Shown: positions 1 to 64,000 of the stretch, one piece after another
Position numbering within the stretch: position 1 is the stretch's first letter
How the letters are laid out: every line of letters begins with the position of its first letter
Assembly: GCA_050951925.1 (NCBI GenBank)
Contig: JBMNJZ010000001.1
Location: forward strand, 1,427,015 to 1,491,014
Source: Saccharofermentanales bacterium
GTDB taxonomy: Bacteria > Bacillota > Clostridia > Saccharofermentanales > DTU023
Reading direction: 5' to 3'
DNA length: 64,000 bases
Translations under genes and position numbers: made by a program
The notes under the pieces: generated by a model
Told to the model about the DNA's origin: nothing
The model's database searches: none
Seen by the model: only the letters and a program-made list of their open reading frames with translations

Positions 1-56
1 AAAGCTGCGAATTTTGTCGTTTTTGCGCCAAATGCTCCTGAATGCTCGTCAGCAAA

Positions 57-3000
57 TTATCTTCTGCGCCGGCGTTTATTGTCTCGTCTGATGCTATAGC
101 CTAAGAATATGAGTACAACAATCAGAACGACAACCAGCAGGAAAAATAAAACCCAGCTCAGCGATGAGAAACTAAATCCGGAACTGCTCTTGGTCAGTTC
201 CGAGTTAGTTGTCGTCATGTTTTCACTTCCCACTGTTGTTGATGCAGGCTCAGACTCAGTATCCGGGCTTTCAGCAACTGTTTCTTGGCCGGTCACGGTA
301 TTCACAGATGGGTGTGTGAAATGGCTGGTCGATATCGGGCTGTCAGGATCGTCAGCGGCCAGCTGATAGCCGGAATAGGCCCGGCCGTAATTACCCGGAT
401 CTTGCCCGTGAGGAGTAACACCCAGTTTCTCTGCACCCTCTTCCAGCAAAGACCGCATCAGAACATCAATACCCAGCGGATGTCCCTTATATTTCAGTTC
501 CGCACCGAGGATAACTCCAATCAGAAGACGATCATCATGAGTAGTTCCCGCACCGACCAGACAATAGCCTGCCAGATCAGTTGTGCCTGTTTTTACGCCA
601 TCATAGCTCTTAAAGTAGCTTGAGCCGTACAATGCAGGCGAGGCCAAAACCAGTTTATTGGTGTTGCGGAGTATTTTCCAACCCGCGACAGGGTGTTTGC
701 TATTAGCCGGCATGCGGTAAGCACTAGTTGTTACCAACTTATGAAAAAAATCATTTTTTAAGCCCTCTTGGGACAACAATGCCAGATCATAAGCTGTAGA
801 ATAATGGTCGCCTTGAGTGAAGCCGCTGGGATTAGTAATTGCTGTATTTTCAGCGCCTAACTTATGGGCGAATTCGGTAGCCATGGCGCAAAATGCATTT
901 CTTTTCTCCAGCGCTGTTCCTTTCTGCAAGGGAGAATAGTTCTCAGCCAGGACATTAGCGCAGTCATTGGCCGAATGTACCATCAAGGCATATAGACATT
1001 CCTCAGTAGTGATCTGCTCGCCGGACACTACACCAGCCCGGGCTGATACGGCTGATGGCAGCTGTGTTGCCTGCGGTGAGACTGTTACAATTCTGTCCGG
1101 ATCAAAACCCGGAAGATTAAGTACGGTAAGAGCCGTTAATATCTTGGTAGTACTTGCCATAGGCAGACGTTTATAGCCGTTGTAATCAATAATAACTTCT
1201 CCTGTTGCGGCATTAAGAACTAAGTAAGCCTTAGCCTTTATGTCTTCGAGCTGCGGCCAATAATCAATTATTTCTGCTGCATTATCTGTCTGAATGTCGA
1301 GATTTTCGGCTGCCGATGTTGTCGTTGATTCTTCGGCTTCAAAATCAGCTGCTTCGGTTTCAAGTTTGCTTTCTTCAATTTGCGCAGTAGCGCTAATGTC
1401 CGCCTCGCCCGCAGCAAGAACAGACCTGGCCGGCGAATTTATCAAGCTGATGGCTGTGAGCAGTGCCAGCAATAAGGCCACAGCATTAGCTCCGGCATGA
1501 TAACCGGTGCGACCCCCTCGTTGTTTCCAGCGCACCCATAACGGGCTGGCCAGAAAGAGCGATGAATAGGTCCCGGCCGCAATGCCGAACATCATAGGCA
1601 AGGCAAACTCAGTAATGCTGGACAGGCCGTATAACTGAGCGAAGATAAAGGCAACGGCAACTGCCAGAAAGGTTGCTGCCGAAGTATTGACGGAGCGTGA
1701 CAGGGATTGGCGAATTGACTTATTTACCAGCTCATCCAGAGGAATCGTCCCACCGGTCAGACGGATATTTTCACGAATGCGATCATAAACCACAATCGTA
1801 TCATTGATTGACCAGCCCAAAATAGTTAAGATCACTGCGATGATGGTTTCGTTAATGGCATCGCCGATCAAGACAATAAAGAAAAATACAGCTAGAATAT
1901 CGTGCAACAATGCTAACAAAGCCATAAACCCCGCGGACGGACCGGACATGCTTCGGAATGAGAACCAGATATAAATAATGATCAGAGCCGAAGCCAGTAG
2001 TACGGCCTTGAGACCATTGAGCAGCATTTCCTTACCGATCAAAGGATCAACCAACTGCGAGGAGGAGAGTTTGATATCGGTTCCCGGATATGCTTGCTCC
2101 AGTGCCTTTGTTACCTGATCCAGCTGTTCGGGGGTAAGTGACTGATTGCCGGCGATATTGAAAGAGATTTCTGTCCTGCTATCGGCTCTGGAAACCATTG
2201 TCTGGGCGCCAACTTCCCGGTTCAATTCAGTCTTTAGCAATGAACTCGCTTCTTCAGGATCTATCTGCCCCTCATAAGCATAATTAATAATACTGCCGCC
2301 GCGGAAATCAATATCAAGATTGACGCCTCGAATCACCGATACAACAACACCGGCTAAAATCAGCACAGCAGATAAAACTGCGAAAGTACGCACATGCCTA
2401 CAGTAATCGTAGGGTTCTTTATGAGGCTTATTGCTTGTTTTGCGCTTGCCATAGAGCCAAGGGTTTTGGAAATATTTGTTGTTAGCTAAAGAACCAATCA
2501 TCAGCCTAGTCATCCAGACACCGGTAATTCCGTTCATGATGACCCCCACCAACAGCGAGTAGCCAAAAGACAAGGTAGTGCCTGAACCGAAGAACATCAG
2601 CATGGCCGCAGCAATCGCTACCGTCACATTGCCGTCAAAGACTGATGAGAATGCTCTGGTAAAACCATTACTGAGTGCAGTAGGAAGATTATCACCGGCA
2701 TTAAGTTCTTCTTTAATGCGCTCCGATATGATGACATTGGCATCTACGCCCATGCCGATCGAAAGAATAATGCCGGCAATACCTTGCAAAGTCAGGGTCT
2801 GTTGCGGGATGGAAATAGCAAGCAGAATGCCGGCTACCTGCGTGTAGAGAGACAGACAGGCGGCAAAACCGGTCAGACGGTAATACAGCAACATATAGAT
2901 GCTGAGAAGCAACAGAGCTATAATGCCGCTGATCACCATCACTTTGAGGGAATCCTGACCCAAGCTGGGACTGATAGTAGATGAACTGGTCGCTTTAAGT

Positions 3001-3728
3001 GCAAAAGGCAGGGCACCGGCATTAATAGTCTGAGCCAGTTCCGAGGCGGATTCGGTAGTGAAGTTGCCGGAGATCTCAGCTTGTCCATCAAGAATCGGCA
3101 CCCTTACAGACGGCAGACTTATTACCTGGTCGTCCATATATATAGCGAGAACATCCTGATTAACCGCCAGGCGGGTGGTTACTTCAGCAAATTTTTCCCG
3201 CCCCTGTTCTTGTAGCTCCAGCAGAACAACCGGACTTTGGCTATTGGGATCCATACCGAAACGAGCCCGTTTAACATCGGCTCCGGTCAGAGCAACGGTA
3301 CCATCGGACTCGCGAAAAGTCAGAAGAGCCATCTCGCCCAGTTCTTGCAACGCTTCTTCCGGATTGAAGTCAGCTTCGTCTGCCTTCCAGGGAAAGCGCA
3401 CAATTATCCGGTCACTGTCGCGTCCGACAATCACATCACGATCAAGAATCTGCCGATTGTCCAGCCTCTGGTTTATGATGCGGCTGGCAGCATCCATCTG
3501 CTCAGCGGTAGGCTTGCCCTCAAAGCCTTGTGGGGTAAAGATTGCCTCTACCCCACCCCTGATATCAATACCAAAACGAATATCCCGGGCGCCTTTGATC
3601 TGAGTCTGTCCGCCGAGCCTGATGCCGAAAATCGCCACCAGGCTCAGCAGAATGACCAGAATTATTATCACGACAATCGTGCCGGGCTTACCCTTGACTC
3701 CAACTTTGGCAAATGATCGTTTCGCCAT
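57..3728 (-). CDS. secDF: SecD/SecF protein-export membrane protein fused to a C-terminal DD-carboxypeptidase (PBP5/DacB-like, peptidase S11) domain with a terminal TM anchor
   Basis: Single 1223-aa ORF. The N-terminal two thirds look like SecD then SecF (12 TM, periplasmic loops). An extra TM follows (AVALLLALLTAISLI), then an acidic linker. The last domain has SxxK (STTK, nt 1152-1154 Ser), SxN (SAN) and KTG (nt 591-593) motifs, and ends in a hydrophobic anchor plus RRRRR. Confidence 0.8.
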   Translation of the reverse strand: MAKRSFAKVGVKGKPGTIVVIIILVILLSLVAIFGIRLGGQTQIKGARDIRFGIDIRGGVEAIFTPQGFEGKPTAEQMDAASRIINQRLDNRQILDRDVIVGRDSDRIIVRFPWKADEADFNPEEALQELGEMALLTFRESDGTVALTGADVKRARFGMDPNSQSPVVLLELQEQGREKFAEVTTRLAVNQDVLAIYMDDQVISLPSVRVPILDGQAEISGNFTTESASELAQTINAGALPFALKATSSSTISPSLGQDSLKVMVISGIIALLLLSIYMLLYYRLTGFAACLSLYTQVAGILLAISIPQQTLTLQGIAGIILSIGMGVDANVIISERIKEELNAGDNLPTALSNGFTRAFSSVFDGNVTVAIAAAMLMFFGSGTTLSFGYSLLVGVIMNGITGVWMTRLMIGSLANNKYFQNPWLYGKRKTSNKPHKEPYDYCRHVRTFAVLSAVLILAGVVVSVIRGVNLDIDFRGGSIINYAYEGQIDPEEASSLLKTELNREVGAQTMVSRADSRTEISFNIAGNQSLTPEQLDQVTKALEQAYPGTDIKLSSSQLVDPLIGKEMLLNGLKAVLLASALIIIYIWFSFRSMSGPSAGFMALLALLHDILAVFFFIVLIGDAINETIIAVILTILGWSINDTIVVYDRIRENIRLTGGTIPLDELVNKSIRQSLSRSVNTSAATFLAVAVAFIFAQLYGLSSITEFALPMMFGIAAGTYSSLFLASPLWVRWKQRGGRTGYHAGANAVALLLALLTAISLINSPARSVLAAGEADISATAQIEESKLETEAADFEAEESTTTSAAENLDIQTDNAAEIIDYWPQLEDIKAKAYLVLNAATGEVIIDYNGYKRLPMASTTKILTALTVLNLPGFDPDRIVTVSPQATQLPSAVSARAGVVSGEQITTEECLYALMVHSANDCANVLAENYSPLQKGTALEKRNAFCAMATEFAHKLGAENTAITNPSGFTQGDHYSTAYDLALLSQEGLKNDFFHKLVTTSAYRMPANSKHPVAGWKILRNTNKLVLASPALYGSSYFKSYDGVKTGTTDLAGYCLVGAGTTHDDRLLIGVILGAELKYKGHPLGIDVLMRSLLEEGAEKLGVTPHGQDPGNYGRAYSGYQLAADDPDSPISTSHFTHPSVNTVTGQETVAESPDTESEPASTTVGSENMTTTNSELTKSSSGFSFSSLSWVLFFLLVVVLIVVLIFLGYSIRRDNKRRRRR

Positions 3729-3880
3729 TTTTGCGCCTTCCCCGAACTATTTATGAATCATAATATGTTCAGATAATTATAGATATTCGCGCAAGTCATG
3801 GCAAATCAGATCAAATCTTTAATTTAGCGATATAGATACTTTAGTATCTGATCTTTGCCAATCAGCAACGCTACACAGGC

Positions 3881-4717
3881 TTAACCTACCTTTTCGCCCT
3901 TGGCATTGGTAAAGGCAGGCACCACAGAGCCATCATAGGTTTCTTCAATAAATTTCTTCACCTTTTCCGTCTGCAGAGCAGCTATCAGCTTCTGGAATTT
4001 TTCAGCCTCCAGCTCCTCGGTACGGACAGCGATAATATTGACATAAGGCGATTCGGCACCTTCAATTGCCAGCGCATCCTTGACCGGATTCAGACCGTGC
4101 TGGATAGCATAATTGCCGTTAATAACTGCAATCGCGGCATCACCATAGACAGTCGGGATTGCTGCGGCTTCCAAAGCCGTAAACTTCAGATTCAGACGAT
4201 TCTCTGTCACATCCTTCTCCGTGGCAGTTACACTATCCACGCCGAGTTTGATAAGACCCTGGGCTTGCAACAGTAACAGAGCACGGCCACAGTTAGTAGT
4301 ATCGTTGGGAATCATGACCTCATCACCGTCTTTGAGTTCATCCAGAGACTTCAAGCTCTTGGAATAAATGCCCATTGGCTCAATATGAATACCGCCCAGA
4401 TTGGACAGTTTCAGATCGCGCTCGGCAATAAACTCCTCAAAATACGGAATATGCTGAAAGAAATTGGCATCAATCTCTTTTTCCGCCAAATCTATATTGG
4501 GCTGGACATAATCCGAGTACTCTTTGATAGTAACTTTGACACCATCTTTTTGCAGATCTTCCACAACCTGCTTGACAATGTCCGCATGGGGCGATGGTGA
4601 GACACCGATCACGATCTCATCGTCTTTGGTTTCTTTTTTACTGCAGGAAGCACCTATCACTGCCGTAAAGGACAGAATAAATACTAATACCAAAATCAGA
4701 ACATTTTTCTTTTTCAT
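3881..4717 (-). CDS. metQ: Methionine ABC transporter substrate-binding lipoprotein (NlpA/MetQ family)
   Basis: Signal peptide with lipobox (VIGASC), MetQ-like sequence, last gene of the metN-metI-metQ arrangement. Confidence 0.85.
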   Translation of the reverse strand: MKKKNVLILVLVFILSFTAVIGASCSKKETKDDEIVIGVSPSPHADIVKQVVEDLQKDGVKVTIKEYSDYVQPNIDLAEKEIDANFFQHIPYFEEFIAERDLKLSNLGGIHIEPMGIYSKSLKSLDELKDGDEVMIPNDTTNCGRALLLLQAQGLIKLGVDSVTATEKDVTENRLNLKFTALEAAAIPTVYGDAAIAVINGNYAIQHGLNPVKDALAIEGAESPYVNIIAVRTEELEAEKFQKLIAALQTEKVKKFIEETYDGSVVPAFTNAKGEKVG

Positions 4718-4771
4718 TTTTTCAACCTCACAATAATAATTTTTGCGTCTGATGAGCTCAGACCTTAATTT

Positions 4772-5419
4772 TTATCTATGGTCAATCGCTCTGCTAAGAG
4801 CGTTACCAAGCAATTGAACTATTTGCACTAAGGCCACGATCATAAGAACTGCAATCACTAACTTCTCCGTGTGCCGATTATACAAGCCCCAGCGAATAGC
4901 CAGATCGCCTAATCCGCCGCCGCCAACCACACCAGCCATAGCCGAATAACCGATAATATTGATAACGGTTGTGGTCATGCCTTTGATCAGGGCCGGCAAA
5001 GACTCCGGCACTAACACTCTCGTAATCAGCTTGGGGATCGACGTGCCCATTGCCAGAGCTGCTTCAATCACACCGGTTCCTACTTCATTGATGCTTGTCT
5101 CCATAATGCGCGCAATGAAAGGAATTGCTGATAGTGTCAGTGATACTGTCATAGCCGGCGTACCGGAAGAACGACCTGTCAGAAGCTCTGACAAAGGTCT
5201 AAAGACCACAATCAGAATAATGAACGGAAACGAACGGAACAAATTGATGATGACGTCCATTATTCGATACAGTTTAGGCCGAGGCACAATCCCGTCCGGA
5301 TGGGTCAATACCAGCACAATGCCCAGAGGAAGTCCGATCGCAATCGAAAAGAAACTGGACAATCCAACCATAACCAGGGTTTCGTTTAAGCCCTGTAAAT
5401 AATCACCCATTATTATCAC
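4772..5419 (-). CDS. metI: Methionine ABC transporter permease
   Basis: Polytopic membrane protein with an ABC permease EAA-like loop. Its start overlaps the metN stop (ATGA coupling). Confidence 0.85.
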   Translation of the reverse strand: MIIMGDYLQGLNETLVMVGLSSFFSIAIGLPLGIVLVLTHPDGIVPRPKLYRIMDVIINLFRSFPFIILIVVFRPLSELLTGRSSGTPAMTVSLTLSAIPFIARIMETSINEVGTGVIEAALAMGTSIPKLITRVLVPESLPALIKGMTTTVINIIGYSAMAGVVGGGGLGDLAIRWGLYNRHTEKLVIAVLMIVALVQIVQLLGNALSRAIDHR

Positions 5420-6480
5420 CTCCCCCCGACTATCGAATTAACTTGAACGGCAAGCTGCTCTGCGCCGGCTTCCGGCTCAATTTTCTTAATATGTACATTC
5501 ATTGAACGCAAATAAGCGAGCGCCTCAACTACTTTAGCCGGATCCTCCTCGCTAAAAGTAACTGCCAGCCAGCCCAGCTGCTCATCCTGCAGAACATTGA
5601 TATCACCAGCCAGCAAATTGATATCCAGCCCGAACTTTCTGGACAGTTCAGAAATCAGCGGCCTGGCCACTTCGCTCCCGGAAAAGCCCAGTCTGTAAAC
5701 ATCAGCTTTGACGAAGGCGCCCAACTGCGAGAGCGGTCTCTCTTCGTCCAGGCTGCGGATCAGAGCTACCGTCCGCGGGTGCTTCGGCTCTAAGAACAGC
5801 TCCCTTACCGTGTTCTCCTCAATAATCTGTCCGTCTTCCATTACGGCAATCCGGTCACATATGCGGCGAGCCACCTCCATCTGATGCGTAATCATCACTA
5901 TGGAGATCTTAAGCTCATCAACCGTCTTGCGCAGCAAATCCAGAATCAGGATTGAAGTTGCCGGGTCCAGAGCAGAAGTACCTTCATCCGACAGCAGCAA
6001 TTTGGGAGAAGTTGCCAAAGCGCGAGCAATCGCAACTCTTTGTTTTTGTCCGCCGGACAGCTCAGACGGATAGGCTTTAACCTTGTCCGAAAGCTCTACA
6101 AAACCCAGAAGCTCTTCAACTCTGCGGGCGACTTCCGCTTTGCCCTTGCCTTGCAGCTCCAGAGGATAGGCAATATTATCCTTTACGGTCTTCTGGGCAA
6201 ACAGATTAAAGTGCTGGAATATCATGCCTATCTGCCGTCTCTTTGCTCTCAGTTCTTGCGGAGAAAGCAATGTCAAATCCACACCTTCAAAAAAGACTTT
6301 GCCGCTGTCCGGCTTCTCCAGCATATTGATACAGCGGATTAAGGTCGATTTCCCTGCTCCGGATAAACCGATCAAACCATAGATTTCACCCGGCGCCACT
6401 CTAAAAGACACATTCTTCACAGCCTCGATATCACCCTCCGGTGTTTGGAAGCTTTTATTTATTTCTCTTAACTCCAGCAT
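5416..6480 (-). CDS. metN: Methionine ABC transporter ATP-binding protein
   Basis: Walker A GLSGAGKST, signature LSGGQKQR, Walker B LLLSDE, C-terminal NIL/ACT-like domain. I moved the start to the ATG at 6480, preceded by GGAGGAGAG. The track start at 6555 would run into the leader terminator. Confidence 0.9.
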   Translation of the reverse strand: MLELREINKSFQTPEGDIEAVKNVSFRVAPGEIYGLIGLSGAGKSTLIRCINMLEKPDSGKVFFEGVDLTLLSPQELRAKRRQIGMIFQHFNLFAQKTVKDNIAYPLELQGKGKAEVARRVEELLGFVELSDKVKAYPSELSGGQKQRVAIARALATSPKLLLSDEGTSALDPATSILILDLLRKTVDELKISIVMITHQMEVARRICDRIAVMEDGQIIEENTVRELFLEPKHPRTVALIRSLDEERPLSQLGAFVKADVYRLGFSGSEVARPLISELSRKFGLDINLLAGDINVLQDEQLGWLAVTFSEEDPAKVVEALAYLRSMNVHIKKIEPEAGAEQLAVQVNSIVGGR

Positions 6481-6549
6481 CTCTCCTCCGCTGAACCATT
6501 CTTCATTCCGCCGATTCCCGGCTATTCCCGCCCTCATCGCCGCTTTCCC

Positions 6550-6584
6550 AAACAAAACAAAAAGGGAAGCACTCGCTTCCCTCC
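6550..6584 (-). terminator. Intrinsic terminator in the metNIQ leader (attenuator)
   Basis: Minus strand reads AGGGAAGC-GAGT-GCTTCCCT followed by TTTTGTTTTGTTT. It lies between the promoter/leader ORF and the metN start. Confidence 0.75.
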
Positions 6585-6606
6585 CACAGACCGGATCTAT
6601 TCCGAC

Positions 6607-6702
6607 TTATTGCATGAAGAAGGAAGCGAAGACAGGGCCGGGCATCATCATAGCTCTGGACATAGCTGGAGCAAAATCAGATTTCAGATTCAACACGGTC
6701 AT
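6607..6702 (-). CDS. Candidate Met-rich leader peptide (31 aa: MTVLNLKSDFAPAMSRAMMMPGPVFASFFMQ)
   Basis: ATG at 6702 sits 5 nt after AAGGAAG, and the stop TAA is at 6607-6609. Six of 31 codons are Met, including an MMM run. The ORF covers an antiterminator segment that pairs with the 5' arm of the terminator. Confidence 0.4.
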   Translation of the reverse strand: MTVLNLKSDFAPAMSRAMMMPGPVFASFFMQ

Positions 6703-6742
6703 CTCGGCTTCCTTTCTTGAATATTTTTTCAACTATTTGGAA

Positions 6743-6771
6743 ATTTTAGCTTTAACCTGCCCCCCTGTCAA
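6743..6771 (-). promoter_or_regulatory. Sigma-70-type promoter of the metNIQ leader
   Basis: Minus strand: TTGACA (6771-6766), 17-nt spacer, TAAAAT (6748-6743). Confidence 0.6.
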
Positions 6772-6783
6772 GCCCTGAATCAA

Positions 6784-8094
6784 CTAAATATAAAAATATC
6801 TTTCCACATCATTTCTGATTAAATCATCATAGCTTTGCCTCTTAACCGCAAGTCGGCATTCACCGTTTTTTGCGAAGACAACAGCAGGCTTTTTCATTCC
6901 GTTGTAGTTGGAACTCATGGAATAGTTATAGGCGCCGGTAGAGGGAATGACTAAAATATCTCCGGGACTTGCTTCGGGAAGCTTTATACTTTTAATTAAA
7001 ATGTCTCCTGTTTCACAGAGTTTTCCTGCTACTGTATACTCCTGAACAGGTTCATCATTTATCTTGTTGGCTATTCCCGCCTCATATTCGGCCTGATAAA
7101 GAGCGTGACGGGGGTTGTCCGTCATACCGCCATCTACAAATAAATACCGGCGCCCCGTGATGGTTTCTTTGATGCTTCCAATGGTATAAATTGTGGAACC
7201 GAAATCATTTATTAAAGACCTGCCCGGCTCAATACTTATAATTTCTACATCGAAATCCAAAGAACTTAATTTTTCTTCTATTGTGTGAACATATTTTTTC
7301 AAAAACTGAGACAAGTCGAAAGGCCGATCTTTTTCTGTGTAATAAACTCCAAAGCCGCCACCAAGATTAATTTCTTTAATATCTAAATCCAGCTTGGTCT
7401 CAATATCGTGGGCAAACTGAATCATGGCCAGGGCAGCTGCAAAGAAAAATTTTTCATCAAATATTTGGGATCCTATATGACAATGAATACCCCTGAAGTC
7501 TACATATTCATCATTATTTATCTCTTCTATCAACTCTTGAGTTTTTTCATTAAAGATGCTCATGCCAAATTTGGAATCATGCTTTGCGGTCTGGATATAC
7601 CTATGGGTTTCAGCTTCAATTCCCGGATTTACCCTTAGAAGAATTGACACCTTCACCCGGTCCCTATTTGCTATCTTGGAAATCAACCGGTATTCATATT
7701 CATTGTCAGCTACAACTGTTCCCACATCGCCGGATATGGCAAATTCCAGTTCTTCATATAATTTGTTATTCCCGTGACAGTAGATTCTTTCCGGAACCAT
7801 CCCGCCCTTTAATGCTGTATATAACTCGCCGCCGCTTACCACATCTATATATAGGCCTAATTCTGCTGCCAAATTGACCATATATAAATTTGTAAAGGCC
7901 TTGGATGCATAAATCACCCTGGTTTCAAATTTGTCCGACTGGAAATTATCTAAAAAGATTTGAGTTTTTTCTTTAAAACCCTCTTCGTCAACAATATACA
8001 AAGGCGTTCCGAATTCCTCCCTGAGTCTTTCCACGCCTACGCCTCCAATGTAGAGTTCATTGTTTCTGGCCTCCATCGTTCCAAAAAATTTCAC
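6784..8094 (-). CDS. lysA: Diaminopimelate decarboxylase
   Basis: Fold-III PLP decarboxylase motifs (YASKAF PLP-Lys region, HIGSQ, CETGD). The start is probably GTG at 8094 (SD AAGGGAG) or ATG at 8076. The track start at 8127 lies inside the upstream terminator. Confidence 0.85.
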   Translation of the reverse strand: MKFFGTMEARNNELYIGGVGVERLREEFGTPLYIVDEEGFKEKTQIFLDNFQSDKFETRVIYASKAFTNLYMVNLAAELGLYIDVVSGGELYTALKGGMVPERIYCHGNNKLYEELEFAISGDVGTVVADNEYEYRLISKIANRDRVKVSILLRVNPGIEAETHRYIQTAKHDSKFGMSIFNEKTQELIEEINNDEYVDFRGIHCHIGSQIFDEKFFFAAALAMIQFAHDIETKLDLDIKEINLGGGFGVYYTEKDRPFDLSQFLKKYVHTIEEKLSSLDFDVEIISIEPGRSLINDFGSTIYTIGSIKETITGRRYLFVDGGMTDNPRHALYQAEYEAGIANKINDEPVQEYTVAGKLCETGDILIKSIKLPEASPGDILVIPSTGAYNYSMSSNYNGMKKPAVVFAKNGECRLAVKRQSYDDLIRNDVERYFYI

Positions 8095-8124
8095 TGAATA
8101 CACTCCCTTGAAATTACGATTAAA

Positions 8125-8155
8125 CACAAAAAACCACGAGCAAAAGGCCTCGTGG
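8125..8155 (-). terminator. Intrinsic terminator after the hexapeptide-transferase gene
   Basis: Minus strand: CCACGAG-GCCTTTTG-CTCGTGG followed by TTTTTTGTG. Confidence 0.7.
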
Positions 8156-8227
8156 TCACAGTAATCCTTCTGCCCAAACGCGAGCAGCGCTCCAAATAAA
8201 TACCGTCGCAGCCTTAGAGTAAAACAA

Positions 8228-8899
8228 CTAGGCCTTGATTGTCACTATCTCTCCGTTCTGTTTCAGGATCGAATGGGCCGGCACATATCCTCGCACCGTT
8301 GTTAGCGGATAAATTCTGCTACCTGCACCTATCACAGAACCGGGATTAAGTACAGCATTGCAACCAATTTCCACCTGGTCGCCGATCATTGCTCCCATCT
8401 TCCTAAGATCGGTTTTTATTCTGTTTTCCGAGATTCTTATTTCCACATTTGTTCTATCAGATTTTATATTTGATGTAATTACTCCTGCGCCCAGATGGGC
8501 ACCATAGCCCAGAATCGAATCGCCGACATAGTTAAAATGGGGCGCTTCTACTTTCTCAATTAAGATAGAGTTCTTTATTTCAGTAGAATTGCCTACAACA
8601 CAATTGTTGCCAATCAGAGCATTGCCGCGCAGAAAGGCACAATGTCTGATTTCAGTTCCCGGGCCGACAATGATATTTGTGCCTAAAAAAGCCGACCTGG
8701 CTATGATGGCGGATCTGGCTATCCAGACATTGCCGGAATGTTTGACATAGTCGGACTCCGGCAATTTATTGCCTAAGGCCTCAATAAAGCCGCCAATATC
8801 TTTAAGGATTTCCCAAGGGTATTCAGAGCTTTTTAGCAGTTCTTCCGCCATGCCGTATCCATGTGGGAATAATGCTCTTGTTGTCAAAAAATTCTCCAT
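8228..8899 (-). CDS. Left-handed beta-helix (hexapeptide repeat) transferase, GlmU C-terminal-like
   Basis: Repeated [LIV]-G-x4 hexapeptide pattern through most of the 223 aa. Substrate unknown. Confidence 0.55.
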   Translation of the reverse strand: MENFLTTRALFPHGYGMAEELLKSSEYPWEILKDIGGFIEALGNKLPESDYVKHSGNVWIARSAIIARSAFLGTNIIVGPGTEIRHCAFLRGNALIGNNCVVGNSTEIKNSILIEKVEAPHFNYVGDSILGYGAHLGAGVITSNIKSDRTNVEIRISENRIKTDLRKMGAMIGDQVEIGCNAVLNPGSVIGAGSRIYPLTTVRGYVPAHSILKQNGEIVTIKA

Positions 8900-8933
8900 A
8901 TACTTCCTCAGCTCTTAGTAGTTAATATCTGCC

Positions 8934-8966
8934 ATACAAAACCCGTAGGCGTACAACACCTACGGG
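8934..8966 (-). terminator. Intrinsic terminator after tRNA-Pro
   Basis: Minus strand: CCCGTAGG-TGTTGTACG-CCTACGGG followed by TTTTGT. Confidence 0.7.
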
Positions 8967-8971
8967 GCTCG

Positions 8972-9047
8972 TGGTCGAGGTGAAGGGACTCGAACCCCCG
9001 ACATCTTGCTCCCAAAGCAAGCGCGCTACCAGCTGCGCTACACCTCG
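8972..9047 (-). tRNA. tRNA-Pro (anticodon UGG), CCA encoded
   Basis: I folded the cloverleaf by hand. Acceptor is CGAGGTG/CACCTCG, anticodon stem CTTGC/GCAAG with loop TTTGGGA, T-loop TTCGAGT, 3' ACCA. Confidence 0.85.
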
Positions 9048-9057
9048 AAACAACGCC

Positions 9058-9087
9058 ATTGTAACCATAGTGCCGATAATCTGTCAA
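9058..9087 (-). promoter_or_regulatory. Sigma-70-type promoter of tRNA-Pro(UGG)
   Basis: Minus strand: TTGACA, 18 nt, TACAAT, ending about 10 nt before the tRNA 5' end. Confidence 0.6.
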
Positions 9088-9122
9088 TTTATCCTCCAGC
9101 TCTTTGACCGGCAGTAAACTTC

Positions 9123-9887
9123 TTAATTTGCAGCCATTAGATCAATCTGGCAATCGATTTGCGGATAGTTCAACAAGCTGTCAATCACGTCAAAAGACGG
9201 GTTCAAATTCTCACCAGCCAAAAGCAACGGGGCTGTCAAAGAAATTTTTTCTTTTCGTACCGGGTGAATAAAATCCATTCTGTAGCTGTGAAGGGCTAAA
9301 GTCGGAACCCTTTGATCCAGCTCAGAGCCCTGACCATAGCGCCTATCACCTAATAAAGGCAGATTGCGCAAAGAAAACTGGACCCGAATCTGGTGCGGGC
9401 GTCCGGTTATAAGTTCGATTAGAACAAAAGAAAGGGGCTCATCCGCGACAGTGAGAGAAAACAATACCTTGTATTCAAGCGCCGCTTCTTTTCCCGCTGT
9501 AGAAGTGACCGCGTAATAACGACCGTTAATTCTATCAAGAGAAAGATAATCGCGGAACTCTCCCCCCGTTTCTTTTGGTTTCCCTTTGACTAGAGCCAGG
9601 TAATATTTGCCGACAAGATTATTCCTGAAAGCCTCAGACAATCTATCCGCTGCTTTTGAGGTAAGAGCAAAAATCATCAGACCGCTGGCCGGCTGATCGA
9701 GGCGATGTACCAGTCCCAGCCAGGCCTTTCCGGGTTTAGCTCTGGATTTTACAAGGTAATCCTTGATTAGATTGACCATATCAGGTCTCCCGGAGGCATC
9801 AGCCTGTGACAGCACGCCCGGTTTTTTAATAGCCGCCAGCACATGATTGTCTTCATATATTACTAATAGAGAATTATCAGATGTCAT
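9123..9887 (-). CDS. RluA-family pseudouridine synthase
   Basis: HRLDQPASGL catalytic-Asp motif and GRPHQIRVQ motif. I chose the start at MTSDNS (9887). The longer track ORF overlaps the divergent response-regulator start. Confidence 0.8.
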   Translation of the reverse strand: MTSDNSLLVIYEDNHVLAAIKKPGVLSQADASGRPDMVNLIKDYLVKSRAKPGKAWLGLVHRLDQPASGLMIFALTSKAADRLSEAFRNNLVGKYYLALVKGKPKETGGEFRDYLSLDRINGRYYAVTSTAGKEAALEYKVLFSLTVADEPLSFVLIELITGRPHQIRVQFSLRNLPLLGDRRYGQGSELDQRVPTLALHSYRMDFIHPVRKEKISLTAPLLLAGENLNPSFDVIDSLLNYPQIDCQIDLMAAN

Positions 9888-9960
9888 CGTTTTTTGCTCT
9901 GGTATAAAAACTGTAATGCTAACAATTATACAGTATAATAGATAAATCAGGAGGGCAGCT

Positions 9961-10650
9961 ATGACACCACATATTCTCATTTGCGACGATGATCATGTCG
10001 TGCATGAATCTTTAATTATCTATCTTGACGCTGAGAACTATACTCATATCTCTGCTTTTGATGGTTTGGAAGCCATAAAATTATGGGAAAGCGAGAAGCC
10101 GGATCTGATTATTCTTGATTTGATGATGCCCAAAATGTCAGGTATGGATGTCTGTCGCGAGATTCGAAAAAAGTCTAATGTTCCGGTTATCATGCTGACC
10201 GCCAGAGGTGAAGAAATTGACCGTATTCTGGGTTTGGAGCTGGGTGCCGATGATTATATTGTCAAGCCCTTTAGCCCGCGCGAAGTCATTGCCAGGATTA
10301 AAGCAGTACTGCGCCGATTCCATGATAATGACACCGGATCGGCCTCTTCTATATTGCGCTTTGAAGGTTTGGAAATTAGCCTTGACAATTATCAGGTCAA
10401 AGTCAAGGGAGAGAATGTGGCTTTCACACCTAAGGAAGTTGAGATTCTCCATCTCCTGGCTTCCCACGCGGGACAAGTCATGGACCGCGAGCAGATATTG
10501 TCCAAGGTCTGGGGTTATGATTATTTTGGCGATACCAGAACTGTTGATACTCATATTAAGCGCATCCGCCAGAAAATTGATCAAGCCGATGCCAAATACG
10601 GTCTGATTACAGTGTATGGCGTAGGTTATAAATTTGAAGCTGAAAAATGA
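9961..10650 (+). CDS. OmpR/PhoB-family response regulator
   Basis: Receiver domain (DD...D...K pattern, DLMMP) plus a winged-helix C-terminus (VDTHIKRIRQKI, GYKFE). Confidence 0.9.
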   Translation: MTPHILICDDDHVVHESLIIYLDAENYTHISAFDGLEAIKLWESEKPDLIILDLMMPKMSGMDVCREIRKKSNVPVIMLTARGEEIDRILGLELGADDYIVKPFSPREVIARIKAVLRRFHDNDTGSASSILRFEGLEISLDNYQVKVKGENVAFTPKEVEILHLLASHAGQVMDREQILSKVWGYDYFGDTRTVDTHIKRIRQKIDQADAKYGLITVYGVGYKFEAEK

Positions 10651-12665
10651 AAAACAGTTTCTTAGTACGTAGATTTTTTATTTTGCTAGTGGTAGCAGTT
10701 ATTCTCTGGACTGCTCTGACAGCAGTCTTCTACTCATTTATCGCCCAACCGGTTTTCACACGCATCAAAGTTAAAGAGATTACCCCTCGTATTGACGTCA
10801 TTTCGCGCCGGGTTGCCGGCACTACCAGTTATGACCCTTTTGTCAGCGATACTGTCTCCATGTCTTACGCCTTATTCGGCAATTGGATCTTTTTAGTTGA
10901 TCAGCAAGGCATAAAACTTCATACGGAAATCGAGTTTGAATCTCAGCAAGCCCGGGACACTCTGCTTAAACATGTATATGAGTCCCATCTGCAGATGTTA
11001 GATTCCGATGAAGAGGTCAAATCACGCATTGAACGGGTCCCGGATATTAAGGGCTCCCTGATCTTTGTTTCCGTGCCGATTAGAGCTGACGGCTTTCGAT
11101 ACGGAACCGTAGTAGCGGTTCATCCCATGCAGGAGATGAATGCCAGTATTCTTAGTTTAAATTTGGCTTTGCTGTTTTCCTCCCTGGTTGTTTTGCTGAT
11201 TATGACAGTGCCAGTTCTGATTGCAGCCTTTCGCATTGTACGACCCCTGCAGTCAATCCGAAATGTCGCAATAGCTATTTCTGCCGGCGACTTCACACAA
11301 AGAGCGGAAGAAAAAGAGGCAGGAGAAATCGGTGATCTCAGTAGAGCCATGAATCAATTAGCTTCGCAGCTTTCTCAGGCTTTCTCCGATTTACGAATTG
11401 AACGCAATCGTCTGCGTCAAATACTGGATGGCATACAGGAAGGGATCATCGCCACCGACAGCAATGGTTTGGTTACACATTCCAATACCGCGGTCTGGTC
11501 TGTTTTCGGCATCAAAGGCCCGGATTTAAAAGGCTTGTCCCCCGACGCTTTTCTGCGCACCTCGCGACTGGATAATTTCTTCAGTCAGGCTATGCGCACA
11601 TGTACAACCACACATGTAGTAATATCAAAAGATCATCGTCAAATCGACTGCCTCATCACACCTCTGGAAACAGATCAGCATGTCGTTGACGGTGCCGTTG
11701 GTCTCTTTCGGGATATAACGGAAGCCGAGCGTCTGGAAATGACCAGAAGAGACTATATTGCCAATGTCTCCCATGAACTGCGCACTCCCCTCACCGCCAT
11801 GCGCGGATTGCTTGAACCTCTAAGCGAAGGTATGGTCAAGTCTGACAGCGACCGGCAACGTTATTACGAAATTCTGATGCGGGAAACACATCGTTTGTCG
11901 CGCCTGATCAATGATATGCTTGAACTCTCGCGGATTCAGACCGGGGAAGCGATTATTAAGCAACAGGCATTCTCCATAGATCGCATGCTGTCCGATTTGA
12001 TCTTCAGATTCCAGCTTACTGCTGAGGAGAGCAATCTAACCCTGAGTTTGGAAAACGAACATCCCCTGCATGAAATCCCCTCGCTGTGGGGTAATCCTGA
12101 CCGAGTAGAACAGATTCTTGTTATCCTGCTCGACAATGCAATCAAATATACGCCGGAAGAGGGCAAGATCGTCATCAAAGTCAGAGAGCAGGAGCAACAT
12201 TTAGCAATCGTTGTCCATAATTCGGGACCCGGTATCAGAGGCGAAGATATTGATCATGTCTTCGACCGCTTTTTCAAGGCTGATCGCGCCCATGCTCAAC
12301 CCGGAACCGGCCTTGGTCTTTCTATTGCTAAAGAACTTGCAGCCCATATGGGACACGATCTGGATGTTCATAGCGAACCGGGTCAGGGGGCGGATTTTCG
12401 TCTTTTAATTCCCTATGCGGACACAATTATGAATTCCCAGCAAAATATTAAGGAAGTATTTTCCAGCCTGCCCGAAGACCACGAATTAGTCATAGACAGC
12501 ATTGACGAAGACGTCATCAATCCATCCGGCTCCTCTGAGTCCGGATACGCCGGCGATCAGGCCATAATCAGTACCGAAACGGATACCAGGGACCTGTCGC
12601 TGTCAGATGCCATCAAATCTCTATTCAAAAATAAGGATTCTCACGATGAGCAAGATCCGAATTAA
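10647..12665 (+). CDS. Sensor histidine kinase (2 TM, HAMP, PAS, HisKA, HATPase_c)
   Basis: H-box SHELRTPL, N-box LLDNAIKYT, G-boxes GTGLGLSI. Overlaps the response-regulator stop (ATGA). Confidence 0.9.
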   Translation: MKNSFLVRRFFILLVVAVILWTALTAVFYSFIAQPVFTRIKVKEITPRIDVISRRVAGTTSYDPFVSDTVSMSYALFGNWIFLVDQQGIKLHTEIEFESQQARDTLLKHVYESHLQMLDSDEEVKSRIERVPDIKGSLIFVSVPIRADGFRYGTVVAVHPMQEMNASILSLNLALLFSSLVVLLIMTVPVLIAAFRIVRPLQSIRNVAIAISAGDFTQRAEEKEAGEIGDLSRAMNQLASQLSQAFSDLRIERNRLRQILDGIQEGIIATDSNGLVTHSNTAVWSVFGIKGPDLKGLSPDAFLRTSRLDNFFSQAMRTCTTTHVVISKDHRQIDCLITPLETDQHVVDGAVGLFRDITEAERLEMTRRDYIANVSHELRTPLTAMRGLLEPLSEGMVKSDSDRQRYYEILMRETHRLSRLINDMLELSRIQTGEAIIKQQAFSIDRMLSDLIFRFQLTAEESNLTLSLENEHPLHEIPSLWGNPDRVEQILVILLDNAIKYTPEEGKIVIKVREQEQHLAIVVHNSGPGIRGEDIDHVFDRFFKADRAHAQPGTGLGLSIAKELAAHMGHDLDVHSEPGQGADFRLLIPYADTIMNSQQNIKEVFSSLPEDHELVIDSIDEDVINPSGSSESGYAGDQAIISTETDTRDLSLSDAIKSLFKNKDSHDEQDPN

Positions 12666-13356
12666 TCGATATATCTCTGCCGCCGGATACTGTAGCAGAC
12701 GTGAGGCGGACAAATTGATTAAGGCCGGTCTTGTAAGGCTCAATGGTAAGCTTGCCAAAATCGGCGATCTGATCGGCGTTAAGGATATTGTCAAGATTGA
12801 TGGCGAAACCATCGTACCACTTGAGCAAGATCTGCTAGTGTATCTGGCCTTCCATAAACCTGTCGGGATTACTACCACTACCGATAGGAGAAGAAAGGAT
12901 AATATCATCGATTATCTCAATTATCCAAAGCGAATCTTTCCGATCGGCAGATTAGACAGAATGTCAGAAGGTCTGATCTTATTGACTAATGACGGGTCAA
13001 TGGTTAACCCTATTTTGCGGGCAGAGAATAAGCATGAAAAGGAATATGAAGTCGTTGTCAATAAAATAATCAATGATGAGGAGCTTTGGCAACTGCAGAA
13101 CGGAGTTCCGGTTCTGGGACAGATCACAAAATTCAGTAAAATCAAACGCTTAGGCAAAAACTCTTTTCGCATTATTCTGACTCAAGGCTTAAACCGTCAG
13201 ATTCGGCGCATGTGCGAATATCTGGGCTTTGAGGTTGTCTCCTTAAAGCGGATCAGAATTATGCATATTAATCTTGGCAATCTGGCGCCGGGGACCTGGC
13301 GTTATTTGACCTATAAAGAATTGGCTGAATTAAAGCGACTGACAGGCAATTTGTAA
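12646..13356 (+). CDS. RsuA/RluF-family pseudouridine synthase with S4 domain
   Basis: S4 motif (INRYISAAGYCSRREADKLI) and catalytic GRLDRMSEGLILLTNDG. Start taken at MSKIRINRY. Confidence 0.85.
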   Translation: MSKIRINRYISAAGYCSRREADKLIKAGLVRLNGKLAKIGDLIGVKDIVKIDGETIVPLEQDLLVYLAFHKPVGITTTTDRRRKDNIIDYLNYPKRIFPIGRLDRMSEGLILLTNDGSMVNPILRAENKHEKEYEVVVNKIINDEELWQLQNGVPVLGQITKFSKIKRLGKNSFRIILTQGLNRQIRRMCEYLGFEVVSLKRIRIMHINLGNLAPGTWRYLTYKELAELKRLTGNL

Positions 13357-13361
13357 TATTG

Positions 13362-13856
13362 CTACACATCTTCTGCCTTGAAAGAAATGCAGATTTCCCC
13401 TAGCTCAGGCTCCAGCTTAACCAACTCTACACCGGCTGACATCAGCATTCGTTTGGAAGCTATGACAACATCCGTTTCGCTGTATTTATCCGATAGATAT
13501 AGTACTTTTGTAATACCGGATTGTATGATAGCTTTGGCGCACTCATTGCAGGGAAATAAAGGCACATAGATGCGGCAACCCTGCAAGTCACGGCCGGAGG
13601 CGTTCAAAATAGCATTTAATTCCGCGTGACAGACATAGAGATATTTTGTCTCCAGGGCGTCTCCACTGCGGCTCCAAGGAAATTCATCATCACTGCAGCC
13701 ATATGGCATGCCATTATAGCCGATACTGACAATTTTATTTTGTGGCGATACAATGCAGGCACCCACCTGTGTGCCCGGATCTTTACTCCGTCTGGCAGCC
13801 AGCAGCGCAACACCGAGAAAATAATCATCCCATGAAATATAATCAGCTCTTTTCAT
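13362..13856 (-). CDS. comEB: dCMP deaminase (ComEB-type)
   Basis: Zinc motifs HAELNAI and PCNECAKAI. Start taken at MKRADY, overlapping the upstream stop. Confidence 0.85.
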   Translation of the reverse strand: MKRADYISWDDYFLGVALLAARRSKDPGTQVGACIVSPQNKIVSIGYNGMPYGCSDDEFPWSRSGDALETKYLYVCHAELNAILNASGRDLQGCRIYVPLFPCNECAKAIIQSGITKVLYLSDKYSETDVVIASKRMLMSAGVELVKLEPELGEICISFKAEDV

Positions 13857-16800
13857 ATTAGGCTCTCTATTTCTATGCGCTGCTTGACCCGGGTTTTCCA
13901 CAAGCCGTGAACAGTACAGAATTCATAGACTTCGGCAGGTTCATTTTTGAGCATAAATTCGATATCGCCTTCATCCTGATCAGGGAAACAAATCTGATAA
14001 CGATTGCCTTGTACCACAGCAACCCAGGTAATTACGCCATCAGCGGCTTGCTCATGATCAGTTCTGGCTTTGACAATGATGCCGCGATCCGTTTTTTCCA
14101 CTAAAGGCGTATGGTCATAAACATCATCACCGGTTGTCTTGGCCTCGAGAAGTTCCATAGGCTCATCACAACATATAAGCTCACCTGCTCCTTCATTCAA
14201 TAGAACAACGAGATTAGCACAGGCATCGCAATAATAGAAACGAATCTTTTTCATATCATTCCCCCTGTCAGAAATATAAGTTATTCCTTCATCCAATATT
14301 TCATCAGTACTGAAAGTTGAATCTTGTGCGGTAATAAAAGCTAAGGACATCTGCTCGCGTTCGGATTTGCGGCGCCGCAAAATATAAATTATTAATTTAA
14401 TCAAAGCTATCATCAACAAAATAGCCAGAGCAATTAGAGTAATCGCGGCACCATCTCTGAAGCCATAGGGCAGGAAGGACATTTCAACAGTATGTTCGCC
14501 CGCTTCCAGCTCCAATGCCATCAGAGAATCATTAACTGTCAGGATAGTCTGAGGCTTACCGCCTACTTCCGCTGTCCAACCGCGGTCATAAGGAATAGTC
14601 AATAAGAGCAAACCGGCTTCGGGCATCGTGATCCTGCCACTAAAATAAGTATCCGAGAAATCTGTCAAGTCAAGCTGCGCCGCTTGCAAACGGTGGAAAC
14701 CGGCGGTAAATGCTTCTTGATCCAATTTTGCAGCATATAATTCAATTTCTCCTGATTTTTCCGCTTTAGCGCTGAGGCTAATCTCAATACTAGCGGTCTG
14801 CCCTGCCTCGAGATAGCCAACTTCCGCATTGCCAATTGCCTTGGCTGAGAAATTGAAGCTTCTGTCTTCGATTGTGATCTTTCCTGAGGAAGTGCGGTGG
14901 CCTCTCATATCGAAGGCCAGATTATAAGTACCCGCCTCAGCCGCTGTTAATAGGAAAGTATAAGTTGGGGTACTGTCATCGGAGTTTTTCTCAAAACTGA
15001 AGATATTATCTGATTCACCATAATAATCAATATTCCCTTGCAGTGCCGGTCCGATTTCAAGCGGCATATCAACGAAAACATCTGAAAACTCAGGATCCAT
15101 GGCGCAGAGCAAGCGATTTTGATTTTCGAGCGGATTTTCACCGGCACTGTCATAATGCAGAACTCCAGAAGATACCTTGTATCCCAAGTTCAAAGCATAG
15201 GGATTTTCCAACGCTTCAACATCATCATTAGACAAAACTAAATACCTATTTGAATCCTGCCAGTAATCCTTGTTGCGCAAGATCAGATAGCGGATGCCGA
15301 ATAAACTATCAAGGACAATATTCGATCCGTCATACTTATAACTGTTAATGCCATTGCTGAATAAACCTAATTCTTTAAAAAAACGAACCGGTTTCTCCGG
15401 AACAGTTGAATCAAAAAGAGTCAGACCCTTTAGGCCATATAGGCAAGGATCATTAGAGGTTTTAGCAGGATAGACCTCAGTACGGAAAAAAGAGGTATCT
15501 TCAGTAAAATCCTCCAACTGTATTGCTGCGGCACGCACCGATTCCGCTACCGGACCGCTGGCATAACCGTCCCGACTGCCAAAATATTCATTTTTATCGA
15601 GATAATAAAGCCCGGTACAAGTGGAAAAAACCGACTCTACAATAATTACGGCAAGTAGCAAAAGAGTCACCGGTCTCCTGCGCTGCTCGGCATCCAACAA
15701 ACGGATAAAAACTACTGTGTACAGCAAAAGAAAAACAATGCTGATTAAAGCGCTGTAACTTGAGGCTTTATTTTCACCCATTTTCTCAACCACGATAATC
15801 AATGCAATCAGGGTAAATGCAAAACAGAAAATAGTCTCCCGTCTTAGCTGTCTAATGCCCGGAAGAGCCTCATATAGAAAGGTCAGGATAACAAAAATAT
15901 AGACAAATGAATTTCTGAAAGGCAGCTGATTGGGATAATGGAAACCATGCCAGATAAAGTTGAGAATATTAGTACTGAAGCTTAAAATCATAAAAGCAAT
16001 AACTGACAGACTAAGAACTCGGTCTCTCAATTTAACCCTTGAGTTCAGAAAAGCAATAGGCAAAAGGAGTAAAACCGGAATTCCCGAATAAAGATTGGGA
16101 AAACCGCTGCGAACCGTAGGCTCAACCAACAAAAGATGTTGGCCGAAATAGTCAAATAAGGTGGCAACTTTCTCAACTGCAGTCGGAAAAGTATCATTCG
16201 CTGCGGAAGTGACCTGCATAGCCAGGTAAGTCGGCCAGAGCATAAAAGCAGAAAGACCTGCGCCCAGTGCGGTAAAAAATACAGTTTTCACTGTGGTCAG
16301 CAACTTTATCAACGGTCTATGTTCCGGCGCGAAACGAAACAAGAACGGAAGGTATAATAATGCAGCCATGAGGCAGACAAACCAGGCCATATAGAAATTG
16401 ACGAATAACAGATAAGCCAAACTCAAAGTATAAAGCCAGAATTTGTTATCCCTGATCAGGTAAACCATTCCCAAAATTACCAACGGCGCCACATATAATG
16501 AATCAAGCCACATGATATTCCAGCTATAAGCAATCACATAGGAAGAAACAGCATACATGGTTGAAAAGCCAACAGCCAGCGGACCATGCTTCCGGAAAGT
16601 TTTTCTAAGGAACATATTAAAAGTAAAGCCTGCCAGAGACAGTTTAATTAATGTCAGCAGTAAAATTCCTTCCGTCAGGAATGCCGCGGGAAAGAGCAAA
16701 AGGATTAAATTTAAGGGGCTGGCCAGATAATATGCGCTCAGAGCATAGAAATTAACTCCCAATCCGCCGGCGAAACTGTAAAATAAACTGTCGCCGCTAA

Positions 16801-17008
16801 GAATTTTTGTTCGCAATTCAGCAAGAAAGGGCGCATATTGATGATAAAGATCCACTGTCAAAATATGTTTATCGCCAAAGGGGAAAATTGCTCTGGTGGC
16901 GTATGCAATCGATAAAATCAGAAAAGGCAGGAAGAACGACATTACCGCATAGCTGCGGTCCGCCTGTCTGGTTAAATCACGTTTAGATTCTAAACTGCGA
17001 TCAGGCAT
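13853..17008 (-). CDS. YfhO-family polytopic membrane protein fused in frame to a C-terminal desulfoferrodoxin-like domain
   Basis: About 900 aa with many TM helices plus a large extracytoplasmic domain, typical of YfhO. A final TM and RRRK follow. The last 133 aa (13853-14254) carry CxxC...CC (desulforedoxin-type) and a partial SOR-type His/Cys ligand set. Confidence 0.7.
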   Translation of the reverse strand: MPDRSLESKRDLTRQADRSYAVMSFFLPFLILSIAYATRAIFPFGDKHILTVDLYHQYAPFLAELRTKILSGDSLFYSFAGGLGVNFYALSAYYLASPLNLILLLFPAAFLTEGILLLTLIKLSLAGFTFNMFLRKTFRKHGPLAVGFSTMYAVSSYVIAYSWNIMWLDSLYVAPLVILGMVYLIRDNKFWLYTLSLAYLLFVNFYMAWFVCLMAALLYLPFLFRFAPEHRPLIKLLTTVKTVFFTALGAGLSAFMLWPTYLAMQVTSAANDTFPTAVEKVATLFDYFGQHLLLVEPTVRSGFPNLYSGIPVLLLLPIAFLNSRVKLRDRVLSLSVIAFMILSFSTNILNFIWHGFHYPNQLPFRNSFVYIFVILTFLYEALPGIRQLRRETIFCFAFTLIALIIVVEKMGENKASSYSALISIVFLLLYTVVFIRLLDAEQRRRPVTLLLLAVIIVESVFSTCTGLYYLDKNEYFGSRDGYASGPVAESVRAAAIQLEDFTEDTSFFRTEVYPAKTSNDPCLYGLKGLTLFDSTVPEKPVRFFKELGLFSNGINSYKYDGSNIVLDSLFGIRYLILRNKDYWQDSNRYLVLSNDDVEALENPYALNLGYKVSSGVLHYDSAGENPLENQNRLLCAMDPEFSDVFVDMPLEIGPALQGNIDYYGESDNIFSFEKNSDDSTPTYTFLLTAAEAGTYNLAFDMRGHRTSSGKITIEDRSFNFSAKAIGNAEVGYLEAGQTASIEISLSAKAEKSGEIELYAAKLDQEAFTAGFHRLQAAQLDLTDFSDTYFSGRITMPEAGLLLLTIPYDRGWTAEVGGKPQTILTVNDSLMALELEAGEHTVEMSFLPYGFRDGAAITLIALAILLMIALIKLIIYILRRRKSEREQMSLAFITAQDSTFSTDEILDEGITYISDRGNDMKKIRFYYCDACANLVVLLNEGAGELICCDEPMELLEAKTTGDDVYDHTPLVEKTDRGIIVKARTDHEQAADGVITWVAVVQGNRYQICFPDQDEGDIEFMLKNEPAEVYEFCTVHGLWKTRVKQRIEIESLI

Positions 17009-17065
17009 AGTTTTTCCTACCTTACAATTTAGTTAAGTATAACACTTCAGATATTTCACATGGAT

Positions 17066-17093
17066 GAAAAAGCGACTACATTTTATAGTCGCT
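17066..17093 (-). terminator. Intrinsic terminator
   Basis: Minus strand: AAGCGACTA-TAAAATG-TAGTCGCTT followed by TTTC, downstream of the 17119..17658 gene. Confidence 0.6.
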
Positions 17094-17118
17094 TAGTCCT
17101 TGCATAATCAAAACAAAT

Positions 17119-17658
17119 TTAGAAAAAGGTCTTCTTGTCTTTCTTATTCTTCTTGGTTTTCTTTTTAGTTTTCTTCTTGCCGCCTGCTTTCTTCAGGATG
17201 GCAGATAATCTCTTCACTGCATTAACAGCAGCAATGACCTGTTGAAGAGTGCTCCTTGGGGATTTTCTTTTACTTTTGCGGGAAAAGAAAGACTGAACAG
17301 AATCCACAATGCCAATCGTTGCGGAACCCACAGTTTCCACAACATCAGCCGCAGTTCCGCTGACTGCCTCTACATCTTCAAGGATTGCAGGTATAGTGTC
17401 GCCGGCTTGTTCCGTAATCAGAGAAATATCCTCGATTATCACATCAACTTTTTCCAGCAACACGGGCAGTTGTCGGATAGTATCGGTAAGAGCAGTTCTG
17501 TTTGCCTTAAGTAGATTATTTGTTTCTTTGACGGTCTGAGCAGCTCGGATCAGGAGCATTGTCAGAGCTATCAATGCTGCCGCACCACAAAGGATTACCA
17601 GTGCTAGCAGTAAATCTGTAAGTTCAATGGTCACAGCAAGATATACTAGGTACTGCAT
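17119..17658 (-). CDS. DUF948-like membrane-anchored coiled-coil protein with Lys-rich tail
   Basis: N-terminal TM, helical repeats, C-terminal KKKTKKKTKKNKKDKK. The family assignment is from memory of DUF948 architecture. Confidence 0.45.
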   Translation of the reverse strand: MQYLVYLAVTIELTDLLLALVILCGAAALIALTMLLIRAAQTVKETNNLLKANRTALTDTIRQLPVLLEKVDVIIEDISLITEQAGDTIPAILEDVEAVSGTAADVVETVGSATIGIVDSVQSFFSRKSKRKSPRSTLQQVIAAVNAVKRLSAILKKAGGKKKTKKKTKKNKKDKKTFF

Positions 17659-17766
17659 ACTAATCTCCTAATCTGTTATCTGCTCAATTTGAGGCCGGAG
17701 AGCGATATCAAGTCAAAAATTTGCTGTAGATTTTGTTTAAACATCTGTCTTTGCTTCTTTAGCAGC

Positions 17767-18060
17767 CTAATCTTCGATGTCCTCGGCAAACTCAGCATCA
17801 TCCTTGTTCAGCATGGATTTAACTTCCTGAAATTTCTCTTTTGCGGTTTCAGCGGCTTTGCAACCAAATTCACGGGCTTTCTCTACGCCAACTTCAAAAC
17901 CGGCCTTTATATCTGCTCGCGTTTCCTTGCCTGATTGCGGCGCCAGAAGCAAAGCTGTTACTCCGCCGATAATTACTCCGCCCAATAGTCCCAGGAGTGT
18001 TCCTTTACAAACATTTGACTTATCAGTCACGCCAAAATAATTTTTTAGTCCTCTTGTCAT
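17767..18060 (-). CDS. YtxH-like general stress protein
   Basis: Gly-rich TM followed by LLAPQSGKETR, the characteristic YtxH motif. Confidence 0.6.
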   Translation of the reverse strand: MTRGLKNYFGVTDKSNVCKGTLLGLLGGVIIGGVTALLLAPQSGKETRADIKAGFEVGVEKAREFGCKAAETAKEKFQEVKSMLNKDDAEFAEDIED

Positions 18061-18278
18061 GTTTTTGTCCTCACAATTTATCTATTTGCGCATTATCGGG
18101 CACATACCGATTGACAGCCATTCCATTTCTCTAAATATATTTAAGTTGTCAGCCAGACTTACTTCTCAGTATATCTGAGGTGGGCTTCAAGCCCATATGT
18201 TAATTAAGAAACATAATAGCTGTATTGCTCATAATACACGAATTTGGTCAGCTTGTCCCGATTAATCTAATTATTTAA

Positions 18279-19451
18279 CTATCCAGAATTCTTGCGCCAG
18301 GAAAAACTGCCAATTACAACTTCATTGCAATCGCCGGCGCAGATCTCAGTCCGGCCAATAATTCGTGTCTCAATCTGATACTTTGCCGCAATTGCCATCA
18401 GATCTGCTGAAATAGCCGGATTGCAATAGATTTCCATACGGTGTCCCATATTGAAAACTCGGTACATTTCCTTTTCGCTAATCTGGCCGGTATTGAGAAT
18501 AGCTTGAAATAATGCCGGCATTGGAAACAGATTGTCCTTAACATATCGGATGCCTTTGGCAAAATCAATACATTTTACCTGTCCGCCGCCTGTACAATGG
18601 ATGATGCCGTGAATGTTATCACGATGGGTCTCCAACATTTCCTTTACCGGCGGCAGATAAGATCTTGTAGGTGATAATAAAGCCTCGCCGATACTCAAAC
18701 TACTGCCTGGCAGTTTATCCTCAAGCAGATATGAACCTGTGTATACTTTGTCATCAGCTATTGTTTCGGAATAAGATTCAGGATACTTCTCAGCATAGAC
18801 ATGGTGCAGAAGCAGATGCCTGGCTGCGGTTAAGCCATTGGAGGAAAGGCCGGAATTCTCTTGCTCTTCATATATTGCCCTGCCGGTCGATGACAGGCCT
18901 ACAATATCAAGGCCGGGTTTAATCGCGCCTATATTAACTACTTTGTTGCGGGGCAATCTCGCCATCATCGTGCTGTCGCAGATAACTGTTCTGACCAGAT
19001 CACCGACATCAGCAGTCTCTCCTCCTGTCATTATTATTTTTATTCCATATTCAGCCAAGCGGGATATTGCTTTGTCATATCCTGCTATTATGCCAACTAA
19101 AATATTGCCGTGGATACGATGAGCATTTCTGCCAATGGTGTTCGATAGTAGGAAAGGCCCGGTTGCGCCGATTGCCAATAAATCATCCGAATTCATAACC
19201 AAAGAATCTTGGGCAATCCCTTCAAACCAAGTGCAATCACCGGTTTCACGATACATTAAATATGCCATAGCCGACTTGGTACCGGCGCCATCAGCATGAA
19301 AAGCAGCGCACCATTCCGGATCCCCTGACGGATCAGGGATAATTTTGCAAAATGAACCTGGAAATAATCCGGGGTCTTGTTGTGAAATTGCCGCTTTCAC
19401 ATCATCCTTGGTCGGAGAAACCCCGCGCGACAAATAAGCTTCAGAAGTCAT
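18279..19451 (-). CDS. purM: PurM-like AIR synthase family protein (long form)
   Basis: PurM/AIR-synthase-like N- and C-terminal domains. I set the start at ATG 19451, preceded by GGAGGACAAA. The track start at 19511 lies inside the RNase P RNA. Confidence 0.65.
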   Translation of the reverse strand: MTSEAYLSRGVSPTKDDVKAAISQQDPGLFPGSFCKIIPDPSGDPEWCAAFHADGAGTKSAMAYLMYRETGDCTWFEGIAQDSLVMNSDDLLAIGATGPFLLSNTIGRNAHRIHGNILVGIIAGYDKAISRLAEYGIKIIMTGGETADVGDLVRTVICDSTMMARLPRNKVVNIGAIKPGLDIVGLSSTGRAIYEEQENSGLSSNGLTAARHLLLHHVYAEKYPESYSETIADDKVYTGSYLLEDKLPGSSLSIGEALLSPTRSYLPPVKEMLETHRDNIHGIIHCTGGGQVKCIDFAKGIRYVKDNLFPMPALFQAILNTGQISEKEMYRVFNMGHRMEIYCNPAISADLMAIAAKYQIETRIIGRTEICAGDCNEVVIGSFSWRKNSG

Positions 19452-19466
19452 TTTGTCCTCCAATAT

Positions 19467-19809
19467 GCTTTCGAGTATACCTGTAAGCCGGGTTCTGTCG
19501 AGAACAGTCATCTATCTTGGCCCGTTGTCTCCAAAGGGCTCGAGCCACCTCCTCGGGACTGCGGATCTCCATTATCCCACCACGGTGTTGCTCCGGACGG
19601 GGTTTACAAGGCCAGCCGGTTACCTGACTGCCGGTGAGCTCTTACCTCACCCTTTCACCCTTACCTTTTCAGGCGGTATCCTTTCTGTTGCACTTTCCTT
19701 AAAGTCACCTTTACCGGGAGTTACCCGGCGCCCTGATCCTGGGAGCCCGGACTTTCCTCCGCGCATCACTTTCGCATCAGCGCGGCGACTGTCCAGTATA
19801 CTCGAAAGC
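19467..19809 (-). ncRNA. rnpB: RNase P RNA (bacterial, type-A-like)
   Basis: Minus strand contains GAGGAAAGTCCGGGCTCC, ACAGAAAG, GGTAAGGGTGAAAGGGTGAGGTAAGAGCTCACC and AGATAGATGACTGT...ACAGAACCCGGCTTA. P1 pairs TTCGAGTATAC with GTATACTCGAA at the two ends. Confidence 0.88.
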
Positions 19810-19854
19810 TTTTTTCATTATACTGAATCTGCAGGCAACGTAAAGATACAGACA

Positions 19855-20553
19855 TTACAATGCATATCTGTGTGCCAATAACCGGTGTATATATGCAGTA
19901 ATTTCCCGATCGACAGCAGAGGGCTGAAACATCTTGGCCCTATATCTTAACTCGCGTTCTAACAGCATGCGTTCAGCAGCCGTTGGTTCCCGGCTCTGCC
20001 ATCTATATGTCAATAAAGGACCCAATGCCACTTCAATGTCGGACAATTTATATTCCACTGTCTCAGTTAGCACCGAAATAATCACATAGGGATAAGATTT
20101 GGCTTCTACGACATCTTCAGCCAAGAACATCCAATTATTAGCCTGTAAGAACTTGCGCACTAAGACCAGATCACTTTGCGCTTGGATAATAAGCTTCACT
20201 CCCCCGGGCAGCGGCAAGGCATCAGAGAGAATAGAAATAATCTCTTTACCTCCCAGTCCGGCTAAAACAATAATGTCGGTCGCTTTAACTGTCACTGCCT
20301 TAAGTCCTTCACTATTTATCAGCCTGATGCTGTTCCCTGCGCCGGCTCGCAAAATACTCTTTCGCGCACGATCGCAAGCAGCACTGCTAATATCAATCGC
20401 AATTATTTCCTCGCATTTATTTTGGTAAGCCAATGCCAAGGGCAGCAGAGCATGATCTGTACCAATATCAATCACTCTCCGGCAGTACCCTACAGCATTA
20501 ATAATATATTGCAGTCTGCGATCTAATTTGGTGACTAAATTTCTCTTAGTCAA
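19855..20553 (-). CDS. trmK: tRNA (adenine22-N1)-methyltransferase
   Basis: [10 protein letters not shown] motif and the conserved position downstream of rpoD. TTG start overlaps the rpoD stop. Confidence 0.7.
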
Positions 20554-22090
20554 GGTATTCTCTCAACTTTTTACTGCGGCTGGGATGCCTCATTTTCCTT
20601 AATGCTTTTGCTTCAATTTGTCTTATTCTTTCACGTGTAACATTGAATTCGCGACCAACTTCTTCCAAGGTTCGTTGACGACCATCGTCAAGACCAAAGC
20701 GCAGACGCAACACTTTCTCTTCCCTGGCGGTCAGCCCTTTTAATACCTCCAGCAACTGCTCTTTCAGTAGGGTAAAAGCAGCCTGGTCAGCCGGAGACGG
20801 CGCATCATCATCAGGAATGAAATCTCCCAGATGGCTATCTTCTTCTTCTCCAATCGGTTTTTCCAGTGAAACCGGTTCTTGAGATTTTTTCATAATTTCT
20901 CTGACTTTTTCCGGGGTAATATCCATCTCGTTGGCAATTTCTTCTATCTCAGGCTCCCTGCCCAGCTCTTGCAACAATTGTCGTTGGATGCGGATCAACT
21001 TATTAATAGTTTCCACCATATGGACGGGTATACGAATCGTCCTCGCCTGATCAGCTATAGCTCTGGTAATGGCCTGACGAATCCACCAAGTAGCGTAGGT
21101 ACTGAATTTAAAGCCTTTGGTATAATCAAATTTATCCACTGCCTTGATCAGTCCAAGATTACCTTCCTGAATCAAATCCAAGAATTGCATGCCTCTTCCC
21201 GTATACCGCTTGGCAATACTTACTACTAAGCGTAAATTTGCTTCTGTCAAATGTTGTTTGGCAAATTCATCACCGGCCTCCATACGTATCGCCAACTCTC
21301 TCTCCTCTTCAGCCGTCAGCAGATCAACTTTGCCAATTTCTTTCAGATACATGCGAACCGGGTCGTCAACCAACATAGAATCATTAAAAGCCTCAGCTTT
21401 TTTATTTCGATCGTGCTCTCGCTCCGCTTCCTCTTTCTCATCAATGACCTCAATGCCGGCCCGCTCCAGTCCATCGATAATCTCATCCAGGCGGTCTTCT
21501 TCAAATTTTATGCGCTCCAAATAATCAAGCACATCATCTTGCTTAAGGGTTTTTTTGTTTGCTCTGCCTTTAGTAATCAATGGACGCAAAACGGACATAT
21601 CGAGATCGGACAATGGTACATCATCAATATCAAGATCATCATCAAGCTCATCATCACTCAAATCAAAAATATCTTCTTCAATATTATCTTCCGTGTCATC
21701 AGAAATATCATCAAACATATCGACATCTAACTCTTCATCTTCGCCTGCTTCAAATTCGTCAATAGTTTTGTCATCATCCAGAAAATCCTCTGCTTCCGGA
21801 TTGTCCTCATACTCATCTAAGTCCTGAACAACTTCCTCAGTTGCGGCTAAACTCCGTTCGTCGGTCTCAAGCGGCAATTCCACTTCCTTAGCCTTTGCCT
21901 CAGTTTTGCTTTTTACGGTTTTTTTTGTCGCGACAGCTTTTTTTTCTGTTGTGTCCTTTCTTTTAGACTCAGTTGCAGCTTGTTTTTTTTCAGTTTTACC
22001 GCGGCTGGATTTCCGGACTGCAGTTTCTTCATTTTCTGCTTGACGGTCAGAACTTTTATTAGCAGTATCCATTTTTTCGTTTTTGCTCAT
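20546..22090 (-). CDS. rpoD: Primary RNA polymerase sigma factor
   Basis: Regions 2-4 recognisable ([30 protein letters not shown], region 4 [15 protein letters not shown]). Long Lys-rich then acidic N-terminal extension. Confidence 0.92.
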
Positions 22091-22232
22091 ATGATTCTCC
22101 TTGTATATTTAAGTTCGTCAGGATCGTGGTATCTTGACGGTATTTTCTGTTAATCCCATAAGCCACGTGGGATAATAGAACCGTGCAGTTGAGGGCGTCG
22201 GCATCCTCCTTAGTAATAGTTGAAATAATTAA

Positions 22233-24083
22233 TTAGTAGAGTTTTTGTTTCCATTTGATCGCCTGAGTTTGTAATTCCTTATATCTGGACATATATTCAG
22301 CTCTGTCAGAGGGGCTGGCAGCAGCTTTCGCCTTAGCTAGCAGTGCTTCGCCTTCTCTGTCGAATCTCTCTGATCTCAGGCGATGGAATAAACGTTCTAT
22401 TGCAGCTCGCTTTTGCCGCATACCTGTTAACTCAATTGAATTTATGCTGGCTTCCATCAAAGAATTGGCAAGATCACGGTCGCCATCGCCACCAATTGAT
22501 TCCTCAATAATTCCAGGCAGATTGGCAGTCGAAAAAGATCCGTCTTCGCTGGCAGCTAACAGTCTGCTTGCAACTTCTCGCAGCAGGCCTGCAGAAAAGT
22601 CTTCAGGCTCAACCACAAAATCAAGTTCAGTCAGCAGATCATTAAACTCACTCAACAGGATAATAAGTTGTATCTCATCCTCTCTGGCAGCGGAGATATC
22701 TTTCGCCCTTGCTCCGGCCCTTGAGATTGTCCCTCCATCCAAAGCCTTTCTGTCCTGACTATTTTGATCGGGATTACGCCTCCGGGCGATTTCAGTCATA
22801 ACGGCCTTTGTTGTTGTACCGATTTCTGCAGCTACTTTGGCAGCATAAATCTCCCGCAGTATAGCGTTCTTTTCTTTAGCAAGCAGATTGCAGGCCAGAT
22901 TCTGATAGCCCAGGATTTGTAAAACTCCATCCTCGGATAATGATTCCTGCCTAATCATTTCCAGCTCAAAGGCCAACGGCTCCATCACATTATCTAACAG
23001 GGCCTTAAACCTGGTAGGTCCATAGGCGCGGACATAATCATCCGGGTCTTTATTTTCGGGGATAAGCAGTACGGACACCTCTATTCCGACTCTCTCCAGC
23101 AGAGCGGTAGCTTTCGAAGTGGCGTTTCTGCCTGCCCGATCCGCATCAAAACAAGTAATGACACGATCAGTATGCCTTTTTAGTAAATTGGCCTGGGCAG
23201 AAGTTAGAGCAGTACCCAGTGTTGCTGCGGCATAATCAATCCCAGCCAAGTATAGACTTATTACATCAAAATATCCTTCAACTATAATTATCCTGTCTGA
23301 CTGGCTGGACTTGACAAAATTGAGCCCATACAAATGCTTGCCCTTATGATAAATTGCAGTTTCATTGGTATTCAAATATTTAGGTCCTGATTCATCTAAA
23401 GCACGTCCGCCAAAAGCAATCAGATTGCCTTGAACATCAAAGATCGGAAAAATAATCCGGTTGCGGAAAAAGTCAATTAATGTTTTTTGTCTGCTATATA
23501 TAGCCAAACCTGAGGTGAGCATTTCCTCTTGTGTATAGCCCTTGCTTTGCAGGTGCTGACAAAGTTGATCCCAGGCGGCCGGCGCAAAGCCCAAGCCAAA
23601 TCTTTTAGCAACAGATTGATGAATTGTTCTTTGCTCCAGATAGTATCTCGCCTTAAGCCCCTCATCATCCAGAAGCTTAGAATAGTAGAATCGCGCCGCA
23701 TCCAACATAATAGCCAGGAGTCTCTTTCTGGCGCGTTGTCTTGCGATCAGTTGAGGGTCATCGTCTTCCGGTATTTCAAGGTTGACACGTTTAGCCAGGA
23801 AACGTACAGCATCCGGGAAAGATAAATGCTCAATTTCTTGGATAAATTTAATTGCATTGCCACCTTTATGGCAGCCGAAACAATAGAATATCTGTTTTCT
23901 GGGTGCTACGCTAAAAGAAGGAGTCTCCTCCTCGTGAAAAGGACAGAGTCCAAAAAGATTGGCCGAACTCTTTTTTTCAAGCGGGACATAAGAAGAAACC
24001 AAATCAACTATATCCGTTCTGGCCAATACCTCACTGATTAAATTTTCCGGGATCAGACCTGCCAAAGAGCTTCCACCAATCAT
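22233..24083 (-). CDS. dnaG: DNA primase
   Basis: Zinc ribbon (CPFHEEETPSFSV...CFGC), TOPRIM (EGYFDVISL, DADRAGR), upstream of rpoD. Confidence 0.92.
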   Translation of the reverse strand: MIGGSSLAGLIPENLISEVLARTDIVDLVSSYVPLEKKSSANLFGLCPFHEEETPSFSVAPRKQIFYCFGCHKGGNAIKFIQEIEHLSFPDAVRFLAKRVNLEIPEDDDPQLIARQRARKRLLAIMLDAARFYYSKLLDDEGLKARYYLEQRTIHQSVAKRFGLGFAPAAWDQLCQHLQSKGYTQEEMLTSGLAIYSRQKTLIDFFRNRIIFPIFDVQGNLIAFGGRALDESGPKYLNTNETAIYHKGKHLYGLNFVKSSQSDRIIIVEGYFDVISLYLAGIDYAAATLGTALTSAQANLLKRHTDRVITCFDADRAGRNATSKATALLERVGIEVSVLLIPENKDPDDYVRAYGPTRFKALLDNVMEPLAFELEMIRQESLSEDGVLQILGYQNLACNLLAKEKNAILREIYAAKVAAEIGTTTKAVMTEIARRRNPDQNSQDRKALDGGTISRAGARAKDISAAREDEIQLIILLSEFNDLLTELDFVVEPEDFSAGLLREVASRLLAASEDGSFSTANLPGIIEESIGGDGDRDLANSLMEASINSIELTGMRQKRAAIERLFHRLRSERFDREGEALLAKAKAAASPSDRAEYMSRYKELQTQAIKWKQKLY

Positions 24084-24119
24084 ATTTCAATCTTTGCTCA
24101 TTGATAGATTCGCTTCAAA

Positions 24120-25499
24120 TCAGAATTTATCCTCTCTGCGGGTACTTTTTCTATATGCGAGCCAGAGCGCGCATTCAAGCCTTTTCTTCATTAAGCGGCA
24201 ACTGATCTCATTCAAGCCGGTGAGATCGCCATTGACATGAAGAACATCCGCCGCGCAACCGCCGCCACAATGATATCGTGCCCAGCAGCTTGAGCACGGC
24301 TCCTGATCGGACAGTAAAAAGCGGTAGAAACTTTCCCGGACAGATCGCTTTAGATTATGTCGTTCATTGCGGACAGAGCCCAAGAGATACTCTCTCTCTC
24401 CTACCAGTTGATGACAAGGATAGATATCCCCGTTTGCCGCGACAGCACAATATTCCAAACCAACACCACAGCCCTTAAGCCTCTTGTACAGACAAGGGCC
24501 GCCGGATAGGTCCAACGCAAAATGAAAATAATTGATATCTTTGCCCCGTCTATCAAGCTCATCAATGGCTAAGGCCAACTTTTCATACTCCATTTCAATA
24601 GCAGGAATATTCTCCAAACCTATACCATAATCACAACCGGGAGCTGAAATAACGGGTTCCAGAGAAATATTGCTGCCAAATTCAGCCAGATGAAGAGCGT
24701 CAGCAGTGAAATCTAAATTATATACGGTGAAAGTGCCGCGGATATAATACTCCTGTCCCGCTCTTTCAGCAATAAAATCACGAATCTTTGGAGCCACCAT
24801 GTCATAAGAGCCATTTCCTCCGGCATCTAGGCGCATACGGTCATTTACTTCCCGCCTGCCATCGAGCGAAAGTACCACATTTTTGAAATATTTATTGATA
24901 AAAGAGGTTTTTTCAGCATCCAAAGAGGTTGCATTAGTAGTCAAAGTCAATCTTATATTCTTGCCTGCAGCTAAACCGGCTTGTCCGGCATATACTGCCA
25001 GTTGCTTAACTACATTCCAGTTAAGCAATGGCTCACCGCCAAAAAAGTCCAGGTCTAAGTTTTTTCTACCTGCCGATTTTTCGATGAGAAAATCTACAGC
25101 GCGCTTTCCCGTCTCGTAGCTCATCATGCTCTGCTCTGAATCGCCATAAGTGCCATCTGCTGCGAAACAATATCTGCATCTAAGATTGCAAGCCTGGCAA
25201 ATTATCAGACACATAGCCTTAAGCACTACACCGTCCGGATATAATTGATCAGCACTAATCTTGACGCCTTCGGCAAAAAGCTCGCCGGCTTCAATCAGTT
25301 GTTCTATCTCGGAGCATAAAACAGCCACTTCCTCAGCTGGCAGCTTCGGAACATAATCTCCGGGCCGATCCGGCATTTTTGAACCGTTAGCCTGACAAGC
25401 CTGAATAAGTAAAAAAGCGGCTTCATCCAGGTGATGGAAGGCGCCGCTTTCGCTGTCATAGGCAAAAAACTCACCGTTAAATTGGAAAGTATGAGTCAA
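24120..25499 (-). CDS. scfB: Radical SAM/SPASM maturase for the SCIFF peptide
   Basis: CNLRCRYC radical-SAM cluster motif and a Cys-rich SPASM C-terminus, directly downstream of a SCIFF precursor. The start is probably TTG at 25499, overlapping the scfA stop (AATTGA). The track N-terminal extension overlaps scfA. Confidence 0.85.
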   Translation of the reverse strand: MTHTFQFNGEFFAYDSESGAFHHLDEAAFLLIQACQANGSKMPDRPGDYVPKLPAEEVAVLCSEIEQLIEAGELFAEGVKISADQLYPDGVVLKAMCLIICQACNLRCRYCFAADGTYGDSEQSMMSYETGKRAVDFLIEKSAGRKNLDLDFFGGEPLLNWNVVKQLAVYAGQAGLAAGKNIRLTLTTNATSLDAEKTSFINKYFKNVVLSLDGRREVNDRMRLDAGGNGSYDMVAPKIRDFIAERAGQEYYIRGTFTVYNLDFTADALHLAEFGSNISLEPVISAPGCDYGIGLENIPAIEMEYEKLALAIDELDRRGKDINYFHFALDLSGGPCLYKRLKGCGVGLEYCAVAANGDIYPCHQLVGEREYLLGSVRNERHNLKRSVRESFYRFLLSDQEPCSSCWARYHCGGGCAADVLHVNGDLTGLNEISCRLMKKRLECALWLAYRKSTRREDKF

Positions 25500-25648
25500 T
25501 TCTGAGTATCTCTCTTTTCGCAAGGCTGGTTCGCTACGGTGCAGGAGGTCTTGCATGCTGACTGGCATGAAGTTTGACACTCGCCGCAGGCTTTGCCGTC
25601 TTTGCTTGACAGTTTAGTTTTATTCTGAATTGTCTTAATATACTGCAT
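25496..25648 (-). CDS. scfA: SCIFF (six-cysteines-in-forty-five) ribosomal peptide precursor, 50 aa
   Basis: My own translation is MQYIKTIQNKTKLSSKDGKACGECQTSCQSACKTSCTVANQPCEKRDTQN, containing the hallmark CGECQTSCQSACKTSCTV core. It is below the 60-aa cutoff of the ORF track. Confidence 0.85.
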   Translation of the reverse strand: MQYIKTIQNKTKLSSKDGKACGECQTSCQSACKTSCTVANQPCEKRDTQN

Positions 25649-25656
25649 TATGCTAC

Positions 25657-25944
25657 CTACTTTTCTTCCTCATCCTCAGTTTCCAATACAGGTCTGCTTA
25701 CACTGGAAATGGCATTTTTCTTAAAAGTCATCATAGTGTTGGCTACGCTGGTATAAATCGTCACTTCATTTTCCGTCATACTGGCAATACGACCGACAAT
25801 TCCTCCGATAGTGAGCACATTATCTCCTACCCTCATGGCATCGAGCTGCTCTTTCAGCTTCTTCTCCTTTTTCTTTTGAGGCCTTATCATCAGAAAATAC
25901 ATCACCACAAAAAGCAGTACAAATGGGGCAATCATACCCAACAT
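25657..25944 (-). CDS. yajC: Preprotein translocase subunit YajC
   Basis: Single TM followed by IRPQKKK and the GDNVLTIGGIVGRI motif. Start probably at MLGMIAPF. Confidence 0.8.
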   Translation of the reverse strand: MLGMIAPFVLLFVVMYFLMIRPQKKKEKKLKEQLDAMRVGDNVLTIGGIVGRIASMTENEVTIYTSVANTMMTFKKNAISSVSRPVLETEDEEEK

Positions 25945-26088
25945 GCTGCCGGTGCCCGGCTGGCTATTGAGCGCACAATATTGTAAACTAAAAGTCATTA
26001 TATATCCTCCAGTATATATTCAGATATGCCATATCATATCATTAAAAGAAAAATACTGTAAAGGGAGTAAAGTCGCAGGTATAGAACT

Positions 26089-26919
26089 ATGAGTTATGCT
26101 GACAAAATCTTTGTTGAAAACTGCAGAACCATTTTAAACGAGGGCATTAGTAATGAGGGTACAGCTATTAGACCTCGCTGGCAGGACGGTACTCCTGCCT
26201 ATTCAATCAAAAAATTCGGCCTTGTCAATCGCTATGATCTAAGTAAAGAGTTTCCACTTCTTACTTTAAGGCCAATCAATTGGAAAGCTGCCTTGCGCGA
26301 GATTCTCTGGATCTGGCAGAAAAAATCCAATATTATTGCCGAGCTCGGCAGCAAGATCTGGGATCAATGGGAAATGCCTGACGGCACGATCGGCAAGGCC
26401 TACGGTTACCAACTGGGGCAAAAGCATATCTATCCTGAGGGAGAATTTGATCAAGTTGACCGTATTCTTTGGGAATTAAAGCATACTCCGTCCAGCCGTC
26501 GTATGCTGACCAGTCTGTTTAATTTCGCAGATCTGCATCAGATGGCACTATATCCTTGTGCCTGGAGCATGACATTTAATGTCGAAGGCGACAAACTCAA
26601 TGCCATTCTTAATCAAAGATCGCAGGATATGCTTGCTGCCAATAATTGGAATGTAGTTCAGTATTCTGCATTGGTAATGATGATTGCTCAAGTTTCGGGA
26701 TTCCAACCCGGCGAATTTATCCATGTCATTGCGGATGCCCACATTTACGATCGACATATTGAGCTGGTGGAAAATGTTATATCTCGCCCTGCTTTTACTG
26801 CTCCTGTATTCAAAATTGATCCCGCAGTTAAGAATTTCTATGACTTTACTATTGACAGCTTTGAGGTCGAGGATTATCAGCATGGCGATAAGATCGGCGC
26901 CTTCCCGATTGCCGAATGA
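26089..26919 (+). CDS. thyA: Thymidylate synthase
   Basis: ThyA motifs (LREILWIW, PCAWSMTFNV active-site Cys region, NQRSQD). Confidence 0.9.
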   Translation: MSYADKIFVENCRTILNEGISNEGTAIRPRWQDGTPAYSIKKFGLVNRYDLSKEFPLLTLRPINWKAALREILWIWQKKSNIIAELGSKIWDQWEMPDGTIGKAYGYQLGQKHIYPEGEFDQVDRILWELKHTPSSRRMLTSLFNFADLHQMALYPCAWSMTFNVEGDKLNAILNQRSQDMLAANNWNVVQYSALVMMIAQVSGFQPGEFIHVIADAHIYDRHIELVENVISRPAFTAPVFKIDPAVKNFYDFTIDSFEVEDYQHGDKIGAFPIAE

Positions 26920-26941
26920 AAAACAAACTTAGGGGAATCTG

Positions 26942-28480
26942 ATGAAAATAGTAGTAGCTTGTGATCGCAACTGGGGAATCGGTTTTGAGGGCAACCTCTT
27001 GGCGCATATCAGGGGTGATTTAAAGCGCTTTCAAGCAATTACTGCTAATAATATTGTTGTCTATGGCCGCAAATCTCTTGCTACTTTTCCCGCCGCACAG
27101 CCCCTAAAAAACCGTCTTAATCTGATTCTGACCACAGATAAGAATTTCTCTGCACCCCCGGCTTTAATTGTTTACAGCCTGCCGGAATTATTGGCACTGC
27201 TACAGAAATTAAAATTGCAATTTGCAGAGAAAACTATTTTTATCATTGGGGGGGCAAGTGTTTATGAACAATTGCTGCCTTACTGTGATGAGATCTTTTT
27301 GACTGAGATCGATACGGAATTTGTTGCCGACAGTTACTTTCCTGATCTGACAAGATATGAGAATTGGCACAAGTCCAATGTAGAATCCTGGCAAGAAGAA
27401 GAAGGTCTCAGATATCGCTATGTCAACTATAAACATATTAGAAAACTGACAATACGCAGGCTAGTCCTTAGTGATGCTTCAGAGTTGGCAAAACTAGGTC
27501 TGGCAGGTCTGCCGACTACAGCTAAGCAACTGCGTTCATTGTTTAGACTCTGGAATCAAGCCGACAGCGGCAGCATCCTTTATTCAATACTCGACCGGGG
27601 TAATGTAATTGGCTTGGCACGGGTAGTCCAACCTGTATTGAATAGTGACTTAGTCTGTCTGAGCTGGCAGACGCCTCATTCCCTTACACAGTCTGATTAT
27701 GAATCAATAATTGATCAGGTTCTTAGTTTTAATTCTGAGTTTTACAGACTAGAAGTTATTTCTGAGCTGGAATTGGCAAACTCAGAAAAAACCTTAGCGC
27801 TATTGGGCACCAAAAGCGGTCAACATGCCCCCGCCTATTGCAAAACAGTGTTTCGACCGGATCGCGCAGGCTTGGCAATTGCCTTCGTTCCCTTCCGTTC
27901 TTTTGGTTACTTGACCATCAAAGCATTGGCAACGGAGGCCAGGGTAGTAGAAATCTCTTTTTGGCGTTCAGACGAAATCCTGGCTGATCCCGATCTCCTT
28001 TCTGCCGCTGAGCACTTGGGTTTGATAGACAATAACGGCAGGCCAATTTTAGAAGACTCTGATCGGACAATATATGCCGGTGAGTTAAATCGGGATTATC
28101 TAATACAAGTTAGTGCTGATTTGCTGAATTATTTGTCCGGCAATATTGCGTCCCCTCCGATTCAATATGAATTACTACAGTCAACTGAATTCCAGCGCAG
28201 AGTTTGGCAGGAAATTATGAACATTCCCTATGGCAGCACCGCCACCTATGAGCAGATAGCCGCCCGGGTAGTGCCGGAAGCTGAGAATCATCAGAACTAT
28301 GCCCGAGCGGTTGGGAATGCTTGCGCGGCCAATCCCCTGCCTTTAATAATTCCTTGTCATAGGGTTATTGGCAAAGACAGCAATTTGGTTGGTTTTAGCG
28401 GCGGCGTAGATATAAAAGATTATCTTCTTAATCTTGAAATGCAAAATGCCCAAAAACTCTTCCGGTCTTTTGATGAATAA
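26942..28480 (+). CDS. folA: Dihydrofolate reductase fused to an uncharacterised (GNAT-like?) middle region and a C-terminal O6-alkylguanine-DNA alkyltransferase (MGMT/Ogt) domain
   Basis: N-terminal ~165 aa are DHFR-like (VACDRNWGIG, DLKRFQAIT, IIGGASVYEQ). The C-terminus has TEFQRRVWQEI...IPCHRVIG (PCHRV active site, Cys codon 28355-28357). Confidence 0.75.
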   Translation: MKIVVACDRNWGIGFEGNLLAHIRGDLKRFQAITANNIVVYGRKSLATFPAAQPLKNRLNLILTTDKNFSAPPALIVYSLPELLALLQKLKLQFAEKTIFIIGGASVYEQLLPYCDEIFLTEIDTEFVADSYFPDLTRYENWHKSNVESWQEEEGLRYRYVNYKHIRKLTIRRLVLSDASELAKLGLAGLPTTAKQLRSLFRLWNQADSGSILYSILDRGNVIGLARVVQPVLNSDLVCLSWQTPHSLTQSDYESIIDQVLSFNSEFYRLEVISELELANSEKTLALLGTKSGQHAPAYCKTVFRPDRAGLAIAFVPFRSFGYLTIKALATEARVVEISFWRSDEILADPDLLSAAEHLGLIDNNGRPILEDSDRTIYAGELNRDYLIQVSADLLNYLSGNIASPPIQYELLQSTEFQRRVWQEIMNIPYGSTATYEQIAARVVPEAENHQNYARAVGNACAANPLPLIIPCHRVIGKDSNLVGFSGGVDIKDYLLNLEMQNAQKLFRSFDE

Positions 28481-28605
28481 TCCCATCGTATTTTGATAAA
28501 TAAAGTCGCCGCAAATTATACCATCTACTCTCACATGGAAAAATTTAAGTGATATGATTAGCAATAGCTAAGGTGTAAATATGATTGGGCGGACAGTTCG
28601 ATTGA

Positions 28606-28634
28606 TTGACAGAACGCCCTTAAAACAGTACAAT
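28606..28634 (+). promoter_or_regulatory. Sigma-70-type promoter of tRNA-Pro(CGG)
   Basis: TTGACA (28606-28611), 17 nt, TACAAT (28629-28634), ending 11 nt before the tRNA. Confidence 0.65.
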
Positions 28635-28645
28635 TCCATAGAAAT

Positions 28646-28721
28646 CGGGGTGTGGCTCAGGTGGTAGAGCGCTTGGTTCGGGACCAAGAGGCCGCAAGTT
28701 CAAGTCTTGTCACTCCGACCA
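28646..28721 (+). tRNA. tRNA-Pro (anticodon CGG), CCA encoded
   Basis: Acceptor CGGGGTG/CACTCCG (one G-U), anticodon stem CTTGG/CCAAG with loop TTCGGGA, T-loop TTCAAGT, 3' ACCA. Confidence 0.85.
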
Positions 28722-28722
28722 A

Positions 28723-28776
28723 GCAAAATGCCCTTGGAGGAAATTGCAGTTTGTCAAGGGCATCTTTGCTTTTTTA
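28723..28776 (+). terminator. Intrinsic terminator after tRNA-Pro(CGG)
   Basis: GCAAAATGCCCTTG ... CAAGGGCATCTTTGC followed by TTTTTT. Confidence 0.7.
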
Positions 28777-28993
28777 TGCAGTTTGTGGTGTCAATTTTTC
28801 TTAACGGTGATAATCCCTCGTCTATGCTCGGGGATCTTTGTATTCTCACTGCGCCTATCCCGTTGCATATGATCGTTATATACAAATATATAATTCCTAA
28901 TCTAGCTAATATTATGATAAAGTAATACTGGCAATTACAATAGCGAATGTTTGTCATGTAATGCATGATAATTCCAGATGAAAGGTTCTTCTC

Positions 28994-29860
28994 ATGGATA
29001 CTAATATACTTAAATACATGGCTTTTATTAAAACTGTGGAGACAGGCAGCTTTACTAAAGCTGCTGCCGCTCTTAATTATTCACAGTCTGGTATTAGCCG
29101 GATGATCAACGACCTGGAGAAAGAATGGGGCATTGCTCTAATGGAGCGAAGCAGAGCCGGAGTGCACCTAACCTCGGATGGAATGCAACTTCTGCCTCAT
29201 GCCAAAAATCTCTGTGCCGCCTATCACAAATTGCAAATGCAAATTGATGAGTTGAGTGACCTGCAAGCCGGTCTGATTCGCATTGCAGCCTTGACCAGCG
29301 TCGCTACCCATTGGCTGCCGAATATCATTAAAGAGTTCCAGAAGGACTATCCAAATATTGACTATGAGCTGGTTCTGGGGGATTATAACGAAATTGGAGA
29401 GTGGGTATCCGACGGTGCGGTGGATTGCGGTTTCACGCGCCTGCCCACACTACCGGGTCTAGAGACAATTTTTCTCGATCAGGATAAGAATATAGCCATT
29501 TTGCCTGAGGGACATCCTCTGGCAGGTCTTGACAAAGTTCCGGTAGCTTCTTTATGTGACTACCCTTTCTTGCTCCTGGAAAAAGGCTCTAAGGCTGAAA
29601 TTTCTGAAATATTTGAAAGTTACGGTTTGACACCGAAAATATTCTTCACCACCTGGGATGATTATGCCATTATGTCTATGGTTGAAAGCGGCCTGGGTAT
29701 TAGTGTCCTGCCACAATTAGTATTGAAGCGTGTTCCCTACCGAATAGTTCTCAAAGAGCTGGATGTTCCTGCTGCTCGTGATATCGGACTTGTCCTTAAA
29801 GACAAGAAAACCGCTTCTTTAGCAGTCAAGCGGTTTCTTGATTATTTGCACTATAGATAA
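28994..29860 (+). CDS. LysR-family transcriptional regulator
   Basis: N-terminal wHTH (FIKTVETGSFTKAAAALNYSQSGISRMINDLE) plus a LysR substrate-binding domain. Confidence 0.88.
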   Translation: MDTNILKYMAFIKTVETGSFTKAAAALNYSQSGISRMINDLEKEWGIALMERSRAGVHLTSDGMQLLPHAKNLCAAYHKLQMQIDELSDLQAGLIRIAALTSVATHWLPNIIKEFQKDYPNIDYELVLGDYNEIGEWVSDGAVDCGFTRLPTLPGLETIFLDQDKNIAILPEGHPLAGLDKVPVASLCDYPFLLLEKGSKAEISEIFESYGLTPKIFFTTWDDYAIMSMVESGLGISVLPQLVLKRVPYRIVLKELDVPAARDIGLVLKDKKTASLAVKRFLDYLHYR

Positions 29861-29907
29861 TTCCGAGCCGGCAAGGATTAAGCAGAATACTGCTAATCCT
29901 CACTGTT

Positions 29908-30873
29908 CTAATCATCTGTCAGGGTTCTTTGATATACAGTCCAGGTATCCAGAATCAAAACAATGGCAAATAAGCCAATTACAGTAATCGCAGATACTTT
30001 CTGATTCATGGCGTCTAGATACGATTTAATAACAGCTATTTTTACAACATTGAAAAAGAAAAGCGCCGCTGAACCAAAGGCCAGCAGATTTGTCACAATA
30101 TTGGCCGCAAATATAAGCTTATCCCAGCGGGGATGCACCAGGCGTACGATAGATTCAAGAATAATTACACTAAAAAAAATCATAATCCATGGCCATAAAC
30201 CCTGCCAGTTAGGATTTGCTTGCACCAATACCTCAGAGATAAAACCGGAAGCAGAAACGGAAGCAATTCGGACCAGAAGCTCCGGCAGATACATCAGCAA
30301 GATCATTGCAAAAGCATTAATAAGCAAGGAAAGCACAGTTTTAACTCTGGAGATCCGATTTTTATCTGTCTGGCTTGGCATTAAATCAGCTACCGTCCAT
30401 TCCTGGCCCTTGATAGGTATCTGCGTCTTATCCATGACCAGATACACAATGAATGTGATTAAAGATGCATACATAGTTGCTTCAACAATATCGTATTCTC
30501 TCAGGAAGACAATTTTCTCCATACAGCTGTTTAAAGTCACGGCAAAAAAAGCTATTGAAATAATCAGGTAAATAGCAATGGTAGCCCAGAGTATAGCAGG
30601 CAGAGTGCGCACAAACGATTTATAATAGACACCCTTCAGCAAACCTTTGCTTTTCCCAGCTTTTTTAGCCGCTAATTCCCGAGGATCGCCCAACTCATTG
30701 AGAACATCTTCTACAGCTTTAAACTCATGTATTCCCTGAGCCAGCTTAGTCTGATATAGCTCCTGAACTTCGTGTTCTAACTTATTTCTCTCTTCGGCAC
30801 GAATTTCCTCCGGCCAACTCTTAGCATATCGATCTAAGTACCGCATCATAAGATCCTGAGCACTAATCTGCAT
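29908..30873 (-). CDS. Polytopic membrane protein with an N-terminal DUF1700/HAAS-like helical domain
   Basis: The N-terminal ~75 aa resemble DUF1700 (…ELGDPRELAAK), followed by about 6 TM helices. Start set at MQISAQ (SD GGGAGG). Confidence 0.4.
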   Translation of the reverse strand: MQISAQDLMMRYLDRYAKSWPEEIRAEERNKLEHEVQELYQTKLAQGIHEFKAVEDVLNELGDPRELAAKKAGKSKGLLKGVYYKSFVRTLPAILWATIAIYLIISIAFFAVTLNSCMEKIVFLREYDIVEATMYASLITFIVYLVMDKTQIPIKGQEWTVADLMPSQTDKNRISRVKTVLSLLINAFAMILLMYLPELLVRIASVSASGFISEVLVQANPNWQGLWPWIMIFFSVIILESIVRLVHPRWDKLIFAANIVTNLLAFGSAALFFFNVVKIAVIKSYLDAMNQKVSAITVIGLFAIVLILDTWTVYQRTLTDD

Positions 30874-31018
30874 CACAATCCTCCCAATATAAAATTTTGC
30901 GTGAAGCCATTTTATCAGTATTGGATCATTATTGATAGTTAATATAGGTAATTGCACCTGAATTATCTTCAAAATTTAGTGTGTTTTTATACATTACGTT
31001 GATTTGGTTCAATAATAC

Positions 31019-31257
31019 TTGACCTTTTTTGATCTCAAACGTACGATAATCGACAATACAAAAGGAGAACCTTATGAGACAACGATCCAGCAGCTTCAAC
31101 TTTTTTTGCTACCTGAGACGACGTCTGTAGTCGGGTTCACTCGGGATGCAGACGTACGTCTAGCATCCCGGTGGCTAAAAACCAGCCTTCCGGGAGACCG
31201 GAAGGGATCAAGTAATTGCCCGCCCGGTCAACAAAAATTGACCGGGCGGTTTTTATT
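31019..31257 (+). promoter_or_regulatory. Promoter plus about 200-nt structured leader ending in a strong intrinsic terminator, upstream of the ABC importer operon
   Basis: TTGACC (31019-31024), 17 nt, TACGAT (31042-31047). Mutually exclusive hairpins follow. The terminator is CCGCCCGGTCAA-CAAAAA-TTGACCGGGCGG plus TTTTT (31220-31257). A 18-aa ORF (31074-31130) with SD AAAGGAGAA encodes MRQRSSSFNFFCYLRRRL. Confidence 0.6.
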
Positions 31258-31276
31258 CTCCGCAAGGGAGGAAACT

Positions 31277-32332
31277 ATGAAAAAGCACTTAGTACTGATT
31301 TCTTTACTAGTAGCACTGGCATTGCTAGCCGGTTGTACTCAGTCCGCCAACAAGGCTGACTCTCAAGAAAAAGATCCGAGTCAAGAGATCAATGCGCCAA
31401 ATGATGACACTGAACAAGTTGATGCAACTACCGATAGTGCCGGCACCACTGTCGTTGACAACAAAGTAATTAAAATTGGCATTTTACAGCTTATGGCTCA
31501 TGAATCACTTGATTCTGCCTGTACAGGCTTTCTCGACCGCCTGGCGGAAACCGGCTATAGAGATGGAGAAAATATCTCTGTAATCATGCAAAATGCTTTC
31601 GGTGAACAGGCCAATCTCAAGAGCATGGCGGAAAAGCTTTTGCGGGAATGCGACTTGGTTCTGGCAATTACCACTCCTGCTGCACAAACAGTGGTAGGTT
31701 TGTCGCCAAGTATTCCTGTTCTCTTTACAGCCGTTACCGATCCGATAGATGCGGGATTGGTAGAAACACTGGAACAACCCGGGCGCGAAGTTACAGGCAC
31801 CAGTGATCAAGCTCCCGTAGATCGCCAGATTGATCTCTTGCTCTCATTGAAAGAAATGTCACATATCGGTTTGATTTACAACGCCGCCGAGCCGAACTCC
31901 GTTTTACAGGCCGCAGAGGCCGAAGCTCAGATTGAGAAAGCGGGTAAGAAGGTAGTCGCAGTCACAGTAGCTTCTACAAATGATGTCCAGCAGGCAATGA
32001 CAACATTAGTAACCAAAGTTGATGGCATCTACATACCTACTGACAATACAATGGCCAGTACAGCCGCGGCAAGCGGCATGATTGCGCAAGAAGCCGGGAT
32101 CCCTATTGTAGCGGGTTCTATCGATCAGACTGCAGTGGGCGGAACCGCAACTATCGGCATCAGCTATTATGACTTGGGCAGGCAAACTGCTGACCAGGCT
32201 CTAAAAATACTGACCGGAGAAAAGAAAGCTTCCGAAATCGCGGTTGGTTTTGCGGATAATCTGGAATTATTCGTCAATCAAGAATATGCGGTTGCAATCG
32301 GGATTGATCCGGATTCAATAACAATTCCCTAA
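31277..32332 (+). CDS. ABC transporter substrate-binding lipoprotein (PF04392-type ABC_sub_bind family)
   Basis: Signal peptide with lipobox LLAGC. IGILQLMAHESLD...AITTPAAQ resembles the PF04392 family. Start at ATG 31277 (SD AGGGAGG). The track N-terminal extension is leader RNA. Confidence 0.75.
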   Translation: MKKHLVLISLLVALALLAGCTQSANKADSQEKDPSQEINAPNDDTEQVDATTDSAGTTVVDNKVIKIGILQLMAHESLDSACTGFLDRLAETGYRDGENISVIMQNAFGEQANLKSMAEKLLRECDLVLAITTPAAQTVVGLSPSIPVLFTAVTDPIDAGLVETLEQPGREVTGTSDQAPVDRQIDLLLSLKEMSHIGLIYNAAEPNSVLQAAEAEAQIEKAGKKVVAVTVASTNDVQQAMTTLVTKVDGIYIPTDNTMASTAAASGMIAQEAGIPIVAGSIDQTAVGGTATIGISYYDLGRQTADQALKILTGEKKASEIAVGFADNLELFVNQEYAVAIGIDPDSITIP

Positions 32333-32343
32333 GGAGATTACAC

Positions 32344-33234
32344 ATGCTGAATATTATCCTCTCATCAGTATCTCAAGGTTTCCTTTGGGCAGTGATGGCG
32401 ATAGGGGTATATATTATGTATCGCATACTCGACATCGCTGATTTGTCCGCTGAAGGCACATTCCCATTAGGCGCAGTAGTTGCCGCCAAAGCAATTGCGA
32501 CCGGATTATCTCCCTGGCTGGCAATTGCTTTGAGCCTGATAGCGGGGATGATCACTGGAATTATAGCAGGATTCATACACACAAAGCTGAAAATACCCGG
32601 TTTACTAACAGGCATACTTGTCTTGACAGGACTTTATTCGGTTAATCTGCGAATTCTCGGTGCGCCAAATATAACATTGCTGGGGAAAGAGACAATCATC
32701 TCACAGTTGCGCACTATAGTGGACAATCGAAATGTTGCGGCTCTGATTCTGGGAACCACAATCACTTTGATTATTACGCTGATACTAATCCTCTTTCTGA
32801 AAAGCGAAGTAGGACTGGCCTTGCGGGCAACCGGCGCCAATGAAATTATGGCAGTTGCCAATGCAATCGCTACAGATTCAATGAAGATAATCGGTTATGC
32901 TCTGGCTAACGGAACTATCGCACTGGCCGGTGCTCTGCTAGCGCAAAATTATGGTTATGCTGATGTTGGAATGGGAATCGGAACCATAGTGATCGGGCTG
33001 GCCTCGATAATTATCGGTGAGAGATTGTTGGGAGCTTCTTCACTATTACGCTCATTACTGGCAGTCGTATCCGGTGCCGTTATTTATAGAATCGTAATCG
33101 ATACCGTACTATATCTCGGTGTCAATCCTCAGGATATCAAGCTTTATTCTGCCATTGTACTCGCCATTGTGCTCTGGTTGGGCCACCGTACCAAGGAAAA
33201 CAATTTGGGAAGGGGGAAATCTTATGCTGCTTAA
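32344..33234 (+). CDS. ABC transporter permease (BPD_transp_2-like)
   Basis: About 8-10 TM helices. Operon partner of the PF04392 SBP and the ATPase. Confidence 0.75.
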   Translation: MLNIILSSVSQGFLWAVMAIGVYIMYRILDIADLSAEGTFPLGAVVAAKAIATGLSPWLAIALSLIAGMITGIIAGFIHTKLKIPGLLTGILVLTGLYSVNLRILGAPNITLLGKETIISQLRTIVDNRNVAALILGTTITLIITLILILFLKSEVGLALRATGANEIMAVANAIATDSMKIIGYALANGTIALAGALLAQNYGYADVGMGIGTIVIGLASIIIGERLLGASSLLRSLLAVVSGAVIYRIVIDTVLYLGVNPQDIKLYSAIVLAIVLWLGHRTKENNLGRGKSYAA

Positions 33235-33994
33235 ACTTGATTCAGTCAAAAAAACCTTTTGCTCGCAGACAGTAAATGAAACTGCTGTTTTGGCCGACTT
33301 AACCTTTTATGTCGAAGAGGGAGAATTTATCTCTATTCTCGGCAGCAACGGCACAGGTAAATCAACTCTTTTGAATTTAATTGCCGGGATTGAACGTCCC
33401 GACGAGGGAGAAATAGAGTTTTGCGGCCAGAATGTATTGAAACAATCGCCTCGCAAGTTGGCCGCTGACATTGGACGAGTCTTTCAGGATCCCAAAAGCG
33501 GAACCGCGGGAAATCTATCCATTCAGGAAAATCTGGCAATTGCCTCCCGGCGCGGGAATAAAAACACTCTGCGTCGCGGCGTTTCTCCCCAAGCTAAAGC
33601 TAGCTTCAGGGACGCCCTGTCAGATCTTGGTCTTGGTTTAGAGGATCGACTTTCCACACCGGCAGGAGTTCTCTCCGGGGGACAAAGACAAGTCTTGACA
33701 CTTTTAATGGCGACGATAAAAAAACCGCGACTGCTTTTACTTGATGAGCATACGGCAGCACTTGATCCTGCAACCAGCCAAATAGTATCGGAGATGACAG
33801 ACCGCATAGTTAAACAATATGGGCAAACTACGCTTATGGTCACCCACAATGTCGATGCTGCAATAAAGTACGGCAGCAGATTGATCATGTTAAATCGAGG
33901 CCGGATTGTAGCTGATGTCAGAGGTAATGAGAAACAGTCCCTATGTAAGGATGAAGTGCTAGCACTTTATCATAATGAATTGGATTGGGAATAG
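33224..33994 (+). CDS. ABC transporter ATP-binding protein
   Basis: Walker A GSNGTGKST, signature LSGGQRQ, Walker B LLLLDEH. Start at MLLKLDS (SD GGGGGAAA), overlapping the permease end. Confidence 0.85.
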   Translation: MLLKLDSVKKTFCSQTVNETAVLADLTFYVEEGEFISILGSNGTGKSTLLNLIAGIERPDEGEIEFCGQNVLKQSPRKLAADIGRVFQDPKSGTAGNLSIQENLAIASRRGNKNTLRRGVSPQAKASFRDALSDLGLGLEDRLSTPAGVLSGGQRQVLTLLMATIKKPRLLLLDEHTAALDPATSQIVSEMTDRIVKQYGQTTLMVTHNVDAAIKYGSRLIMLNRGRIVADVRGNEKQSLCKDEVLALYHNELDWE

Positions 33995-34020
33995 CAGAAG
34001 CTCTAAGTCCGAATGATTGA

Positions 34021-34059
34021 GCAAAACAGGGGTCGTTCTAAAATAGAACAACCTCTGTT
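34021..34059 (-). terminator. Intrinsic terminator after pnp, between convergent genes
   Basis: Imperfect 16-bp hairpin (AACAGAGGTTGTTCTA/TAGAACGACCCCTGTT on minus) followed by TTTTGC on the minus strand. Confidence 0.6.
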
Positions 34060-34102
34060 CTGCAAACAATGGTACCGTTGTTAATTCAAAATGCGAACAA
34101 GC

Positions 34103-36424
34103 TCAGAAATCTCTTTGATTTCTGGGCTTTGAACGCTCTCGGCGGCTTGAAAGTTTCCGGCCGGAATCAGTCTCCTGATCAGGAAAATCACGTCTGTCTC
34201 TTCTGCCGCCTGCTTTTCTATCCGGATCACTCTTAGTCCTGCCGCCGCTGGGATTTGATCTGGCACTGTCTCGCCGGTCACGTCGTCTGCCACCCTCTTC
34301 AGCGCCGGAATTCGCACTTTCCGGCTTTTCCATCAGATCCCGCATTGAGAGATTGAGTCTGCCTTGCGAATCAATCTCAGTTACAACAACCTTTACCGAT
34401 TGTCCCGGTTCTACGGCATCTTCCACACGCTCAATCCGCTGCCACGACATCTTAGAAATATGTACCAGGCCTTCTCTGCCCGGCGCGATTTCCACAAATG
34501 CCCCAAAGGGCATCAGACGGGTTACAACTCCTTCAAATTCAGCGCCCGGTTCAGGATCAAGCGCTATTGCCTTGATCAATTTGATAGCTTCAGAAGCATT
34601 TTTCTGATTTGGGGACGATATGTACACATGTCCGACCGGACCATCCTCTTCAATATCAATCTCAGTATCAGTCTCTTCAGTTATCCGGCGAATCACTTTA
34701 CCACCGGAACCGATAACTTCGCGTATTTTATCTGATGGAATGTCAATAATCTCAATTTTTGGAGCCCATTCCGAAAGTTCTGCTCTGGGCTCCGGAATTA
34801 CAGGTAGAATCACTTCATCAATAATCTTATGTCTGCCCTGTCGTGTAATTTCTAAAGCGTCCCGAATCATATCATAGCTAAGGCCATCGATTTTAATATC
34901 CACCTGGATAGCTGTAATCCCGTCCTTGGTACCAGCTACTTTGAAATCCATATCACCGAAGAAGTCTTCAATTCCTTGAATATCAATAAAAACCAGATAA
35001 TCATCTTCGTCCGCCTCATTTACAATCAAACCACTGGATATGCCAGCCACCGGCTTGGTAATGGGAACACCGGCAGCCATCAACGCCAGAGTTGAAGCAC
35101 AGACTGCACCCTGCGAGGTAGAACCATTCGACATCGTAATTTCAGAAACATTGCGAATAGAATAAGGGAAATCGTCTTCAGACGGCAATACGGGTAGCAA
35201 GGCACGTTCAGCTAAGGCGCCATGACCAATTTCACGTCTGCCCGGCGAGCGATTGGGTCTGGCTTCGCCAACACTATAAGATGGGAAATTATAATGATGG
35301 ATATATCGTTTCTTCTCTTGAATTGTCGTGCCGTCCAAACGCTGAGCATCAGATGGCGTACCAAGTGTACAAATTGTTAGAACTTGTGTTTGCCCACGCT
35401 CAAATAAGCCACAGCCGTGAACTCTGGGGATTATGTCTACCCGGGCTGAGAGCGGACGTATCTCATCCAAGGCTCGTCCGTCTACCCTGCGTTTTTCTCG
35501 AAAAAGATAGTCTCGAACAACATTTTTTTCTACAGCATCAAGGACATCTGAAGTCCAGACACCCCAATCATCATTAATCGAAACCAAGTGTTTTTCCAGC
35601 TCTTCCTTCAATTTTTTGAGGTTAAGATCTCTTACGGATTTGTCGGAGCTTAAAACGGCAGTTCTCATCTTATCCCAAAGGTATCCCCTGCCCTCTGCCA
35701 AAATTTCCTCGGGAACAGCAACAGATTCGTAGACAAATTTTTCCTTGCCTATTTCGTCTTGCATTGTCTGCAATAAGTGGCAGATGCCAATGATTTCCTG
35801 ATGCCCCTTAATGATAGCCTGCATCATATCTTCTTCCGAAATTTCGCAGGCACCGGCTTCAATCATGCATACTTTTTCTTTGGTACCGGCAATAAAAAGA
35901 TCCAAAGTGCTGGCCTCAGCCTGCTCCAGATTGGGATTAATAACAATCTCACCTTCTATCATTCCCACTTGTACTCCGGCAACAGGACCTTTCCAGGGGA
36001 TGTCAGAAATCATGATAGCAGCTGCAGTACCAATTAAGGCTACTACCTGCGGGGAATTATCATGATCGATAGACAGGGCGAGGTTGCTGACCACAACGTC
36101 GTTGCGCAAATCAGCAGGAAATAAGGGTCTAATCGGTCTATCAACCGATCGTGCTATCAGGATTGCATTTTCTGATGGGCGTCCTTCGCGTTTTAGATAA
36201 CCACCGGGTATTTTGCCCACCCCATACATTTTCTCTTCATAGTCCACTGATAGGGGGAAATAGTCGATACCCTCGCGCGGTGAGTCTGTTGCAGTTACAG
36301 TCGAAAGAATTGTCGTGTCGCCATAACGCACCAAAACAGCGCCATTGGCAAATTGAGCAAGCTCTCCCGTTTCCAGCAGCAATTTACGACCATTTAAGTC
36401 GTATTCAAACATTCTTTTTGTCAT
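34103..36424 (-). CDS. pnp: Polyribonucleotide nucleotidyltransferase (PNPase) with a ~75-aa Arg-rich C-terminal tail
   Basis: Two RNase PH domains, KH and S1 domains recognisable. The tail is GGRRRDRRDSARS...RRERSKPRNQRDF. Confidence 0.93.
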   Translation of the reverse strand: MTKRMFEYDLNGRKLLLETGELAQFANGAVLVRYGDTTILSTVTATDSPREGIDYFPLSVDYEEKMYGVGKIPGGYLKREGRPSENAILIARSVDRPIRPLFPADLRNDVVVSNLALSIDHDNSPQVVALIGTAAAIMISDIPWKGPVAGVQVGMIEGEIVINPNLEQAEASTLDLFIAGTKEKVCMIEAGACEISEEDMMQAIIKGHQEIIGICHLLQTMQDEIGKEKFVYESVAVPEEILAEGRGYLWDKMRTAVLSSDKSVRDLNLKKLKEELEKHLVSINDDWGVWTSDVLDAVEKNVVRDYLFREKRRVDGRALDEIRPLSARVDIIPRVHGCGLFERGQTQVLTICTLGTPSDAQRLDGTTIQEKKRYIHHYNFPSYSVGEARPNRSPGRREIGHGALAERALLPVLPSEDDFPYSIRNVSEITMSNGSTSQGAVCASTLALMAAGVPITKPVAGISSGLIVNEADEDDYLVFIDIQGIEDFFGDMDFKVAGTKDGITAIQVDIKIDGLSYDMIRDALEITRQGRHKIIDEVILPVIPEPRAELSEWAPKIEIIDIPSDKIREVIGSGGKVIRRITEETDTEIDIEEDGPVGHVYISSPNQKNASEAIKLIKAIALDPEPGAEFEGVVTRLMPFGAFVEIAPGREGLVHISKMSWQRIERVEDAVEPGQSVKVVVTEIDSQGRLNLSMRDLMEKPESANSGAEEGGRRRDRRDSARSNPSGGRTKSDPDRKAGGRRDRRDFPDQETDSGRKLSSRRERSKPRNQRDF

Positions 36425-36471
36425 TCAATTTTCCTCTCTTCAAAATGTCACAGAAAATTATTGATCAACAA

Positions 36472-36560
36472 GATGTAGTAGGTAGATTCTGCATCGGTGC
36501 CATTAAGACAGGATTCTCTACATCCCACATAGAACCGATGCACAATCTACGTCCTACATT
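36472..36560 (-). promoter_or_regulatory. Long imperfect hairpin in the rpsO-pnp intergenic / pnp 5' leader
   Basis: Minus strand: GTAGGACGTAGATTGTGCATCGGT ... ACCGATGCAGAATCTACCTACTAC (about 22 bp with mismatches), 40-50 nt upstream of the pnp start. Confidence 0.55.
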
Positions 36561-36590
36561 CATGTTGTCCCATTAACTAAAGTAAGGGAA

Positions 36591-36612
36591 AGCCGGCATA
36601 TACACGCCGGCT
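36591..36612 (-). terminator. Hairpin after rpsO (partial terminator/attenuator)
   Basis: Minus strand: AGCCGGC-GTGTATAT-GCCGGCT followed by an interrupted T-rich tract (TTCCCTTACTTT). Confidence 0.45.
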
Positions 36613-36616
36613 ATCA

Positions 36617-36880
36617 TTACTTTCTGATATTCAGTCTGGCAATTAATTGACGATATTTTTCGATGTCTTTGCTAGCAAGATAGTCTAACAAACCACGTCT
36701 TTTACCTACCATCATCAACAGTCCGCGCCTTGAATGGTGATCATTTTCATGCTCTTGCAAATGTTGTGTTAGATGATTAATCCGATACGTCAATAATGCA
36801 ATCTGAACTTCAGGAGAGCCGGTATCATTCTCGTGGGTAGCATAGCTCTCCATGATTTCTTTCTTTACTTTTTTGTCCAT
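36617..36880 (-). CDS. rpsO: 30S ribosomal protein S15
   Basis: 87-aa sequence typical of S15 ([28 protein letters not shown]). Confidence 0.93.
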
Positions 36881-36944
36881 AAAACCTCCAAATATTCCTA
36901 AAACCCAGTAGATGGCCGGACAAACCAGTTAACCGAGTACAGGA

Positions 36945-36972
36945 AACTCCAAGTATTATAGCATATAATAAG
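36945..36972 (-). promoter_or_regulatory. Sigma-70-type promoter of rpsO
   Basis: Minus strand: TTGTCA, 16 nt, TATAAT. Confidence 0.55.
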
Positions 36973-37046
36973 CGCGTGACAATATATTGTGAATAAGCCA
37001 ATTAGCTATTTCTATGCCTTTAAATCAAAAGAATATTTATCTTGGC

Positions 37047-38366
37047 TTAAATATCTTTTCTATCATTCTGATTCTGAAGCCAATGTATTTGGCAGGATCG
37101 CTCATTGGGCACTGTACCGGAAACAACCTCGAAGAGCAATCTTCTTAATAAATCACCTATTTGTCTACCCTGTTTTAAGTTCAGTATCTGCATAATATCC
37201 TCACCATTGATTTTAAGGTCAGAAACCGAAATTGGTAAATTTTCTGACATATAGCTGTGAAACAAATGGGAAAAACTCTCGATCTTATGTCTATTGACGC
37301 CTGAAAGATATTGAGCACAGATTAAAAATAATTTTATATTATTGGCTCCATAACCGATTAAGATTTTATGTATTAATTGACGTTCCTCAGACTCGTAAAA
37401 AGCGCTAACGTCAGGCCAGATTATTTTTTCGATATCGAGAATTAAATTGAATAGCGCCATAGCGGCTTTGCAAAATTGTCTGCTATAGTGCAAATCAGCC
37501 AACACCGTCATAAATTCGTCTCTGGAAGCTTCACTATTTTCAGCCAGAATAATCATCTGCAACAGTGTCGGATGATCCAAATTTACCGCCGCAGAAACAA
37601 CATTTTCTTGCTCTTGAACATCTAGGCACCATACTTGCTTTTTAAGACGGCTGATATAGGGAATAAATACAGAAATAATTTCTTTGTTCCCCTGTACAAT
37701 CTCAAGCCATTTTTGACCCAGTAATATTTGATTCCATTCAGAGGCAATACGTTCCCCGGCAATTCTTAGCAGACTATATCTATATCGGTGCATGGCTGAT
37801 CCGGTGGCATCCTCTATGCTGAAATCCAGAATCGCAGCAAATCTTAATGCCCGCAGAATGCGCAAAGGATCCTCAGCAAATCTATCCTCAGGATTGCCTA
37901 CCGCCCGGATGACTCCTGCCGTCAGATCGGCTATCCCGCCGGCCTCATCAAAAATACCGCGGTCCGGATGCCAGGCTATCGTATTGATGGTAAAGTCCCT
38001 GCGCTTAAGATCCCGGGATAAACTATCCGAATAACTGATCCGGTCCGGATGTCTAAAATCACTATAGTCTGATTCTTGGCGGAAAGTTGTGATCTCACAT
38101 TTGAGCTGACTATCAAGTCTAACCGTAGCAGTGCCAAAATTTAAACCGGTGGCTATAACCTTGTATCCGGCATCCGATAAAATATTGCAAACTTGCTCCG
38201 GCAGTGCCGCTGTCGCTAAATCAAAATCATCATTTGCCCTGCCCAACAGAACATTTCTTACAGCTCCTCCCACCAGCCAAGTTTCATATCCTGCTATTTC
38301 CAGCAGACTGATTAGTGCAAGGACTTTCCGGGGAAAATGATCAGCTGAAATAGTGTTTATCGCCAT
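37047..38366 (-). CDS. cca: tRNA nucleotidyltransferase (CCA-adding enzyme / poly(A) polymerase family)
   Basis: GGAVRNVLLG...DFDLAT head-domain motif and RDFTIN motif. Confidence 0.75.
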   Translation of the reverse strand: MAINTISADHFPRKVLALISLLEIAGYETWLVGGAVRNVLLGRANDDFDLATAALPEQVCNILSDAGYKVIATGLNFGTATVRLDSQLKCEITTFRQESDYSDFRHPDRISYSDSLSRDLKRRDFTINTIAWHPDRGIFDEAGGIADLTAGVIRAVGNPEDRFAEDPLRILRALRFAAILDFSIEDATGSAMHRYRYSLLRIAGERIASEWNQILLGQKWLEIVQGNKEIISVFIPYISRLKKQVWCLDVQEQENVVSAAVNLDHPTLLQMIILAENSEASRDEFMTVLADLHYSRQFCKAAMALFNLILDIEKIIWPDVSAFYESEERQLIHKILIGYGANNIKLFLICAQYLSGVNRHKIESFSHLFHSYMSENLPISVSDLKINGEDIMQILNLKQGRQIGDLLRRLLFEVVSGTVPNERSCQIHWLQNQNDRKDI

Positions 38367-38369
38367 TTT

Positions 38370-39800
38370 TTATAAGCTCAAAACCAGATGGCGGAATACT
38401 TCTCCCCTTTCCTCAAAATTGAAGAATTGATCAAAGCTGGTTCCCGCCGGGGATAATAATACAGATTCTCCCGGCTTTGCAATTTTTGCCGCTAGGTTTA
38501 CTGCTTCTTCATAATTTGCAGCTTCAAACATTGGCAGTTGATCTGCTGTTTTTCCTGCGTATATAATAGCTGAACGAATCTGTTTAGAGTTTTCGCCGCA
38601 GAAGATAATCCGGGACACGGTTTTGGCAATCATCTGACCTAATTCCGAGTAGTCCAAATCTTTATCTCGTCCACCGCAGAGCAAAATAATAGGTCTCCCC
38701 TGGTCATACAGAGTCTCTAATGTTGTAGTCGTGCGCGTGGGCGTGCTATCGATAGAACTGTTGTACCAGCGTATGCCGTTGTGTTCTCTGACCAATTCCA
38801 GACGATGAGGGACCCCCTTAAATTTGACAGCAATTTCTTGCAGGTACTTGGGCGCAATCCGATCTGCCACAGCAGCCCATGCTGCCATATAATTGTCAAT
38901 ATTAAAACGACCCGGCAAGACTATGTCTTCGATATTAAGCAATATCTCACTATCATTTTGTCCGCGCTGCGATAAAATATTTTGTCCGGAGCACCAGATA
39001 TTCAGCCCATCATAGGGCTCTTTGCGATTGAACCAGACTACCTCTCCCCTGGTTTGCTGTGCAAAAACATGTGACTTCCGATCCGAATAATTAAGTACCA
39101 GACGATCAAATGGTCGTTGCGCCTTAAAAATATTTTGTTTAGCACAAATATATTCTTCGTAATCCGTATGAATATCGAGATGATTAGGCGAAATATTAGT
39201 AATAACTGCAGTATCAATATACGGAACCAGGTCAAATAGTTGGAAACTGGAGAGTTCGACTACCACTTCATCTTCAATTCCAATTTCAGTTATTTTGTCC
39301 AGTAGCGGCGTGCCTATATTACCGCCGACCCACACCTTCTTGCCCGCAGCCTCATACAGTTCTCCAATCAAAGTCGTTGTAGTGGTTTTGCCGTCACTAC
39401 CCGTTATGCCCGTAACATGGGCAGGACATAGAGATAGAAAAACGGACATTTCTGAAGTGATGATTGCGCCCTCAACAGCAGCCTTAATTAACGCAGGATG
39501 ATCAGGTCTCATAATTGGCGTTCTGAAGACAAGATCAAAGCCATGCAGCCCATCTAAATAATTATCCCCTATCGACCATTCAAGCTCCAAATTGTCTAAG
39601 GCAAATTTATCTTGGATTTCTCGCAAACGCGGGTTATCCGCAGTCATTTGGTCAAATACGGTGATCCTTTGCGTCATCCGATAAAGCCATCTGATTAACG
39701 GCCGATTGCTGATCCCGGCTCCGACCACTGCAATTTTTTTGTCACAAACCCAGTTGCAAAAATCTTCTTTACTATAGTGGCGCACGGTATAACCCCTCAT
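38370..39800 (-). CDS. murD: UDP-N-acetylmuramoylalanine--D-glutamate ligase
   Basis: Mur ligase P-loop GITGSDGKTTTT, MurD-like N-terminal Rossmann (VVGAGISN). Confidence 0.85.
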   Translation of the reverse strand: MRGYTVRHYSKEDFCNWVCDKKIAVVGAGISNRPLIRWLYRMTQRITVFDQMTADNPRLREIQDKFALDNLELEWSIGDNYLDGLHGFDLVFRTPIMRPDHPALIKAAVEGAIITSEMSVFLSLCPAHVTGITGSDGKTTTTTLIGELYEAAGKKVWVGGNIGTPLLDKITEIGIEDEVVVELSSFQLFDLVPYIDTAVITNISPNHLDIHTDYEEYICAKQNIFKAQRPFDRLVLNYSDRKSHVFAQQTRGEVVWFNRKEPYDGLNIWCSGQNILSQRGQNDSEILLNIEDIVLPGRFNIDNYMAAWAAVADRIAPKYLQEIAVKFKGVPHRLELVREHNGIRWYNSSIDSTPTRTTTTLETLYDQGRPIILLCGGRDKDLDYSELGQMIAKTVSRIIFCGENSKQIRSAIIYAGKTADQLPMFEAANYEEAVNLAAKIAKPGESVLLSPAGTSFDQFFNFEERGEVFRHLVLSL

Positions 39801-39834
39801 AAATATAGACTTCAGGAAAAGTATAGAATACGGC

Positions 39835-39863
39835 TTGCAATTTTACCACCCTTGAGATATCAT
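39835..39863 (+). promoter_or_regulatory. Sigma-70-type promoter of tRNA-Leu
   Basis: TTGCAA, 17 nt, TATCAT, ending 12 nt before the tRNA. Confidence 0.5.
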
Positions 39864-39875
39864 AACTCTGCTAAT

Positions 39876-39962
39876 GCGGAAATGGCGGAATTGGCAGACG
39901 CGCTAGTTTCAGGTACTAGTGATCGATCGATCATGCAGGTTCAAGTCCTGTTTTCCGCACCA
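39876..39962 (+). tRNA. tRNA-Leu (anticodon CAG), long variable arm, CCA encoded
   Basis: Acceptor GCGGAAA/TTTCCGC, anticodon stem CTAGT/ACTAG with loop TTCAGGT, variable stem TGATCG/CGATCA, T-loop TTCAAGT. Confidence 0.88.
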
Positions 39963-39967
39963 ATCAA

Positions 39968-40011
39968 ATGCAGTGATTGATACATATGTATCGTTCACTG
40001 CATCGTTTTTT
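39968..40011 (+). terminator. Intrinsic terminator after tRNA-Leu
   Basis: ATGCAGTGA ... TCACTGCAT with an inner GATACA/TGTATC extension, followed by CGTTTTTT. Confidence 0.7.
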
Positions 40012-40027
40012 AACCCCTAAAAACCCA

Positions 40028-40081
40028 GATAACAAAAATCAACATCGCCTCACGATTCTAAAGCACAAGCGTAAGGCGATG
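40028..40081 (-). terminator. Possible terminator of the island operon
   Basis: Minus strand: CATCGCCT-(23-nt loop)-AGGCGATG followed by TTGATTTTTGTT. The large loop makes this weak. Confidence 0.35.
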
Positions 40082-40107
40082 CGCACATAACAAATCAAAA
40101 CAAATAA

Positions 40108-41715
40108 CTAAACACTGAAATCTGGTGTGTTCTCTCTGCAGTAGGAAACCCAGTTGCCGTTTTCGATTAATTCTTCTCGACCGAGCTGGCGGAACAACTC
40201 CATACGGCTCTGTGGGGCGAGATCGTACCGCAGGGCAGCCGACGCAAAGAGATGTTTCATTTTTTCATGGTCAATGCTCTTTCGAGCCAAGGACTGCTTG
40301 CCGTAGTATCCCGAAACAAAAACCGTCACCGCGGAAAGACTTCCCCATAGAATCTTAATCCAAACTCGCAAAGTAAAACCGGAAAGAACAATCACCATGG
40401 CGTTCCGGAAGAAATACTCCAAAACCAAGGCTAACAGCCAGAGTACTATGGTGCAAGTCAACATGGCGCGGGTAGCGAGTTCCTGGGTACGGTGCTTTCC
40501 GGCATCCCTGCGCTCAGCTCTTTCGTGGTAGGCTCTTTGGCCGTCAATCCAGGCCTTTTTTACCACATCGGCCGGCACGGCTTCCTTTTCCGGAGCGCCG
40601 ATTAAAAGCGCATAGACCGCGCTTTTTACCCACGTGGCATCGTGCTTCTGTGTCCAGGTAAAGTCATCGCAAACACATTCCCTGCTGCCAAGCGCATAAA
40701 GATATAGCTGAACCCGCAAGGCCTCCGCCAGAGCTCTATACTGTAGGTATTTATCGTGCTGCCGCCGGCGCGCAATCTGTTGGTAGAAAAGAGCATATAG
40801 GACTATGGCACCGCCATATCCGATTAGACATATATTGAGCTCGGCCTCATCGTAGAGCAGGTAAAACATCACCAGCATTACGCTGAATGCGGCAAGCACG
40901 CCCATAATCTTTAAGTAGTGTTTCTGCCACTTCATCGAGAGCTGATCCGCCGCATCATATACCTTTTGAAGCCTGTTGCTTACAGCATGATGAATATATT
41001 CCGGAGCTAAGAGCGGTTCGACGTCCTGAAAGCTTTCCTTTCGCACATCTCGGTTAAAGCGATCTGTTTGTGCCAACACTTCCTTCAGGCTCCCCGCTTC
41101 ATTTTCCAGCAAGTTCACCGTAACGGGGAATTCCTGAGTTTTCGATACTCTGGGTGTAGCGATGTGGATTACCGCGCCCTCATTAGAGGGGCGGAACATT
41201 TTGCCGTTCTGATAATCGCCTTTCAACATAAAGTCCACAGCCTCTGCCGTTCCGCATCCATGCTCCGAACCAGGCTCTCCGTTCCACAGCGCAAGCAGTA
41301 CATGGCTGTGAGCAGCCACGTAAATACCTGTCTGGCGATAAAGATTGTCTCGTTCTTCTCCTTCCGGCCCGCTATAAGGAACCACGAACACATCCGCGGC
41401 CTTGTTTCGCAGGGCTTGATACTCTTCCGACTCTTCGGCACTAAAGTCCTTGCGGTACTCCTCTTCGGGCATGGGAAGCGGGCAATAGAGCGGAATTTGC
41501 AGAGAAAACGCCACGCGGGCACAGAGTTGATCTGCCCCCGCCGCCAGTGAATTCAGCATCCAAACAGGAGAATTGGGATGCTTCCGTTGAATCTTTTGTA
41601 ATTCTCCTGAAACGGCATTTTCCAGTGCGGGGATATCCTCCTTACGGATATCCCTGTGGCCGGTAACACCCACCACGATGGGTATTGTGTTCTTGTTTGC
41701 CTGTGTGTCGCTCAT
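40108..41715 (-). CDS. SLOG-domain (YpsA/DprA/LOG-like) protein with a C-terminal four-TM module (SLATT/LSDAT/DUF4231-like)
   Basis: N-terminus has IVVGVTGHRD, LAAGADQL, PLYCPLP and GCGTAEAV, which match the Rossmann-like SLOG pattern of YpsA/LOG. The C-terminal half has two pairs of TM helices, each preceded by an amphipathic helix (KWQKHYLKIMGVL.., WIDGQRAYHERAERR..). Start at MSDTQ, 20 nt after the upstream stop. Confidence 0.6.
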   Translation of the reverse strand: MSDTQANKNTIPIVVGVTGHRDIRKEDIPALENAVSGELQKIQRKHPNSPVWMLNSLAAGADQLCARVAFSLQIPLYCPLPMPEEEYRKDFSAEESEEYQALRNKAADVFVVPYSGPEGEERDNLYRQTGIYVAAHSHVLLALWNGEPGSEHGCGTAEAVDFMLKGDYQNGKMFRPSNEGAVIHIATPRVSKTQEFPVTVNLLENEAGSLKEVLAQTDRFNRDVRKESFQDVEPLLAPEYIHHAVSNRLQKVYDAADQLSMKWQKHYLKIMGVLAAFSVMLVMFYLLYDEAELNICLIGYGGAIVLYALFYQQIARRRQHDKYLQYRALAEALRVQLYLYALGSRECVCDDFTWTQKHDATWVKSAVYALLIGAPEKEAVPADVVKKAWIDGQRAYHERAERRDAGKHRTQELATRAMLTCTIVLWLLALVLEYFFRNAMVIVLSGFTLRVWIKILWGSLSAVTVFVSGYYGKQSLARKSIDHEKMKHLFASAALRYDLAPQSRMELFRQLGREELIENGNWVSYCRENTPDFSV

Positions 41716-41735
41716 TCTTAACGGTCTCTTTTTTA

Positions 41736-43718
41736 TTACATTCTGTAAACAGTCAAGCCGTCGTACCAACGAATGAGCTCCAACATCTTTTCCATGGGCA
41801 CGGCATCCTTGGTTTTTTCCGCTTCTGGCAATTGTTCAAAGGGAACCATATCGTGATGCATGCGGGTACATTCTCGCATGATATTGTCGTTCTTGCCGTT
41901 CGGCAGCTTTCCGACATGGCCGGTACCGAATTGCCAGCCCATATCACTCTTCTCGTCGCACCAGCGCCGGTGCTCCGCTCCGGCGATAACTTCCATATCC
42001 GCAGGAGTAAAATGAGCAACAGTTTCATAGTCTACGGCACGATCAGTATAAAAGCAGTTGATCTTTTCCAGCACGGCGGCAAATCCCTTGGCCTGCGCGA
42101 TATTAGAAAGCTTATACTCAAGAGAAAGATCCTCTTCAAAAGCCCGCACCATATCTTCGGGTGTTCCGGCGCCGCAGTAGCTAGCGTGGAGAGACAGAGC
42201 GAAACGATAGAAGTTCAGATAATTGCTGTCGGAGAGATACAGCCCCGTACGTTTTGCTTTCTCTACCGAAGAAACGGCGATAGTACCGCTGTAATCCGGC
42301 TTTTTTACATCGCTTTCAAACTTGGGGATGATATCACGAAGAGCCACTATCTCGTCGATATCATCTAAAAACTTACTGCGATGCTCTCGCACGGCACCGG
42401 ACTTTTTGATATAGCCGCCGCTGAGCATATTCTGATAGTCTTTACTGTCGAGGGTTCTGTCCTTGTAGGCCTTGTCGTAAAAAAAAGTCCACGTTACGCT
42501 ATCCTCCGACGGGAATACCATGTCGAAATCAAAGGCGTAAATATCGCTGCGGGTATTTTGGCCGTAAGAAGCACGATCCCAGCACTGCAGTTCGTCACAA
42601 AGTATCAAAAGGTAGGCCAGTGGTTGACCGTCCTTAAGACGCAAAGGCTCGTCGGTATAAAGAAAGCTCCGCATGGTGAACTGAAAAAGGCTGTTATGCA
42701 GAATTATGGCGCAAAAACTATCAAGCACGGCTTTCGGGATTTGCTCCAAGCTTTCGATTTCCCGATGACGATTTAGATAAGTCTTCGCCAACACCAGACC
42801 GCTGAAATAAGCATGGTCCATGTAGAGATAGTCCTTCTCCGCCGGGTTCTCGTGAACCGCACGATCTTTAAGAGCTTTTTCCAACTTGTGGCGGCAAAGA
42901 TAGGGCTCGGCCTCCGTGCGGGATAGATAACTTTCGGCCAAGCGTTCAGTAATGGCGTGAGCGTAAAAATCGTTCAAGTCTCCTAAACGAGACATGCTGA
43001 ATTCGTCCATGCGCTTATACGACACATAGGGAGCGAAACCTCTGTCATCGTTGTTATTTTTATCTAACTTACACACATAGGCTTTCATCTGCTGATGAGC
43101 GATTTCAAAGGGATAGCCTATGTCGTGGAAGAGACTGGTCATTCCCCAAAACTCCAGGAAGTGACAGGCCGCTTCCCGCCCTTCCTCAAGGCAGAAGCGA
43201 GCATTATAGGCTTCTCGAAAAAGCCGGTGGTTTTTGTAGATGGAAAGACCTATGCAAAATACATATACACTGTGAGAATAATGGTCACGGTGCCTCATCA
43301 GAAGAGAGCTTGCATTATACTCGTGTTCCGAGAGCATCTCCAACAGAATTCCGGTAGCATCATAACCGGCTCCGAAGGGCTCAAAAATTTCGCAGTAACA
43401 GTAGTAGATGTCAAAAGCGTCTTCCCGTGAACCACTGTCCAAAAAACGACCGATGGCCTGCTCAAAGCTGAGGCGGTCCAAATCGCGTTCCATGTTGAAG
43501 GGAATCCGGCTACGACCGCTGCTACGGCCGTCTAAGTCGTTCAGTTCATGGCGGGAAGGATCAAACTTTAAGTCTTCGCAGCAATCCCGCAGGAAAGACA
43601 GGGAATCCTGCCCGTAACTGCTGCGGCACTGAGGCAGCGGCGGAATAAGCACGGTATCGAAAAGACCGTACTGATCCCGATTTTTCTTTTGCATCTTTTC
43701 CAGGGCACGATAAGCCAT
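41736..43718 (-). CDS. HD-domain phosphohydrolase with a C-terminal RyR (ryanodine-receptor repeat, PF02026-like) domain
   Basis: HD ligand pattern: RHRDHYSHSVYV ... LFHDIGYPFE ... IILHN ... LCDELQCWDR. The C-terminus AEHRRWCDEKSDMGWQFG...HHDMVPFEQLPEAEKTKD matches the RyR-domain consensus (He.W...GW.yG...hp.lvpyeeLpe.ek.kD). Start at MAYRALE (SD AGGAGA), 11 nt after the upstream stop. Confidence 0.65.
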   Translation of the reverse strand: MAYRALEKMQKKNRDQYGLFDTVLIPPLPQCRSSYGQDSLSFLRDCCEDLKFDPSRHELNDLDGRSSGRSRIPFNMERDLDRLSFEQAIGRFLDSGSREDAFDIYYCYCEIFEPFGAGYDATGILLEMLSEHEYNASSLLMRHRDHYSHSVYVFCIGLSIYKNHRLFREAYNARFCLEEGREAACHFLEFWGMTSLFHDIGYPFEIAHQQMKAYVCKLDKNNNDDRGFAPYVSYKRMDEFSMSRLGDLNDFYAHAITERLAESYLSRTEAEPYLCRHKLEKALKDRAVHENPAEKDYLYMDHAYFSGLVLAKTYLNRHREIESLEQIPKAVLDSFCAIILHNSLFQFTMRSFLYTDEPLRLKDGQPLAYLLILCDELQCWDRASYGQNTRSDIYAFDFDMVFPSEDSVTWTFFYDKAYKDRTLDSKDYQNMLSGGYIKKSGAVREHRSKFLDDIDEIVALRDIIPKFESDVKKPDYSGTIAVSSVEKAKRTGLYLSDSNYLNFYRFALSLHASYCGAGTPEDMVRAFEEDLSLEYKLSNIAQAKGFAAVLEKINCFYTDRAVDYETVAHFTPADMEVIAGAEHRRWCDEKSDMGWQFGTGHVGKLPNGKNDNIMRECTRMHHDMVPFEQLPEAEKTKDAVPMEKMLELIRWYDGLTVYRM

Positions 43719-43729
43719 GTTTTCTCCTA

Positions 43730-44710
43730 TCAGTTCATAACTTCTACTGTAAACGGAGCATTCTCCGGAATCTCCACCGGGAAAATATTTGCCATTATGC
43801 ATACAGTCTCCAGCTCTGCGCAATAAAGCAAAGGTTCCAGAGTTTCCAATTCCCCGCCGGCTATGCTAATTTTGCGAAGTTGAGGGAAATACTGCATGTA
43901 TTTAAGCAGCTCCTCGTTGCAATTATTAAGCCAAATCTCATCATTTGAACAGGTTGTCAAATTCTCGTAGGTCAGAGGTGTCTCCTGGCCCCAATCGTAA
44001 AAGCCAATGGCATCATATAGCATCTCCCGGGTCTTTTCCGACTCAAAGACTATCTCTTCCGTCAGCTTTTGATTGGTCTGCTCAAAGATACCGTGGGTAA
44101 TGACATTGGATCCCATCTGTACCACTTCTTTCGGCTCCGGCTGCTCTGCAAGCGCCACCGGCGCAAGGCCGGGGAGCATATCGTTGAACCAACCGTTATT
44201 CAGGCCGTAGACACCTGTGCCAAGTGCGATTATGAGGCAGACCGCAACGGCGATGATAGCTGTCCAGAAGTTACCCTTCTTTGCGGTACCGACACCTCGT
44301 TCATAGCCGGTGACTCCATCGCCTATGAGGACATCGTCCAGCAAGGCTCGAAGCTCTGCGTATTCCTTAACGGTCTCACATCCGGAAAGCTTGGGATGGA
44401 CTTTATCCCCCAGGGTAAACTGATATACTGGGCGAGTATCCGCTCCGGCGTGCACCACTTCGTTTTCGCAGTTGGGAGAGATTAAGGATTCTTCCGACAC
44501 AAACACCAATACCGCGGAGGCGGCGCGGAGGTGATCTTCTATGTTCTTCGGCCATTCACTGCCCGGGGCTATGCCTTCGTCATACCAGAGCCTATATTTC
44601 TCGGAAAAAAGGGCTTCGATTATGGGCATCACCTTTTCGGAATTCCGGTGGGCATAGCTTACGAAGATATATGGCTCGCGGCCTTCATAAGCGGGAATAC
44701 GTTCACTCAT
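43730..44710 (-). CDS. TIR domain - single TM - extracytoplasmic domain with short LRR-like C-terminus
   Basis: N-terminus matches the TIR_2 pattern: PYIFVSYAHRNSEK...RLWYDEGIAPGSEW...AVLVFVSEESLISPNCENEVVHA. TM is FWTAIIAVAVCLIIALGTGVYGL with Lys on the N-side. The C-terminus has L..L..I.I-type repeats. Start at MSERIP (SD AAAGGAGGG). Confidence 0.7.
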   Translation of the reverse strand: MSERIPAYEGREPYIFVSYAHRNSEKVMPIIEALFSEKYRLWYDEGIAPGSEWPKNIEDHLRAASAVLVFVSEESLISPNCENEVVHAGADTRPVYQFTLGDKVHPKLSGCETVKEYAELRALLDDVLIGDGVTGYERGVGTAKKGNFWTAIIAVAVCLIIALGTGVYGLNNGWFNDMLPGLAPVALAEQPEPKEVVQMGSNVITHGIFEQTNQKLTEEIVFESEKTREMLYDAIGFYDWGQETPLTYENLTTCSNDEIWLNNCNEELLKYMQYFPQLRKISIAGGELETLEPLLYCAELETVCIMANIFPVEIPENAPFTVEVMN

Positions 44711-44726
44711 TTTATTCTGCCCTCCT

Positions 44727-45593
44727 TTAGTGTTCCACAACGACAGTGATTCCGGCATTGCATAGATCGCGGGCGAAGATCACTTGGTCTTGGCTGATTT
44801 TTACGATTTCAATACCCTTAACCTGCGCAAGCGGCCACAGGGCTACATTTGAGGGAATATCCGAAACATTTACCGTGGTAGCGGATACTTCTTTGATGTT
44901 TAGGAGTGTGGTAAAAGTTCCGCCCGAGAGGTCGAGTTCACCCACAGCTTTTCCCGCCATGGCGGCAATGCCCTCGTCGCTGTATTTGGCTATATTCACA
45001 TATTTGCTTCCATTCGTGTTCTGCAGAATGTATGCTGCCGACGTGCGCTCACGTATCATCGAGCCAACATACAGGGCAAAGACCAGTACGACTACTGCCA
45101 CCATAGCAGCTATGATGTAATTTCGCTTGCGGTTGAATTTGCGTTTTTCCATGCCTTCGCCTACCATGGCCTGAGTCAGCACCCCGCTTTTAGTTAAGGC
45201 TTCCGCCGTTTCCTCAGGGCTGCCAAGGGCAATCACCGGAATGTTGGCAAGCTGCATGTCCAGGCCGTAGCCGAGCTGAAATTCTCCAAATTTTACACAG
45301 ACAAGGGGCTTTCGCAGGCTCAACAGGTAGTTGATGGCATTGCGGAAGGCGAGGCTTTCTATGCTCTTTTCCGACAGGAACACCACCGCTCCGCTGCAGT
45401 GAGTTATGGTCTCCGCCAGTGCCGCGGGGCTTTGAGCGAACTTGCCGCCGCAACTATCGCAGCTCAGCCTAAAACCGCGGCTCACAAGAATATCCGCAAC
45501 AGCCGCCGCCGCAGGCTCATCGGCCGGACTACAACCTATATAGGCAAAATCGCCTATACCTGCATAGGGAAGATAGCTAAAGTGCTTTTTCAT
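44727..45593 (-). CDS. Degenerate TIR-like domain - single TM - small extracytoplasmic LRR-like domain
   Basis: Same architecture and spacing as its neighbours (DFAYIGCSPADE...AVVFLSEKSIESLAFRNAINYL). TM is YIIAAMVAVVVLVFALYVGSMI, preceded by KRKFNRKRN. Start at MKKHFS (SD AAGGAGAG). Confidence 0.5.
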   Translation of the reverse strand: MKKHFSYLPYAGIGDFAYIGCSPADEPAAAAVADILVSRGFRLSCDSCGGKFAQSPAALAETITHCSGAVVFLSEKSIESLAFRNAINYLLSLRKPLVCVKFGEFQLGYGLDMQLANIPVIALGSPEETAEALTKSGVLTQAMVGEGMEKRKFNRKRNYIIAAMVAVVVLVFALYVGSMIRERTSAAYILQNTNGSKYVNIAKYSDEGIAAMAGKAVGELDLSGGTFTTLLNIKEVSATTVNVSDIPSNVALWPLAQVKGIEIVKISQDQVIFARDLCNAGITVVVEH

Positions 45594-45604
45594 ATTATCT
45601 CTCC

Positions 45605-47203
45605 TTAGTTGTAGTAGTAGTTGTCGCAATACTCGATGACAAAATGTGCGTCTTGCAACTGTTCATCAGCCAGCTCTCTCATATCTGATGAGATAATCAG
45701 GCGTCGCAGAGACTGAAGTTGCTGAACAGGAGTCAGGTCGCTTAGATTCTGACAGAAATGTATGTCCAGAATATCTATACCCTCAAAGAGCTCCAAGCCA
45801 TCCAAAGAGGATACTGTACTCCAGCCTAAACTTAGTACACCACCGAGATTGATAACAATACCGCTCAATTCCCGCAAAGAGTCTATTTGCAGGCCTTGCC
45901 ATGAAAACTCACGGATGGGTTTTCCTTCTATATATGGCAATACGGCCTGCAATTCATCCTGATCAACAAAAAGCTTATCAAAACTCTCTATATCGCCAAG
46001 CGAAGAATACTCATCTATCTGCGTCTCCCTGATATCAAGATGGATGTATGGAAGAGTATTAAGAGCGGGAAGCTTGCTAACCGGGGCAGCGTTTATAATA
46101 AGGCAGTTCAGCTTATTTGCCGTACTCAGCGCTGAAATGTCCCTCACATTGGTAGCACCTATGTTCAGGTGCTCAAGCTTTGATAGCCTTTCGACACCCG
46201 AAATGTCGGAGACGTAAGTCGCATCCAACATAACGAACACAAGATTTTGGCAGTCCCACAGCGGCGAGGGATCGGTAATATCTGTGGCGGTAAGGAAGAT
46301 GGCTTCCAGATTGCTGAGTGCCCCTATTCCCTCTATAGAAGAAATGGGGTTGGCGCTCAGGTCGAGATAGCTAAGTTTTTTCAAGCAAAACAAGGGTGAA
46401 ATATCGGTAATTTGGTTGCCGCAGATGCAAAGGTATTCCAAATTGGGCATATACGAGAAGATTTCAAGATCTTCGGAAGTCAGGCTGCCCACCGGGACAG
46501 GTCCTTGAACTTCCATATTGTCGTTTACGCTCATACCAAATTGAACAGCACTACGATCGCTGAACTCATACCAGCCGTGAACAAGACTGCCGTATGCCCG
46601 GTCTCCCACAATATAGAGTTCCGTAATGCTCTCTAAATCTTCTCTGGTCAAGCCCCAGCGCTGTGCCGCATTCTCGAGCGCCTTGGCGGGAGCAATAAGC
46701 AGAGGATTCACAACAGCAAAGAACAAAATTACTGCAGCTACAATTGGCGCCGTCACCATTGTGATGGCACGATTGCGCTGATATTTCTTCTGGGCCTTGG
46801 TTACGGCCATATCTCGGAAAATGAAAGCTTCTTTCAGCTTGGAGACAAAAGCCTCGTCCATGTTGTCCGCGAACAGCGCCTGCTGGCTGCCGAGCTGCAT
46901 GGTGCTCCAAGGCGTAGAGGGGATATCTTCCAAATATACACTGAGTATTTTCTGTCCGCGGGCAACAGCCGTATCCACTATGGAGCGAAAGCGTTCGCTT
47001 GCGGAGAACTCCGCCGTAACGAATAGCAGCACGCCGAAGGCCCGTTGCAAGCGCCCTTTTTCGCGGCGGTCGAAGCGGTCCGCGTACCAGAATTGTGCGC
47101 CATCTACGGCCAAAGTTTCCAGCACCGGAAGAATCTGTTCCTCTTGTTCCCGCGGGAATGCAACATAGATATAGGGTCTGTCATTTTTGCAGTAGCGTTC
47201 CAT
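45605..47203 (-). CDS. TIR-like domain - single TM - leucine-rich-repeat (internalin-type, 22-aa period) ectodomain
   Basis: N-terminus: PYIYVAFPREQEE...QFWYADRF...VLLFVTAEFSASERF. TM at aa 146-171, preceded by KAQKKYQRNR. From aa ~252 there are at least 7 consecutive 22-residue repeats of L..L..L.L....I.DISPL type. SD is AGGAGGGAATC. Confidence 0.7.
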   Translation of the reverse strand: MERYCKNDRPYIYVAFPREQEEQILPVLETLAVDGAQFWYADRFDRREKGRLQRAFGVLLFVTAEFSASERFRSIVDTAVARGQKILSVYLEDIPSTPWSTMQLGSQQALFADNMDEAFVSKLKEAFIFRDMAVTKAQKKYQRNRAITMVTAPIVAAVILFFAVVNPLLIAPAKALENAAQRWGLTREDLESITELYIVGDRAYGSLVHGWYEFSDRSAVQFGMSVNDNMEVQGPVPVGSLTSEDLEIFSYMPNLEYLCICGNQITDISPLFCLKKLSYLDLSANPISSIEGIGALSNLEAIFLTATDITDPSPLWDCQNLVFVMLDATYVSDISGVERLSKLEHLNIGATNVRDISALSTANKLNCLIINAAPVSKLPALNTLPYIHLDIRETQIDEYSSLGDIESFDKLFVDQDELQAVLPYIEGKPIREFSWQGLQIDSLRELSGIVINLGGVLSLGWSTVSSLDGLELFEGIDILDIHFCQNLSDLTPVQQLQSLRRLIISSDMRELADEQLQDAHFVIEYCDNYYYN

Positions 47204-47247
47204 GATTCCCTCCTGAGTTGTTGCGATATATGATTACAAAATTGGCA

Positions 47248-47282
47248 GTATGATATTATCATACATGCTTTCTGTCTTACAA
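47248..47282 (-). promoter_or_regulatory. Predicted promoter of the island operon with an overlapping perfect palindrome (operator candidate)
   Basis: Minus strand: TTGTAA (47282-47277), 18 nt, TG-n-TAATAT (47258-47253). The 17-nt palindrome GTATGATA-N-TATCATAC (47248-47264) covers the -10. Confidence 0.45.
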
Positions 47283-47550
47283 TTTACTACTTCCCGGCCG
47301 GTTTGTCTTAAGAAAAAAGCGGCGAGCCGAACGATTGCACATAAAAAGCTCATATACCAGTTTTATCCCATGAACCCAAATTGAATAAGATTCGCATTGG
47401 ATGAGAGAATATGAAAGACGTAGATAACCTAAATGAGATATGAGCATCTTGTCATACAGAATAAAAAGTGTTCTTATTTAGATGAACTACAACATGAAGC
47501 AAACACTTGCAAAATGATCACTCTGGCCAAGAAAGAAACGAGGTAATAAA

Positions 47551-48129
47551 ATGAAAAAGTTAAGCTGTTTGATTGCTCTGTTGCTTGCCTTCTTCATGCT
47601 CCTGCCTTTTACAGGCTGCAAGCAAAATTCGCCTGCAGGATCAGATAACAAGGTATCCGGTTCACCTGCCGCAAACGATTCTTCCATCGTATCCGAACCG
47701 AAGGATAGTTCTGAGCCGGCGCTTCCGGCGGAACCGTCCTTTGTCAAGCACAATTCCATTCAATCCGCACTTCCGTCACCTGGAGATGCCACAGTAACAA
47801 TGACCGGCGACGAGACTATTGATCTGACCGGCATCCCGCTTGCGGGGCGCAAGGAAATCATTTTGGACGGCCACATACTGACATTGACTGGAGCTTACGG
47901 TATTTCAGCGGATGCAGTTTTGGATATCAAGCCGGGCAATGGCACAAACGGAGGTACGCTTAACATGGCGGGTATGACATTTGACTTCGGCTTCCTTGAC
48001 GGAGAGCTTCCTCCCGAAAAGGCACTCGTGGAGATACGCCCCGGCGTAACGATAGTCGAACCGGAATACCCGGAAGGTGTCAGCATAAGGGAGTTCCCGG
48101 GCGTATTGACAGTCATTCAATGTGATTAA
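47551..48129 (+). CDS. Predicted secreted lipoprotein of unknown function
   Basis: Signal peptide with lipobox LPFTGC, Ser/Pro-rich linker, small Gly/Thr-rich C-terminal domain. Divergent from the TIR operon. Confidence 0.6.
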   Translation: MKKLSCLIALLLAFFMLLPFTGCKQNSPAGSDNKVSGSPAANDSSIVSEPKDSSEPALPAEPSFVKHNSIQSALPSPGDATVTMTGDETIDLTGIPLAGRKEIILDGHILTLTGAYGISADAVLDIKPGNGTNGGTLNMAGMTFDFGFLDGELPPEKALVEIRPGVTIVEPEYPEGVSIREFPGVLTVIQCD

Positions 48130-48161
48130 GTATATAGATAGATCAATAATTTATACATTTG

Positions 48162-48200
48162 GAGTCGTCGGGTCGTCGAACCAGACGACTCTTTTGTATT
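48162..48200 (+). terminator. Intrinsic terminator after the lipoprotein gene
   Basis: GAGTCGTC-(14 nt)-GACGACTC followed by TTTTGTATT. Confidence 0.65.
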
Positions 48201-48315
48201 AGACTGCTTTCTTTATTAGCCAATACAATTATAGTTCTCTGCCAGTAAATTCATTGACTTGAGTAGTTTATTTGGCTCTGTACTGCTCAACATTCAGATA
48301 TAATGTTCACAGTGC

Positions 48316-50844
48316 TTGAAAGGAAGAATCACCTTGGCTGCTAAAGATACATTGCTTGTCAGCAAAATCTCGGTTCGCCAACTGGTTGCCGGCGCAAGAA
48401 AAACCGGCAGCCTGACCAACCCCAGCTATAGCTCCGCCCGGGCCGCGGATGGTATTAAAGCACATAAGAAATTTGTCAATTTGATGGCGGAACAAATTGA
48501 TAATCCTGATCTGTTCAGCGAATTTTCTTTAGAAACATCTTTTACCACAGAAATTTGCGGTTTGCAGTATCGATTGGAGATCTCAGGTCGTTGCGACCTC
48601 TGGTACCCGGACCGGGATGGTCCATGCCTAATTGAGATCAAAAGTTATCGCGGACAAGAGCGTGCTGAGAATGAGTCCGGGAATTCATTGCACTGGGCTC
48701 AGGCGGAAACTTATGCTTATATGCTCCTGCAAAAAGTTCCTGCCCTGCAAAACTGCAGAAAGATACGTGTCTGTTTAGCTTATGTTGCAGTAGATAGCAA
48801 TGATTATTATTTAATCGAACGAGCATTCGATTCGCCCGCTCTGAAGAAAAAATTCACAGATCTCTGTACCGGCTGGCTGCAAAATACTGTCAGCCTGATA
48901 GATTACCGGAAGACTAGAAATCTTGTGAATGCTGCTGGGGGCTTCCCCTATGACAATCTGCGTGAAGGCCAACGCTTTTTTATGCGGCAGGCAATTGCGG
49001 CTATGCGCGATCGCAGCACTTTATTTGCCCAAGCTGCTACAGGCAGTGGCAAAACAATGGCGGTAGTTTATCCTGCGTTAAAAGCGCAGGCAGCCGGACT
49101 CGGTTCAGTCATCTTCTATCTGACAAATATGTCGTCAACGAAATTGATAGCAGAACAGGCTATTGCCGATTTAAGACAGAATGGCTTTCTGGTACGCAGT
49201 CTCACTTTGACTGCCAAAGAAAAAATTTGTCTGCAACCAGATCTCTACTGCGAAATGAAGATTTGCCCTTATGCTCAGGACTATTATGAAAGATTGCCCT
49301 CCGCTCTCCTGGAGCTGGCATCCATAAAAATGGCGGATCACGATACGATTATAGAGATTGCGCAGAAGCATAGACTGTGTCCTTTTGAGTTGCAGCTGGA
49401 CTTTTCTGAATGGTGCGACATTGTGATCGGCGACTACAATTATCTTTTTGATCCTCGCGTTTATCTGAGCAGATTTTTTGCCGACGACAATAAGGATGCG
49501 CATATTATCCTGATCGATGAAGCCCATAATTTGCCGGCAAGGTCACGACAGATGTACAGCTCCTTCCTGGAGCTTTCCGCTTTACGCCGAGTTGAGCAAC
49601 TGCTGTCGGCACCTGACATCGCCGATCTGGGACCCACTAAACATGCTTTGAACCGCCTTCGTCAAATAATTGGCTGTTTAGATGGGCTTCTGCCTTATTT
49701 GCGCGACCTTGGATTGCAGTTCGCGGATCAAAATTTATTGGGTACGAAAATTAACCAACAGGAACTGCTGCGCACGGAACGGTTCATTGGAGCCAGAAAA
49801 CCTTTGGCGAATTTTATCAGCAATATAGGTTCTTTAGTCTATGCTTTAGGGCAGTTTCTGGATTGCTTCCCGGAATGGGAGTCGCGGCGTACCGTGCTGG
49901 AACTTTGGTTTGAGCTGAATTTTTTCCTGCGCGTAGCTGAATCCTACTATGACAAAAACTATATCACTATGATCCGTCAAACTGCACCAGACGATCTGAC
50001 GATCGGCTTGCTATGTCTGGATGCGGCCAAAAGTCTTACAAACAGATATTATCGACGCTATCCGATAATCTTTTTCTCTGCGACTTTGAGTCCTGCCTCT
50101 TACTACCAGAGGTTGCTATATTCTTATATGACAGAAAATCCACCGGATTTTCTTCAGCTCGCTTCGCCCTTCGCGTCGCGAAACAGATTTGTGCTTACAG
50201 TTGATCATTATTCTGTTCGCTATCAAGATAGAGCAAATACTCTTTTCCCTATTTTGCGTTTAATTTACCAAGCGGTTCAAATCAGACCAGGACATTATCT
50301 CGTATTTTGCCCGTCATTTGTTTATTTGCGGCAAGTAGCTCAGGCACTGAAACAAATTAACATCTCAGAGGAATGGCAAATTATGATCCAGAAACCTAAA
50401 CTCAGCGAGCAAGAAAAAAACAAATGGTTGGATCGCTTCCGCAACACAGGCGGTAAACCACTATTAGCTTTTGCCTGTCTCGGCAGTATTTTTAGCGAAG
50501 GGATTGATCTAATCGGAGAGCAATTAATTGGCGTGTTTGTTATTGGCACCGGTCTGCCCCGTCCCTCACCGGAACGTGAGCTGATGCGCCAATATTACGA
50601 GCAGGAATTCGGCAGTGGTTTTCACTTTGCCTATACTTTCCCCGGTTTTAATCGGGTTATGCAGGCTGCCGGCCGGCTAATCCGCCATGAGGACGACCGG
50701 GGAATAATCATTCTGATTGATGATCGCTATTCACGTGAAGATTATCGGGAAATTATCCCGACTGACTGGTTGGCGCAATCTGTTCATGATGATGAGGAAA
50801 CATTAGCCTTGATCACAGAATTCTGGGACTGTCAATTGACCTAA
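48316..50844 (+). CDS. DinG/XPD-family (Rad3-like) SF2 helicase with an N-terminal PD-(D/E)xK RecB/Cas4-like nuclease domain
   Basis: N-terminus has GRCD...IEIKS plus QAETYAY (the D/ExK and QxxxY motifs). Then Walker A AATGSGKT, four Cys (CLQPDLYCEMKICP...LCPFE, FeS-type), DEAHNL box and C-terminal helicase motifs (QAAGRLIR). Start is uncertain: TTG at 48316 or TTG at 48334. Confidence 0.75.
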   Translation: MKGRITLAAKDTLLVSKISVRQLVAGARKTGSLTNPSYSSARAADGIKAHKKFVNLMAEQIDNPDLFSEFSLETSFTTEICGLQYRLEISGRCDLWYPDRDGPCLIEIKSYRGQERAENESGNSLHWAQAETYAYMLLQKVPALQNCRKIRVCLAYVAVDSNDYYLIERAFDSPALKKKFTDLCTGWLQNTVSLIDYRKTRNLVNAAGGFPYDNLREGQRFFMRQAIAAMRDRSTLFAQAATGSGKTMAVVYPALKAQAAGLGSVIFYLTNMSSTKLIAEQAIADLRQNGFLVRSLTLTAKEKICLQPDLYCEMKICPYAQDYYERLPSALLELASIKMADHDTIIEIAQKHRLCPFELQLDFSEWCDIVIGDYNYLFDPRVYLSRFFADDNKDAHIILIDEAHNLPARSRQMYSSFLELSALRRVEQLLSAPDIADLGPTKHALNRLRQIIGCLDGLLPYLRDLGLQFADQNLLGTKINQQELLRTERFIGARKPLANFISNIGSLVYALGQFLDCFPEWESRRTVLELWFELNFFLRVAESYYDKNYITMIRQTAPDDLTIGLLCLDAAKSLTNRYYRRYPIIFFSATLSPASYYQRLLYSYMTENPPDFLQLASPFASRNRFVLTVDHYSVRYQDRANTLFPILRLIYQAVQIRPGHYLVFCPSFVYLRQVAQALKQINISEEWQIMIQKPKLSEQEKNKWLDRFRNTGGKPLLAFACLGSIFSEGIDLIGEQLIGVFVIGTGLPRPSPERELMRQYYEQEFGSGFHFAYTFPGFNRVMQAAGRLIRHEDDRGIIILIDDRYSREDYREIIPTDWLAQSVHDDEETLALITEFWDCQLT

Positions 50845-50885
50845 TACTCTGAGTTCGTTCAGAGGCTCCCTTAAAAACAGAAATT

Positions 50886-51656
50886 TTAATCCCTATTGTT
50901 GTCAGAATTTATTATCGTTTCAAAGCTATCCATCAACTTGAGGCGAGTATATTGTTTTTCCAGTTTTTCAGTCAAATAAAGATCGATAAATGACAGCAGT
51001 TCTGACCGAACCCGATTGCTGATTTTAAAATTAAACAAAATCTTGTAATCAGCCTGCACTATATATAGCAATGAAGCTATAGCCGGTTGCGATAGATAGA
51101 TGCAAGCTTCCTGATTAATCTGTTCCTTGCTGCAGACTAAGCCTGAGTCAGGAAAACTAAAACAGCCCCTCTGATCAATCTCGGCATGGCAGCATATGCA
51201 ATCATTAAGCCAAGGGGCATAGCCTAGATCTGAAATCAAACGAAATGCTGCAATTTGAGCAACAATAGCCGGATCATCACTGTGGCACAACTCATGCAGG
51301 GTATATCCCCAGAGCTTATAGGCAGCAGGCTCAGCAACACCTTGTACCAGAGAATCAATAGTCACCTGGCTAAGATGAGCTGCCGCAGTAAGCTTGGCAA
51401 TATCTTGCTGGAGAGGGAGAAATGCTTCAATCAAATCACCGGCGTCAATCGTAATCCGATCTTTATAATAGAATATTTCATATTCTGCCAGTACAAACGG
51501 CATGGTAACAGCTTGCAATCGGCTTTTGCTGCTTGAGGCTCCATAGGCCATCGCGACCGACAAACCTTGCTGCTCGGAAAATAGATGAAGCAGTCTGTCT
51601 TTTTGTCCAAAAGGTACAGATTTTAATACGAACGCCTTAAAACTCTGATGTCTCAT
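50886..51656 (-). CDS. recO: DNA repair protein RecO
   Basis: OB-fold N-terminus typical of RecO, Cys-rich zinc motif (CICCHAEI...C..C), position upstream-adjacent to era. Confidence 0.75.
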   Translation of the reverse strand: MRHQSFKAFVLKSVPFGQKDRLLHLFSEQQGLSVAMAYGASSSKSRLQAVTMPFVLAEYEIFYYKDRITIDAGDLIEAFLPLQQDIAKLTAAAHLSQVTIDSLVQGVAEPAAYKLWGYTLHELCHSDDPAIVAQIAAFRLISDLGYAPWLNDCICCHAEIDQRGCFSFPDSGLVCSKEQINQEACIYLSQPAIASLLYIVQADYKILFNFKISNRVRSELLSFIDLYLTEKLEKQYTRLKLMDSFETIINSDNNRD

Positions 51657-53086
51657 GAAAAATGTTTGCTGTCAAAATCCAGCTCTTGTAAATGATGTGG
51701 TTTATTGCGCCAATCAGCCCTAACCTTGACAAATAAATATAAGTCTACAGGACAATCCGCCATCACTTCCAGCTCCTGACGTGCCTTGATACCGATACTC
51801 TTGATCATGTTGCCGCCTTTACCCAAGATAATTCTCTTATGGCTTTCTTTCTCTGTAAATACTGCGGCGCTGATTTTAATTCTTGTGCGTACGCCTGCAG
51901 AGTCAAATACTTCCTCGTACTCTTCAATCATTACAGCAATCCCATAGGGTAATTCCTCATGAAGACGATAGAGAATAGATTCGCGAATTAATTCCGCAGC
52001 TAACATCCTTTCAGTCTGGTCAGTATAATCACTTTCATCATAATATGGCTGAGAAACAGGTAATTTCTGCTTGATTTCTTGAATTAACAAGGACACGCCG
52101 TTACCATGTTTTGCAGACATTGGAATAATGGACGTGATCCCGTATTCTTGATTATACAGCGCAATTAAGGGCAGCAGATTTTCTTTCTTAGCGGCATCAG
52201 TTTTATTGATAACAACAATAATCGGTTTGCTCATTGCAACTGCTTTATCAAGAATATTCCGCTCTATCTTATCAATAAACGGTTTGAATCCCGCTTCAAT
52301 CATCAGGCAAATCACATCTGACTCTATAAAAGCCTGCTCAGAGGCCTGAAGCATATATTGACCTAATCTGTTAGTTGGTTTATGGACTCCGGGAGTATCC
52401 AAAAAAATGATCTGGGCTTCATTGTCAGTATAGACTCCCCTTATCATTTTCTGTGTAGTTTGAGGCTTAGGTGAAATAATAGAAACCTTTGTGCCGATCA
52501 AACGATTAAGCAGAGTGGATTTACCTACATTAGGCCTACCAATAATTGACACAAACCCTGACCTGAATCTTGGAAAATCTAATGTGCGCATTATCTCTTC
52601 TTGCAGAATAAACATCCTCTCAGCAGCAAAGCAATCTTTGTGATCATAGCCCAACAGATGTAAAGTTGCGTGCACTGTTAAAAAAAGTATTTCTTCCAGT
52701 AGGCTGTGATTATGTTCTGAAGCCTGCAAGGCCGCCTGTTCCGGACATATTACAATATCCCCTAAGTTCAGAAATTTAGAATTATCTATAACTTCTATAT
52801 CCCAAACCTGCACCGGCGCGGCCAGTCTCCCTTCAATCATTTGCAAGGCTGGGAATGACAACACATCTGTCACTTCGTTTATACGGCGAAATTGCTGGTT
52901 TAAACGGCGGATTTCTTCACTGTCAGTTAACAGGATCGAAAGCTTAGGAATCAGACACATTCTTTCAAGCTCTCCGGCAAAATCAAAAGAGCTGATCGTC
53001 ACAGTGACAGCGGACTTAATGTCAGATTCGATTTCGACATCGATTAAATCTGTGAAATTGTTCCCAATCTGAACAATCATGGGCAC
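51653..53086 (-). CDS. era: YbeY endoribonuclease fused to GTPase Era
   Basis: The N-terminal ~165 aa carry the YbeY zinc motif HATLHLLGYDH. The remainder is Era: G1 GRPNVGKST, G3 DTPG, G4 NKTD and the C-terminal KH domain. Confidence 0.85.
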   Translation of the reverse strand: MPMIVQIGNNFTDLIDVEIESDIKSAVTVTISSFDFAGELERMCLIPKLSILLTDSEEIRRLNQQFRRINEVTDVLSFPALQMIEGRLAAPVQVWDIEVIDNSKFLNLGDIVICPEQAALQASEHNHSLLEEILFLTVHATLHLLGYDHKDCFAAERMFILQEEIMRTLDFPRFRSGFVSIIGRPNVGKSTLLNRLIGTKVSIISPKPQTTQKMIRGVYTDNEAQIIFLDTPGVHKPTNRLGQYMLQASEQAFIESDVICLMIEAGFKPFIDKIERNILDKAVAMSKPIIVVINKTDAAKKENLLPLIALYNQEYGITSIIPMSAKHGNGVSLLIQEIKQKLPVSQPYYDESDYTDQTERMLAAELIRESILYRLHEELPYGIAVMIEEYEEVFDSAGVRTRIKISAAVFTEKESHKRIILGKGGNMIKSIGIKARQELEVMADCPVDLYLFVKVRADWRNKPHHLQELDFDSKHFS

Positions 53087-55260
53087 TAATTAGCCTCAAC
53101 AACTACTCTATCTGTAGGATACGAAACACGTTGATGAAAGTGACCGGCGTAAACATGTAAAAATGATTTAATAATGCTTTCAACCTGGGCAAAAGAAAGA
53201 CCTGATTTAATCAGCTGATTTTGATCCGTTTTAGTCTTCACTACGCGTCTGATCATACTTTCTGCTTCTTGGAGATTCTTTGGACTGACTGATCTCATGG
53301 CAGCCTCTACCGAATCAGCAAGCATTACAATAGCAGACTCTTCGGAATTCGGCACTGGGGTCGGATAACTGTATGATTCAGGTGAGGGCAACGGTTTTCC
53401 TTCTTTCTCCGCAATGTTGCAAGCTTTATGATAAAAATACTGCAAGACAGTGGTGCCATGGTGCTGCAAAATTATATTAAGTACAGGTTGCGGCAAACGA
53501 TGCTTCCTGCCTAATTTAACTCCATCTTCCGGATGACGGGTAATCAGCTTGCAGCTTTCTTGCGGCAACATGAAGTCATGAGGATTATCACCGGATTGAT
53601 TCTCAGTAAAAGCTAAAGGATTCTCTAATTTGCCGATATCATGGAAATATGATCCTACTCGTACGATCATGGCATTGGCACCGACTGCTTCCGCGGCTGC
53701 TTCGGCCAAATTGGCCACCATCATGGAATGCTGTGATGTGCCGGGAGCCTCGATAAATAATCGTCTTAACAAAGGATGGCTCGTCTGGGAGAGCTCAATC
53801 AGGCGCAGAGGAGAAACAGTATTAAAAAGCATTTCAAAAATAGGCATAACACCGATAGCCACTACGACAGAAAACATTCCACTAAGAACCGCCTGCAGTA
53901 TATGTGTAAGCATCCTGTCCAGGGGTTCATGAGCCAATAAACCAAAAACAGCGCTCATGCTCAAAGTGACAACGGCGGTAGAAACAATAATTTTGGCATA
54001 ATTGTCATGGCGTCCGATTCCCTTTGTGTATAAGGACGCTACCAGGCAGCCGGCTAGCGCTGTCATTGGAAATGCCATCTCAAAACCCGTCATAGGAATT
54101 AGCATGATGATCAAAAGAATAGACATGACAGTTGCGGTTCTAAAACCGAAATAAGCAGCAATTACCACTGCAGCAAAATAAACCGGCGGCGTTAGAGGAT
54201 TATGCTGAGCCAGATAGATAGAAGTTACCATCGGAATCAAAAGCGCCAGAGAAAGCGCCATTAAAGTTCTTGGAGTATCAGCAATATTAGGATGATAGCG
54301 TTGGAAATATAATACGGCCAGACCCGCTAAAATAATAACAAGGAGTAAAATGCCAAGCAGACGGAACCAATCAATACCAGTTTGACCAGTCAGATCCAAA
54401 TCTAGAAGCATTTGCCAGTTTGCCTCAGTTATCATATCACCTTTGGACACGATTCTGGTTCCTCTGTTTACCATTACAGGATTATTAATAACCCGATCAT
54501 AGGCAGCTTTTCGCGCATTGATCGTCGCCTCCTCATTGGGAACAACATTAGGCTTCAAAATCAACTGTAAAGTTTGGCCAATCAATGTCACATCATCTAC
54601 ATAATATTCACTGTTGTCTTTAAGGTTTTCGGCCGCATCATTGATTGCTATGGCAAGACGTGCTTGGTCAAGTGAGTCAGCCATAATCGCTTCTGTCTGA
54701 GTTAACAGTACTTCTGAAAAATTGTTAAAACGGACTTCTGACATCTTCATCAACTGTTGGGCATCTGCAGCCGGTAAAGTAAGACCAAGAGTCTGATCGA
54801 GACCTGAAATCAAAGACGAGGCAGAAAGCTGAAATTCAGTTTCTGTCGGTTGACGTAAATTTGTTGATGGTTCTTGTTGAGTCTCATTTGTAGGCTCTCC
54901 CCTGGCATTGTTGCCATCAGAATCAGGAACTTCGGTATCAGGGGACTGAACTTTATAAATTGCTTCTCTGCGTTCTTGCACAATATCCAGAAAACGCGTC
55001 ACATCTGAAATTACTGCCGAACTGGTCTGCTCTGATCGCATCATGACAGTTTGAATATCCGCCTGAGCCTGAGCTGCCCGCTTTTGCGTCTCAACACTGT
55101 CCGCAATCGCGCGTGGAGCGACAATATCATAATCACTGACGTCGCCTATACTTAGATTATATTTTTCTGGTTGAGAACCAATATATATAGACAAAGTAAA
55201 AATTGCTACTGTCAACAAAAGCGTGATCAAAGTTAATCTCTTCTTGGCATTGGATTTCAT
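53086..55260 (-). CDS. 7TM-HD membrane phosphohydrolase (PgpH/YqfF family)
   Basis: N-terminal signal anchor, extracellular domain, 7 TM helices, C-terminal HD domain (SQHSMMVA, FHDIGK). Confidence 0.8.
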   Translation of the reverse strand: MKSNAKKRLTLITLLLTVAIFTLSIYIGSQPEKYNLSIGDVSDYDIVAPRAIADSVETQKRAAQAQADIQTVMMRSEQTSSAVISDVTRFLDIVQERREAIYKVQSPDTEVPDSDGNNARGEPTNETQQEPSTNLRQPTETEFQLSASSLISGLDQTLGLTLPAADAQQLMKMSEVRFNNFSEVLLTQTEAIMADSLDQARLAIAINDAAENLKDNSEYYVDDVTLIGQTLQLILKPNVVPNEEATINARKAAYDRVINNPVMVNRGTRIVSKGDMITEANWQMLLDLDLTGQTGIDWFRLLGILLLVIILAGLAVLYFQRYHPNIADTPRTLMALSLALLIPMVTSIYLAQHNPLTPPVYFAAVVIAAYFGFRTATVMSILLIIMLIPMTGFEMAFPMTALAGCLVASLYTKGIGRHDNYAKIIVSTAVVTLSMSAVFGLLAHEPLDRMLTHILQAVLSGMFSVVVAIGVMPIFEMLFNTVSPLRLIELSQTSHPLLRRLFIEAPGTSQHSMMVANLAEAAAEAVGANAMIVRVGSYFHDIGKLENPLAFTENQSGDNPHDFMLPQESCKLITRHPEDGVKLGRKHRLPQPVLNIILQHHGTTVLQYFYHKACNIAEKEGKPLPSPESYSYPTPVPNSEESAIVMLADSVEAAMRSVSPKNLQEAESMIRRVVKTKTDQNQLIKSGLSFAQVESIIKSFLHVYAGHFHQRVSYPTDRVVVEAN

Positions 55261-56240
55261 CTTCTGCTCCCCCGCTTTTTCTTTTGTCTGAGCAATTCAG
55301 CTTCTTCATAGGCCTGAATGATTCGCTGCACCAAAGGGTTTCGTACCACATCTCTTTGGGTAAGCCTGATCTGCCCGACTCCTTTTACCTTACTTAGTAG
55401 CAGTGCCGCCTCTTCTAAACCACTTCTCGTATTGGCAGGGAGATCAATTTGGGTAATATCTCCGGTTACAACAGCTTTGGCATGGAATCCTATCCTGGTC
55501 AAAAACATTTTCATTTGTTCTCTGGTCGTATTTTGCGCCTCATCAAGAATAATAAAAGCATCATCTAGTGTACGTCCGCGCATATATGCCAGAGGCGAAA
55601 CTTCAATTAGTCCCTTTTCCAAATTTTTCAGATATTGCTCATTACCCATCAGATCATTTAGCGCATCATATAGAGGACGCATATACGGATCAACTTTATT
55701 TTGAAGGTCACCTGGTAAAAAACCCAGTTTTTCTCCTGCTTCAACTGCAGGCCTGGTTAAAATAATCCGCGATATTTCATGTGCACGAAAAGCCTTAACT
55801 GCCATTGCTACTGCCAGATATGTTTTGCCCGTGCCTGCAGGACCGATGGCAAATGTTAATTCATTTTTTTCTATGGACTCAATATATTTTTTTTGTCCAT
55901 ATGTCTTGCTTAAGATGGGTCTGCCTTTTGAGTTGACGCAGATAATATCCGGCGAAAATTCTTTAAAAGCTTCAACTTCGCCATCCTTAACAACATTAAT
56001 CAAATAGTTCACCAACTGATCAGTTAATGGTTGGCCACTACCGTGCAAATCATTCATCTTGCGATAAACTTCAGTTGCCGCAGTAATATTATCCGGTCTA
56101 TCCCCACGTATGACCAAGCCATTCGAAGTTGCCTCAGTTTCTACCTGAAAAGATTCATCAACAAGCTTTGCATGGTCATTGAAGGCTCCCAGCACTGCCA
56201 TTCCCGTACTCGTATGATCGAATTGAATACTATATTCCAT
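55257..56240 (-). CDS. phoH: PhoH-like ATPase (YbeZ)
   Basis: Walker A GPAGTGKTYLAVA, Walker B ILDEAQN, conserved phoH-pgpH-ybeY-era neighbourhood. Confidence 0.88.
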   Translation of the reverse strand: MEYSIQFDHTSTGMAVLGAFNDHAKLVDESFQVETEATSNGLVIRGDRPDNITAATEVYRKMNDLHGSGQPLTDQLVNYLINVVKDGEVEAFKEFSPDIICVNSKGRPILSKTYGQKKYIESIEKNELTFAIGPAGTGKTYLAVAMAVKAFRAHEISRIILTRPAVEAGEKLGFLPGDLQNKVDPYMRPLYDALNDLMGNEQYLKNLEKGLIEVSPLAYMRGRTLDDAFIILDEAQNTTREQMKMFLTRIGFHAKAVVTGDITQIDLPANTRSGLEEAALLLSKVKGVGQIRLTQRDVVRNPLVQRIIQAYEEAELLRQKKKRGSRR

Positions 56241-56257
56241 ATGAAAGTAGTATAACT

Positions 56258-56971
56258 TTATTCTACAGGTACCAGCAAATCATTTTGGTACGCAATCCTA
56301 TCTTCGCGCAGAGCAGGAATTACTAATTTCTTTTCGTGCTTAATAGTAATTGTCCAGTTTTCACCCTCTAATTCTTTGAGAATTACCCCTCGCACATTTT
56401 CCAGATAAGGAATAATATACTCGTCTATCGAATCCGGATTAACAATTGCTCTGATCTCAAAAGTATCGTTGCGATCAAAACGAACGCCATTGATAATTAT
56501 CTGGTCATCATTAGCTCTGATTTCCGTAGTCGCCACCTTACGCTCGCCATTAATTGAAACTGCCTGAGCGCCGAGAGAAGCTAGTTCATTAACAAATTGC
56601 CTCAGAACCGAATCTCTCATTCTTGCCGGAGCATTGCTGGTCAACGAAATAATCACTCCGTCGTTTTCAACTTTGCGTAAGCCTGCAAAAACAGCATATT
56701 GCTCTTTTTCTTCAATAATTTTCGCCAAAACTCCAGTTTCAGATCCGCTTAACTCATTCTCAAGAGTTCGGATATAGTCATGCAATTGATTATTACGTCG
56801 GTCAAGATCCTGATTCTTTTTTTGATATTCAATCACAGAATTCTGTAGTTCCTGTAAGCTATCACGGGTAACAGATTTTCTATTTAGACCCTTCATCTGT
56901 AAAGCGAGCAAGATACCTAGAACAATGCATAAAACAATTACAAAGGCACTGCGACCAAATCTAATTTTCAT
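56258..56971 (-). CDS. DUF881-family protein (division/sporulation-associated, YlxW-like)
   Basis: N-terminal TM, coiled coil, then the DUF881-type C-terminal domain. Paralogous to its upstream neighbour. Confidence 0.55.
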   Translation of the reverse strand: MKIRFGRSAFVIVLCIVLGILLALQMKGLNRKSVTRDSLQELQNSVIEYQKKNQDLDRRNNQLHDYIRTLENELSGSETGVLAKIIEEKEQYAVFAGLRKVENDGVIISLTSNAPARMRDSVLRQFVNELASLGAQAVSINGERKVATTEIRANDDQIIINGVRFDRNDTFEIRAIVNPDSIDEYIIPYLENVRGVILKELEGENWTITIKHEKKLVIPALREDRIAYQNDLLVPVE

Positions 56972-57788
56972 TTCTAGTGGCCTCCAAATAGGTAATATAT
57001 TCTCTGAAATTTTCGTATTCCGAGAACGTTGGAACGACTACTTGGCCTGTCTGGATCTCCATGCGGATCCCGACCTCATTCGAAGTAATCCTCTGTAGAT
57101 ATCTATCAGTTTCTAAAACTGTCAACATTTCCTCTATAGGTCCAATCACAATAATCACATAAGGAGGTGCCAAGCGCCGGGAATAGAATAAAATAGTCGG
57201 GCCTATACAATAAATCTGAGGTACAGCAGTAATTCTAGTTCCGTTAAAAGATAGAGCCCTTGCCCCAGCTCCATTTAGTAAATTAATTATATAAGTAATT
57301 GTGCCGTCATGTATTAAGGCATCCGACTTATCTACCAGCGGGTCATATCCTTCCTTGTCATTCATTGTAATAGTCAAACCTGTTCCGGTTACAGTTTCCA
57401 GACCAGCAAGGAGTCTTGCTGCTCTTAATTCCTGTATTAGCTCCGGGCGCTTAGTCGTAATCTCCAGCGAATCCAGTAAATCACGTCGCCTGTTCTCCAA
57501 AGTTTTCTGCTGTTTCAATAAGGACTCATTGTTAAGAACCAGAGTATTAAACTCATGCTGAATTGTCTCGTATTGACTAAATATTTCTTCCATTTCATTT
57601 CTAGTCCCAAAATTTTTAATAATGACTGAGATTGAAAACCCGAACACGATCAGCAAAACAAATAGCAGTAGTTTCATCTCCGGTGCCAATGTCCCGCTAT
57701 TTCGAGAATCAATAATTTTGCCGGAGTACGATTTTCTTCGAGGTCTAATTCTCTCTTTCACCGCGCATATACTCCATAACAAAATCAA
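56961..57788 (-). CDS. DUF881-family protein (start uncertain)
   Basis: Same architecture as 56258..56971. The first ATG overlaps rluD by 44 nt. The alternative ATG at 57677 has a poorly spaced SD. Confidence 0.5.
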   Translation of the reverse strand: MILLWSICAVKERIRPRRKSYSGKIIDSRNSGTLAPEMKLLLFVLLIVFGFSISVIIKNFGTRNEMEEIFSQYETIQHEFNTLVLNNESLLKQQKTLENRRRDLLDSLEITTKRPELIQELRAARLLAGLETVTGTGLTITMNDKEGYDPLVDKSDALIHDGTITYIINLLNGAGARALSFNGTRITAVPQIYCIGPTILFYSRRLAPPYVIIVIGPIEEMLTVLETDRYLQRITSNEVGIRMEIQTGQVVVPTFSEYENFREYITYLEATRNEN

Positions 57789-58656
57789 ATTCCGGCGGTA
57801 GCTTTGACGATAGACTTATTGTCTCTCCGGATACAGGATGTATAAATTTCAGACTTTTTGCATGCAATAACTGGCCATCTCCATAAATAATAGGTTTGTT
57901 TTTGCCGTAAACCATATCACCTACCACAGGATGACCAATATATGATAAATGTACTCTGATTTGATGTGTTCTGCCCGTTGTCAATTGACAACTAAGATGC
58001 GCTCCGCGGCAAGCTTGTTCAATCAGATCTATTTTAGTAACAGCAGGTTTCCCGTCTGCTACTACAGCCATTCGTTGACGATTTCCAGGATCTCGGCCAA
58101 CAGGTGCATCTATTAATACTGTTTTTGCCTCCATTTGGCCCCAGACAATAGTCTGGTAAATACGCACCAGCGATCTTTTTGCCAGCTGATTAGCAATATG
58201 ACGATGGGCTTGATTGTTCTTGGCAATAATTATCAAGCCGGAAGTATCTTTATCAAGCCGGTGAACAATGCCCGGACGGTCATATCCCTGAACATCAGAG
58301 AGATTGGCCGAGCCATACGCCAATAAAGCATTGACAAGAGTCCCTTTGTGATTTCCGGCAGCAGGATGAACTACCATTCCCCTGGCTTTATTGACTACTA
58401 TCAGCACCTCATCCTCATAAACTATCTCCAAAGGCAATTCCTCGGGAACTATATCCGATGTTTTCTGCTCTTCATTGACCAAAAATGTTTGACCTCTCAA
58501 TACCGCCTGAGATGGCTTGACCGCCTTAGCATTCAACGATACTTTGCCTGCCAAAATCAATTGCTTTATCGCTGACCTCGAAACTCCACATTGTCGTGCC
58601 AGCCAGCTATCAAGCCTAGGTGCGTCTTCCATAGCAACTATAGTCCGCATTGTCAC
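57745..58656 (-). CDS. rluD: 23S rRNA pseudouridine synthase RluD
   Basis: S4 domain, HRLDKDTSGL, GRTHQIRVH. Lies downstream of lspA, as in many Firmicutes. Confidence 0.88.
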   Translation of the reverse strand: MTMRTIVAMEDAPRLDSWLARQCGVSRSAIKQLILAGKVSLNAKAVKPSQAVLRGQTFLVNEEQKTSDIVPEELPLEIVYEDEVLIVVNKARGMVVHPAAGNHKGTLVNALLAYGSANLSDVQGYDRPGIVHRLDKDTSGLIIIAKNNQAHRHIANQLAKRSLVRIYQTIVWGQMEAKTVLIDAPVGRDPGNRQRMAVVADGKPAVTKIDLIEQACRGAHLSCQLTTGRTHQIRVHLSYIGHPVVGDMVYGKNKPIIYGDGQLLHAKSLKFIHPVSGETISLSSKLPPEFDFVMEYMRGEREN

Positions 58657-59147
58657 TCAGCATCACCTATTTCAGGAGCGATATTCCCGGTAATTTGCTC
58701 CATAAAACTATGGTCCAGGAGCAAAAAAAGTATCGCCAAAATAACTCCTATCGTGACGAATGCGTCTGCCAGATTAAAAACCGGAAACTTGTAGGAACCG
58801 AAATTAAATGATAGGAAATCTGTCACCCGCCCAAAGCGAATGCGATCAATTAAATTGCCAATACCGCCCGCTGCTATGAGCACCAGAATCATTTTGGCCT
58901 TGAATCCTTGAGCTCTGCCCAAATAGAATAAAACCACTATGCTTACAATCAAAGAGCTGATAGATAGGAGAGTAATTCCCCAGCTTTTTGCAGCAAGAAA
59001 ATTCCAAGCTGCTCCGGAATTCCAAGTTAGTTCCAGCTCAAAAAAGCCTGGGATAATCCTAATGGTCCCCCCGGCGAGATAATATTCCGCCAAAGACTTG
59101 CTATACTGGTCTAGGACAACCAGGATCAATATAGTTACTACGGCCAT
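58653..59147 (-). CDS. lspA: Lipoprotein signal peptidase II
   Basis: 4 TM helices, conserved NSGAAW and GGIGNLIDR motifs. Confidence 0.9.
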   Translation of the reverse strand: MAVVTILILVVLDQYSKSLAEYYLAGGTIRIIPGFFELELTWNSGAAWNFLAAKSWGITLLSISSLIVSIVVLFYLGRAQGFKAKMILVLIAAGGIGNLIDRIRFGRVTDFLSFNFGSYKFPVFNLADAFVTIGVILAILFLLLDHSFMEQITGNIAPEIGDAE

Positions 59148-61195
59148 ATGGTTAACTCCTCCAATCCAAAATAAGGATTATCAACATTCAGGCCTATGTT
59201 GCCTTCAATTCTTTCACCATAGCAGATAATATTACATGGCACAGCAACTCCTATCATATTGTATTGCTGTAATAGTTCTATCAATGCCATTATACCTGCC
59301 AATCTGGCACTGGAATTATTCTCATAGCCATCTGTACTTCCGGAAAGCTCCGACGATCTCCCCGTCAATCTATGCGAATAGAGTTCTTTAAGTACAAGTA
59401 GAGATTCATTGTCTGTCACCCCTGCTCCTCCCGCTGCTTTAAAAAATAGATACGGCTCATACAGATCAGCCGCAGAGAGCATCAATTTTAAAGCTGCTGT
59501 CTCGGGAACCTGCGCAGGATCAAGTAATTTCGGGGTCGGCTCGGGCGTAATACTGGGCAAATATATGATATTGGGATCCGGCGTTGGCGTTGGCGGCAAG
59601 GTTTCCGTTGGCGTTGGAGTCAAAGAGGGGTCGGGCGTACTCTCCGGGATCAGGCTCTCTCCCGCTCGCACAACTGGTACTTGCTGCAATCTCAATTCTC
59701 TTCTGATTTCCTCGCCGACAATATCCGCCACATCAAGCTGAGGCCAAGTCATTAATAATGGTTGAACGGGATCGTCATGCAGCCACACAAAATCAGCCTC
59801 AGCGAATAACTCCTCTAACTTTTGTTTTATCTCCTGAGTGGAGGGCAAAAAAGGGTGACTGCCCCTCTCCGGAATTGGAGAATACAGCCAGGATCCTGCT
59901 GGTCTATCCACCGTCAAAGCTGAGCGCAAAAAAGCCTTGGTAAGAGACTGCAAATATTGTCCGTTGTTAAGAGGGGGAACCCCTACATCTAGTTGCAAAT
60001 AAACGAAATGCCCAGTCGGAAGCTTCCGAGTCCTGAGATCCTTAAGCCCGCCAAATCGAGGCCAAGATGCGGCAGATAAGAGGAGCAGATCAATGTCCTT
60101 GCTCATGAAAGCATTTATCGCCTGTTGATGCGAATCGTAAGCTAAGACTCTAATTACCAGCTCATTATCATTTCTAGTTTGCTTGAATTTGGCTTCGCCG
60201 GTAATTAGTTGTTCTACGCAATACCAATTCCCTATTCCTGGCGGAAATGCCGAAAGCAAACCTCGAGAATAAATAGCAGGTATAATCGGTATAGCTAAAA
60301 AATCAAGTAGATTATCGCATCTCTCAAACAAATGTATTTCTATAAAAGAATCTGCGGCCACCACCTGTTTAATCGCAGCCATCGCCTGTTCACGGTTAAG
60401 ATAGATGAGTTCTTCAATATCCGGAGTATCCGTATGAGCCCAGATATCCTCAACTGTCTCAGAAGCTTCAACGCTCATACTATCGCTGCTTTTCGCAGTA
60501 TCAGCATTATAATCTTCTGTATCTGTATTCTCGGCAAGTTCCGCAGTCGCTTGTAGTGTTTCAACGGAATTCCCCGTAGTTTCAACGATTGCGGGATAAA
60601 CACTCTCCGACATATGAGAATTTTGCCCGATAGTCCCATATATTATGTCATCTTGTCCTGACGACACATCATCAATGTCAGGAGCATTATTGACAACCCA
60701 CCCCTTGTTTGCTACCCAACTTTCTATTGAAGCTTTAACATCTTCCGTATTCAAGACTGTGCCATCGGAAAATTCTAGGCCTGGTTCAATATCTATTTTA
60801 ATTTTTAGGCGGTCACCTGACCATCTGTAATCAGTCGCTATCACGGGACAGATATAACCCATGTCATCAGTAGCAAACAGGGTCTGGTATAGCAGACTAT
60901 AGATACCTTTCTGCTCTGCCGTTGCTGGATGTAGTGGATTGTAATCCCGTGGCTTTTGCCACCAGAGCCTCAGCTCACCTGTACCGGGCTTAATAGTTGT
61001 TGCAGGCGATGGCAAGATAATTTGACTTGATGTAGAAATTGCTCCTGGTGTTTCATTACTCTGAGCTTCTTCCAACACGCAAGCTGTCGTAAAGTTGAGC
61101 ATAAATATCAGAATCAAAACCAGAGCTGTCAGTCTATATGCAGTTCTATATAAATATTGCCACCGAAATAAAGTTTTGGGACTGAAATTTTTCAT
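59138..61195 (-). CDS. Lipoprotein related to family-5 (oligopeptide-type) solute-binding proteins, with a Pro/Thr-rich insert
   Basis: Lipobox FTTAC. The N-terminal region resembles SBP_bac_5 (YNPLHP...LYQTLFATDD...LEFSDGTVLNTEDVKASIE). PT-rich linker: TPDPSLTPTPTETLPPTPTPDP. Confidence 0.5.
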   Translation of the reverse strand: MKNFSPKTLFRWQYLYRTAYRLTALVLILIFMLNFTTACVLEEAQSNETPGAISTSSQIILPSPATTIKPGTGELRLWWQKPRDYNPLHPATAEQKGIYSLLYQTLFATDDMGYICPVIATDYRWSGDRLKIKIDIEPGLEFSDGTVLNTEDVKASIESWVANKGWVVNNAPDIDDVSSGQDDIIYGTIGQNSHMSESVYPAIVETTGNSVETLQATAELAENTDTEDYNADTAKSSDSMSVEASETVEDIWAHTDTPDIEELIYLNREQAMAAIKQVVAADSFIEIHLFERCDNLLDFLAIPIIPAIYSRGLLSAFPPGIGNWYCVEQLITGEAKFKQTRNDNELVIRVLAYDSHQQAINAFMSKDIDLLLLSAASWPRFGGLKDLRTRKLPTGHFVYLQLDVGVPPLNNGQYLQSLTKAFLRSALTVDRPAGSWLYSPIPERGSHPFLPSTQEIKQKLEELFAEADFVWLHDDPVQPLLMTWPQLDVADIVGEEIRRELRLQQVPVVRAGESLIPESTPDPSLTPTPTETLPPTPTPDPNIIYLPSITPEPTPKLLDPAQVPETAALKLMLSAADLYEPYLFFKAAGGAGVTDNESLLVLKELYSHRLTGRSSELSGSTDGYENNSSARLAGIMALIELLQQYNMIGVAVPCNIICYGERIEGNIGLNVDNPYFGLEELTIWP

Positions 61196-61989
61196 GATCT
61201 AATGTCTTCTAATTTGATATCAAGTCTTTTTATTGATCGCGCTTGACCGCAGCAATGATCTACTTTAATTACTGCTCCCTGAATATGAACATTACCAGAG
61301 TGTAACTTATAAGGTGTTGGCAGATAAGTGCAAAATCGACGTAAAGAATGCTCTCTGTCCATACCAATCACTCCATCAAGACTCCCGGTCATCCCAAGAT
61401 CCGATATATAGGCGGTACCGGAACCAATTATCCTCTCATCTGCTGTCTGCACATGGGTATGAGTTCCGCATACTGCGGCTACTTTGTCCGCAAGATACCA
61501 GGCCATGGCACATTTTTCTGCAGTTGCTTCGGCATGGAAGTCGACAACTGTAATTTGTGGCCTGACTCTGTCTAGCAGATCTTGAAAGTAGCGTTCCATA
61601 AAATAGAACGGATTGTCTGCGCCTTGCATAAAAATCTGACCCAATAAATTTATGACTAAGACCTTACCATGATTTCCTTTATGCACATAATATCCTTGCC
61701 CGGGCCATGATGGTGCACCATTCCAAGGCCGAATCACTTCCGGAAATCTATCTGCATCATCCAGCCAGGACCTCTGTTCCCACGCATGATTGCCAAGGGT
61801 GATTACATCCACTCCGGCATCCTGTAACTCTCTGACAATATTGTCTGTAATGCCTTTACCTCCGGCGGAATTTTCGGCATTGGCTATACATAGATCAATC
61901 ATGTATGTCTTCTTATAGGTCGGCAACCAAAATGTCAGAGCATCTCTGCCTTCACGGCCAACAATATCGCCAATCATCAGAATATTCAT
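61192..61989 (-). CDS. ymdB: YmdB-family metallophosphoesterase (2',3'-cyclic-nucleotide 2'-phosphodiesterase)
   Basis: MNILMIGDIVGREGR, GNHAW and DFHAEATAEK motifs. Conserved position downstream of rny. Confidence 0.85.
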   Translation of the reverse strand: MNILMIGDIVGREGRDALTFWLPTYKKTYMIDLCIANAENSAGGKGITDNIVRELQDAGVDVITLGNHAWEQRSWLDDADRFPEVIRPWNGAPSWPGQGYYVHKGNHGKVLVINLLGQIFMQGADNPFYFMERYFQDLLDRVRPQITVVDFHAEATAEKCAMAWYLADKVAAVCGTHTHVQTADERIIGSGTAYISDLGMTGSLDGVIGMDREHSLRRFCTYLPTPYKLHSGNVHIQGAVIKVDHCCGQARSIKRLDIKLEDIRS

Positions 61990-62127
61990 GCTGTCCTCCG
62001 CTAGCTAATTGTATCACAGAATAGTTATGCTTCCGGGCGGATATTGGGGCAATCAAGCAGTTACCAAACTAAATAAACCAGTAGTTTATGCTTGCTCCTT
62101 ATGGTTGAAATAGCTTTACTGTAATAT

Positions 62128-62167
62128 AAAATAATAAACCGGACAGGATTTGGTACCTCCTGTCCGG
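62128..62167 (-). terminator. Intrinsic terminator after rny
   Basis: Minus strand: CCGGACAGGA-GGTACCAA-TCCTGTCCGG followed by TTTATTATTTT. Confidence 0.7.
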
Positions 62168-62235
62168 CATCTTACATCTCTTGAACTAATTGCTCGTGCA
62201 ATTCTTTTGCCTTTCCTATTATGATTCGATCAATA

Positions 62236-63771
62236 CTACTTGGCGTAATCTGCTACCCTGCTTTCACGTATCATATTAATTTTGATCTGACCCGGGAAAT
62301 TAAGCTCCGCTTCGATCTGTTTGGCGATACGATGGGCAATCAAAGGCATCTCATCATCTTTAACCTGATCCGGCAGGACAATAACTCGTATTTCACGCCC
62401 GGCCTGGACAGCATAAGACTTTTCGACACCGGTCATTGAATTAGCAATTTCTTCTAATTTCTCAATGCGCTTGATATAAGTTTCTACATTCTCTCTACGT
62501 GCACCCGGTCTGGCAGCCGATATGGCATCCGCCGCCGCAACCAAAGAAGCAATCATTGTCGTAGGTTCTTCATCTCCATGATGAGATGCGATAGCATTTG
62601 TTGTCACTTCATCCAATTTAAGCCTTTTCGCAATATCAACTCCCAATTGGATATGTGAACCCTCCATTTCAAAGTCAACGGCTTTACCTATGTCATGCAG
62701 CAAACCTGCCCTCTTGGCAGACATTACATCAAGACCCAGTTCTGAAGCCATAATTCCGGCAATTCCGCTTACTTCTACAGAATGCTGCAGGACGTTCTGA
62801 CCATAACTGGTGCGATACTTTAAGCGACCAAGTATTTTAACAGCTTCAGGATGGATACCGACGACACCGGATTTAAAGACAGCCTCCTCACCAGCCTCCT
62901 TAATAGATTGGTCGATTTCCTTCTTAGCTTTCTCAACCGTTTCTTCAATCCTGGCAGGATGGATACGTCCATCCTGAACCAGCTTTTCTATGGCAATTCT
63001 GGCTATCTCACGTCGTATCGGATCAAAGCTGGATAAAATCACTGCTTCCGGAGTATCGTCAATAATCAAATCAACTCCGGTCATCGTTTCGATAGTTCTG
63101 ATATTTCGACCTTCTCTGCCGATGATCCTGCCTTTCATTTCTTCATTGGGCAAGGCAACAACCGACACCGTTGCATCTGAGACAAAATCTGAAGCATATC
63201 TTTGGATGGCATTTACTACAATCTCTTTAGCCATCACATTGGCGTTTTCCCTGGTTTCTTCCTCAATTTGACGAAACAGGATTGCCATATCATGTTCATA
63301 CTCCACTCTGGCTTCATCAAGAACCTGTTTCTGAGCTTCTTGTACAGATAATCCGGATATGCGTTCCAGTTCTTCGACTTTACGTTGTTCAGTCTCCTGT
63401 AGCCGCTTTTCCGCTTCCAGCAAATCACATTGCCTTTGCTCAATATCCTGCTCTTTTTGTTCAAGAGCGGAAATCTTACGATCCAGAGCTTCTTCTTTCT
63501 GATCAATCCGGTTTCTCTCTCGCGACAACTCGCTTCTTTTGTCGCGAGCATCTCTCTCCAATTCCGCTTTTGCTTTGTGTACTTCTTCTTTGGCTTCCAG
63601 TAGAAACTCACGTTTCTTGTTCTCGCCTTCTTTGCGTGCCTCTAAGATCAATGCTTTTATGTCCTCAGCAGTTTTTAATTTCTGCTCTTGTAACGCAATA
63701 CTCTGTTTACTCAGACCACGTCTGTACCAGGTAATTGTAACAATTGCTATCAGTACAGAGCCTGTAATCAA
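62236..63771 (-). CDS. rny: Ribonuclease Y
   Basis: N-terminal TM, long coiled coil, KH domain ([12 protein letters not shown]), HD domain (LLHDIGKA). Confidence 0.93.
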
Positions 63772-64000
63772 GCCAATAACTAAATATAGCCACTCTATGT
63801 CTAATCACCTCCATAATTAATTTTTCAAGTTGCGAGTTAAAACATAAGCAACGCCTCGCTGAGGCGCTGTGAATACTATTCAATATTTTATAGATAAAAG
63901 TGCATATCTGTCAATTTATTCAATAAGTATGTCCTAAACTTTAGTCGTCAAATTATTTTGTAGGCTTTTATATATAATGTATTATGTTTAATAGCACTCT

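Follow-up and report, generated by a model that had tools for sequence, protein, structure and literature searches.

A candidate methionine leader-peptide attenuator upstream of metNIQ in uncultured Clostridia

The minus strand of a 64,000-nucleotide stretch of a Saccharofermentanales genome (hereafter the window) carries a short leader with three consecutive Met codons upstream of the uptake operon metNIQ. The leader is probably a ribosome-mediated transcription attenuator of the leader-peptide type, which sets metNIQ expression by the supply of charged elongator tRNA-Met. At only ~170 nt, it belongs to a compact and fully specified family of candidate Met attenuators.

Layout of the metNIQ leader

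The leader and the operon behind it contain the following elements.

6771-6743, minus strand: sigma-70-type promoter TTGACA-17-TAAAAT, 11 of 12 consensus positions, predicted to drive the leader-metNIQ transcript
6718-6693, minus strand: segment 1, the 5' strand of the anti-antiterminator, which holds the SD, the start codon (6702-6700) and codons 2-4
6714-6708, minus strand: SD AAGGAAG of the leader ORF, 5 nt 5' of the start codon
6702-6607, minus strand: leader ORF MTVLNLKSDFAPAMSRAMMMPGPVFASFFMQ, 31 codons plus TAA (ATG at 6702, TAA at 6609-6607)
6651-6643, minus strand: Met codons AUG AUG AUG in an unbroken run, proposed to be regulatory, invariant in homologues
6629-6617, minus strand: segment 2 (UCGCUUCCUUCUU), partner of segment 1 or, in the antiterminator, of the terminator 5' arm
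6604-6592, minus strand: small hairpin CGGA-AUAGA-UCCG, inside the antiterminator loop, between the stop codon and the terminator
6585-6559, minus strand: intrinsic terminator, composed of segment 3 GGGAGGGAAGC (6585-6575), loop GAGU, and segment 4 GCUUCCC plus U-run
6480-5416, minus strand: metN (Pfam ABC_tran and NIL), ATG at 6480, SD GGAGGAG
5419-4772, minus strand: metI (Pfam BPD_transp_1)
4717-3881, minus strand: metQ (Pfam NlpA lipoprotein, Lipoprotein_9)
6480-3881, minus strand: the whole operon metN-metI-metQ

The initial annotation of this DNA had described the promoter, the SD with its 31-codon ORF, and a terminator ahead of the metN start, and each was found where it had been placed. 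Scans of 6300-7000 find no promoter-like site besides this promoter and no terminator-like site besides this terminator. The homologues described below carry a TTGACA or TTGACT -35 box and a TAnAAT-like -10 box at an unchanged relative position. The ORF encodes six Met residues, including the three consecutive ATG codons. The terminator stem, GGGAGGGAAGC-GAGU-GCUUCCCUUUU, is 11 bp long and is followed by a T-run. The complementarity reported between the ORF stretch UCGCUUCCUUC (6629-6619), which begins 13 nt past the MMM codons, and the terminator arm GAGGGAAGCGA also holds.

Two elements had been overlooked. The first is the anti-antiterminator, a helix between segment 1 (6718-6693) and the ORF's 3' portion (6643-6617) that appears in both the MFE fold and the RNAalifold consensus. 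The second is the small hairpin at 6604-6592, which is present in all predicted folds. With these additions the leader may be described as a three-helix switch, in which the Met codons would occupy the apical or 3' portion of helix 1:2 and not its 5' strand. The upstream gene lysA stops 12 nt short of the -35 box and lacks a terminator of its own.

Conservation of the leader ORF and its RNA helices

In other assemblies, metN is preceded by homologous leaders, of which eight are distinct; the MetN proteins there are 63-100% identical to that of the window. The set represents a narrow uncultured clade, and the key helices are almost invariant within it. The gene order metN, metI, metQ is found behind the leader in the homologous loci as well, and the upstream gene varies, for example between lysA and thrC (the latter in L082 and L084). 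This arrangement bears on a reading without regulation, in which the terminator is leaky or serves lysA and the small ORF is a neutral by-product. The position of lysA and its missing terminator would fit such a reading. It is nevertheless extremely unlikely, given that a unit with its own promoter travels with metN behind differing upstream genes, and that conservation extends to both the Met codons and the alternative pairings.

The leader frame is open in all eight homologues, and each of the five other frames contains a stop in at least one of them. The probability that the frame is open by chance, taken as the product over six highly diverged lineages, is 0.0037. The Met run is preceded by 16, 17 or 18 codons, and all indels are multiples of three (+/-3 nt). 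The start codon is ATG in seven homologues and GTG in one, the SD is kept in 8/8 with SD-start spacers of 3-6 nt, and the position of the stop codon is conserved. Recurrence in eight distinct sequences, combined with an open frame in six diverged lineages, is more than chance. An antisense ORF of 54 aa (6614-6778, plus strand) was rejected, the antisense frames being interrupted by stops in L082, L087, and L089.

Each homologous leader contains 4-6 Met in 30-32 residues. The sequence GCU-AUG-AUG-AUG-CCC is invariant in all eight complete homologues, over which the invariance was counted; one additional sequence, L083, is cut off 5' of the last Met codon. The GCU and CCC codons beside the Met run are invariant in their third positions as well, and no predicted pair accounts for GCU. 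In all sequences, 15 nt separate the last Met codon from the GCUUCC in segment 2.

The N-terminal half of the ORF is near-randomised, with a nucleotide identity of 12-64%. Nucleotide differences between the leaders are spread evenly over the three codon positions (207/247/256). Codon-position analysis thus showed no purifying selection on the leader peptide, so the evidence for translation is frame maintenance and not dN/dS. An ORF that is kept while its peptide drifts is, on sequence grounds, the signature of a leader peptide.

The conserved part of the peptide comprises the last ~14 residues, AMMMPG(H)x(I)ASFFxx, of which AMMMPG and ASFF are kept and the residues in between vary (VF, TI, AI, PI, AP, or DI). 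These ~14 residues are the ones that would sit in the exit tunnel once the ribosome has reached the stop codon, as would suit an arrest peptide of the TnaC/SpeFL type that stalls the ribosome on free methionine or SAM, the stall site then picking the helix. A Pro codon follows the Met run both here and in the metN leaders of Agathobaculum and L. phytofermentans, which also favours nascent-chain arrest. The conserved residues, however, all coincide with nucleotides needed for RNA pairing: past the Met run, CCCGGCCAU pairs with the start-codon region, and GCUUCCUUCUU is segment 2 itself. The intervening residues vary, a stall at the stop codon would merely reinforce a termination that occurs without it, and three consecutive cognate codons are a hallmark of codon-based sensing. 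Regulation by arrest is accordingly judged very unlikely. The AMMMPG and ASFF codons lie in RNA-paired segments, where eight sequences leave peptide and RNA constraints inseparable. We also hold it to be highly improbable that AMMMPG..ASFF acts as a methionine- or SAM-sensing arrest peptide in combination with codon-based sensing of Met-tRNA. If it did, the Met-Pro motif of the Agathobaculum and L. phytofermentans leaders would be part of a shared sensing motif.

Three mutually exclusive helices, 1:2, 2:3, and 3:4, are kept in all eight homologues, and the RNAalifold consensus contains 1:2 and 3:4. Helix 1:2 joins alignment columns 13-20 with 104-111 by pairs that are invariant or G-U, and the start AUG of the leader pairs with CAU at columns 95-97. 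Within segment 1, the G at column 11 and the motif GGRAGC are invariant. The antiterminator 2:3 (columns 102-114 with 150-163) is paired in 98% of cells and shows a compensatory change from C-G to U-A at 103:161 in L086/L091. The terminator helix (columns 150-160/166-176) contains compensatory pairs at 153:173 and 154:172 in L087. Covariation amounts to three compensatory pairs (two in 3:4 and one in 2:3), each a single event, and lends thin support. The CGGA/UCCG hairpin is kept in 7/8 homologues with variable loops, and L084 adds an A-U pair. In the MAFFT alignment 81% of its cells are paired, with three sequences one column off. The domain energies computed for the window are -30.0 (1:2), -24.6 (2:3), and -15.4 (3:4) kcal/mol.

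Predicted switching by ribosome position

From these features, we infer that the leader ORF is translated, that its ribosome stalls when Met-tRNA is limiting, and that the helices fold in a kinetic order. Transcription would start from the 6771-6743 promoter, and a ribosome would load on the strong SD and translate the leader behind RNA polymerase. If no ribosome is present, segment 1 would pair with segment 2, leaving segment 3 free to form the 3:4 terminator, and transcription would stop before metN. The default-off helix is predicted to sequester the SD and start codon of the leader itself. The ribosome-free state would thus be off by default, with leader translation shut off too.

When Met-tRNA is plentiful, the ribosome would reach the UAA codon and cover both segment 2 and the 5' side of the small hairpin; the terminator would form and the operon would be off. 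When Met-tRNA is scarce, the ribosome would stall while any of the three AUG codons occupies its A site. The stalled footprint would end ~4 nt before segment 2 and mask helix 1:2 over its inner half. Segment 2 could then pair with the terminator 5' arm in a helix of 11-13 bp, closed by the small hairpin. This antiterminator is predicted to be ~9 kcal/mol more stable than the terminator, and its formation would let the polymerase read through into metNIQ.

These states were folded with ribosome footprints imposed. When the footprint is placed on Met3 and the transcript stops at segment 3, 7/7 lineages have the antiterminator as their MFE structure. Moving the footprint to the stop codon gives the terminator in 8/8, and leaving the ribosome out gives the terminator too. 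Truncated transcripts were adopted because masked equilibrium folds of the full-length leader are ambiguous, with kinetically irrelevant 1:4 pairing in several sequences. Segment 1 lies outside the footprint of the stalled ribosome, and full-length equilibrium folds under the stall mask still prefer 1:2 plus 3:4 in the window and in L087. Antitermination is obtained only in the co-transcriptional (truncated-transcript) folding model. As a model, the trp/his-type attenuation proposed in the initial annotation survived every in silico test able to refute it, among them the search of RNA families, conservation of the small ORF and of the antiterminator and terminator helices, and folding with ribosome footprints.

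A further consideration counts against this attenuation model. Methionine starvation should lower fMet-tRNA as well, which would reduce initiation on the leader and favour the off state. It raises the question of how a system that requires fMet-tRNA for initiation senses a shortage of Met-tRNA.

Relation to known methionine control systems

Known control of met genes involves MetJ/MetR, SAM riboswitches, T-boxes, and MET-box regulators. The initial annotation had noted the absence of S-box and T-box elements, and the search of RNA families agrees with it. No Rfam family, SAM classes, T-box and known leaders included, matches at E≤10 in 5500-8000 or 6470-6790. The covariance models of SAM-I/IV, SAM-II/V, SAM-III, SAM-VI, and SAM-SAH likewise give no match at this threshold in these two intervals, and neither does the T-box model RF00230; no Stem I or T-box sequence is present in the leader. 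Among 11 homologous loci there is no Rfam match at the gathering score. As positive controls, the same search detected SAM-I in seven other metN loci (L002, L004, L009, L020, L021, L051, and L068) and T-boxes upstream of metN in L001, L003, L071, L099, and L101.

The leader might still represent a novel riboswitch for SAM, methionine, or a related ligand, with 1:2 as a P1-like stem, the ligand favouring the terminator, and the ORF incidental. The expression platform is typical of riboswitches, with a 3' strand that is shared and a 5' strand that the terminator arm resembles. In addition, GCUAUGAUGAUGCCC is invariant in nucleotides down to the third codon positions, and metN in Firmicutes is commonly under SAM riboswitches. 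An aptamer core should be conserved, yet the ~50 nt within the stem are only 12-64% identical and contain no conserved sub-structure according to RNAalifold. A riboswitch would also leave unexplained the maintained frame, the 3-nt indels, and the conserved SD, start codon, and stop position. Together with the lack of an Rfam match, these points make a riboswitch unlikely.

Just beyond the clade, MetN relatives at 57-60% identity carry T-boxes, and other Firmicutes carry SAM-I. The leader itself is absent from 80 loci of MetN relatives (≤57% identity among the matches listed) searched with blastn-short and nhmmer. At one locus, a T-box is thus replaced by the putative leader peptide between lineages with MetN proteins 60% and 63% identical to that of the window. 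This neighbourhood lends some appeal to antitermination by a factor, in which a protein or uncharged tRNA-Met would read the AUGAUGAUG repeat or another element and choose 2:3 or 3:4, with translation irrelevant. In sister lineages this locus carries T-boxes, which sense tRNA; AUG serves as the specifier codon for Met; and the triplet repeat loosely resembles TRAP-type triplet sites. There are only three triplets, however, and maintenance of the ORF would be unexplained; the failure of the T-box model, the missing Stem I and T-box sequences, and the shortness of the leader weigh on the same side. A factor of this kind is therefore thought very improbable.

The putative attenuator shares several features with these systems. 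The Met T-box leaders of the nearest relatives occupy the same locus, respond to tRNA-Met charging, and use a terminator/antiterminator pair that is on under Met limitation. T-boxes, however, bind uncharged tRNA via Stem I and the T-box bulge, work without translation, and measure ~220-250 nt, whereas the metNIQ leader lacks these motifs and carries an ORF. SAM-I (S-box) elements at metN control the same operon with a shared-strand transcription-termination platform like that of the metNIQ leader, but they sense SAM by a conserved four-way-junction aptamer that the leader does not have.

Like trpL, hisL, pheL, leuL, thrL, and ilvL, the leader places a short promoter-proximal ORF with a run of cognate codons before the operon. 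As in the proteobacterial attenuators, it has overlapping 1:2, 2:3, and 3:4 helices and an intrinsic terminator, with ribosome position predicted to select between them and an untranslated state that is off by default. It differs from the classical set in the amino acid, methionine, in its host among uncultured Clostridia, and in serving an uptake transporter in place of a biosynthetic operon. Unlike in classical attenuators, segment 1 consists of the leader's own SD and start codon. Unlike in trp, the regulatory codons are apical or 3' in 1:2, and the stalled ribosome would open 1:2 starting at the 3' side. The leader has no sequence similarity to the classical ones and matches no Rfam leader model.

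Leader-peptide attenuation is textbook knowledge, yet to our knowledge methionine has been a conspicuous gap. The searchable literature describes no Met attenuator in Firmicutes, and on Met leaders it holds one annotation-level mention only, from Streptomyces and without a terminator. This is 'metL' of Streptomyces lividans TK24, a short ORF that lies immediately before metNIQ, contains several Met codons and was proposed as a methionine-dependent leader peptide (PMC8079986). This ORF is leaderless, and the Met codons in it are dispersed (CMCRRMCAF); its authors found no typical Rho-independent terminator and regarded termination as unclear (PMC8079986). The proposal came without comparative or mechanistic support, and metL has no sequence similarity to the MMM leaders. 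In bacilli, His leader peptides of hisS/hisZ paralogues are regular Firmicutes attenuators in the place of a T-box (Naville & Gautheret 2010, PMC2965389). According to the same 2010 paper, all other known leader peptides came from Proteobacteria and Actinobacteria (PMC2965389). These His leaders differ from the MMM leader in amino acid, genes, and lineage.

No second copy of the leader was found upstream of other genes with an nhmmer profile of the eight leaders in the window and 99 loci. A pattern scan of metagenomes retrieved four contigs only, all from lineages already in the set; the pattern demanded the invariant motifs and left diverged members out of reach. Met/Cys-rich leader ORFs occur upstream of metN also in Agathobaculum, which is abundant in the gut, and in L. 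phytofermentans, and metL resembles these ORFs more closely than the MMM leaders. Homology with the Agathobaculum leader was considered but is not supported: the two are alike in the SD strand and have MMMP and the terminator arm GGGAAGC in common, but no convincing 2:3 antiterminator can be drawn for Agathobaculum. The occurrence of such ORFs suggests a wider, undescribed and currently unannotated class. Gene callers either extend MetN into the leader or skip the ORF.

Organization of the metNIQ leader

The leader was read on the minus strand over 6300–7100 and consists of the following elements.

Leader features in the window (coordinates, strand, feature)
6786–6784, minus, end of lysA, TAG (Orn/DAP decarboxylase domains, Pfam)
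6771–6743, minus, promoter TTGACA-17-TAAAAT (consensus scan, 11 of 12 positions)
6714–6708, minus, Shine–Dalgarno (SD) sequence AAGGAAG (sequence reading)
ATG 6702 to TAA 6609–6607, minus, leader ORF with product MTVLNLKSDFAPAMSRAMMMPGPVFASFFMQ (ORF reading)
6651–6643, minus, three consecutive ATG codons, MMM (sequence reading)
6604–6592, minus, small hairpin CGGA-AUAGA-UCCG (fold)
6585–6559, minus, intrinsic terminator GGGAGGGAAGC-GAGU-GCUUCCC plus U-run (terminator scan)
6480, minus, metN start, ATG preceded by an SD sequence

The promoter is the sole promoter-like site within 6300–7000, and the terminator is the only terminator-like site of the region. The promoter, SD sequence, ORF with MMM, terminator and metN start were each found where the initial annotation had placed them, and the complementarity of 6629–6619 to the 5′ arm of the terminator is exactly as it described. 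By Pfam, the genes 3′ of the leader encode MetN (ABC_tran and NIL), MetI (BPD_transp_1) and MetQ (NlpA lipoprotein). Only 12 nt separate the lysA stop from the −35 box, and the interval 6772–6786 contains no terminator; transcripts reading through from lysA could also enter the attenuator.

MetN is composed of 354 residues when counted from the SD-preceded ATG at 6480. The longest metN ORF of the window begins at TTG 6555, just past the initial T-run in the tail of the terminator. In contigs of relatives, the MetN start is called too far upstream, inside the leader, giving 373, 366, 369 and 386 residues (P0001, P0003, P0004 and P0005). The leader ORF is absent from the called genes of these contigs.

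Distribution of the leader and its reading frame

A MetN scan of species-representative genomes yielded nothing above 57% identity among the matches listed, and no leader-like sequence in the 80 metN loci listed. A large protein collection was searched with MetN and the contigs of relatives were fetched. The same leader lies directly 5′ of metN in all the relatives found there, whose MetN proteins are 94, 80, 80, 79, 78, 77 and 63% identical. A motif-pattern scan of metagenomes added variants, all of lineages already found. The final set comprises eight distinct full sequences (the window and contigs L081, L082, L084, L086, L091, L087 and L089) and the 5′-truncated L083. The gene upstream of the leader varies, being lysA in the window, thrC in L082 and L084, and others elsewhere; thus, the unit belongs to metN and has its own promoter. 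A terminator with no regulatory role is extremely unlikely, as the unit stays linked to metN behind different neighbours.

Three loci with 57–60% identical MetN (L001, L099 and L101) carry a T-box in place of the leader. The family boundary therefore falls at 60–63% MetN identity, one of the two, leader or T-box, having replaced the other. In the L086/L091 lineage (L086 196–325; L091 about 6764–6640), the terminator–metN spacer is about 130 nt, compared with 20–80 nt in other lineages. Within this spacer is another promoter-like TTGACA, a possible source of attenuator-independent basal metN expression.

The families of Rfam 15 were searched for at E ≤ 10 in 5500–8000 and in 6470–6790 alone, with filters most permissive in the latter. 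SAM classes, SAM-SAH, T-box and amino-acid leader families gave no match in either interval, upholding the reported absence of SAM-I and T-box consensus elements; the matches obtained were only noise (snoRNA, lncRNA and, in the wrong orientation, an L20 leader). The leader is outside every SAM riboswitch class and outside the T-box family, the models of which were tested. As a positive control, Rfam detected a T-box in 3 and SAM-I in 7 of 20 Firmicute metN loci, immediately 5′ of metN. At the gathering threshold, the whole 64-kb window contains RNase P and three tRNAs and nothing else. Contig L090 of a close relative contains a cobalamin riboswitch (8561–8747, minus strand, 114.8 bits) about 6 kb from the leader, so these organisms do employ standard riboswitches elsewhere.

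The eight leader peptides are MTVLNLKSDFAPAMSRAMMMPGPVFASFFMQ, MTVLNLKSDLVPAMSRAMMMPGHVFASFFML, MTELYYQSDLDMNLFRAMMMPRHTIASFFKQ, MTVLNSCRKAEVKIMTTAMMMPGHAIASFFCL, MKVLSNSKIPANIMTKAMMMPGHPIASFFIL, MNVLSNSKIPANIKTKAMMMPGHPIASFFIL, MRQTHLTKRHFSASAAMMMPGSAPASFFPM and (V)TVLSRNMNPAVSMTKAMMMPGYDIASFLQL. Conservation of the MMM peptide 5′ of metN is borne out: MMM is invariant in all eight, and its frame alone among the six is free of stops throughout. An antisense 54-residue ORF of the window is interrupted by stops in three homologues. MMM is preceded by 16, 17 or 18 codons, and the length changes are thus multiples of three. Every homologue has an SD sequence and a start codon (ATG, once GTG), 3–6 nt apart. 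The N-terminal half of the ORF shows only 12–64% nucleotide identity, with differences evenly spread over codon positions 1, 2 and 3 (207, 247 and 256). After shuffling of this half, the probability of an open frame is 0.31–0.59 per lineage; for the six lineages together, these values multiply to 0.0037. The open frame appears to be selected and the peptide sequence itself not, the pattern anticipated for a regulatory leader peptide rather than for a small protein with a function of its own.

Alternative pairings and the predicted attenuation mechanism

Four segments can form three alternative helices. Segment 1 is the SD/start strand (6718–6693), segment 2 is the 3′ part of the ORF (6629–6617), and segments 3 and 4 are the terminator arms. 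Helix 1:2 is the putative anti-antiterminator, 2:3 the antiterminator, and 3:4 the terminator. The invariant blocks are GGRAGC in segment 1, GCU-AUG-AUG-AUG-CCC, GCUUCCUUCUU in segment 2, and GGAAGC/GCUUCC in the terminator. The last Met codon is 15 nt from GCUUCC in all sequences.

In the RNAalifold consensus, segment 1 (alignment columns 13–20) pairs with segment 2 (columns 104–111). The helix is extended just past the Met run, where the start AUG pairs with CAU, and ACCG with CGG. A new riboswitch is unlikely, since the roughly 50 nt enclosed by helix 1:2 are conserved in neither sequence nor structure, and it would leave the conserved reading frame unexplained. The consensus also includes the terminator, in which L087 shows compensatory exchanges at two pairs (G-C to A-U and A-U to G-C). 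An explicit count of the antiterminator gives 13 pairs, with pairing in 98% of cells and a compensatory C-G to U-A change at 103:161 in L086/L091; its pairing is well above that of slid controls (94% versus 49–63%). The conservation of the residues PG(H) and ASFF can be accounted for by RNA pairing, and the residues between them vary freely. As peptide and RNA constraints coincide, a ligand-sensing arrest peptide retains some probability, but it is an unnecessary assumption and very unlikely.

The domain free energies in the window are −30.0 kcal/mol for 1:2, −24.6 for 2:3 including the small hairpin, and −15.4 for the 3:4 terminator, and are similar in the remaining lineages. The ribosome was modelled as a footprint reaching from −12 to +15 relative to the P site. 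When its A site holds the stop codon, the footprint masks segment 2, and the terminator forms in 8 of 8 sequences. When the A site holds the third Met codon and the transcript ends at segment 3, the state at the moment of decision, the minimum-energy fold is the antiterminator in 7 of 7 lineages. It prevails even though segment 1 is free, as the inner half of helix 1:2 lies under the ribosome. In full-length equilibrium folds with the stall mask, the window and L087 retain 1:2 plus 3:4; the attenuator model therefore relies on co-transcriptional order. Several other sequences adopt a 1:4 pairing, regarded as kinetically irrelevant.

The conserved frame, alternative pairings and footprint folding support in silico the trp/his-style attenuation first proposed, and the leader is probably a ribosome-mediated attenuator of metNIQ. 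In the absence of a ribosome, helix 1:2, the most stable domain, would form first, leaving segment 3 free for the terminator. A ribosome at the stop codon would cover segment 2, again allowing termination and turning metNIQ off. A ribosome stalled at the Met run for lack of Met-tRNA would permit the 2:3 antiterminator and read-through into metNIQ, possibly with the help of another ribosome waiting behind it on the leader. Segment 1 is also where ribosomes bind to translate the leader, so the default-off state would silence the leader too. Met shortage would presumably also lower fMet-tRNA, working against leader initiation. A switch operated by a tRNA or a protein, for which the leader holds no supporting motif, is very improbable.

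Comparison with other leaders

Among the 80 metN loci listed, a Met-rich, SD-preceded small ORF with a terminator occurs in only two further cases, L080 (Agathobaculum) and L079 (Lachnoclostridium phytofermentans), and neither leader has an Rfam match. The L080 leader, with its ORF at 2296–2382 and terminator at 2450–2478 5′ of metN, is unlike that of the window. Agathobaculum relatives with 86–91% identical MetN retain an ORF rich in Met and Cys (for example MYSLDYRMLGCMDMMMPMFFHAHLSPTR and MYLTGYRMLTCMMMDMAMPMPMLPHAHLLPARSIQELFRTD), which is found in Agathobaculum and related gut MAGs and lies at about 980–1185 in L094, L096, L097 and L098. All length differences among its Met/Cys cores (CMDMMMPM, CMCMDMAMPMP, CMCMSMP and CMMMDMAMPMPM) are multiples of 3 nt. 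As in the window, the SD strand pairs with a strand just past the Met codons; next come a middle hairpin and a terminator that shows compensatory pairs. An attempt to draw an antiterminator in this leader gave no convincing one.

In L079, the SD-led ORF MRTVNLINTMNMKMCCNNGCMCNSMPNTVRSKSGFL (2261–2371; 6 Met, 4 Cys) lies 5′ of metN and is followed by a 17-bp terminator at about 2409–2443, with a fold z-score of −3.9 and neither S-box nor T-box in the leader. In the leaders of the window (CCC 6642–6640, MMMP), L080 (2343–2345, MPMP) and L079 (about 2336, SMP), the codon next to the final Met of the run encodes Pro. Pro is likewise found near the end of the codon run in hisL, pheL and ilvL. The composition of the L079 peptide resembles that of the Streptomyces 'metL' peptide, whose ORF is annotated 5′ of metNIQ in Streptomyces lividans without a recognisable terminator (PMC8079986). 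The L080 and L079 leaders suggest that control of metNIQ by Met-codon leaders has recurred in Clostridia.

The window leader would work like the classical proteobacterial leader-peptide attenuators, all of whose sequence-level defining features it possesses, and its modelled three-state logic is common to trp-type attenuation. It differs from the trp type in that segment 1 doubles as the ribosome-binding site of the leader and the regulatory codons are located apically and 3′ in helix 1:2. According to Naville and Gautheret (PMC2965389), leader peptides are uncommon beyond Proteobacteria and Actinobacteria, and in bacilli His leaders occur in place of T-boxes. No Met-specific attenuator in Firmicutes was found in the searchable literature.

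Elsewhere in the window, a 1223-residue ORF (57–3728, minus strand) contains a SecDF part (SecDF_P1_head and SecD_SecF_C) and a C-terminal D-Ala-D-Ala carboxypeptidase domain (Peptidase_S11, residues 828–1077). The ORF is predicted to join protein export and peptidoglycan functions, an unusual fusion.

Follow-up and report, generated by a model that had tools for sequence, protein, structure and literature searches.

A five-gene operon of membrane-anchored TIR proteins, an HD-RyR protein and a SLOG-SLATT protein that looks like a surface-sensing relative of Thoeris

Overview of the operon

In a 64,000-nucleotide stretch of contig JBMNJZ010000001.1 from a Saccharofermentanales bacterium (the window), we describe a five-gene operon that looks like a so far undescribed, surface-sensing relative of the Thoeris anti-phage systems. 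We regard it, with slightly better than even confidence, as a mobile cassette for Thoeris-like nucleotide signalling, with its sensors placed in the cell membrane, and we infer both its defence function and its signalling chemistry. The operon and its surroundings comprise the following features.

47255 to 47282, minus strand: promoter-like sigma-70 match 5' of P1 (TTGTAA-16-GATAAT, 9/12 positions matching)
45605 to 47203, minus strand: P1, 532 aa; degenerate TIR-like domain (1-135), TM helix (147-165), predicted extracytoplasmic LRR domain (~185-525)
44727 to 45593, minus strand: P2, 288 aa; degenerate TIR-like domain, TM helix (160-178), predicted ectodomain of ~110 aa
43730 to 44710, minus strand: P3, 326 aa; canonical TIR domain, TM helix (152-170), predicted ectodomain of ~155 aa with LRR-like repeats
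41736 to 43718, minus strand: P4, 660 aa, soluble; HD-type phosphohydrolase motif set, then a tandem RyR/Repeat12-like pair (~495-660)
40108 to 41715, minus strand: P5, 535 aa; SLOG domain (~10-225), SLATT-type 4-TM module (~245-500), invariant cytoplasmic tail
40030 to 40082, minus strand: intrinsic terminator 3' of P5 (13-bp stem at 40042-40082, U tract at 40030-40041)
39876 to 39962, plus strand: tRNA-Leu(CAG) at the island border, given as context and not as a system component

With starts placed at the first ATG downstream of a ribosome-binding site, the five intact ORFs span 40108-47203 and are separated by stop-to-start gaps of 11, 16, 11 and 20 nt, which bears out the close packing on the minus strand given in a preliminary description of this DNA. 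The same description placed a Shine-Dalgarno site in every gap; strong sites were found at four of the five starts (AGGAGGG, AAGGAGAG, AAGGAGGG and TAGGAGAA for P1 to P4 in order), whereas the site of P5 is weak (AAGAGA). The terminator hairpin has a dG of -23.5 kcal/mol (z = -3.85), with 0/200 shuffles folding equally well. A promoter had also been placed at 47253-47282, and the match at 47255-47282 agrees with it in position, but promoter-like matches were not enriched (14 found versus 10.3 +/- 3.2 in shuffles), and a sigma-70-like promoter ahead of P1 is no more than plausible.

GC3 values were 0.54-0.57 in the operon and 0.39-0.42 in the flanking pnp, cca, murD, recO and era genes, and the closest operon (L092/L093), with the same gene order and a P4 identity of 90%, occupies another chromosomal site, where it adjoins AbiEii. 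On the basis of the shifted GC3 and this second site, the five-gene operon is horizontally acquired and mobile. It is very improbable that the five genes do not work together but are chance neighbours or a decaying remnant in which the degenerate TIR domains are pseudogene-like. The weak ribosome-binding site of P5, the chance-level promoter match and the lack of a catalytic Glu in 2/3 TIR domains would fit such a remnant, but it is contradicted by synteny, the same order being found in UBA1758 (L007; protein identity 47-71%) and in L092/L093. Moreover, every ORF is intact at a spacing of 11-20 nt, and the degenerate TIR classes are conserved families that hold fixed positions across dozens of operons. 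The arrangement is not due to chance, since the gene set is conserved in other genomes.

Membrane-anchored TIR proteins

A single TM helix, flanked on its N side by K/R-rich sequence, is present in each of P1, P2 and P3, which are therefore predicted to be type II membrane proteins with a cytoplasmic TIR fold at the N terminus and an LRR-type domain facing outward. The LRR domain of P1 was matched by Pfam LRR_4 (5.9e-17) and LRR_8 (7.9e-12) and by an internalin-type NCBIfam model. P3 scored 56.6 bits against Pfam TIR_2 (cut-off 28) and P2 scored 21 bits, under that cut-off; alignment with the canonical TIR group by hhalign supported a TIR-like N terminus in both P1 (98.5%, E 3.5e-15) and P2 (99.5%, E 2.7e-23). 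Among the three proteins, the catalytic Glu is kept only in P3 (Glu84, codon 44459-44461), where SPNCENE aligns with SRWCPWE of reference Thoeris TIR domains, and its column is occupied by Ile75 in P1 and Ala86 in P2. The earlier notion of three NAD-consuming TIRs is thus wrong, since P3 alone retains the catalytic Glu and P1 and P2 are degenerate.

The combination of LRR ectodomain, single TM helix and cytoplasmic TIR is shared with animal Toll-like receptors, in which non-catalytic TIRs likewise probably work through TIR-TIR assembly. However, the order is inverted in P1 to P3 (N-terminal TIR, type II topology), and the output here would be a small molecule made from NAD in place of adaptor/kinase recruitment. 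The comparison gave no evidence that the architecture as a whole shares a common origin.

HD-RyR and SLOG-SLATT proteins

P4, for which no TM helices were predicted, combines an intact HD motif set (RDHxxHS 144-150, FHDIGYP 197-203, DH 301-302, HN 341-342, LCDELQxW 373-380) with a RyR/Repeat12 domain that keeps the residues by which phage RyR proteins bind cADPR isomers (H583, W586, H620/621, K637-D638). The HD assignment was made because the motifs are invariant and Pfam HD was matched in remote homologues (4/20, best 5e-4). The sole Foldseek matches of the AF2 model (pLDDT 86, pTM 0.91) were RyR Repeat12 structures in complex with ATP and AMP-PCP, the P4 family profile matched PDB RyR structures at E 3.4e-25, and Pfam RyR was matched in 32/33 family members.

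Two phage proteins reported in 2026 preprints, the RyDEP glycosidase with a RyR domain (PMC13232231) and a RyR Tad sponge (10.64898/2026.06.04.730250), bind or cleave 2'cADPR, 3'cADPR and cADPR via H, W, H and K/D, and the affinity of RyR domains for cyclic ADPR isomers is in the nM range, their binding not being confined to ADPR (PMC13232231; 10.64898/2026.06.04.730250). P4 shares with these anti-Thoeris proteins the PF02026/Repeat12 fold and all ligand residues (His-x-x-Trp, His, Lys/Asp). In contrast, the phage proteins are small and destroy or sequester the host signal, whereas P4 is host-encoded, fused to HD and located within a TIR operon, and its two RyR repeats lie in tandem within one chain instead of forming a homodimer.

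P5 carries a SLOG nucleotide-sensor fold (YpsA/DprA-like) joined to a SLATT 4-TM module (AF2 pLDDT 88.9, pTM 0.88), with the SLOG motifs GVTGHRD, SLAAGAD and GCGTAE and the tail motif EExxENGxWxSY. Foldseek retrieved YpsA (2nx2; E 1.5e-4, TM 0.65), ShosA, DprA and the MoCo carrier protein, and the 30 family members were matched by NCBIfam SLATT_3 (30/30), Pfam DUF4231 (24/30) and YAcAr SLOG (14/30). P5 itself scored 27 against SLATT_3, under the curated cut-off of 45, and P4 scored 23 bits against RyR, under its cut-off of 27.4; because their own scores are sub-cut-off, the P4 RyR, P5 SLATT and P2 TIR calls lean on family-level profiles. Overall, Pfam, NCBIfam, AF2/Foldseek and hhalign verified the domain order of P1 to P5 that had been read from the letters, including the N-terminal TIR and SLOG folds (with family models in addition) and the HD and RyR parts of P4.

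TRPM2-type channels, cation channels gated by ADPR, resemble P5 in that a SLOG-fold sensor precedes a membrane conductance module, and the ligand of P5 would likewise be of the ADPR type; Burroughs and colleagues are said to have assigned the SLOG-like MHR1/2 of TRPM2 in 2015. The membrane parts are unrelated (SLATT 4-TM in P5 versus a 6-TM TRP channel in TRPM2), and Foldseek of the P5 model against TRPM2 and TRPM8 was not significant (E ~0.13).

Distribution and gene neighbourhoods

P5 relatives are encoded in 361 species-level genomes, and the operon is spread patchily over Bacillota, Actinomycetota, Chloroflexota, Deltaproteobacteria and Methanobrevibacter. Where P5 had 8 kb or more of sequence to both sides (40 loci), 31 loci contained at least one TIR gene, 21 at least two and 27 a P4 gene, with 4 containing neither TIR nor P4; in 20/44 loci, P4 was the gene just upstream of P5, in the same orientation. 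The TIR, P4 and P5 gene families thus travel together across many genomes, and the five families were found to co-localise in many of them. At least one Glu-bearing TIR was present in 47/52 TIR-bearing loci, 31 of which pair Glu-bearing with degenerate TIRs. A typical locus holds a single catalytic TIR in the company of degenerate ones. The TIR partners are nearly all single-pass and differ in their outer domains (LRR, WD40 or DUF5050 propellers, RHS). On a Caballeronia plasmid, a P5-like SLOG-DUF4231 protein (hhalign E 7.7e-21 across 383 columns versus P5) adjoins TIR and WD40 genes, and on the Bacillus subtilis plasmid pBS72 a P5-like SLOG ORF follows a TIR-caspase (type IV Thoeris) pair. 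Defence genes near related loci (AbiE, McrBC, a NACHT protein) were seen anecdotally.

The same neighbourhoods bear on a surface-sensing pathway outside immunity, which we consider possible but unlikely. Its ectodomains (LRR, propeller, RHS) would sense host, dietary or neighbour-cell cues in gut or rumen Clostridia, and the TIR-derived nucleotide would be an ordinary second messenger tuning P5 conductance and P4 nucleotide metabolism, with no killing. The P5 family is indeed found mostly in gut and rumen Clostridia, the LRRs are internalin-like, and some related operons also hold modules characteristic of signal transduction (Ser/Thr kinase, FHA-PP2C, TPR-WD40). In addition, the neighbours in the window are housekeeping genes (murD, tRNA-Leu, a DinG-like helicase, recO and era) with no defence island, most related loci lie outside obvious defence islands, and candidates with a similar effector gave no defence in E. 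coli (see below). However, the operon is horizontally mobile and patchy across phyla, its receptor genes occur in several, highly variable copies alongside conserved output genes, which is the pattern of conflict systems, the SLATT, TIR, NACHT-WD40 and AbiE neighbours are all defence-linked, and phages carry RyR-domain sponges against such signals.

Comparison with known systems

PADLOC on the locus returned zero significant matches to named systems, in line with the claim that this is not an already named defence system. Type III Thoeris of Pseudomonas is described as consisting of several TIR genes and a DprA-type SLOG effector, ThsD (van den Berg et al. 2024). As here, several TIR genes stand beside one effector, and the P5 SLOG belongs, like that effector, to the Smf/DprA/YpsA branch and not to the STALD branch of ThsA. 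Compared by description, the type III accounts consulted mention no membrane anchoring of TIRs, HD-RyR gene or SLATT, whereas the TIRs here are membrane-anchored with ectodomains, and only one is catalytic.

Type VII Thoeris, which like our operon couples a TIR gene to a SLATT membrane effector (ThsH), was shown experimentally to signal through canonical cADPR, and the SLATT of ThsH is thought to breach the membrane upon ligand binding (Yirmiya et al., 10.64898/2025.12.03.692087). Its effector is annotated as SLATT only and the signal is said to be bound between protomers, whereas P5 has a separate N-terminal SLOG and four TM helices, and the operon adds HD-RyR and receptor-type TIRs. A preprint of December 2025 lists a 'SLOG and 4TM' or '4TM SLOG' effector by a TIR among its unvalidated Thoeris candidates (Yirmiya et al. 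2025, Tables S1, S2), and two such candidates tried in E. coli gave no defence (Yirmiya et al. 2025). Likened by composition, these candidates share with P5 the effector domains and the TIR neighbour; they comprise one TIR gene and one effector, without HD-RyR, LRR ectodomains or degenerate TIRs. The SLOG-SLATT fusion is already implied by the SLATT name.

A further alternative, which we hold to be decidedly unlikely, is that the TIR is itself the killer: upon receptor engagement, P3 would become an NADase that depletes NAD+, like the TIR effectors of CBASS, Pycsar, pAgo or Avs systems, with P4 and P5 being accessory, sensing or clearing ADPR or NAD breakdown products, or forming an independent module. 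NAD+-depleting TIR effectors exist in several systems, and some partner proteins are of the STAND/NACHT type (DUF4062-NACHT-WD40), in which TIR-like domains are usually effectors. Moreover, P4 and TIR genes are also paired in loci where P5 has shrunk to the SLOG domain alone, so the SLOG domain does not always work via a fused pore. Against a TIR killer, the conserved neighbours of the TIRs include two different nucleotide sensors, SLOG and RyR, both fused to output modules, which is the hallmark of a signal that drives an effector; RyR domains recognise not ADPR alone but also its cyclic isomers, at nM affinity, and the combination of TIR and SLATT works via cADPR in experiments.

Proposed working of the system

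Under the Thoeris-like reading, the LRR ectodomains would bind a cue from outside the cytoplasm, for instance a phage making contact, a damaged envelope or a competitor. In P1 and P2, the degenerate TIR-like domains may serve as scaffolds that cluster and thereby activate the P3 catalytic TIR, which would convert NAD+ into a cADPR-type signal. This signal would be read twice. The SLOG domain of P5 would open or oligomerise the SLATT module, leading to membrane depolarisation, growth arrest or abortive infection, while the RyR domain of P4 would bind the signal and control or feed the HD phosphohydrolase. For P4 we prefer the role of a second effector, although it might instead break down the signal and so switch the system off. 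In known Thoeris systems the TIRs detect phage intracellularly, and to our knowledge there is no precedent for sensors that face outward, which makes the trigger the least secure step of the proposal. The blank PADLOC result, the sub-cut-off scores of the individual proteins, the housekeeping context, the SLOG-only variants and the E. coli-tested 'SLOG and 4TM' candidates also count against the Thoeris-like reading.

The preliminary description held that no described system has this composition. Precedents exist for SLOG-SLATT, for multiple TIRs with SLOG, for TIR with SLATT and for 'SLOG and 4TM', and to that extent the claim was too broad; it stands for the membrane-anchored TIR-LRR receptors and the HD-RyR partner, which were not found in the literature searched. 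Related two-gene forms were thus already known or proposed, and what appears to be new here is the addition of membrane TIR receptors and an HD-RyR protein.

Gene organization and chromosomal context of the operon

Five intact ORFs on the minus strand (P1 to P5, numbered in transcription order) span positions 40108 to 47203, the start of each being taken as the first ATG preceded by a ribosome-binding site, as follows.

45605-47203, minus strand: P1, degenerate TIR-like/transmembrane (TM) protein with ectodomain, 532 aa
44727-45593, minus strand: P2, degenerate TIR-like/TM protein with ectodomain, 288 aa
43730-44710, minus strand: P3, TIR/TM protein with catalytic Glu and ectodomain, 326 aa
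41736-43718, minus strand: P4, putative HD enzyme with C-terminal RyR/Repeat12 domain, 660 aa
40108-41715, minus strand: P5, SLOG plus SLATT four-TM protein, 535 aa

The intergenic gaps measure 11, 16, 11, and 20 nt, Shine-Dalgarno sequences are strong at P1 to P4 and weak at P5, and the operon ends in a hairpin of 13 bp plus a U tract (40030-40082). Combined with the synteny described below, these features bear out the five-gene operon put forward in a preliminary description of this DNA, which had taken it for a candidate undescribed system with Thoeris-like logic. A promoter-like site at 47282-47255 shows a 9/12 match, and such matches are no less frequent in shuffled sequence. The best promoter-like match of the region (43314-43342, minus strand, TGGAGA-17-TATAAT, 10/12) lies within the P4 coding sequence and could either drive P4 or P5 from inside the operon or reflect chance.

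The operon and the genes around it (pnp, cca, murD, recO, and era) differ in GC3 (0.54 to 0.57 versus 0.39 to 0.42), and the five-gene block looks horizontally acquired. A plus-strand tRNA-Leu(CAG) gene (39876-39962) adjoins the operon terminator on its far side and is directly followed by a 36-nt palindrome (39968-40003); this tRNA/palindrome pair (39876-40003) and the jump in GC3 mark where the acquired block ends on the left. Neither flanking direct repeats nor an att-like repeat or integrase was found. Divergent from the operon is a 192-aa ORF (47551-48129, plus strand) with a lipoprotein-type signal peptide (including LLPFTGC) and no Pfam match, located between the operon and a helicase gene (48316-50844, plus strand). 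The latter encodes an 842-aa DinG/XPD-type helicase (DEAD_2, Helicase_C_2) with a PD-(D/E)XK nuclease-like N-terminal region and is probably a housekeeping gene.

Three TIR folds, one of which retains the catalytic glutamate

P3 is a canonical TIR protein (Pfam TIR_2, 56.6 bits); the same model gave P2 only 21 bits and P1 no score. Profile-profile comparison nevertheless linked the orthologue groups of both P2 (99.5%, E of 2.7e-23) and P1 (98.5%, E of 3.5e-15) to the canonical TIR group, and 14 ORFs of related loci were matched by the N-termini of P1, P2, and P3 alike. Glu84 of P3 corresponds to the catalytic Glu, with SPNCENE aligned with SRWCPWE (the SxWCxxE motif of reference Thoeris TIR domains), and this column is occupied by Ile in P1 and by Ala in P2, neither of which has the catalytic residue. 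The earlier reading of three TIR proteins therefore stands as regards the fold, and catalytic competence has to be confined to P3.

Each of the three proteins contains one hydrophobic helix preceded on its N-side by a K/R-rich stretch, which places the TIR fold in the cytoplasm and the C-terminal part outside the cell. The outer part of P1 is a 340-residue internalin-like LRR domain, and the ectodomains of P2 and P3 are short. In animal Toll-like receptors (TLRs), an N-terminal LRR domain is followed by a TM segment and a C-terminal TIR domain (type I), whereas the arrangement here is inverted, with an N-terminal cytoplasmic TIR and a C-terminal LRR domain; the likeness of such proteins to TLRs is one of analogy only.

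P4 combines a putative HD phosphohydrolase with a RyR Repeat12 domain

The high-confidence predicted structure of P4 (pLDDT 86, pTM 0.91) had RyR Repeat12 domains as its only confident structural neighbors in Foldseek, including that of RyR3; the match extended over ∼200 columns, which indicates that the RyR unit is an internal tandem pair. RyR was also the sole match when PDB sequences were searched with P4, and a family profile that took in homologues as distant as 25% identity matched solved RyR repeats in the PDB with an E value of 3.4e-25. Pfam RyR (PF02026) matched 32 of 33 family members, the window P4 itself scoring 23 bits, under the cutoff of 27.4.

The N-terminal 460 residues gave no PDB match; they carry the invariant motifs RDHxxHS, FHDxGYPxE, DH, HN, and LCDELQxW, a set typical of HD phosphohydrolases. 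Residues H149, H198-D199, and D375 (the HD metal-binding H...HD...D set), along with D301-H302 and H341, are invariant down to 25% identity, and Pfam HD matched 4 of 20 remote homologues (best E of 5e-4). At the sequence level, a putative HD phosphohydrolase domain is supported for this part of P4. Phage RyR-domain proteins either bind 2'cADPR, 3'cADPR, and cADPR with nM affinity or cleave the first two, contacting the ligand through a His-x-x-Trp pair plus one His and a Lys/Asp (PMC13232231; 10.64898/2026.06.04.730250; 2026 preprints). Judged by alignment, the same His-x-x-Trp, His, and Lys/Asp residues appear in P4, as H583-x-x-W586, H620/621, and K637-D638, all invariant or nearly so across the family.

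At an E value of ≤1e-30, 247 clusters among 1.84 billion representatives belong to the P4 family, and its longer members (770 to 1070 aa) contain no extra Pfam domains. An apparent 1725-aa P4 fusion in one related locus (L084) was rejected as an ORF-caller artifact, namely, antisense low-complexity read-through. In another locus (L088), a gene for a free-standing 153-aa RyR-domain protein (5840-6298; Pfam RyR, 2.8e-15) precedes that of a P4 homologue by ∼1.7 kb, and the 8-kb flanks there are without TIR or P5 genes.

P5 is a widespread SLOG-SLATT protein

SLOG and SLATT were reportedly defined by Burroughs and colleagues in 2015 (NAR). The N-terminal domain of P5 (high-confidence predicted structure: pLDDT 88.9, pTM 0.88) was nearest to YpsA (2nx2) in Foldseek (E of 1.5e-4, TM 0.65), with further matches to ShosA, DprA, a MoCo carrier protein, and TM1055, all SLOG-superfamily folds, and Pfam YAcAr, a YpsA-related SLOG family, matched 14 of 30 P5 family members. 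For the membrane module, SLATT_3 (NCBIfam) matched all 30 members (best 4e-7; the window P5 at 27.1 bits, under the cutoff of 45) and DUF4231 matched 24 of 30; a profile search of PDB sequences with P5 gave no match. Profiles and models uphold the SLOG and RyR domain assignments of the preliminary description and place its C-terminal 4-TM module with SLATT; its HD assignment is supported by the sequence motifs and the remote Pfam matches. More than 800 full-length P5 homologues were found, all without a name, and relatives occur in at least 361 species-level genomes, mostly of gut and rumen Clostridia but also of Eggerthellaceae, Smithella, Leptolinea, Sumerlaeota, and Methanobrevibacter.

The operon parts are genetically linked across genomes

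Co-localization of the gene families in other genomes, on which the preliminary proposal hinged, was evident from a census of 40 P5 loci whose flanks reached 8 kb or more in both directions. TIR genes, counted within 8 kb, numbered at least one in 31 loci and at least two in 21; a P4 homologue was present in 27, TIR and P4 together in 22, and neither in 4. In 20 of 44 loci, P4 was the gene immediately preceding P5 and had the same orientation. Full synteny (P1, P1', P2, P3, P4, P5) was found in Clostridiales UBA1758 at 47 to 71% protein identity and again, at a different chromosomal site, in the closest relative, a Bacillota MAG (L092/L093) whose P4 is 90% identical. Chance adjacency of the five genes is excluded by this synteny; the parts are genetically linked, the linkage is conserved, and they reside on a mobile cassette. 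In the same MAG, the six-gene operon directly adjoins an AbiEii toxin and HTH gene (14098-15470), an abortive-infection TA system.

In a recurrent rumen layout, a degenerate TIR of ∼275 aa comes first, followed by a TIR-TM protein of ∼388 aa that bears the Glu, a degenerate-TIR-TM-LRR protein of 930 to 1290 aa, P4, and P5. Loci that were TIR negative by BLAST carry other architectures, including TIR-TM-WD40 propeller, TIR-TM-DUF5050, and TIR-TM-RHS proteins, a multipass TM protein of ∼six predicted helices that ends in a TIR domain, DUF4062-NACHT-WD40, and kinase-TPR-WD40. Nearly all TIR partners are predicted to be single pass and N-in. Among 52 TIR-bearing loci, 47 have one or more TIRs with the Glu, and 31 have both Glu-bearing and degenerate TIRs. 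The TIR proteins could alternatively act as NAD-depleting effectors, a reading disfavored by the fact that two sensor-output fusions are conserved as their partners.

Two loci (L086 and L087) retain P4 and TIR genes, with P5 reduced to a free-standing SLOG domain, so that the SLOG domain has a role that does not depend on the SLATT pore. These SLOG-only versions (L086, 17075-17743; L087, 10054-10728) are 222 to 224 aa long and end exactly before the TM region. Because P4 persists in loci without the SLATT part, we favor P4 as a second effector; we also keep alive the alternative that it is an off-switch clearing the signal, for which phage RyR glycosidases offer a precedent.

Several variants extend this picture. 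In L022, a 1406-aa DUF4062 (TIR-like)-NACHT-WD40 STAND protein (3791-8008) is encoded directly upstream of the P4-P5 pair, a cytoplasmic NLR-like sensor in place of membrane TIR receptors. The association with TIR extends to more distant P5 relatives. On a Caballeronia plasmid, SLOG-DUF4231, TIR, and WD40 genes stand in a row, and hhalign related the SLOG-DUF4231 protein to the P5 family (E of 7.7e-21). On the Bacillus subtilis plasmid pBS72 (L090), a P5-like SLOG ORF follows a TIR-caspase pair, the layout of type IV Thoeris; this ORF (5995-6483), directly after the TIR and caspase genes, encodes a 162-aa hypothetical protein 31% identical to the P5 SLOG domain over residues 15 to 165 and may be an unrecognized accessory SLOG protein of type IV systems. 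An 8.3-kb scaffold labeled "UNVERIFIED: Bacteriophage sp." (L091, MT836912.1) carries a full-length P4 homologue (32% identity) and then a TIR gene; either the scaffold is nonviral or it is a phage with a host-type HD-RyR and TIR pair. Moreover, some P4/P5 operons include genes for Ser/Thr kinase-TPR(-WD40) proteins or for a TIR-FHA-PP2C protein (L018, 6510-9851; L071, 4800-7859; L086, 12014-17063), which suggests a phosphorylation layer in some operon variants. A non-immune surface-sensing pathway is possible and would be in keeping with such kinase and phosphatase add-ons, with the internalin-like LRRs, and with the housekeeping context of the operon.

Relationship to Thoeris systems

Thoeris TIR proteins generate ADPR-derived signals, and the SLOG domain of ThsA binds 3'cADPR. 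A Thoeris system in the generic sense requires a catalytic-Glu TIR, present here as P3, and an adjacent gene combining a ligand-sensing domain with a toxic output, here P5 (SLOG plus SLATT, function predicted). With both of these features present, the locus is by analogy Thoeris-like in its predicted working. PADLOC (PADLOC-DB v2) gave no significant match for P1 to P5, the best being P3 against ThsB1 (E of 0.0018, 15.5 bits), and its ThsA model matched none of the five proteins.

Individual pieces are shared with several described types. Type III Thoeris is described as having multiple TIR genes and a Smf/DprA-branch SLOG effector, ThsD; the present locus has three TIR-fold genes and a SLOG domain nearest to YpsA, ShosA, and DprA, a likeness in gene content and SLOG branch. 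Type VII Thoeris pairs a TIR with a SLATT protein and signals through canonical cADPR (10.64898/2025.12.03.692087). Its SLATT effector is a feature shared with P5 (30 of 30 family members), but type VII consists of a TIR and one effector, ThsH, for which SLATT is the sole annotation, whereas here there are five genes, the TIRs are membrane anchored, and a SLOG domain is added. A candidate "SLOG and 4TM" Thoeris (Yirmiya 2025, Tables S1 and S2; effectors IMG 2862473379 and 2691454910), in which a SLOG plus four-TM effector lies beside a TIR, has the same architecture as P5 when compared by description; this candidate is unvalidated and gave no defense in E. coli (Yirmiya 2025; 10.64898/2025.12.03.692087). 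A protein search seeded with its Streptomyces TIR domain (Table S1) found nothing, its TIRs showed weak likeness to those of the related loci (E of 4e-4 to 4e-3), and none was significantly similar to the Caballeronia TIR by BLAST. The first reading of the locus was largely right, and its view of the prior art needs correcting, given the pieces shared with type III, type VII, and the "SLOG and 4TM" candidate.

In the literature searched, which did not include the 2015 founding SLOG/SLATT paper, we found no account of TIR receptors that are anchored in the membrane and carry LRR, propeller, or RHS domains outside the cell, of the pattern of one catalytic plus degenerate TIRs, or of a host HD-RyR gene within TIR operons. 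To our knowledge, all characterized Thoeris-type systems sense phage inside the cell and have soluble TIR proteins.

Proposed mechanism and implications

In the signaling mechanism that we propose, an external cue would act on the ectodomains (the least supported step), clustering of the TIR domains would switch on P3, P3 would make a cADPR-type messenger, and both the pore activity of P5 and the enzyme activity of P4 would respond to it. A broader idea, possible but in our view rather doubtful, is that bacteria possess TLR-style surface receptors, in which outward-facing LRR, propeller, or RHS domains would sense external threats, noncatalytic TIRs would recruit one catalytic TIR across the membrane, and a cADPR-type messenger would be read by a host RyR domain (on the HD enzyme) and a SLOG-gated pore. 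Such a system would be a prokaryotic version of the TLR architecture and of the cADPR-to-RyR axis, as well as the cellular source of the RyR-domain anti-Thoeris sponges and glycosidases of phages.

If TIR signaling is driven from outside via membrane receptors, a surface-surveillance branch would be added to bacterial immune and conflict signaling. If this is true, bacterial signaling would also gain a division of labor between scaffold and catalytic TIRs, so far tied to animal TLR/adaptor biology. Binding of cADPR isomers by RyR/Repeat12 domains was shown in 2026 solely for phage counter-defense proteins, and a conserved HD-RyR gene within TIR operons points to a natural cellular role for the RyR domain. 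With this gene, the long-standing question of whether RyR Repeat12 domains are targets of cADPR-type molecules, and in what way, gains a tractable model in bacteria. Should P4 degrade the signal, no host-encoded off-switch for TIR signals would have preceded it. Gut and rumen Clostridia, in which the family is common, are rarely a source for defense-system screens. Glu84 of P3, the RyR pocket of P4, and the SLOG-SLATT module of P5 are handles for direct tests, and through them the locus makes both surface sensing of a TLR-like kind and a link between RyR and cADPR on the host side accessible to experiment.

Follow-up and report, generated by a model that had tools for sequence, protein, structure and literature searches.

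A SLOG protein with four membrane helices as probable receptor and effector of a Thoeris-type TIR operon in Saccharofermentanales

A protein of 535 aa encoded in a Saccharofermentanales genome is probably both the receptor and the membrane effector of a Thoeris-type TIR nucleotide-signalling operon. Two features of Thoeris-type systems were observed, an adjoining gene for a catalytic TIR protein and a SLOG reader fold. Proteins of this SLOG-4TM kind, a SLOG domain followed by four transmembrane (TM) helices, had already been predicted; here the protein is accompanied by an undescribed partner protein and by receptor-like TIR proteins. Predictions of effectors that combine SLOG with a membrane part date back to 2015, and a list of 2025 names such effectors again, none of them having been demonstrated to work. 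The SLOG-4TM family offers a high-confidence model, in which conserved residues mark the pocket and the likely path of transmission. Its fixed companions raise the questions of which of the nucleotides made by TIR proteins can open a module of the SLATT type, what role a cellular RyR-domain protein plays in cADPR-type signals, and whether extracellular LRR sensing in bacteria feeds intracellular TIR signalling.

Results

The SLOG-4TM gene occupies 40108..41715 on the minus strand of the window, the whole stretch of 64,000 nucleotides analysed here, and its translation starts with MSDTQANK. The original prediction gave these coordinates correctly and left the strand unstated; the motifs that it quoted (IVVGVTGHRD, SLAAGADQLCARVA, IPLYCPLP and GCGTAEAVDF) all occur in the 535-aa translation. 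A longer open reading frame could begin at a TTG at 41769, but this codon falls within the gene upstream. The start at 41715 is an ATG that lies 20 nt past the upstream stop and has a purine stretch, AAGAG, in front of it. A sequence search returned a database protein of 535 aa that is 100% identical and at least 809 homologs, with a query coverage of 88-100% among the 120 listed. An alignment of 60 homologs, 39-83% identical to the query, has a mean column identity of 50%, and the AlphaFold2 model reaches a pLDDT of 93.1 (pTM 0.91). Given the number of homologs, the column identity and the pLDDT, the gene is not a chance open reading frame. The family is concentrated in Clostridia of the gut and rumen, with at least 506 matching stretches in a collection holding one genome per species, and its SLOG domain was found in 5,324 representatives at the 50% identity level. 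Single-sequence and profile searches of PDB sequences with the protein gave nothing meaningful, and the sole PADLOC match, Cas5e, was judged spurious.

Translation, homologs, the AlphaFold model, Foldseek and hydropathy together define the layout of the protein: a cytoplasmic, YpsA-like SLOG domain (aa ~10-190); a linker composed of a beta-hairpin and a helix (aa ~190-243); a basic helix with TM1-TM2, which form a SLATT/DUF4231-like hairpin (aa ~244-345); a conserved cytoplasmic helical insert (aa ~346-381); a basic helix with TM3-TM4 (aa ~382-474); and conserved C-terminal helices with the end motif REE-IENGNW-SY (aa ~476-531).

The SLOG domain proper (41146..41686, minus strand) was delimited by alignment, by Foldseek and by the YpsA motif (PMC6459960). 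The SLOG fold initially assigned to the N-terminal ~190 aa is confirmed on the structure model as YpsA-like, with a Rossmannoid three-layer architecture, and likeness to the LOG and DprA folds was found as well. The best Foldseek match in the PDB was B. subtilis YpsA (2nx2; E 1.6e-4, prob 1.00, target TM 0.65), after which came ShosA, DprA (3uqz, 4ljl, 5mll), the LOG-like TM1055 (1rcu) and the complex of the ThsA SLOG with 3'cADPR (7uxs), which stood at rank 37 (prob 0.84). None of the curated SLOG models (YAcAr PF10686, DUF1273, LOG and DprA) matches the query itself, whereas weak YAcAr matches were obtained with 25 of the 60 homologs (best E 1.7e-4) and DprA matches with two. YAcAr is a Pfam SLOG family related to cpYpsA.

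The ligand-pocket loops are all conserved, invariant or nearly so, among the 60 homologs. They comprise GVTGHR (G16, T18, G19, H20, R21), AxGAD (A58, G60, D62), ALWDG (W144, G146) and GCGTAE (G155, T156, E158). Nine residues are invariant in the alignment (G16, G19, H20, A58, G60, C65, W144, G146 and G155), R21 is near-invariant and E158 is kept in 51/60. GVTGHR is the Gly-rich loop that follows strand 1. The AxGAD loop, with its invariant G60 and with D62 in 59/60, fits GxD/E, the substrate-binding motif of the YpsA clade (PMC6459960).

The retention of a LOG-like GxGTxE in the pocket means that the domain may catalyze a reaction instead of purely sensing a ligand. The SLOG domain could then be an N-glycosidase of the LOG/YpsA type acting on the nucleotide messenger, in its synthesis, maturation or destruction. 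The four TM helices would be no more than an anchor that holds it by the membrane-bound TIR proteins, with the real effector lying elsewhere, for example in the His/Asp-rich partner protein described below. We give little credence to this explanation, although GCGTAE resembles the LOG motif PGGxGTxxE and the conservation of H20, R21 and D62 would suit an enzyme. The range of the superfamily also speaks for it: SLOG clades span N-glycosidases to non-catalytic sensors, and viral YpsA-like SLOGs have been proposed to break down cADPR-type signals (Aravind-lab papers). So does plasmid pBS72, on which a standalone SLOG homolog of 162 aa lies beside a TIR-caspase pair (type IV Thoeris-like), in which an effector is already in place. 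However, ThsA, the closest experimentally characterised SLOG protein in a TIR system, is a sensor, and the membrane half of the protein bears on the same question.

The membrane half (aa ~245-535; 40108..40983, minus strand) contains two hairpins, as judged from the alignment, the model, hydropathy and hhalign. Family-averaged hydropathy places four hydrophobic helices at ~270-290, 294-316, 416-436 and 450-472; short outer loops and K/R-rich cytoplasmic flanks provide the cues to topology. The arrangement proposed at the outset, two TM hairpins each preceded by a basic helix, is present in both hydropathy and model, the two long basic helices carrying 5 and 8 K/R residues. Position 40980, from which this region had been said to extend, corresponds to residue 246, the start of the first basic helix. 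In the 60-homolog alignment, conservation is higher in the cytoplasmic juxtamembrane helices than in the helices that cross the membrane, and the invariant residues of the former are R327, E331, R334, W354, W362, Q393, Y396, R478, D482, M486, E514, E518, G520, W522 and S524. Such strongly conserved juxtamembrane and C-terminal cytoplasmic helices, together with a SLATT-type hairpin, would be unexpected in a passive anchor, and both CBASS and type VII Thoeris use SLATT domains as effectors. These observations argue against an enzyme tethered to the membrane.

The assignment of the first hairpin as SLATT/DUF4231-like is supported by profile matches, the query itself scoring under the curated cut-offs. 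Its two TM helices (~270-316) have a basic helix before them and a conserved helix after them, and aa 251-344 match Pfam DUF4231 (E 1e-3; 19.9 bits, cut-off 24.7) and NCBIfam SLATT_3 (E 3.6e-6; 27.1 bits, cut-off 45). DUF4231 was matched by 47/60 homologs (best E 1.1e-6) and SLATT_3 by 24/60; a distant but full-length homolog from Caballeronia (hhalign prob 99.3) exceeds the gathering score of DUF4231 with 30.9 bits. The membrane region had been likened to DUF4231, SLATT and LSDAT modules alike. The first two likenesses hold for the first hairpin only, and the third was not borne out: neither LSDAT_prok nor LSDAT_euk was among the Pfam matches of the query, and of the 84 families to which the 60 members gave matches at E <= 1, the 25 commonest did not include LSDAT. 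We rejected the idea of two SLATT copies, as a duplication relating hairpin 1 to hairpin 2 was undetected by hhalign (prob 0.3%). No known relatives were found for hairpin 2 or for the helices at the C-terminus.

The TM half fits no transporter family, whether by family models or by Foldseek, and the view of it as an effector module came through this comparison intact. Structural matches of the protein to ABC transporters and TRPM had a prob of ~0.6 or less with rmsd > 25 Å. TRPM channels join a SLOG domain to a channel. A TRPM-like SLOG channel was nevertheless rejected for this protein, with TRPM8 and TRPM2 at prob 0.12-0.13, rmsd > 25 Å and no LSDAT match.

Five genes on the same strand, overlapping or nearly abutting, form an operon that runs from three TIR genes through the partner gene to the SLOG-4TM gene, the last of the five. 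Two overlapping sigma-70-like promoter matches, which are consensus matches only, lie at 47250..47282 (minus strand), just upstream of the first gene. The TIR proteins were analyzed by family scans and alignment. The first gene (45605..47203, minus strand) encodes a TIR-like-TM-LRR protein of 532 aa, with Ile at the position of the catalytic Glu; its LRRs, of the internalin type, lie on the C-terminal side of the TM helix. The product of the second (44727..45629, minus strand), a TIR-like-TM protein, has Ala at this position and is probably non-catalytic. The third (43730..44758, minus strand) encodes a TIR-TM-LRR-like protein that keeps the catalytic Glu, which aligns with that of BcThsB; it matches TIR_2 with E 5e-15, and its likely true start, MSERIP at 44710, gives a protein of 326 aa, matching its homologs. 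The catalytic Glu is restricted to one class of TIR paralogs, in which it is found in 34/34 members. The TIR proteins are predicted to have an N-in topology, with the LRR domains outside the cell.

This topology would be unusual for intracellular phage sensing, and it invites an explanation in terms of physiological surface sensing rather than anti-phage suicide. By analogy with TRPM, the SLOG-4TM protein could be a ligand-gated ion channel that reversibly tunes ion flux or membrane potential, serving extracellular LRRs that detect an environmental, host or kin cue. The neighbors of the locus within the window, which are housekeeping genes (murD, cca, pnp and recO) with no obvious defense island, point in the same direction, as does the centering of the family in gut and rumen Clostridia. 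Yet the same operon, with an 83%-identical effector, was found at a different genomic position next to AbiEii. Moreover, the sensor domains vary among loci (LRR, WD40, RHS and NACHT-WD40), and such swapping is typical of conflict systems. As the TRPM matches are also insignificant (prob ~0.12) and LSDAT was not found, we regard a purely physiological channel as improbable and retain the Thoeris-type reading.

The partner protein (660 aa; 41736..43718, minus strand) was analyzed by family scans and by structure and profile searches against PDB and viral entries. It consists of an all-alpha N-terminal region of ~400 aa, a small beta region and an RyR R12-like domain (aa ~500-660). Matches of prob 0.9-1.0 link the C-terminus to RyR3 Repeat12 and to RyR-domain proteins of phages, and its conserved His, Trp, His and Asp are spaced as the ligand residues of RyDEP are, a likeness of motif spacing and not of an alignment to RyDEP. 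The N-terminal region contains an invariant set of His and acidic residues (H143, D145, H146, H149, H198, D199, H208, H289, D301, H302, H341, D375 and E376), and its relatives were undetected in Pfam/NCBIfam scans, in PDB sequence and profile searches, and with Foldseek against PDB and viral structures. An HD-phosphohydrolase is retained as a motif-level guess only, which starts from an H...HD...H...D-like pattern. It was unsupported by Pfam/NCBIfam scans of 41 members, by an hhalign comparison with one HD_3 protein, by the PDB profile search and by the single-sequence search with the N-terminal 400 aa; Foldseek against PDB and viral structures returned HD proteins only at prob 0.03-0.04.

The gene set of the operon recurs across dozens of species. 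Neighborhoods were counted in 43 related loci for which each flank spans 8 kb or more. The partner is the commonest neighbor of SLOG-4TM genes (34/43) and is usually directly adjacent. TIR genes, scored within 10 kb by ad hoc HMMs that undercount and may miss genes lying farther off, were detected in 32/43; both were present in 27 loci and neither in four. The TIR dependence of the family is maybe not universal, since seven of these loci have the partner with TIR undetected within 10 kb. Antisense artefacts of greedy ORF maps (the 'c4' cluster and 'P+1725' in L071) were ignored.

These counts could be taken to mean that the partner and the SLOG-4TM protein form a core unit that works without TIR. 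The His/Asp domain would then make or process the ligand, or primary sensing would fall to the RyR domain, from which the effector takes over, with TIR as an optional input. In favor of such a unit are the frequency and adjacency of the partner, the seven loci mentioned above and the stronger conservation of the partner family, which is 52-90% identical to the query as opposed to 40-84% for the effector (among the matches listed). On the other hand, TIR occurs without the partner in 5/43 loci, and the Caballeronia homolog has TIR and WD40 genes after it, the partner being absent. The undercounting HMMs and the possible location of TIR genes beyond 10 kb further weaken the case, and we find a core unit independent of TIR very hard to credit.

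Discussion

In the Thoeris-type mechanism that we favor, a cue detected by the TIR-TM-LRR complex would switch on the catalytic TIR protein, which would make an ADP-ribose-derived messenger from NAD+. Once this messenger is bound in the SLOG pocket, the ligand-triggered change would reach the four-TM module by way of the conserved juxtamembrane helices. This module would open or oligomerise, and the leaky membrane would lead to growth stop or cell death. Gating, oligomerisation and abortive infection by the SLOG-4TM protein are steps that we infer. The RyR-domain partner would bind the same class of messenger, and it might trim or destroy it, as an off-switch or for maturation, or else serve as a second effector. 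Recent work has demonstrated binding or cleavage of 2'/3'cADPR by RyR-domain proteins.

It is possible, though on balance doubtful, that the operon follows the logic of Toll-like receptors. Single-pass membrane proteins, their LRRs exposed at the surface and their TIR domains in the cytoplasm, would sense a surface event, one paralog being catalytic and one to five others acting as pseudo-TIR co-receptors. The ADPR-derived messenger would have two readers: a SLOG-gated SLATT-type pore, and a host RyR-His/Asp enzyme protein that shapes or ends the signal. If this is true, TIR signalling would have in the partner its first RyR-domain component of cellular, non-viral origin, a parallel to animals, in which cADPR is proposed to regulate ryanodine receptors. 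The partner resembles phage RyDEP and RyR Repeat12 (PF02026) in its C-terminal fold and ligand-residue spacing. However, unlike phage RyDEP, it is host-encoded, lies within a TIR operon and is joined to a domain of ~400 aa without detectable relatives.

The nearest relatives of the membrane module are the SLATT effectors (Pfam DUF4231, SLATT_1-6; Burroughs et al. 2015), named for their association with SLOG and predicted to act as permeability effectors regulated by ADPr derivatives. Type VII Thoeris has a SLATT effector, ThsH, whose response is to cADPR (Yirmiya et al. 2025 preprint). With these effectors, ThsH included, the SLOG-4TM protein has in common a two-TM hairpin, flanking helices, coupling to a TIR gene and a predicted nucleotide-triggered breach of the membrane. 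In contrast to them, it adds an N-terminal SLOG domain, a second, unrelated hairpin and conserved C-terminal helices, and it falls under the curated SLATT and DUF4231 cut-offs.

SLOG domains serve as readers in type I Thoeris, where that of ThsA (SIR2-SLOG) binds 3'cADPR, and by annotation also in types III and IX. The SLOG reader is shared with both ThsA and ThsD of type III, which by description has four TIR genes and is thus also a multi-TIR system. Compared with ThsA, the output here is a membrane module and not a SIR2 NADase, and the SLOG domain is nearest to YpsA, not to ThsA. B. subtilis YpsA (2nx2), in turn, is alike in fold, as the best structural match, and in its Gly-rich loop and GxD/E motif, but it is a soluble, single-domain protein of cell division and oxidative stress, with an identity of 19%. 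The original prediction had called the domain order reversed relative to a TM-type ThsA. This comparison is outdated, as the effector in question has, according to the literature, a Macro domain and not SLOG: ThsC, the type II Thoeris effector, combines an N-terminal TM region with a C-terminal Macro domain. No Macro domain appeared in Pfam scans of the query and the 60 homologs.

Finally, the putative effectors of Thoeris tabulated by Yirmiya et al. include proteins listed as 'SLOG and 4TM' or '4TM SLOG' (bioRxiv 10.64898/2025.12.03.692087, Tables S1, S2). By description they are alike in having SLOG and four TM helices, a TIR neighbor and a predicted role as Thoeris effector. However, the published systems, found in Streptomyces, Nitrospira and metagenomes, are operons of two genes, for which an RyR partner and TIR-TM-LRR paralogs go unmentioned; the variant with both was not found in the literature searched. 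A homology link to the published proteins through the Nitrospira TIR was sought and given up: there was no identical protein, and the 59%-identical match, examined as the only one on a contig > ~1.3 kb, lies on an uninformative contig. Two 'SLOG and 4TM' systems gave zero defense in E. coli (bioRxiv 10.64898/2025.12.03.692087), and a requirement for the RyR partner, if it exists, could explain this failure of the two-gene systems. The five published '4TM SLOG' TIRs are weakly similar to the TIRs described here, with a best E of 1.4e-5.

Identity and fold of the putative SLOG-4TM effector

The coordinates 40108-41715 hold a real gene on the minus strand, and its 535-aa translation (N-terminus MSDTQANK) carries every motif quoted in the original prediction, namely IVVGVTGHRD, SLAAGADQLCARVA, IPLYCPLP, and GCGTAEAVDF. 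In a mechanical ORF list, the frame runs out to a TTG at 41769, a codon within the gene upstream; 20 nt separate the stop of that gene from the ATG at 41715, which has AAGAG in front. A 535-aa protein with 100% identity is found in a public collection, and there are at least 809 homologs, mostly annotated as "hypothetical". Twenty-nine columns are invariant in an alignment of 60 sequences sharing 39-83% identity with the query, and the gene is under selection. Scanning one genome per species gave at least 506 confirmed stretches coding for a relative, hosted mainly by gut and rumen Clostridia, with some in Actinomycetota, Chloroflexota, and Sumerlaeota. The SLOG domain alone retrieved 5,324 representatives at 50% identity (E <= 1e-3), and most of the best matches are proteins of 500-620 aa with the domain at the N-terminus.

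The AlphaFold2 model built from the 60-sequence alignment is confident throughout (pLDDT 93.1, pTM 0.91). Its top Foldseek match in the PDB is Bacillus subtilis YpsA (2nx2; E 1.6e-4, probability 1.00; TM score 0.65, normalised on YpsA), followed by ShosA, DprA from three species, the LOG-like TM1055, and the ThsA SLOG domain with 3'cADPR. The most conserved parts of the alignment are the loops lining the SLOG pocket (GVTGHR, AxGAD, ALWDG, and GCGTAE), of which AxGAD corresponds to the GxD/E motif termed substrate-binding in a study of YpsA (PMC6459960). The fold comparison favors the SLOG domain originally proposed for the N-terminus because of these YpsA, DprA, LOG, and ThsA matches and the conserved pocket loops. 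None of the curated SLOG family models matches the query itself, and Pfam YAcAr ("cpYpsA-related SLOG family") is matched weakly by 25 of the 60 homologs.

In the membrane half, family-averaged hydropathy reveals four hydrophobic helices (about 270-290, 294-316, 416-436, and 450-472). They pair into two hairpins; K/R residues abound on the cytoplasmic flanks and the outer loops are short, and therefore all soluble parts are cytoplasmic. In the model, a long basic helix leads into each hairpin. In the query, the first hairpin hits NCBIfam SLATT_3 at E 3.6e-6 and Pfam DUF4231 at E 1e-3, with both scores under curated cut-offs; at the family level, DUF4231 is matched by 47 of 60 members and SLATT_3 by 24 of 60. 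A Caballeronia plasmid encodes a distant homolog that is full-length: it aligns with profile columns 52-473 at an hhalign probability of 99.3, exceeds the gathering score of DUF4231, and carries the annotation "DUF4231 domain-containing protein". The suggested likeness to DUF4231/SLATT is supported for the first hairpin; that to LSDAT is not, no LSDAT model being among the Pfam hits of the query or the 25 families most often matched by the 60 members. Structural matches to ABC-transporter and TRPM membrane domains were insignificant in Foldseek against the PDB; this favors a membrane region outside transporter families, and the reading as SLOG plus a SLATT-type module is supported. The second hairpin shows no detectable duplication of the first, and no known relatives were found for it or for the C-terminal motif, in which E514, E518, G520, W522, and S524 are invariant.

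Relation to published systems

[quoted passage not shown] 2015). SLATT (in Pfam, "SMODS and SLOG-associating 2TM effector domain") is a predicted pore-forming effector answering nucleotide or ADPr-derived signals, according to papers citing the same work. Type III Thoeris combines a SLOG effector with four TIR genes. Type VII combines TIR with SLATT and signals through cADPR (Yirmiya et al., 2025 preprint). The comparison originally made with TM-type ThsA, relative to which the domain order was called reversed, is outdated, as that protein carries Macro, not SLOG. The putative Thoeris effectors of the same preprint include "4TM SLOG" or "SLOG and 4TM", two examples of which were tested and gave no defense in E. 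coli. The effectors are likened here by description, and the TIRs of those systems are weakly similar to the TIRs of our locus. This kind of effector was already predicted, and ours is an uncharacterised new variant.

The best-supported reading is that the effector reads a TIR-made, ADPR-derived messenger and acts through its membrane module. Computation shows which domains are present, how they are arranged in the membrane, how the operon is built, and that the association is conserved. The mechanism is modeled on ThsA, ThsH, and the SLATT effectors of CBASS: the SLOG pocket would bind such a ligand and the membrane module would open or assemble, and the nature of the ligand, gating, oligomerisation, and the fate of the cell would likewise follow those models. 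One main alternative is that the SLOG domain is catalytic, as its LOG-like GxGTxE motif is retained and a standalone homolog adjoins a TIR-caspase pair on B. subtilis plasmid pBS72. There (5629-7483), a type IV Thoeris-like pair made up of a TIR and a caspase-family gene precedes a hypothetical protein of 162 aa that has 31% identity to the effector SLOG domain; this protein may have a role in regulating or processing the signal.

The TIR operon and its distribution

The effector gene, our proposed messenger reader, is the last of five co-directional genes running from 47203 down to 40108, which overlap or nearly abut; promoter-like matches lie directly upstream of the first. The products of genes 1-3 carry a TIR domain at the N-terminus, a single hydrophobic helix led by basic residues, and LRR or LRR-like sequence at the C-terminus. 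Aligned with TIR domains of published Thoeris systems, the 43730-44758 protein alone keeps the catalytic Glu, which is Ala and Ile in the other two. Across loci, 94 of 97 TIR ORFs have a strongly hydrophobic segment, directly following the TIR domain in every ORF inspected. The catalytic Glu is present in all 34 TIR proteins of the 320-450-aa paralog class and mostly lost from other classes.

Single-pass proteins with the TIR inside and LRR-type repeats predicted outside occur in the window (43730-47203, minus strand) and at six related loci (L001, L007, L008, L039, L055, and L058), each with one paralog bearing the catalytic Glu and one to five without; L055 has six paralogs. Toll-like receptors have the same layout but in reverse order, and literature searches found no paper describing bacterial TIR-TM-LRR proteins. 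These receptor-like paralogs with a single catalytic member are one feature that takes the locus beyond routine. A second main alternative is that the pathway serves physiological surface sensing rather than suicide defense.

ORFs of 87 loci were searched with effector, partner, and TIR profiles, and neighbors were counted in the 43 loci having at least 8 kb on each side. The partner, encoded by the fourth operon gene (41736-43718, minus strand; 660 aa), was within 8 kb in 34 of these and a TIR gene within 10 kb in 32; 27 had both and four had neither. The association is conserved. A third main alternative takes the partner-effector pair as the core unit, with TIR as an optional input. Among the matches listed, the partner family is the more similar to its query (52-90% identity versus 40-84% for the effector).

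The sensor parts of the TIR proteins differ by locus (LRR, WD40, RHS, or DUF4062-NACHT-WD40). At L018, a 1406-aa DUF4062 (TIR-like)-NACHT-WD40 protein (3791-8011, plus strand) lies directly upstream of the pair, a STAND-type sensor replacing the membrane TIR-LRR proteins. On Caballeronia sp. SBC2 plasmid pSBC2-4 (7064-14464), a TIR protein and a WD40 protein of 1190 aa come after the distant full-length effector homolog (577 aa), and the RyR partner is absent; the SLOG-4TM and TIR association therefore reaches Pseudomonadota. The locus appears mobile, since an operon with an 83%-identical effector (L001/L002/L003) has a different neighborhood: it carries an extra LRR paralog and is flanked by an ABC transporter on one side and an AbiEii/HTH pair on the other, in the vicinity of smpB and tsaD, whereas the window operon has a helicase gene and murD as its neighbors.

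The RyR-domain partner

The partner is the other feature setting the locus apart, a host RyR-domain protein with a His/Asp domain of unknown kind. Pfam RyR is matched at the C-terminus by 40 of 41 members, and the family profile matches RyR3 Repeat12 in the PDB (E 1.3e-5). The model (pLDDT 85) aligns with structures of RyR Repeat12, among them an ATP complex, with probability 1.0 over about 200 columns, and phage "Ryr domain-containing" proteins with probability 0.9-0.99. As shown in a 2026 preprint by Lopez Rivera et al., such phage proteins bind 2'/3'cADPR and cleave or sequester it, using a His/Asp dyad together with a Trp that stacks and a His that binds phosphate. Judged by motif spacing rather than alignment, the conserved partner residues H583, W586, H621, and D638 are spaced like these phage RyDEP ligand residues. 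Host RyR-domain genes in TIR operons are absent from the discussion in that preprint, and literature searches found no paper combining RyR with SLOG.

An all-alpha domain makes up the N-terminal ~400 residues and stands out for its many invariant His/Asp (HRDHxxH, FHDIGYPFE, DH, HN, and CDE); searches of Pfam, NCBIfam, and PDB sequences and with Foldseek gave no relative. From these motifs, we would guess at a metal-dependent hydrolase.

Other genes in the window

Divergent from the operon lies a 192-aa ORF without a family match (47551-48129, plus strand); after it comes a protein of 842 aa that combines PD-(D/E)XK nuclease, DEAD_2, and Helicase_C_2 domains (48316-50844, plus strand). A single 477-aa ORF (51653-53086, minus strand) combines YbeY endoribonuclease, Era-type GTPase, and KH domains and appears to be a YbeY-Era fusion.
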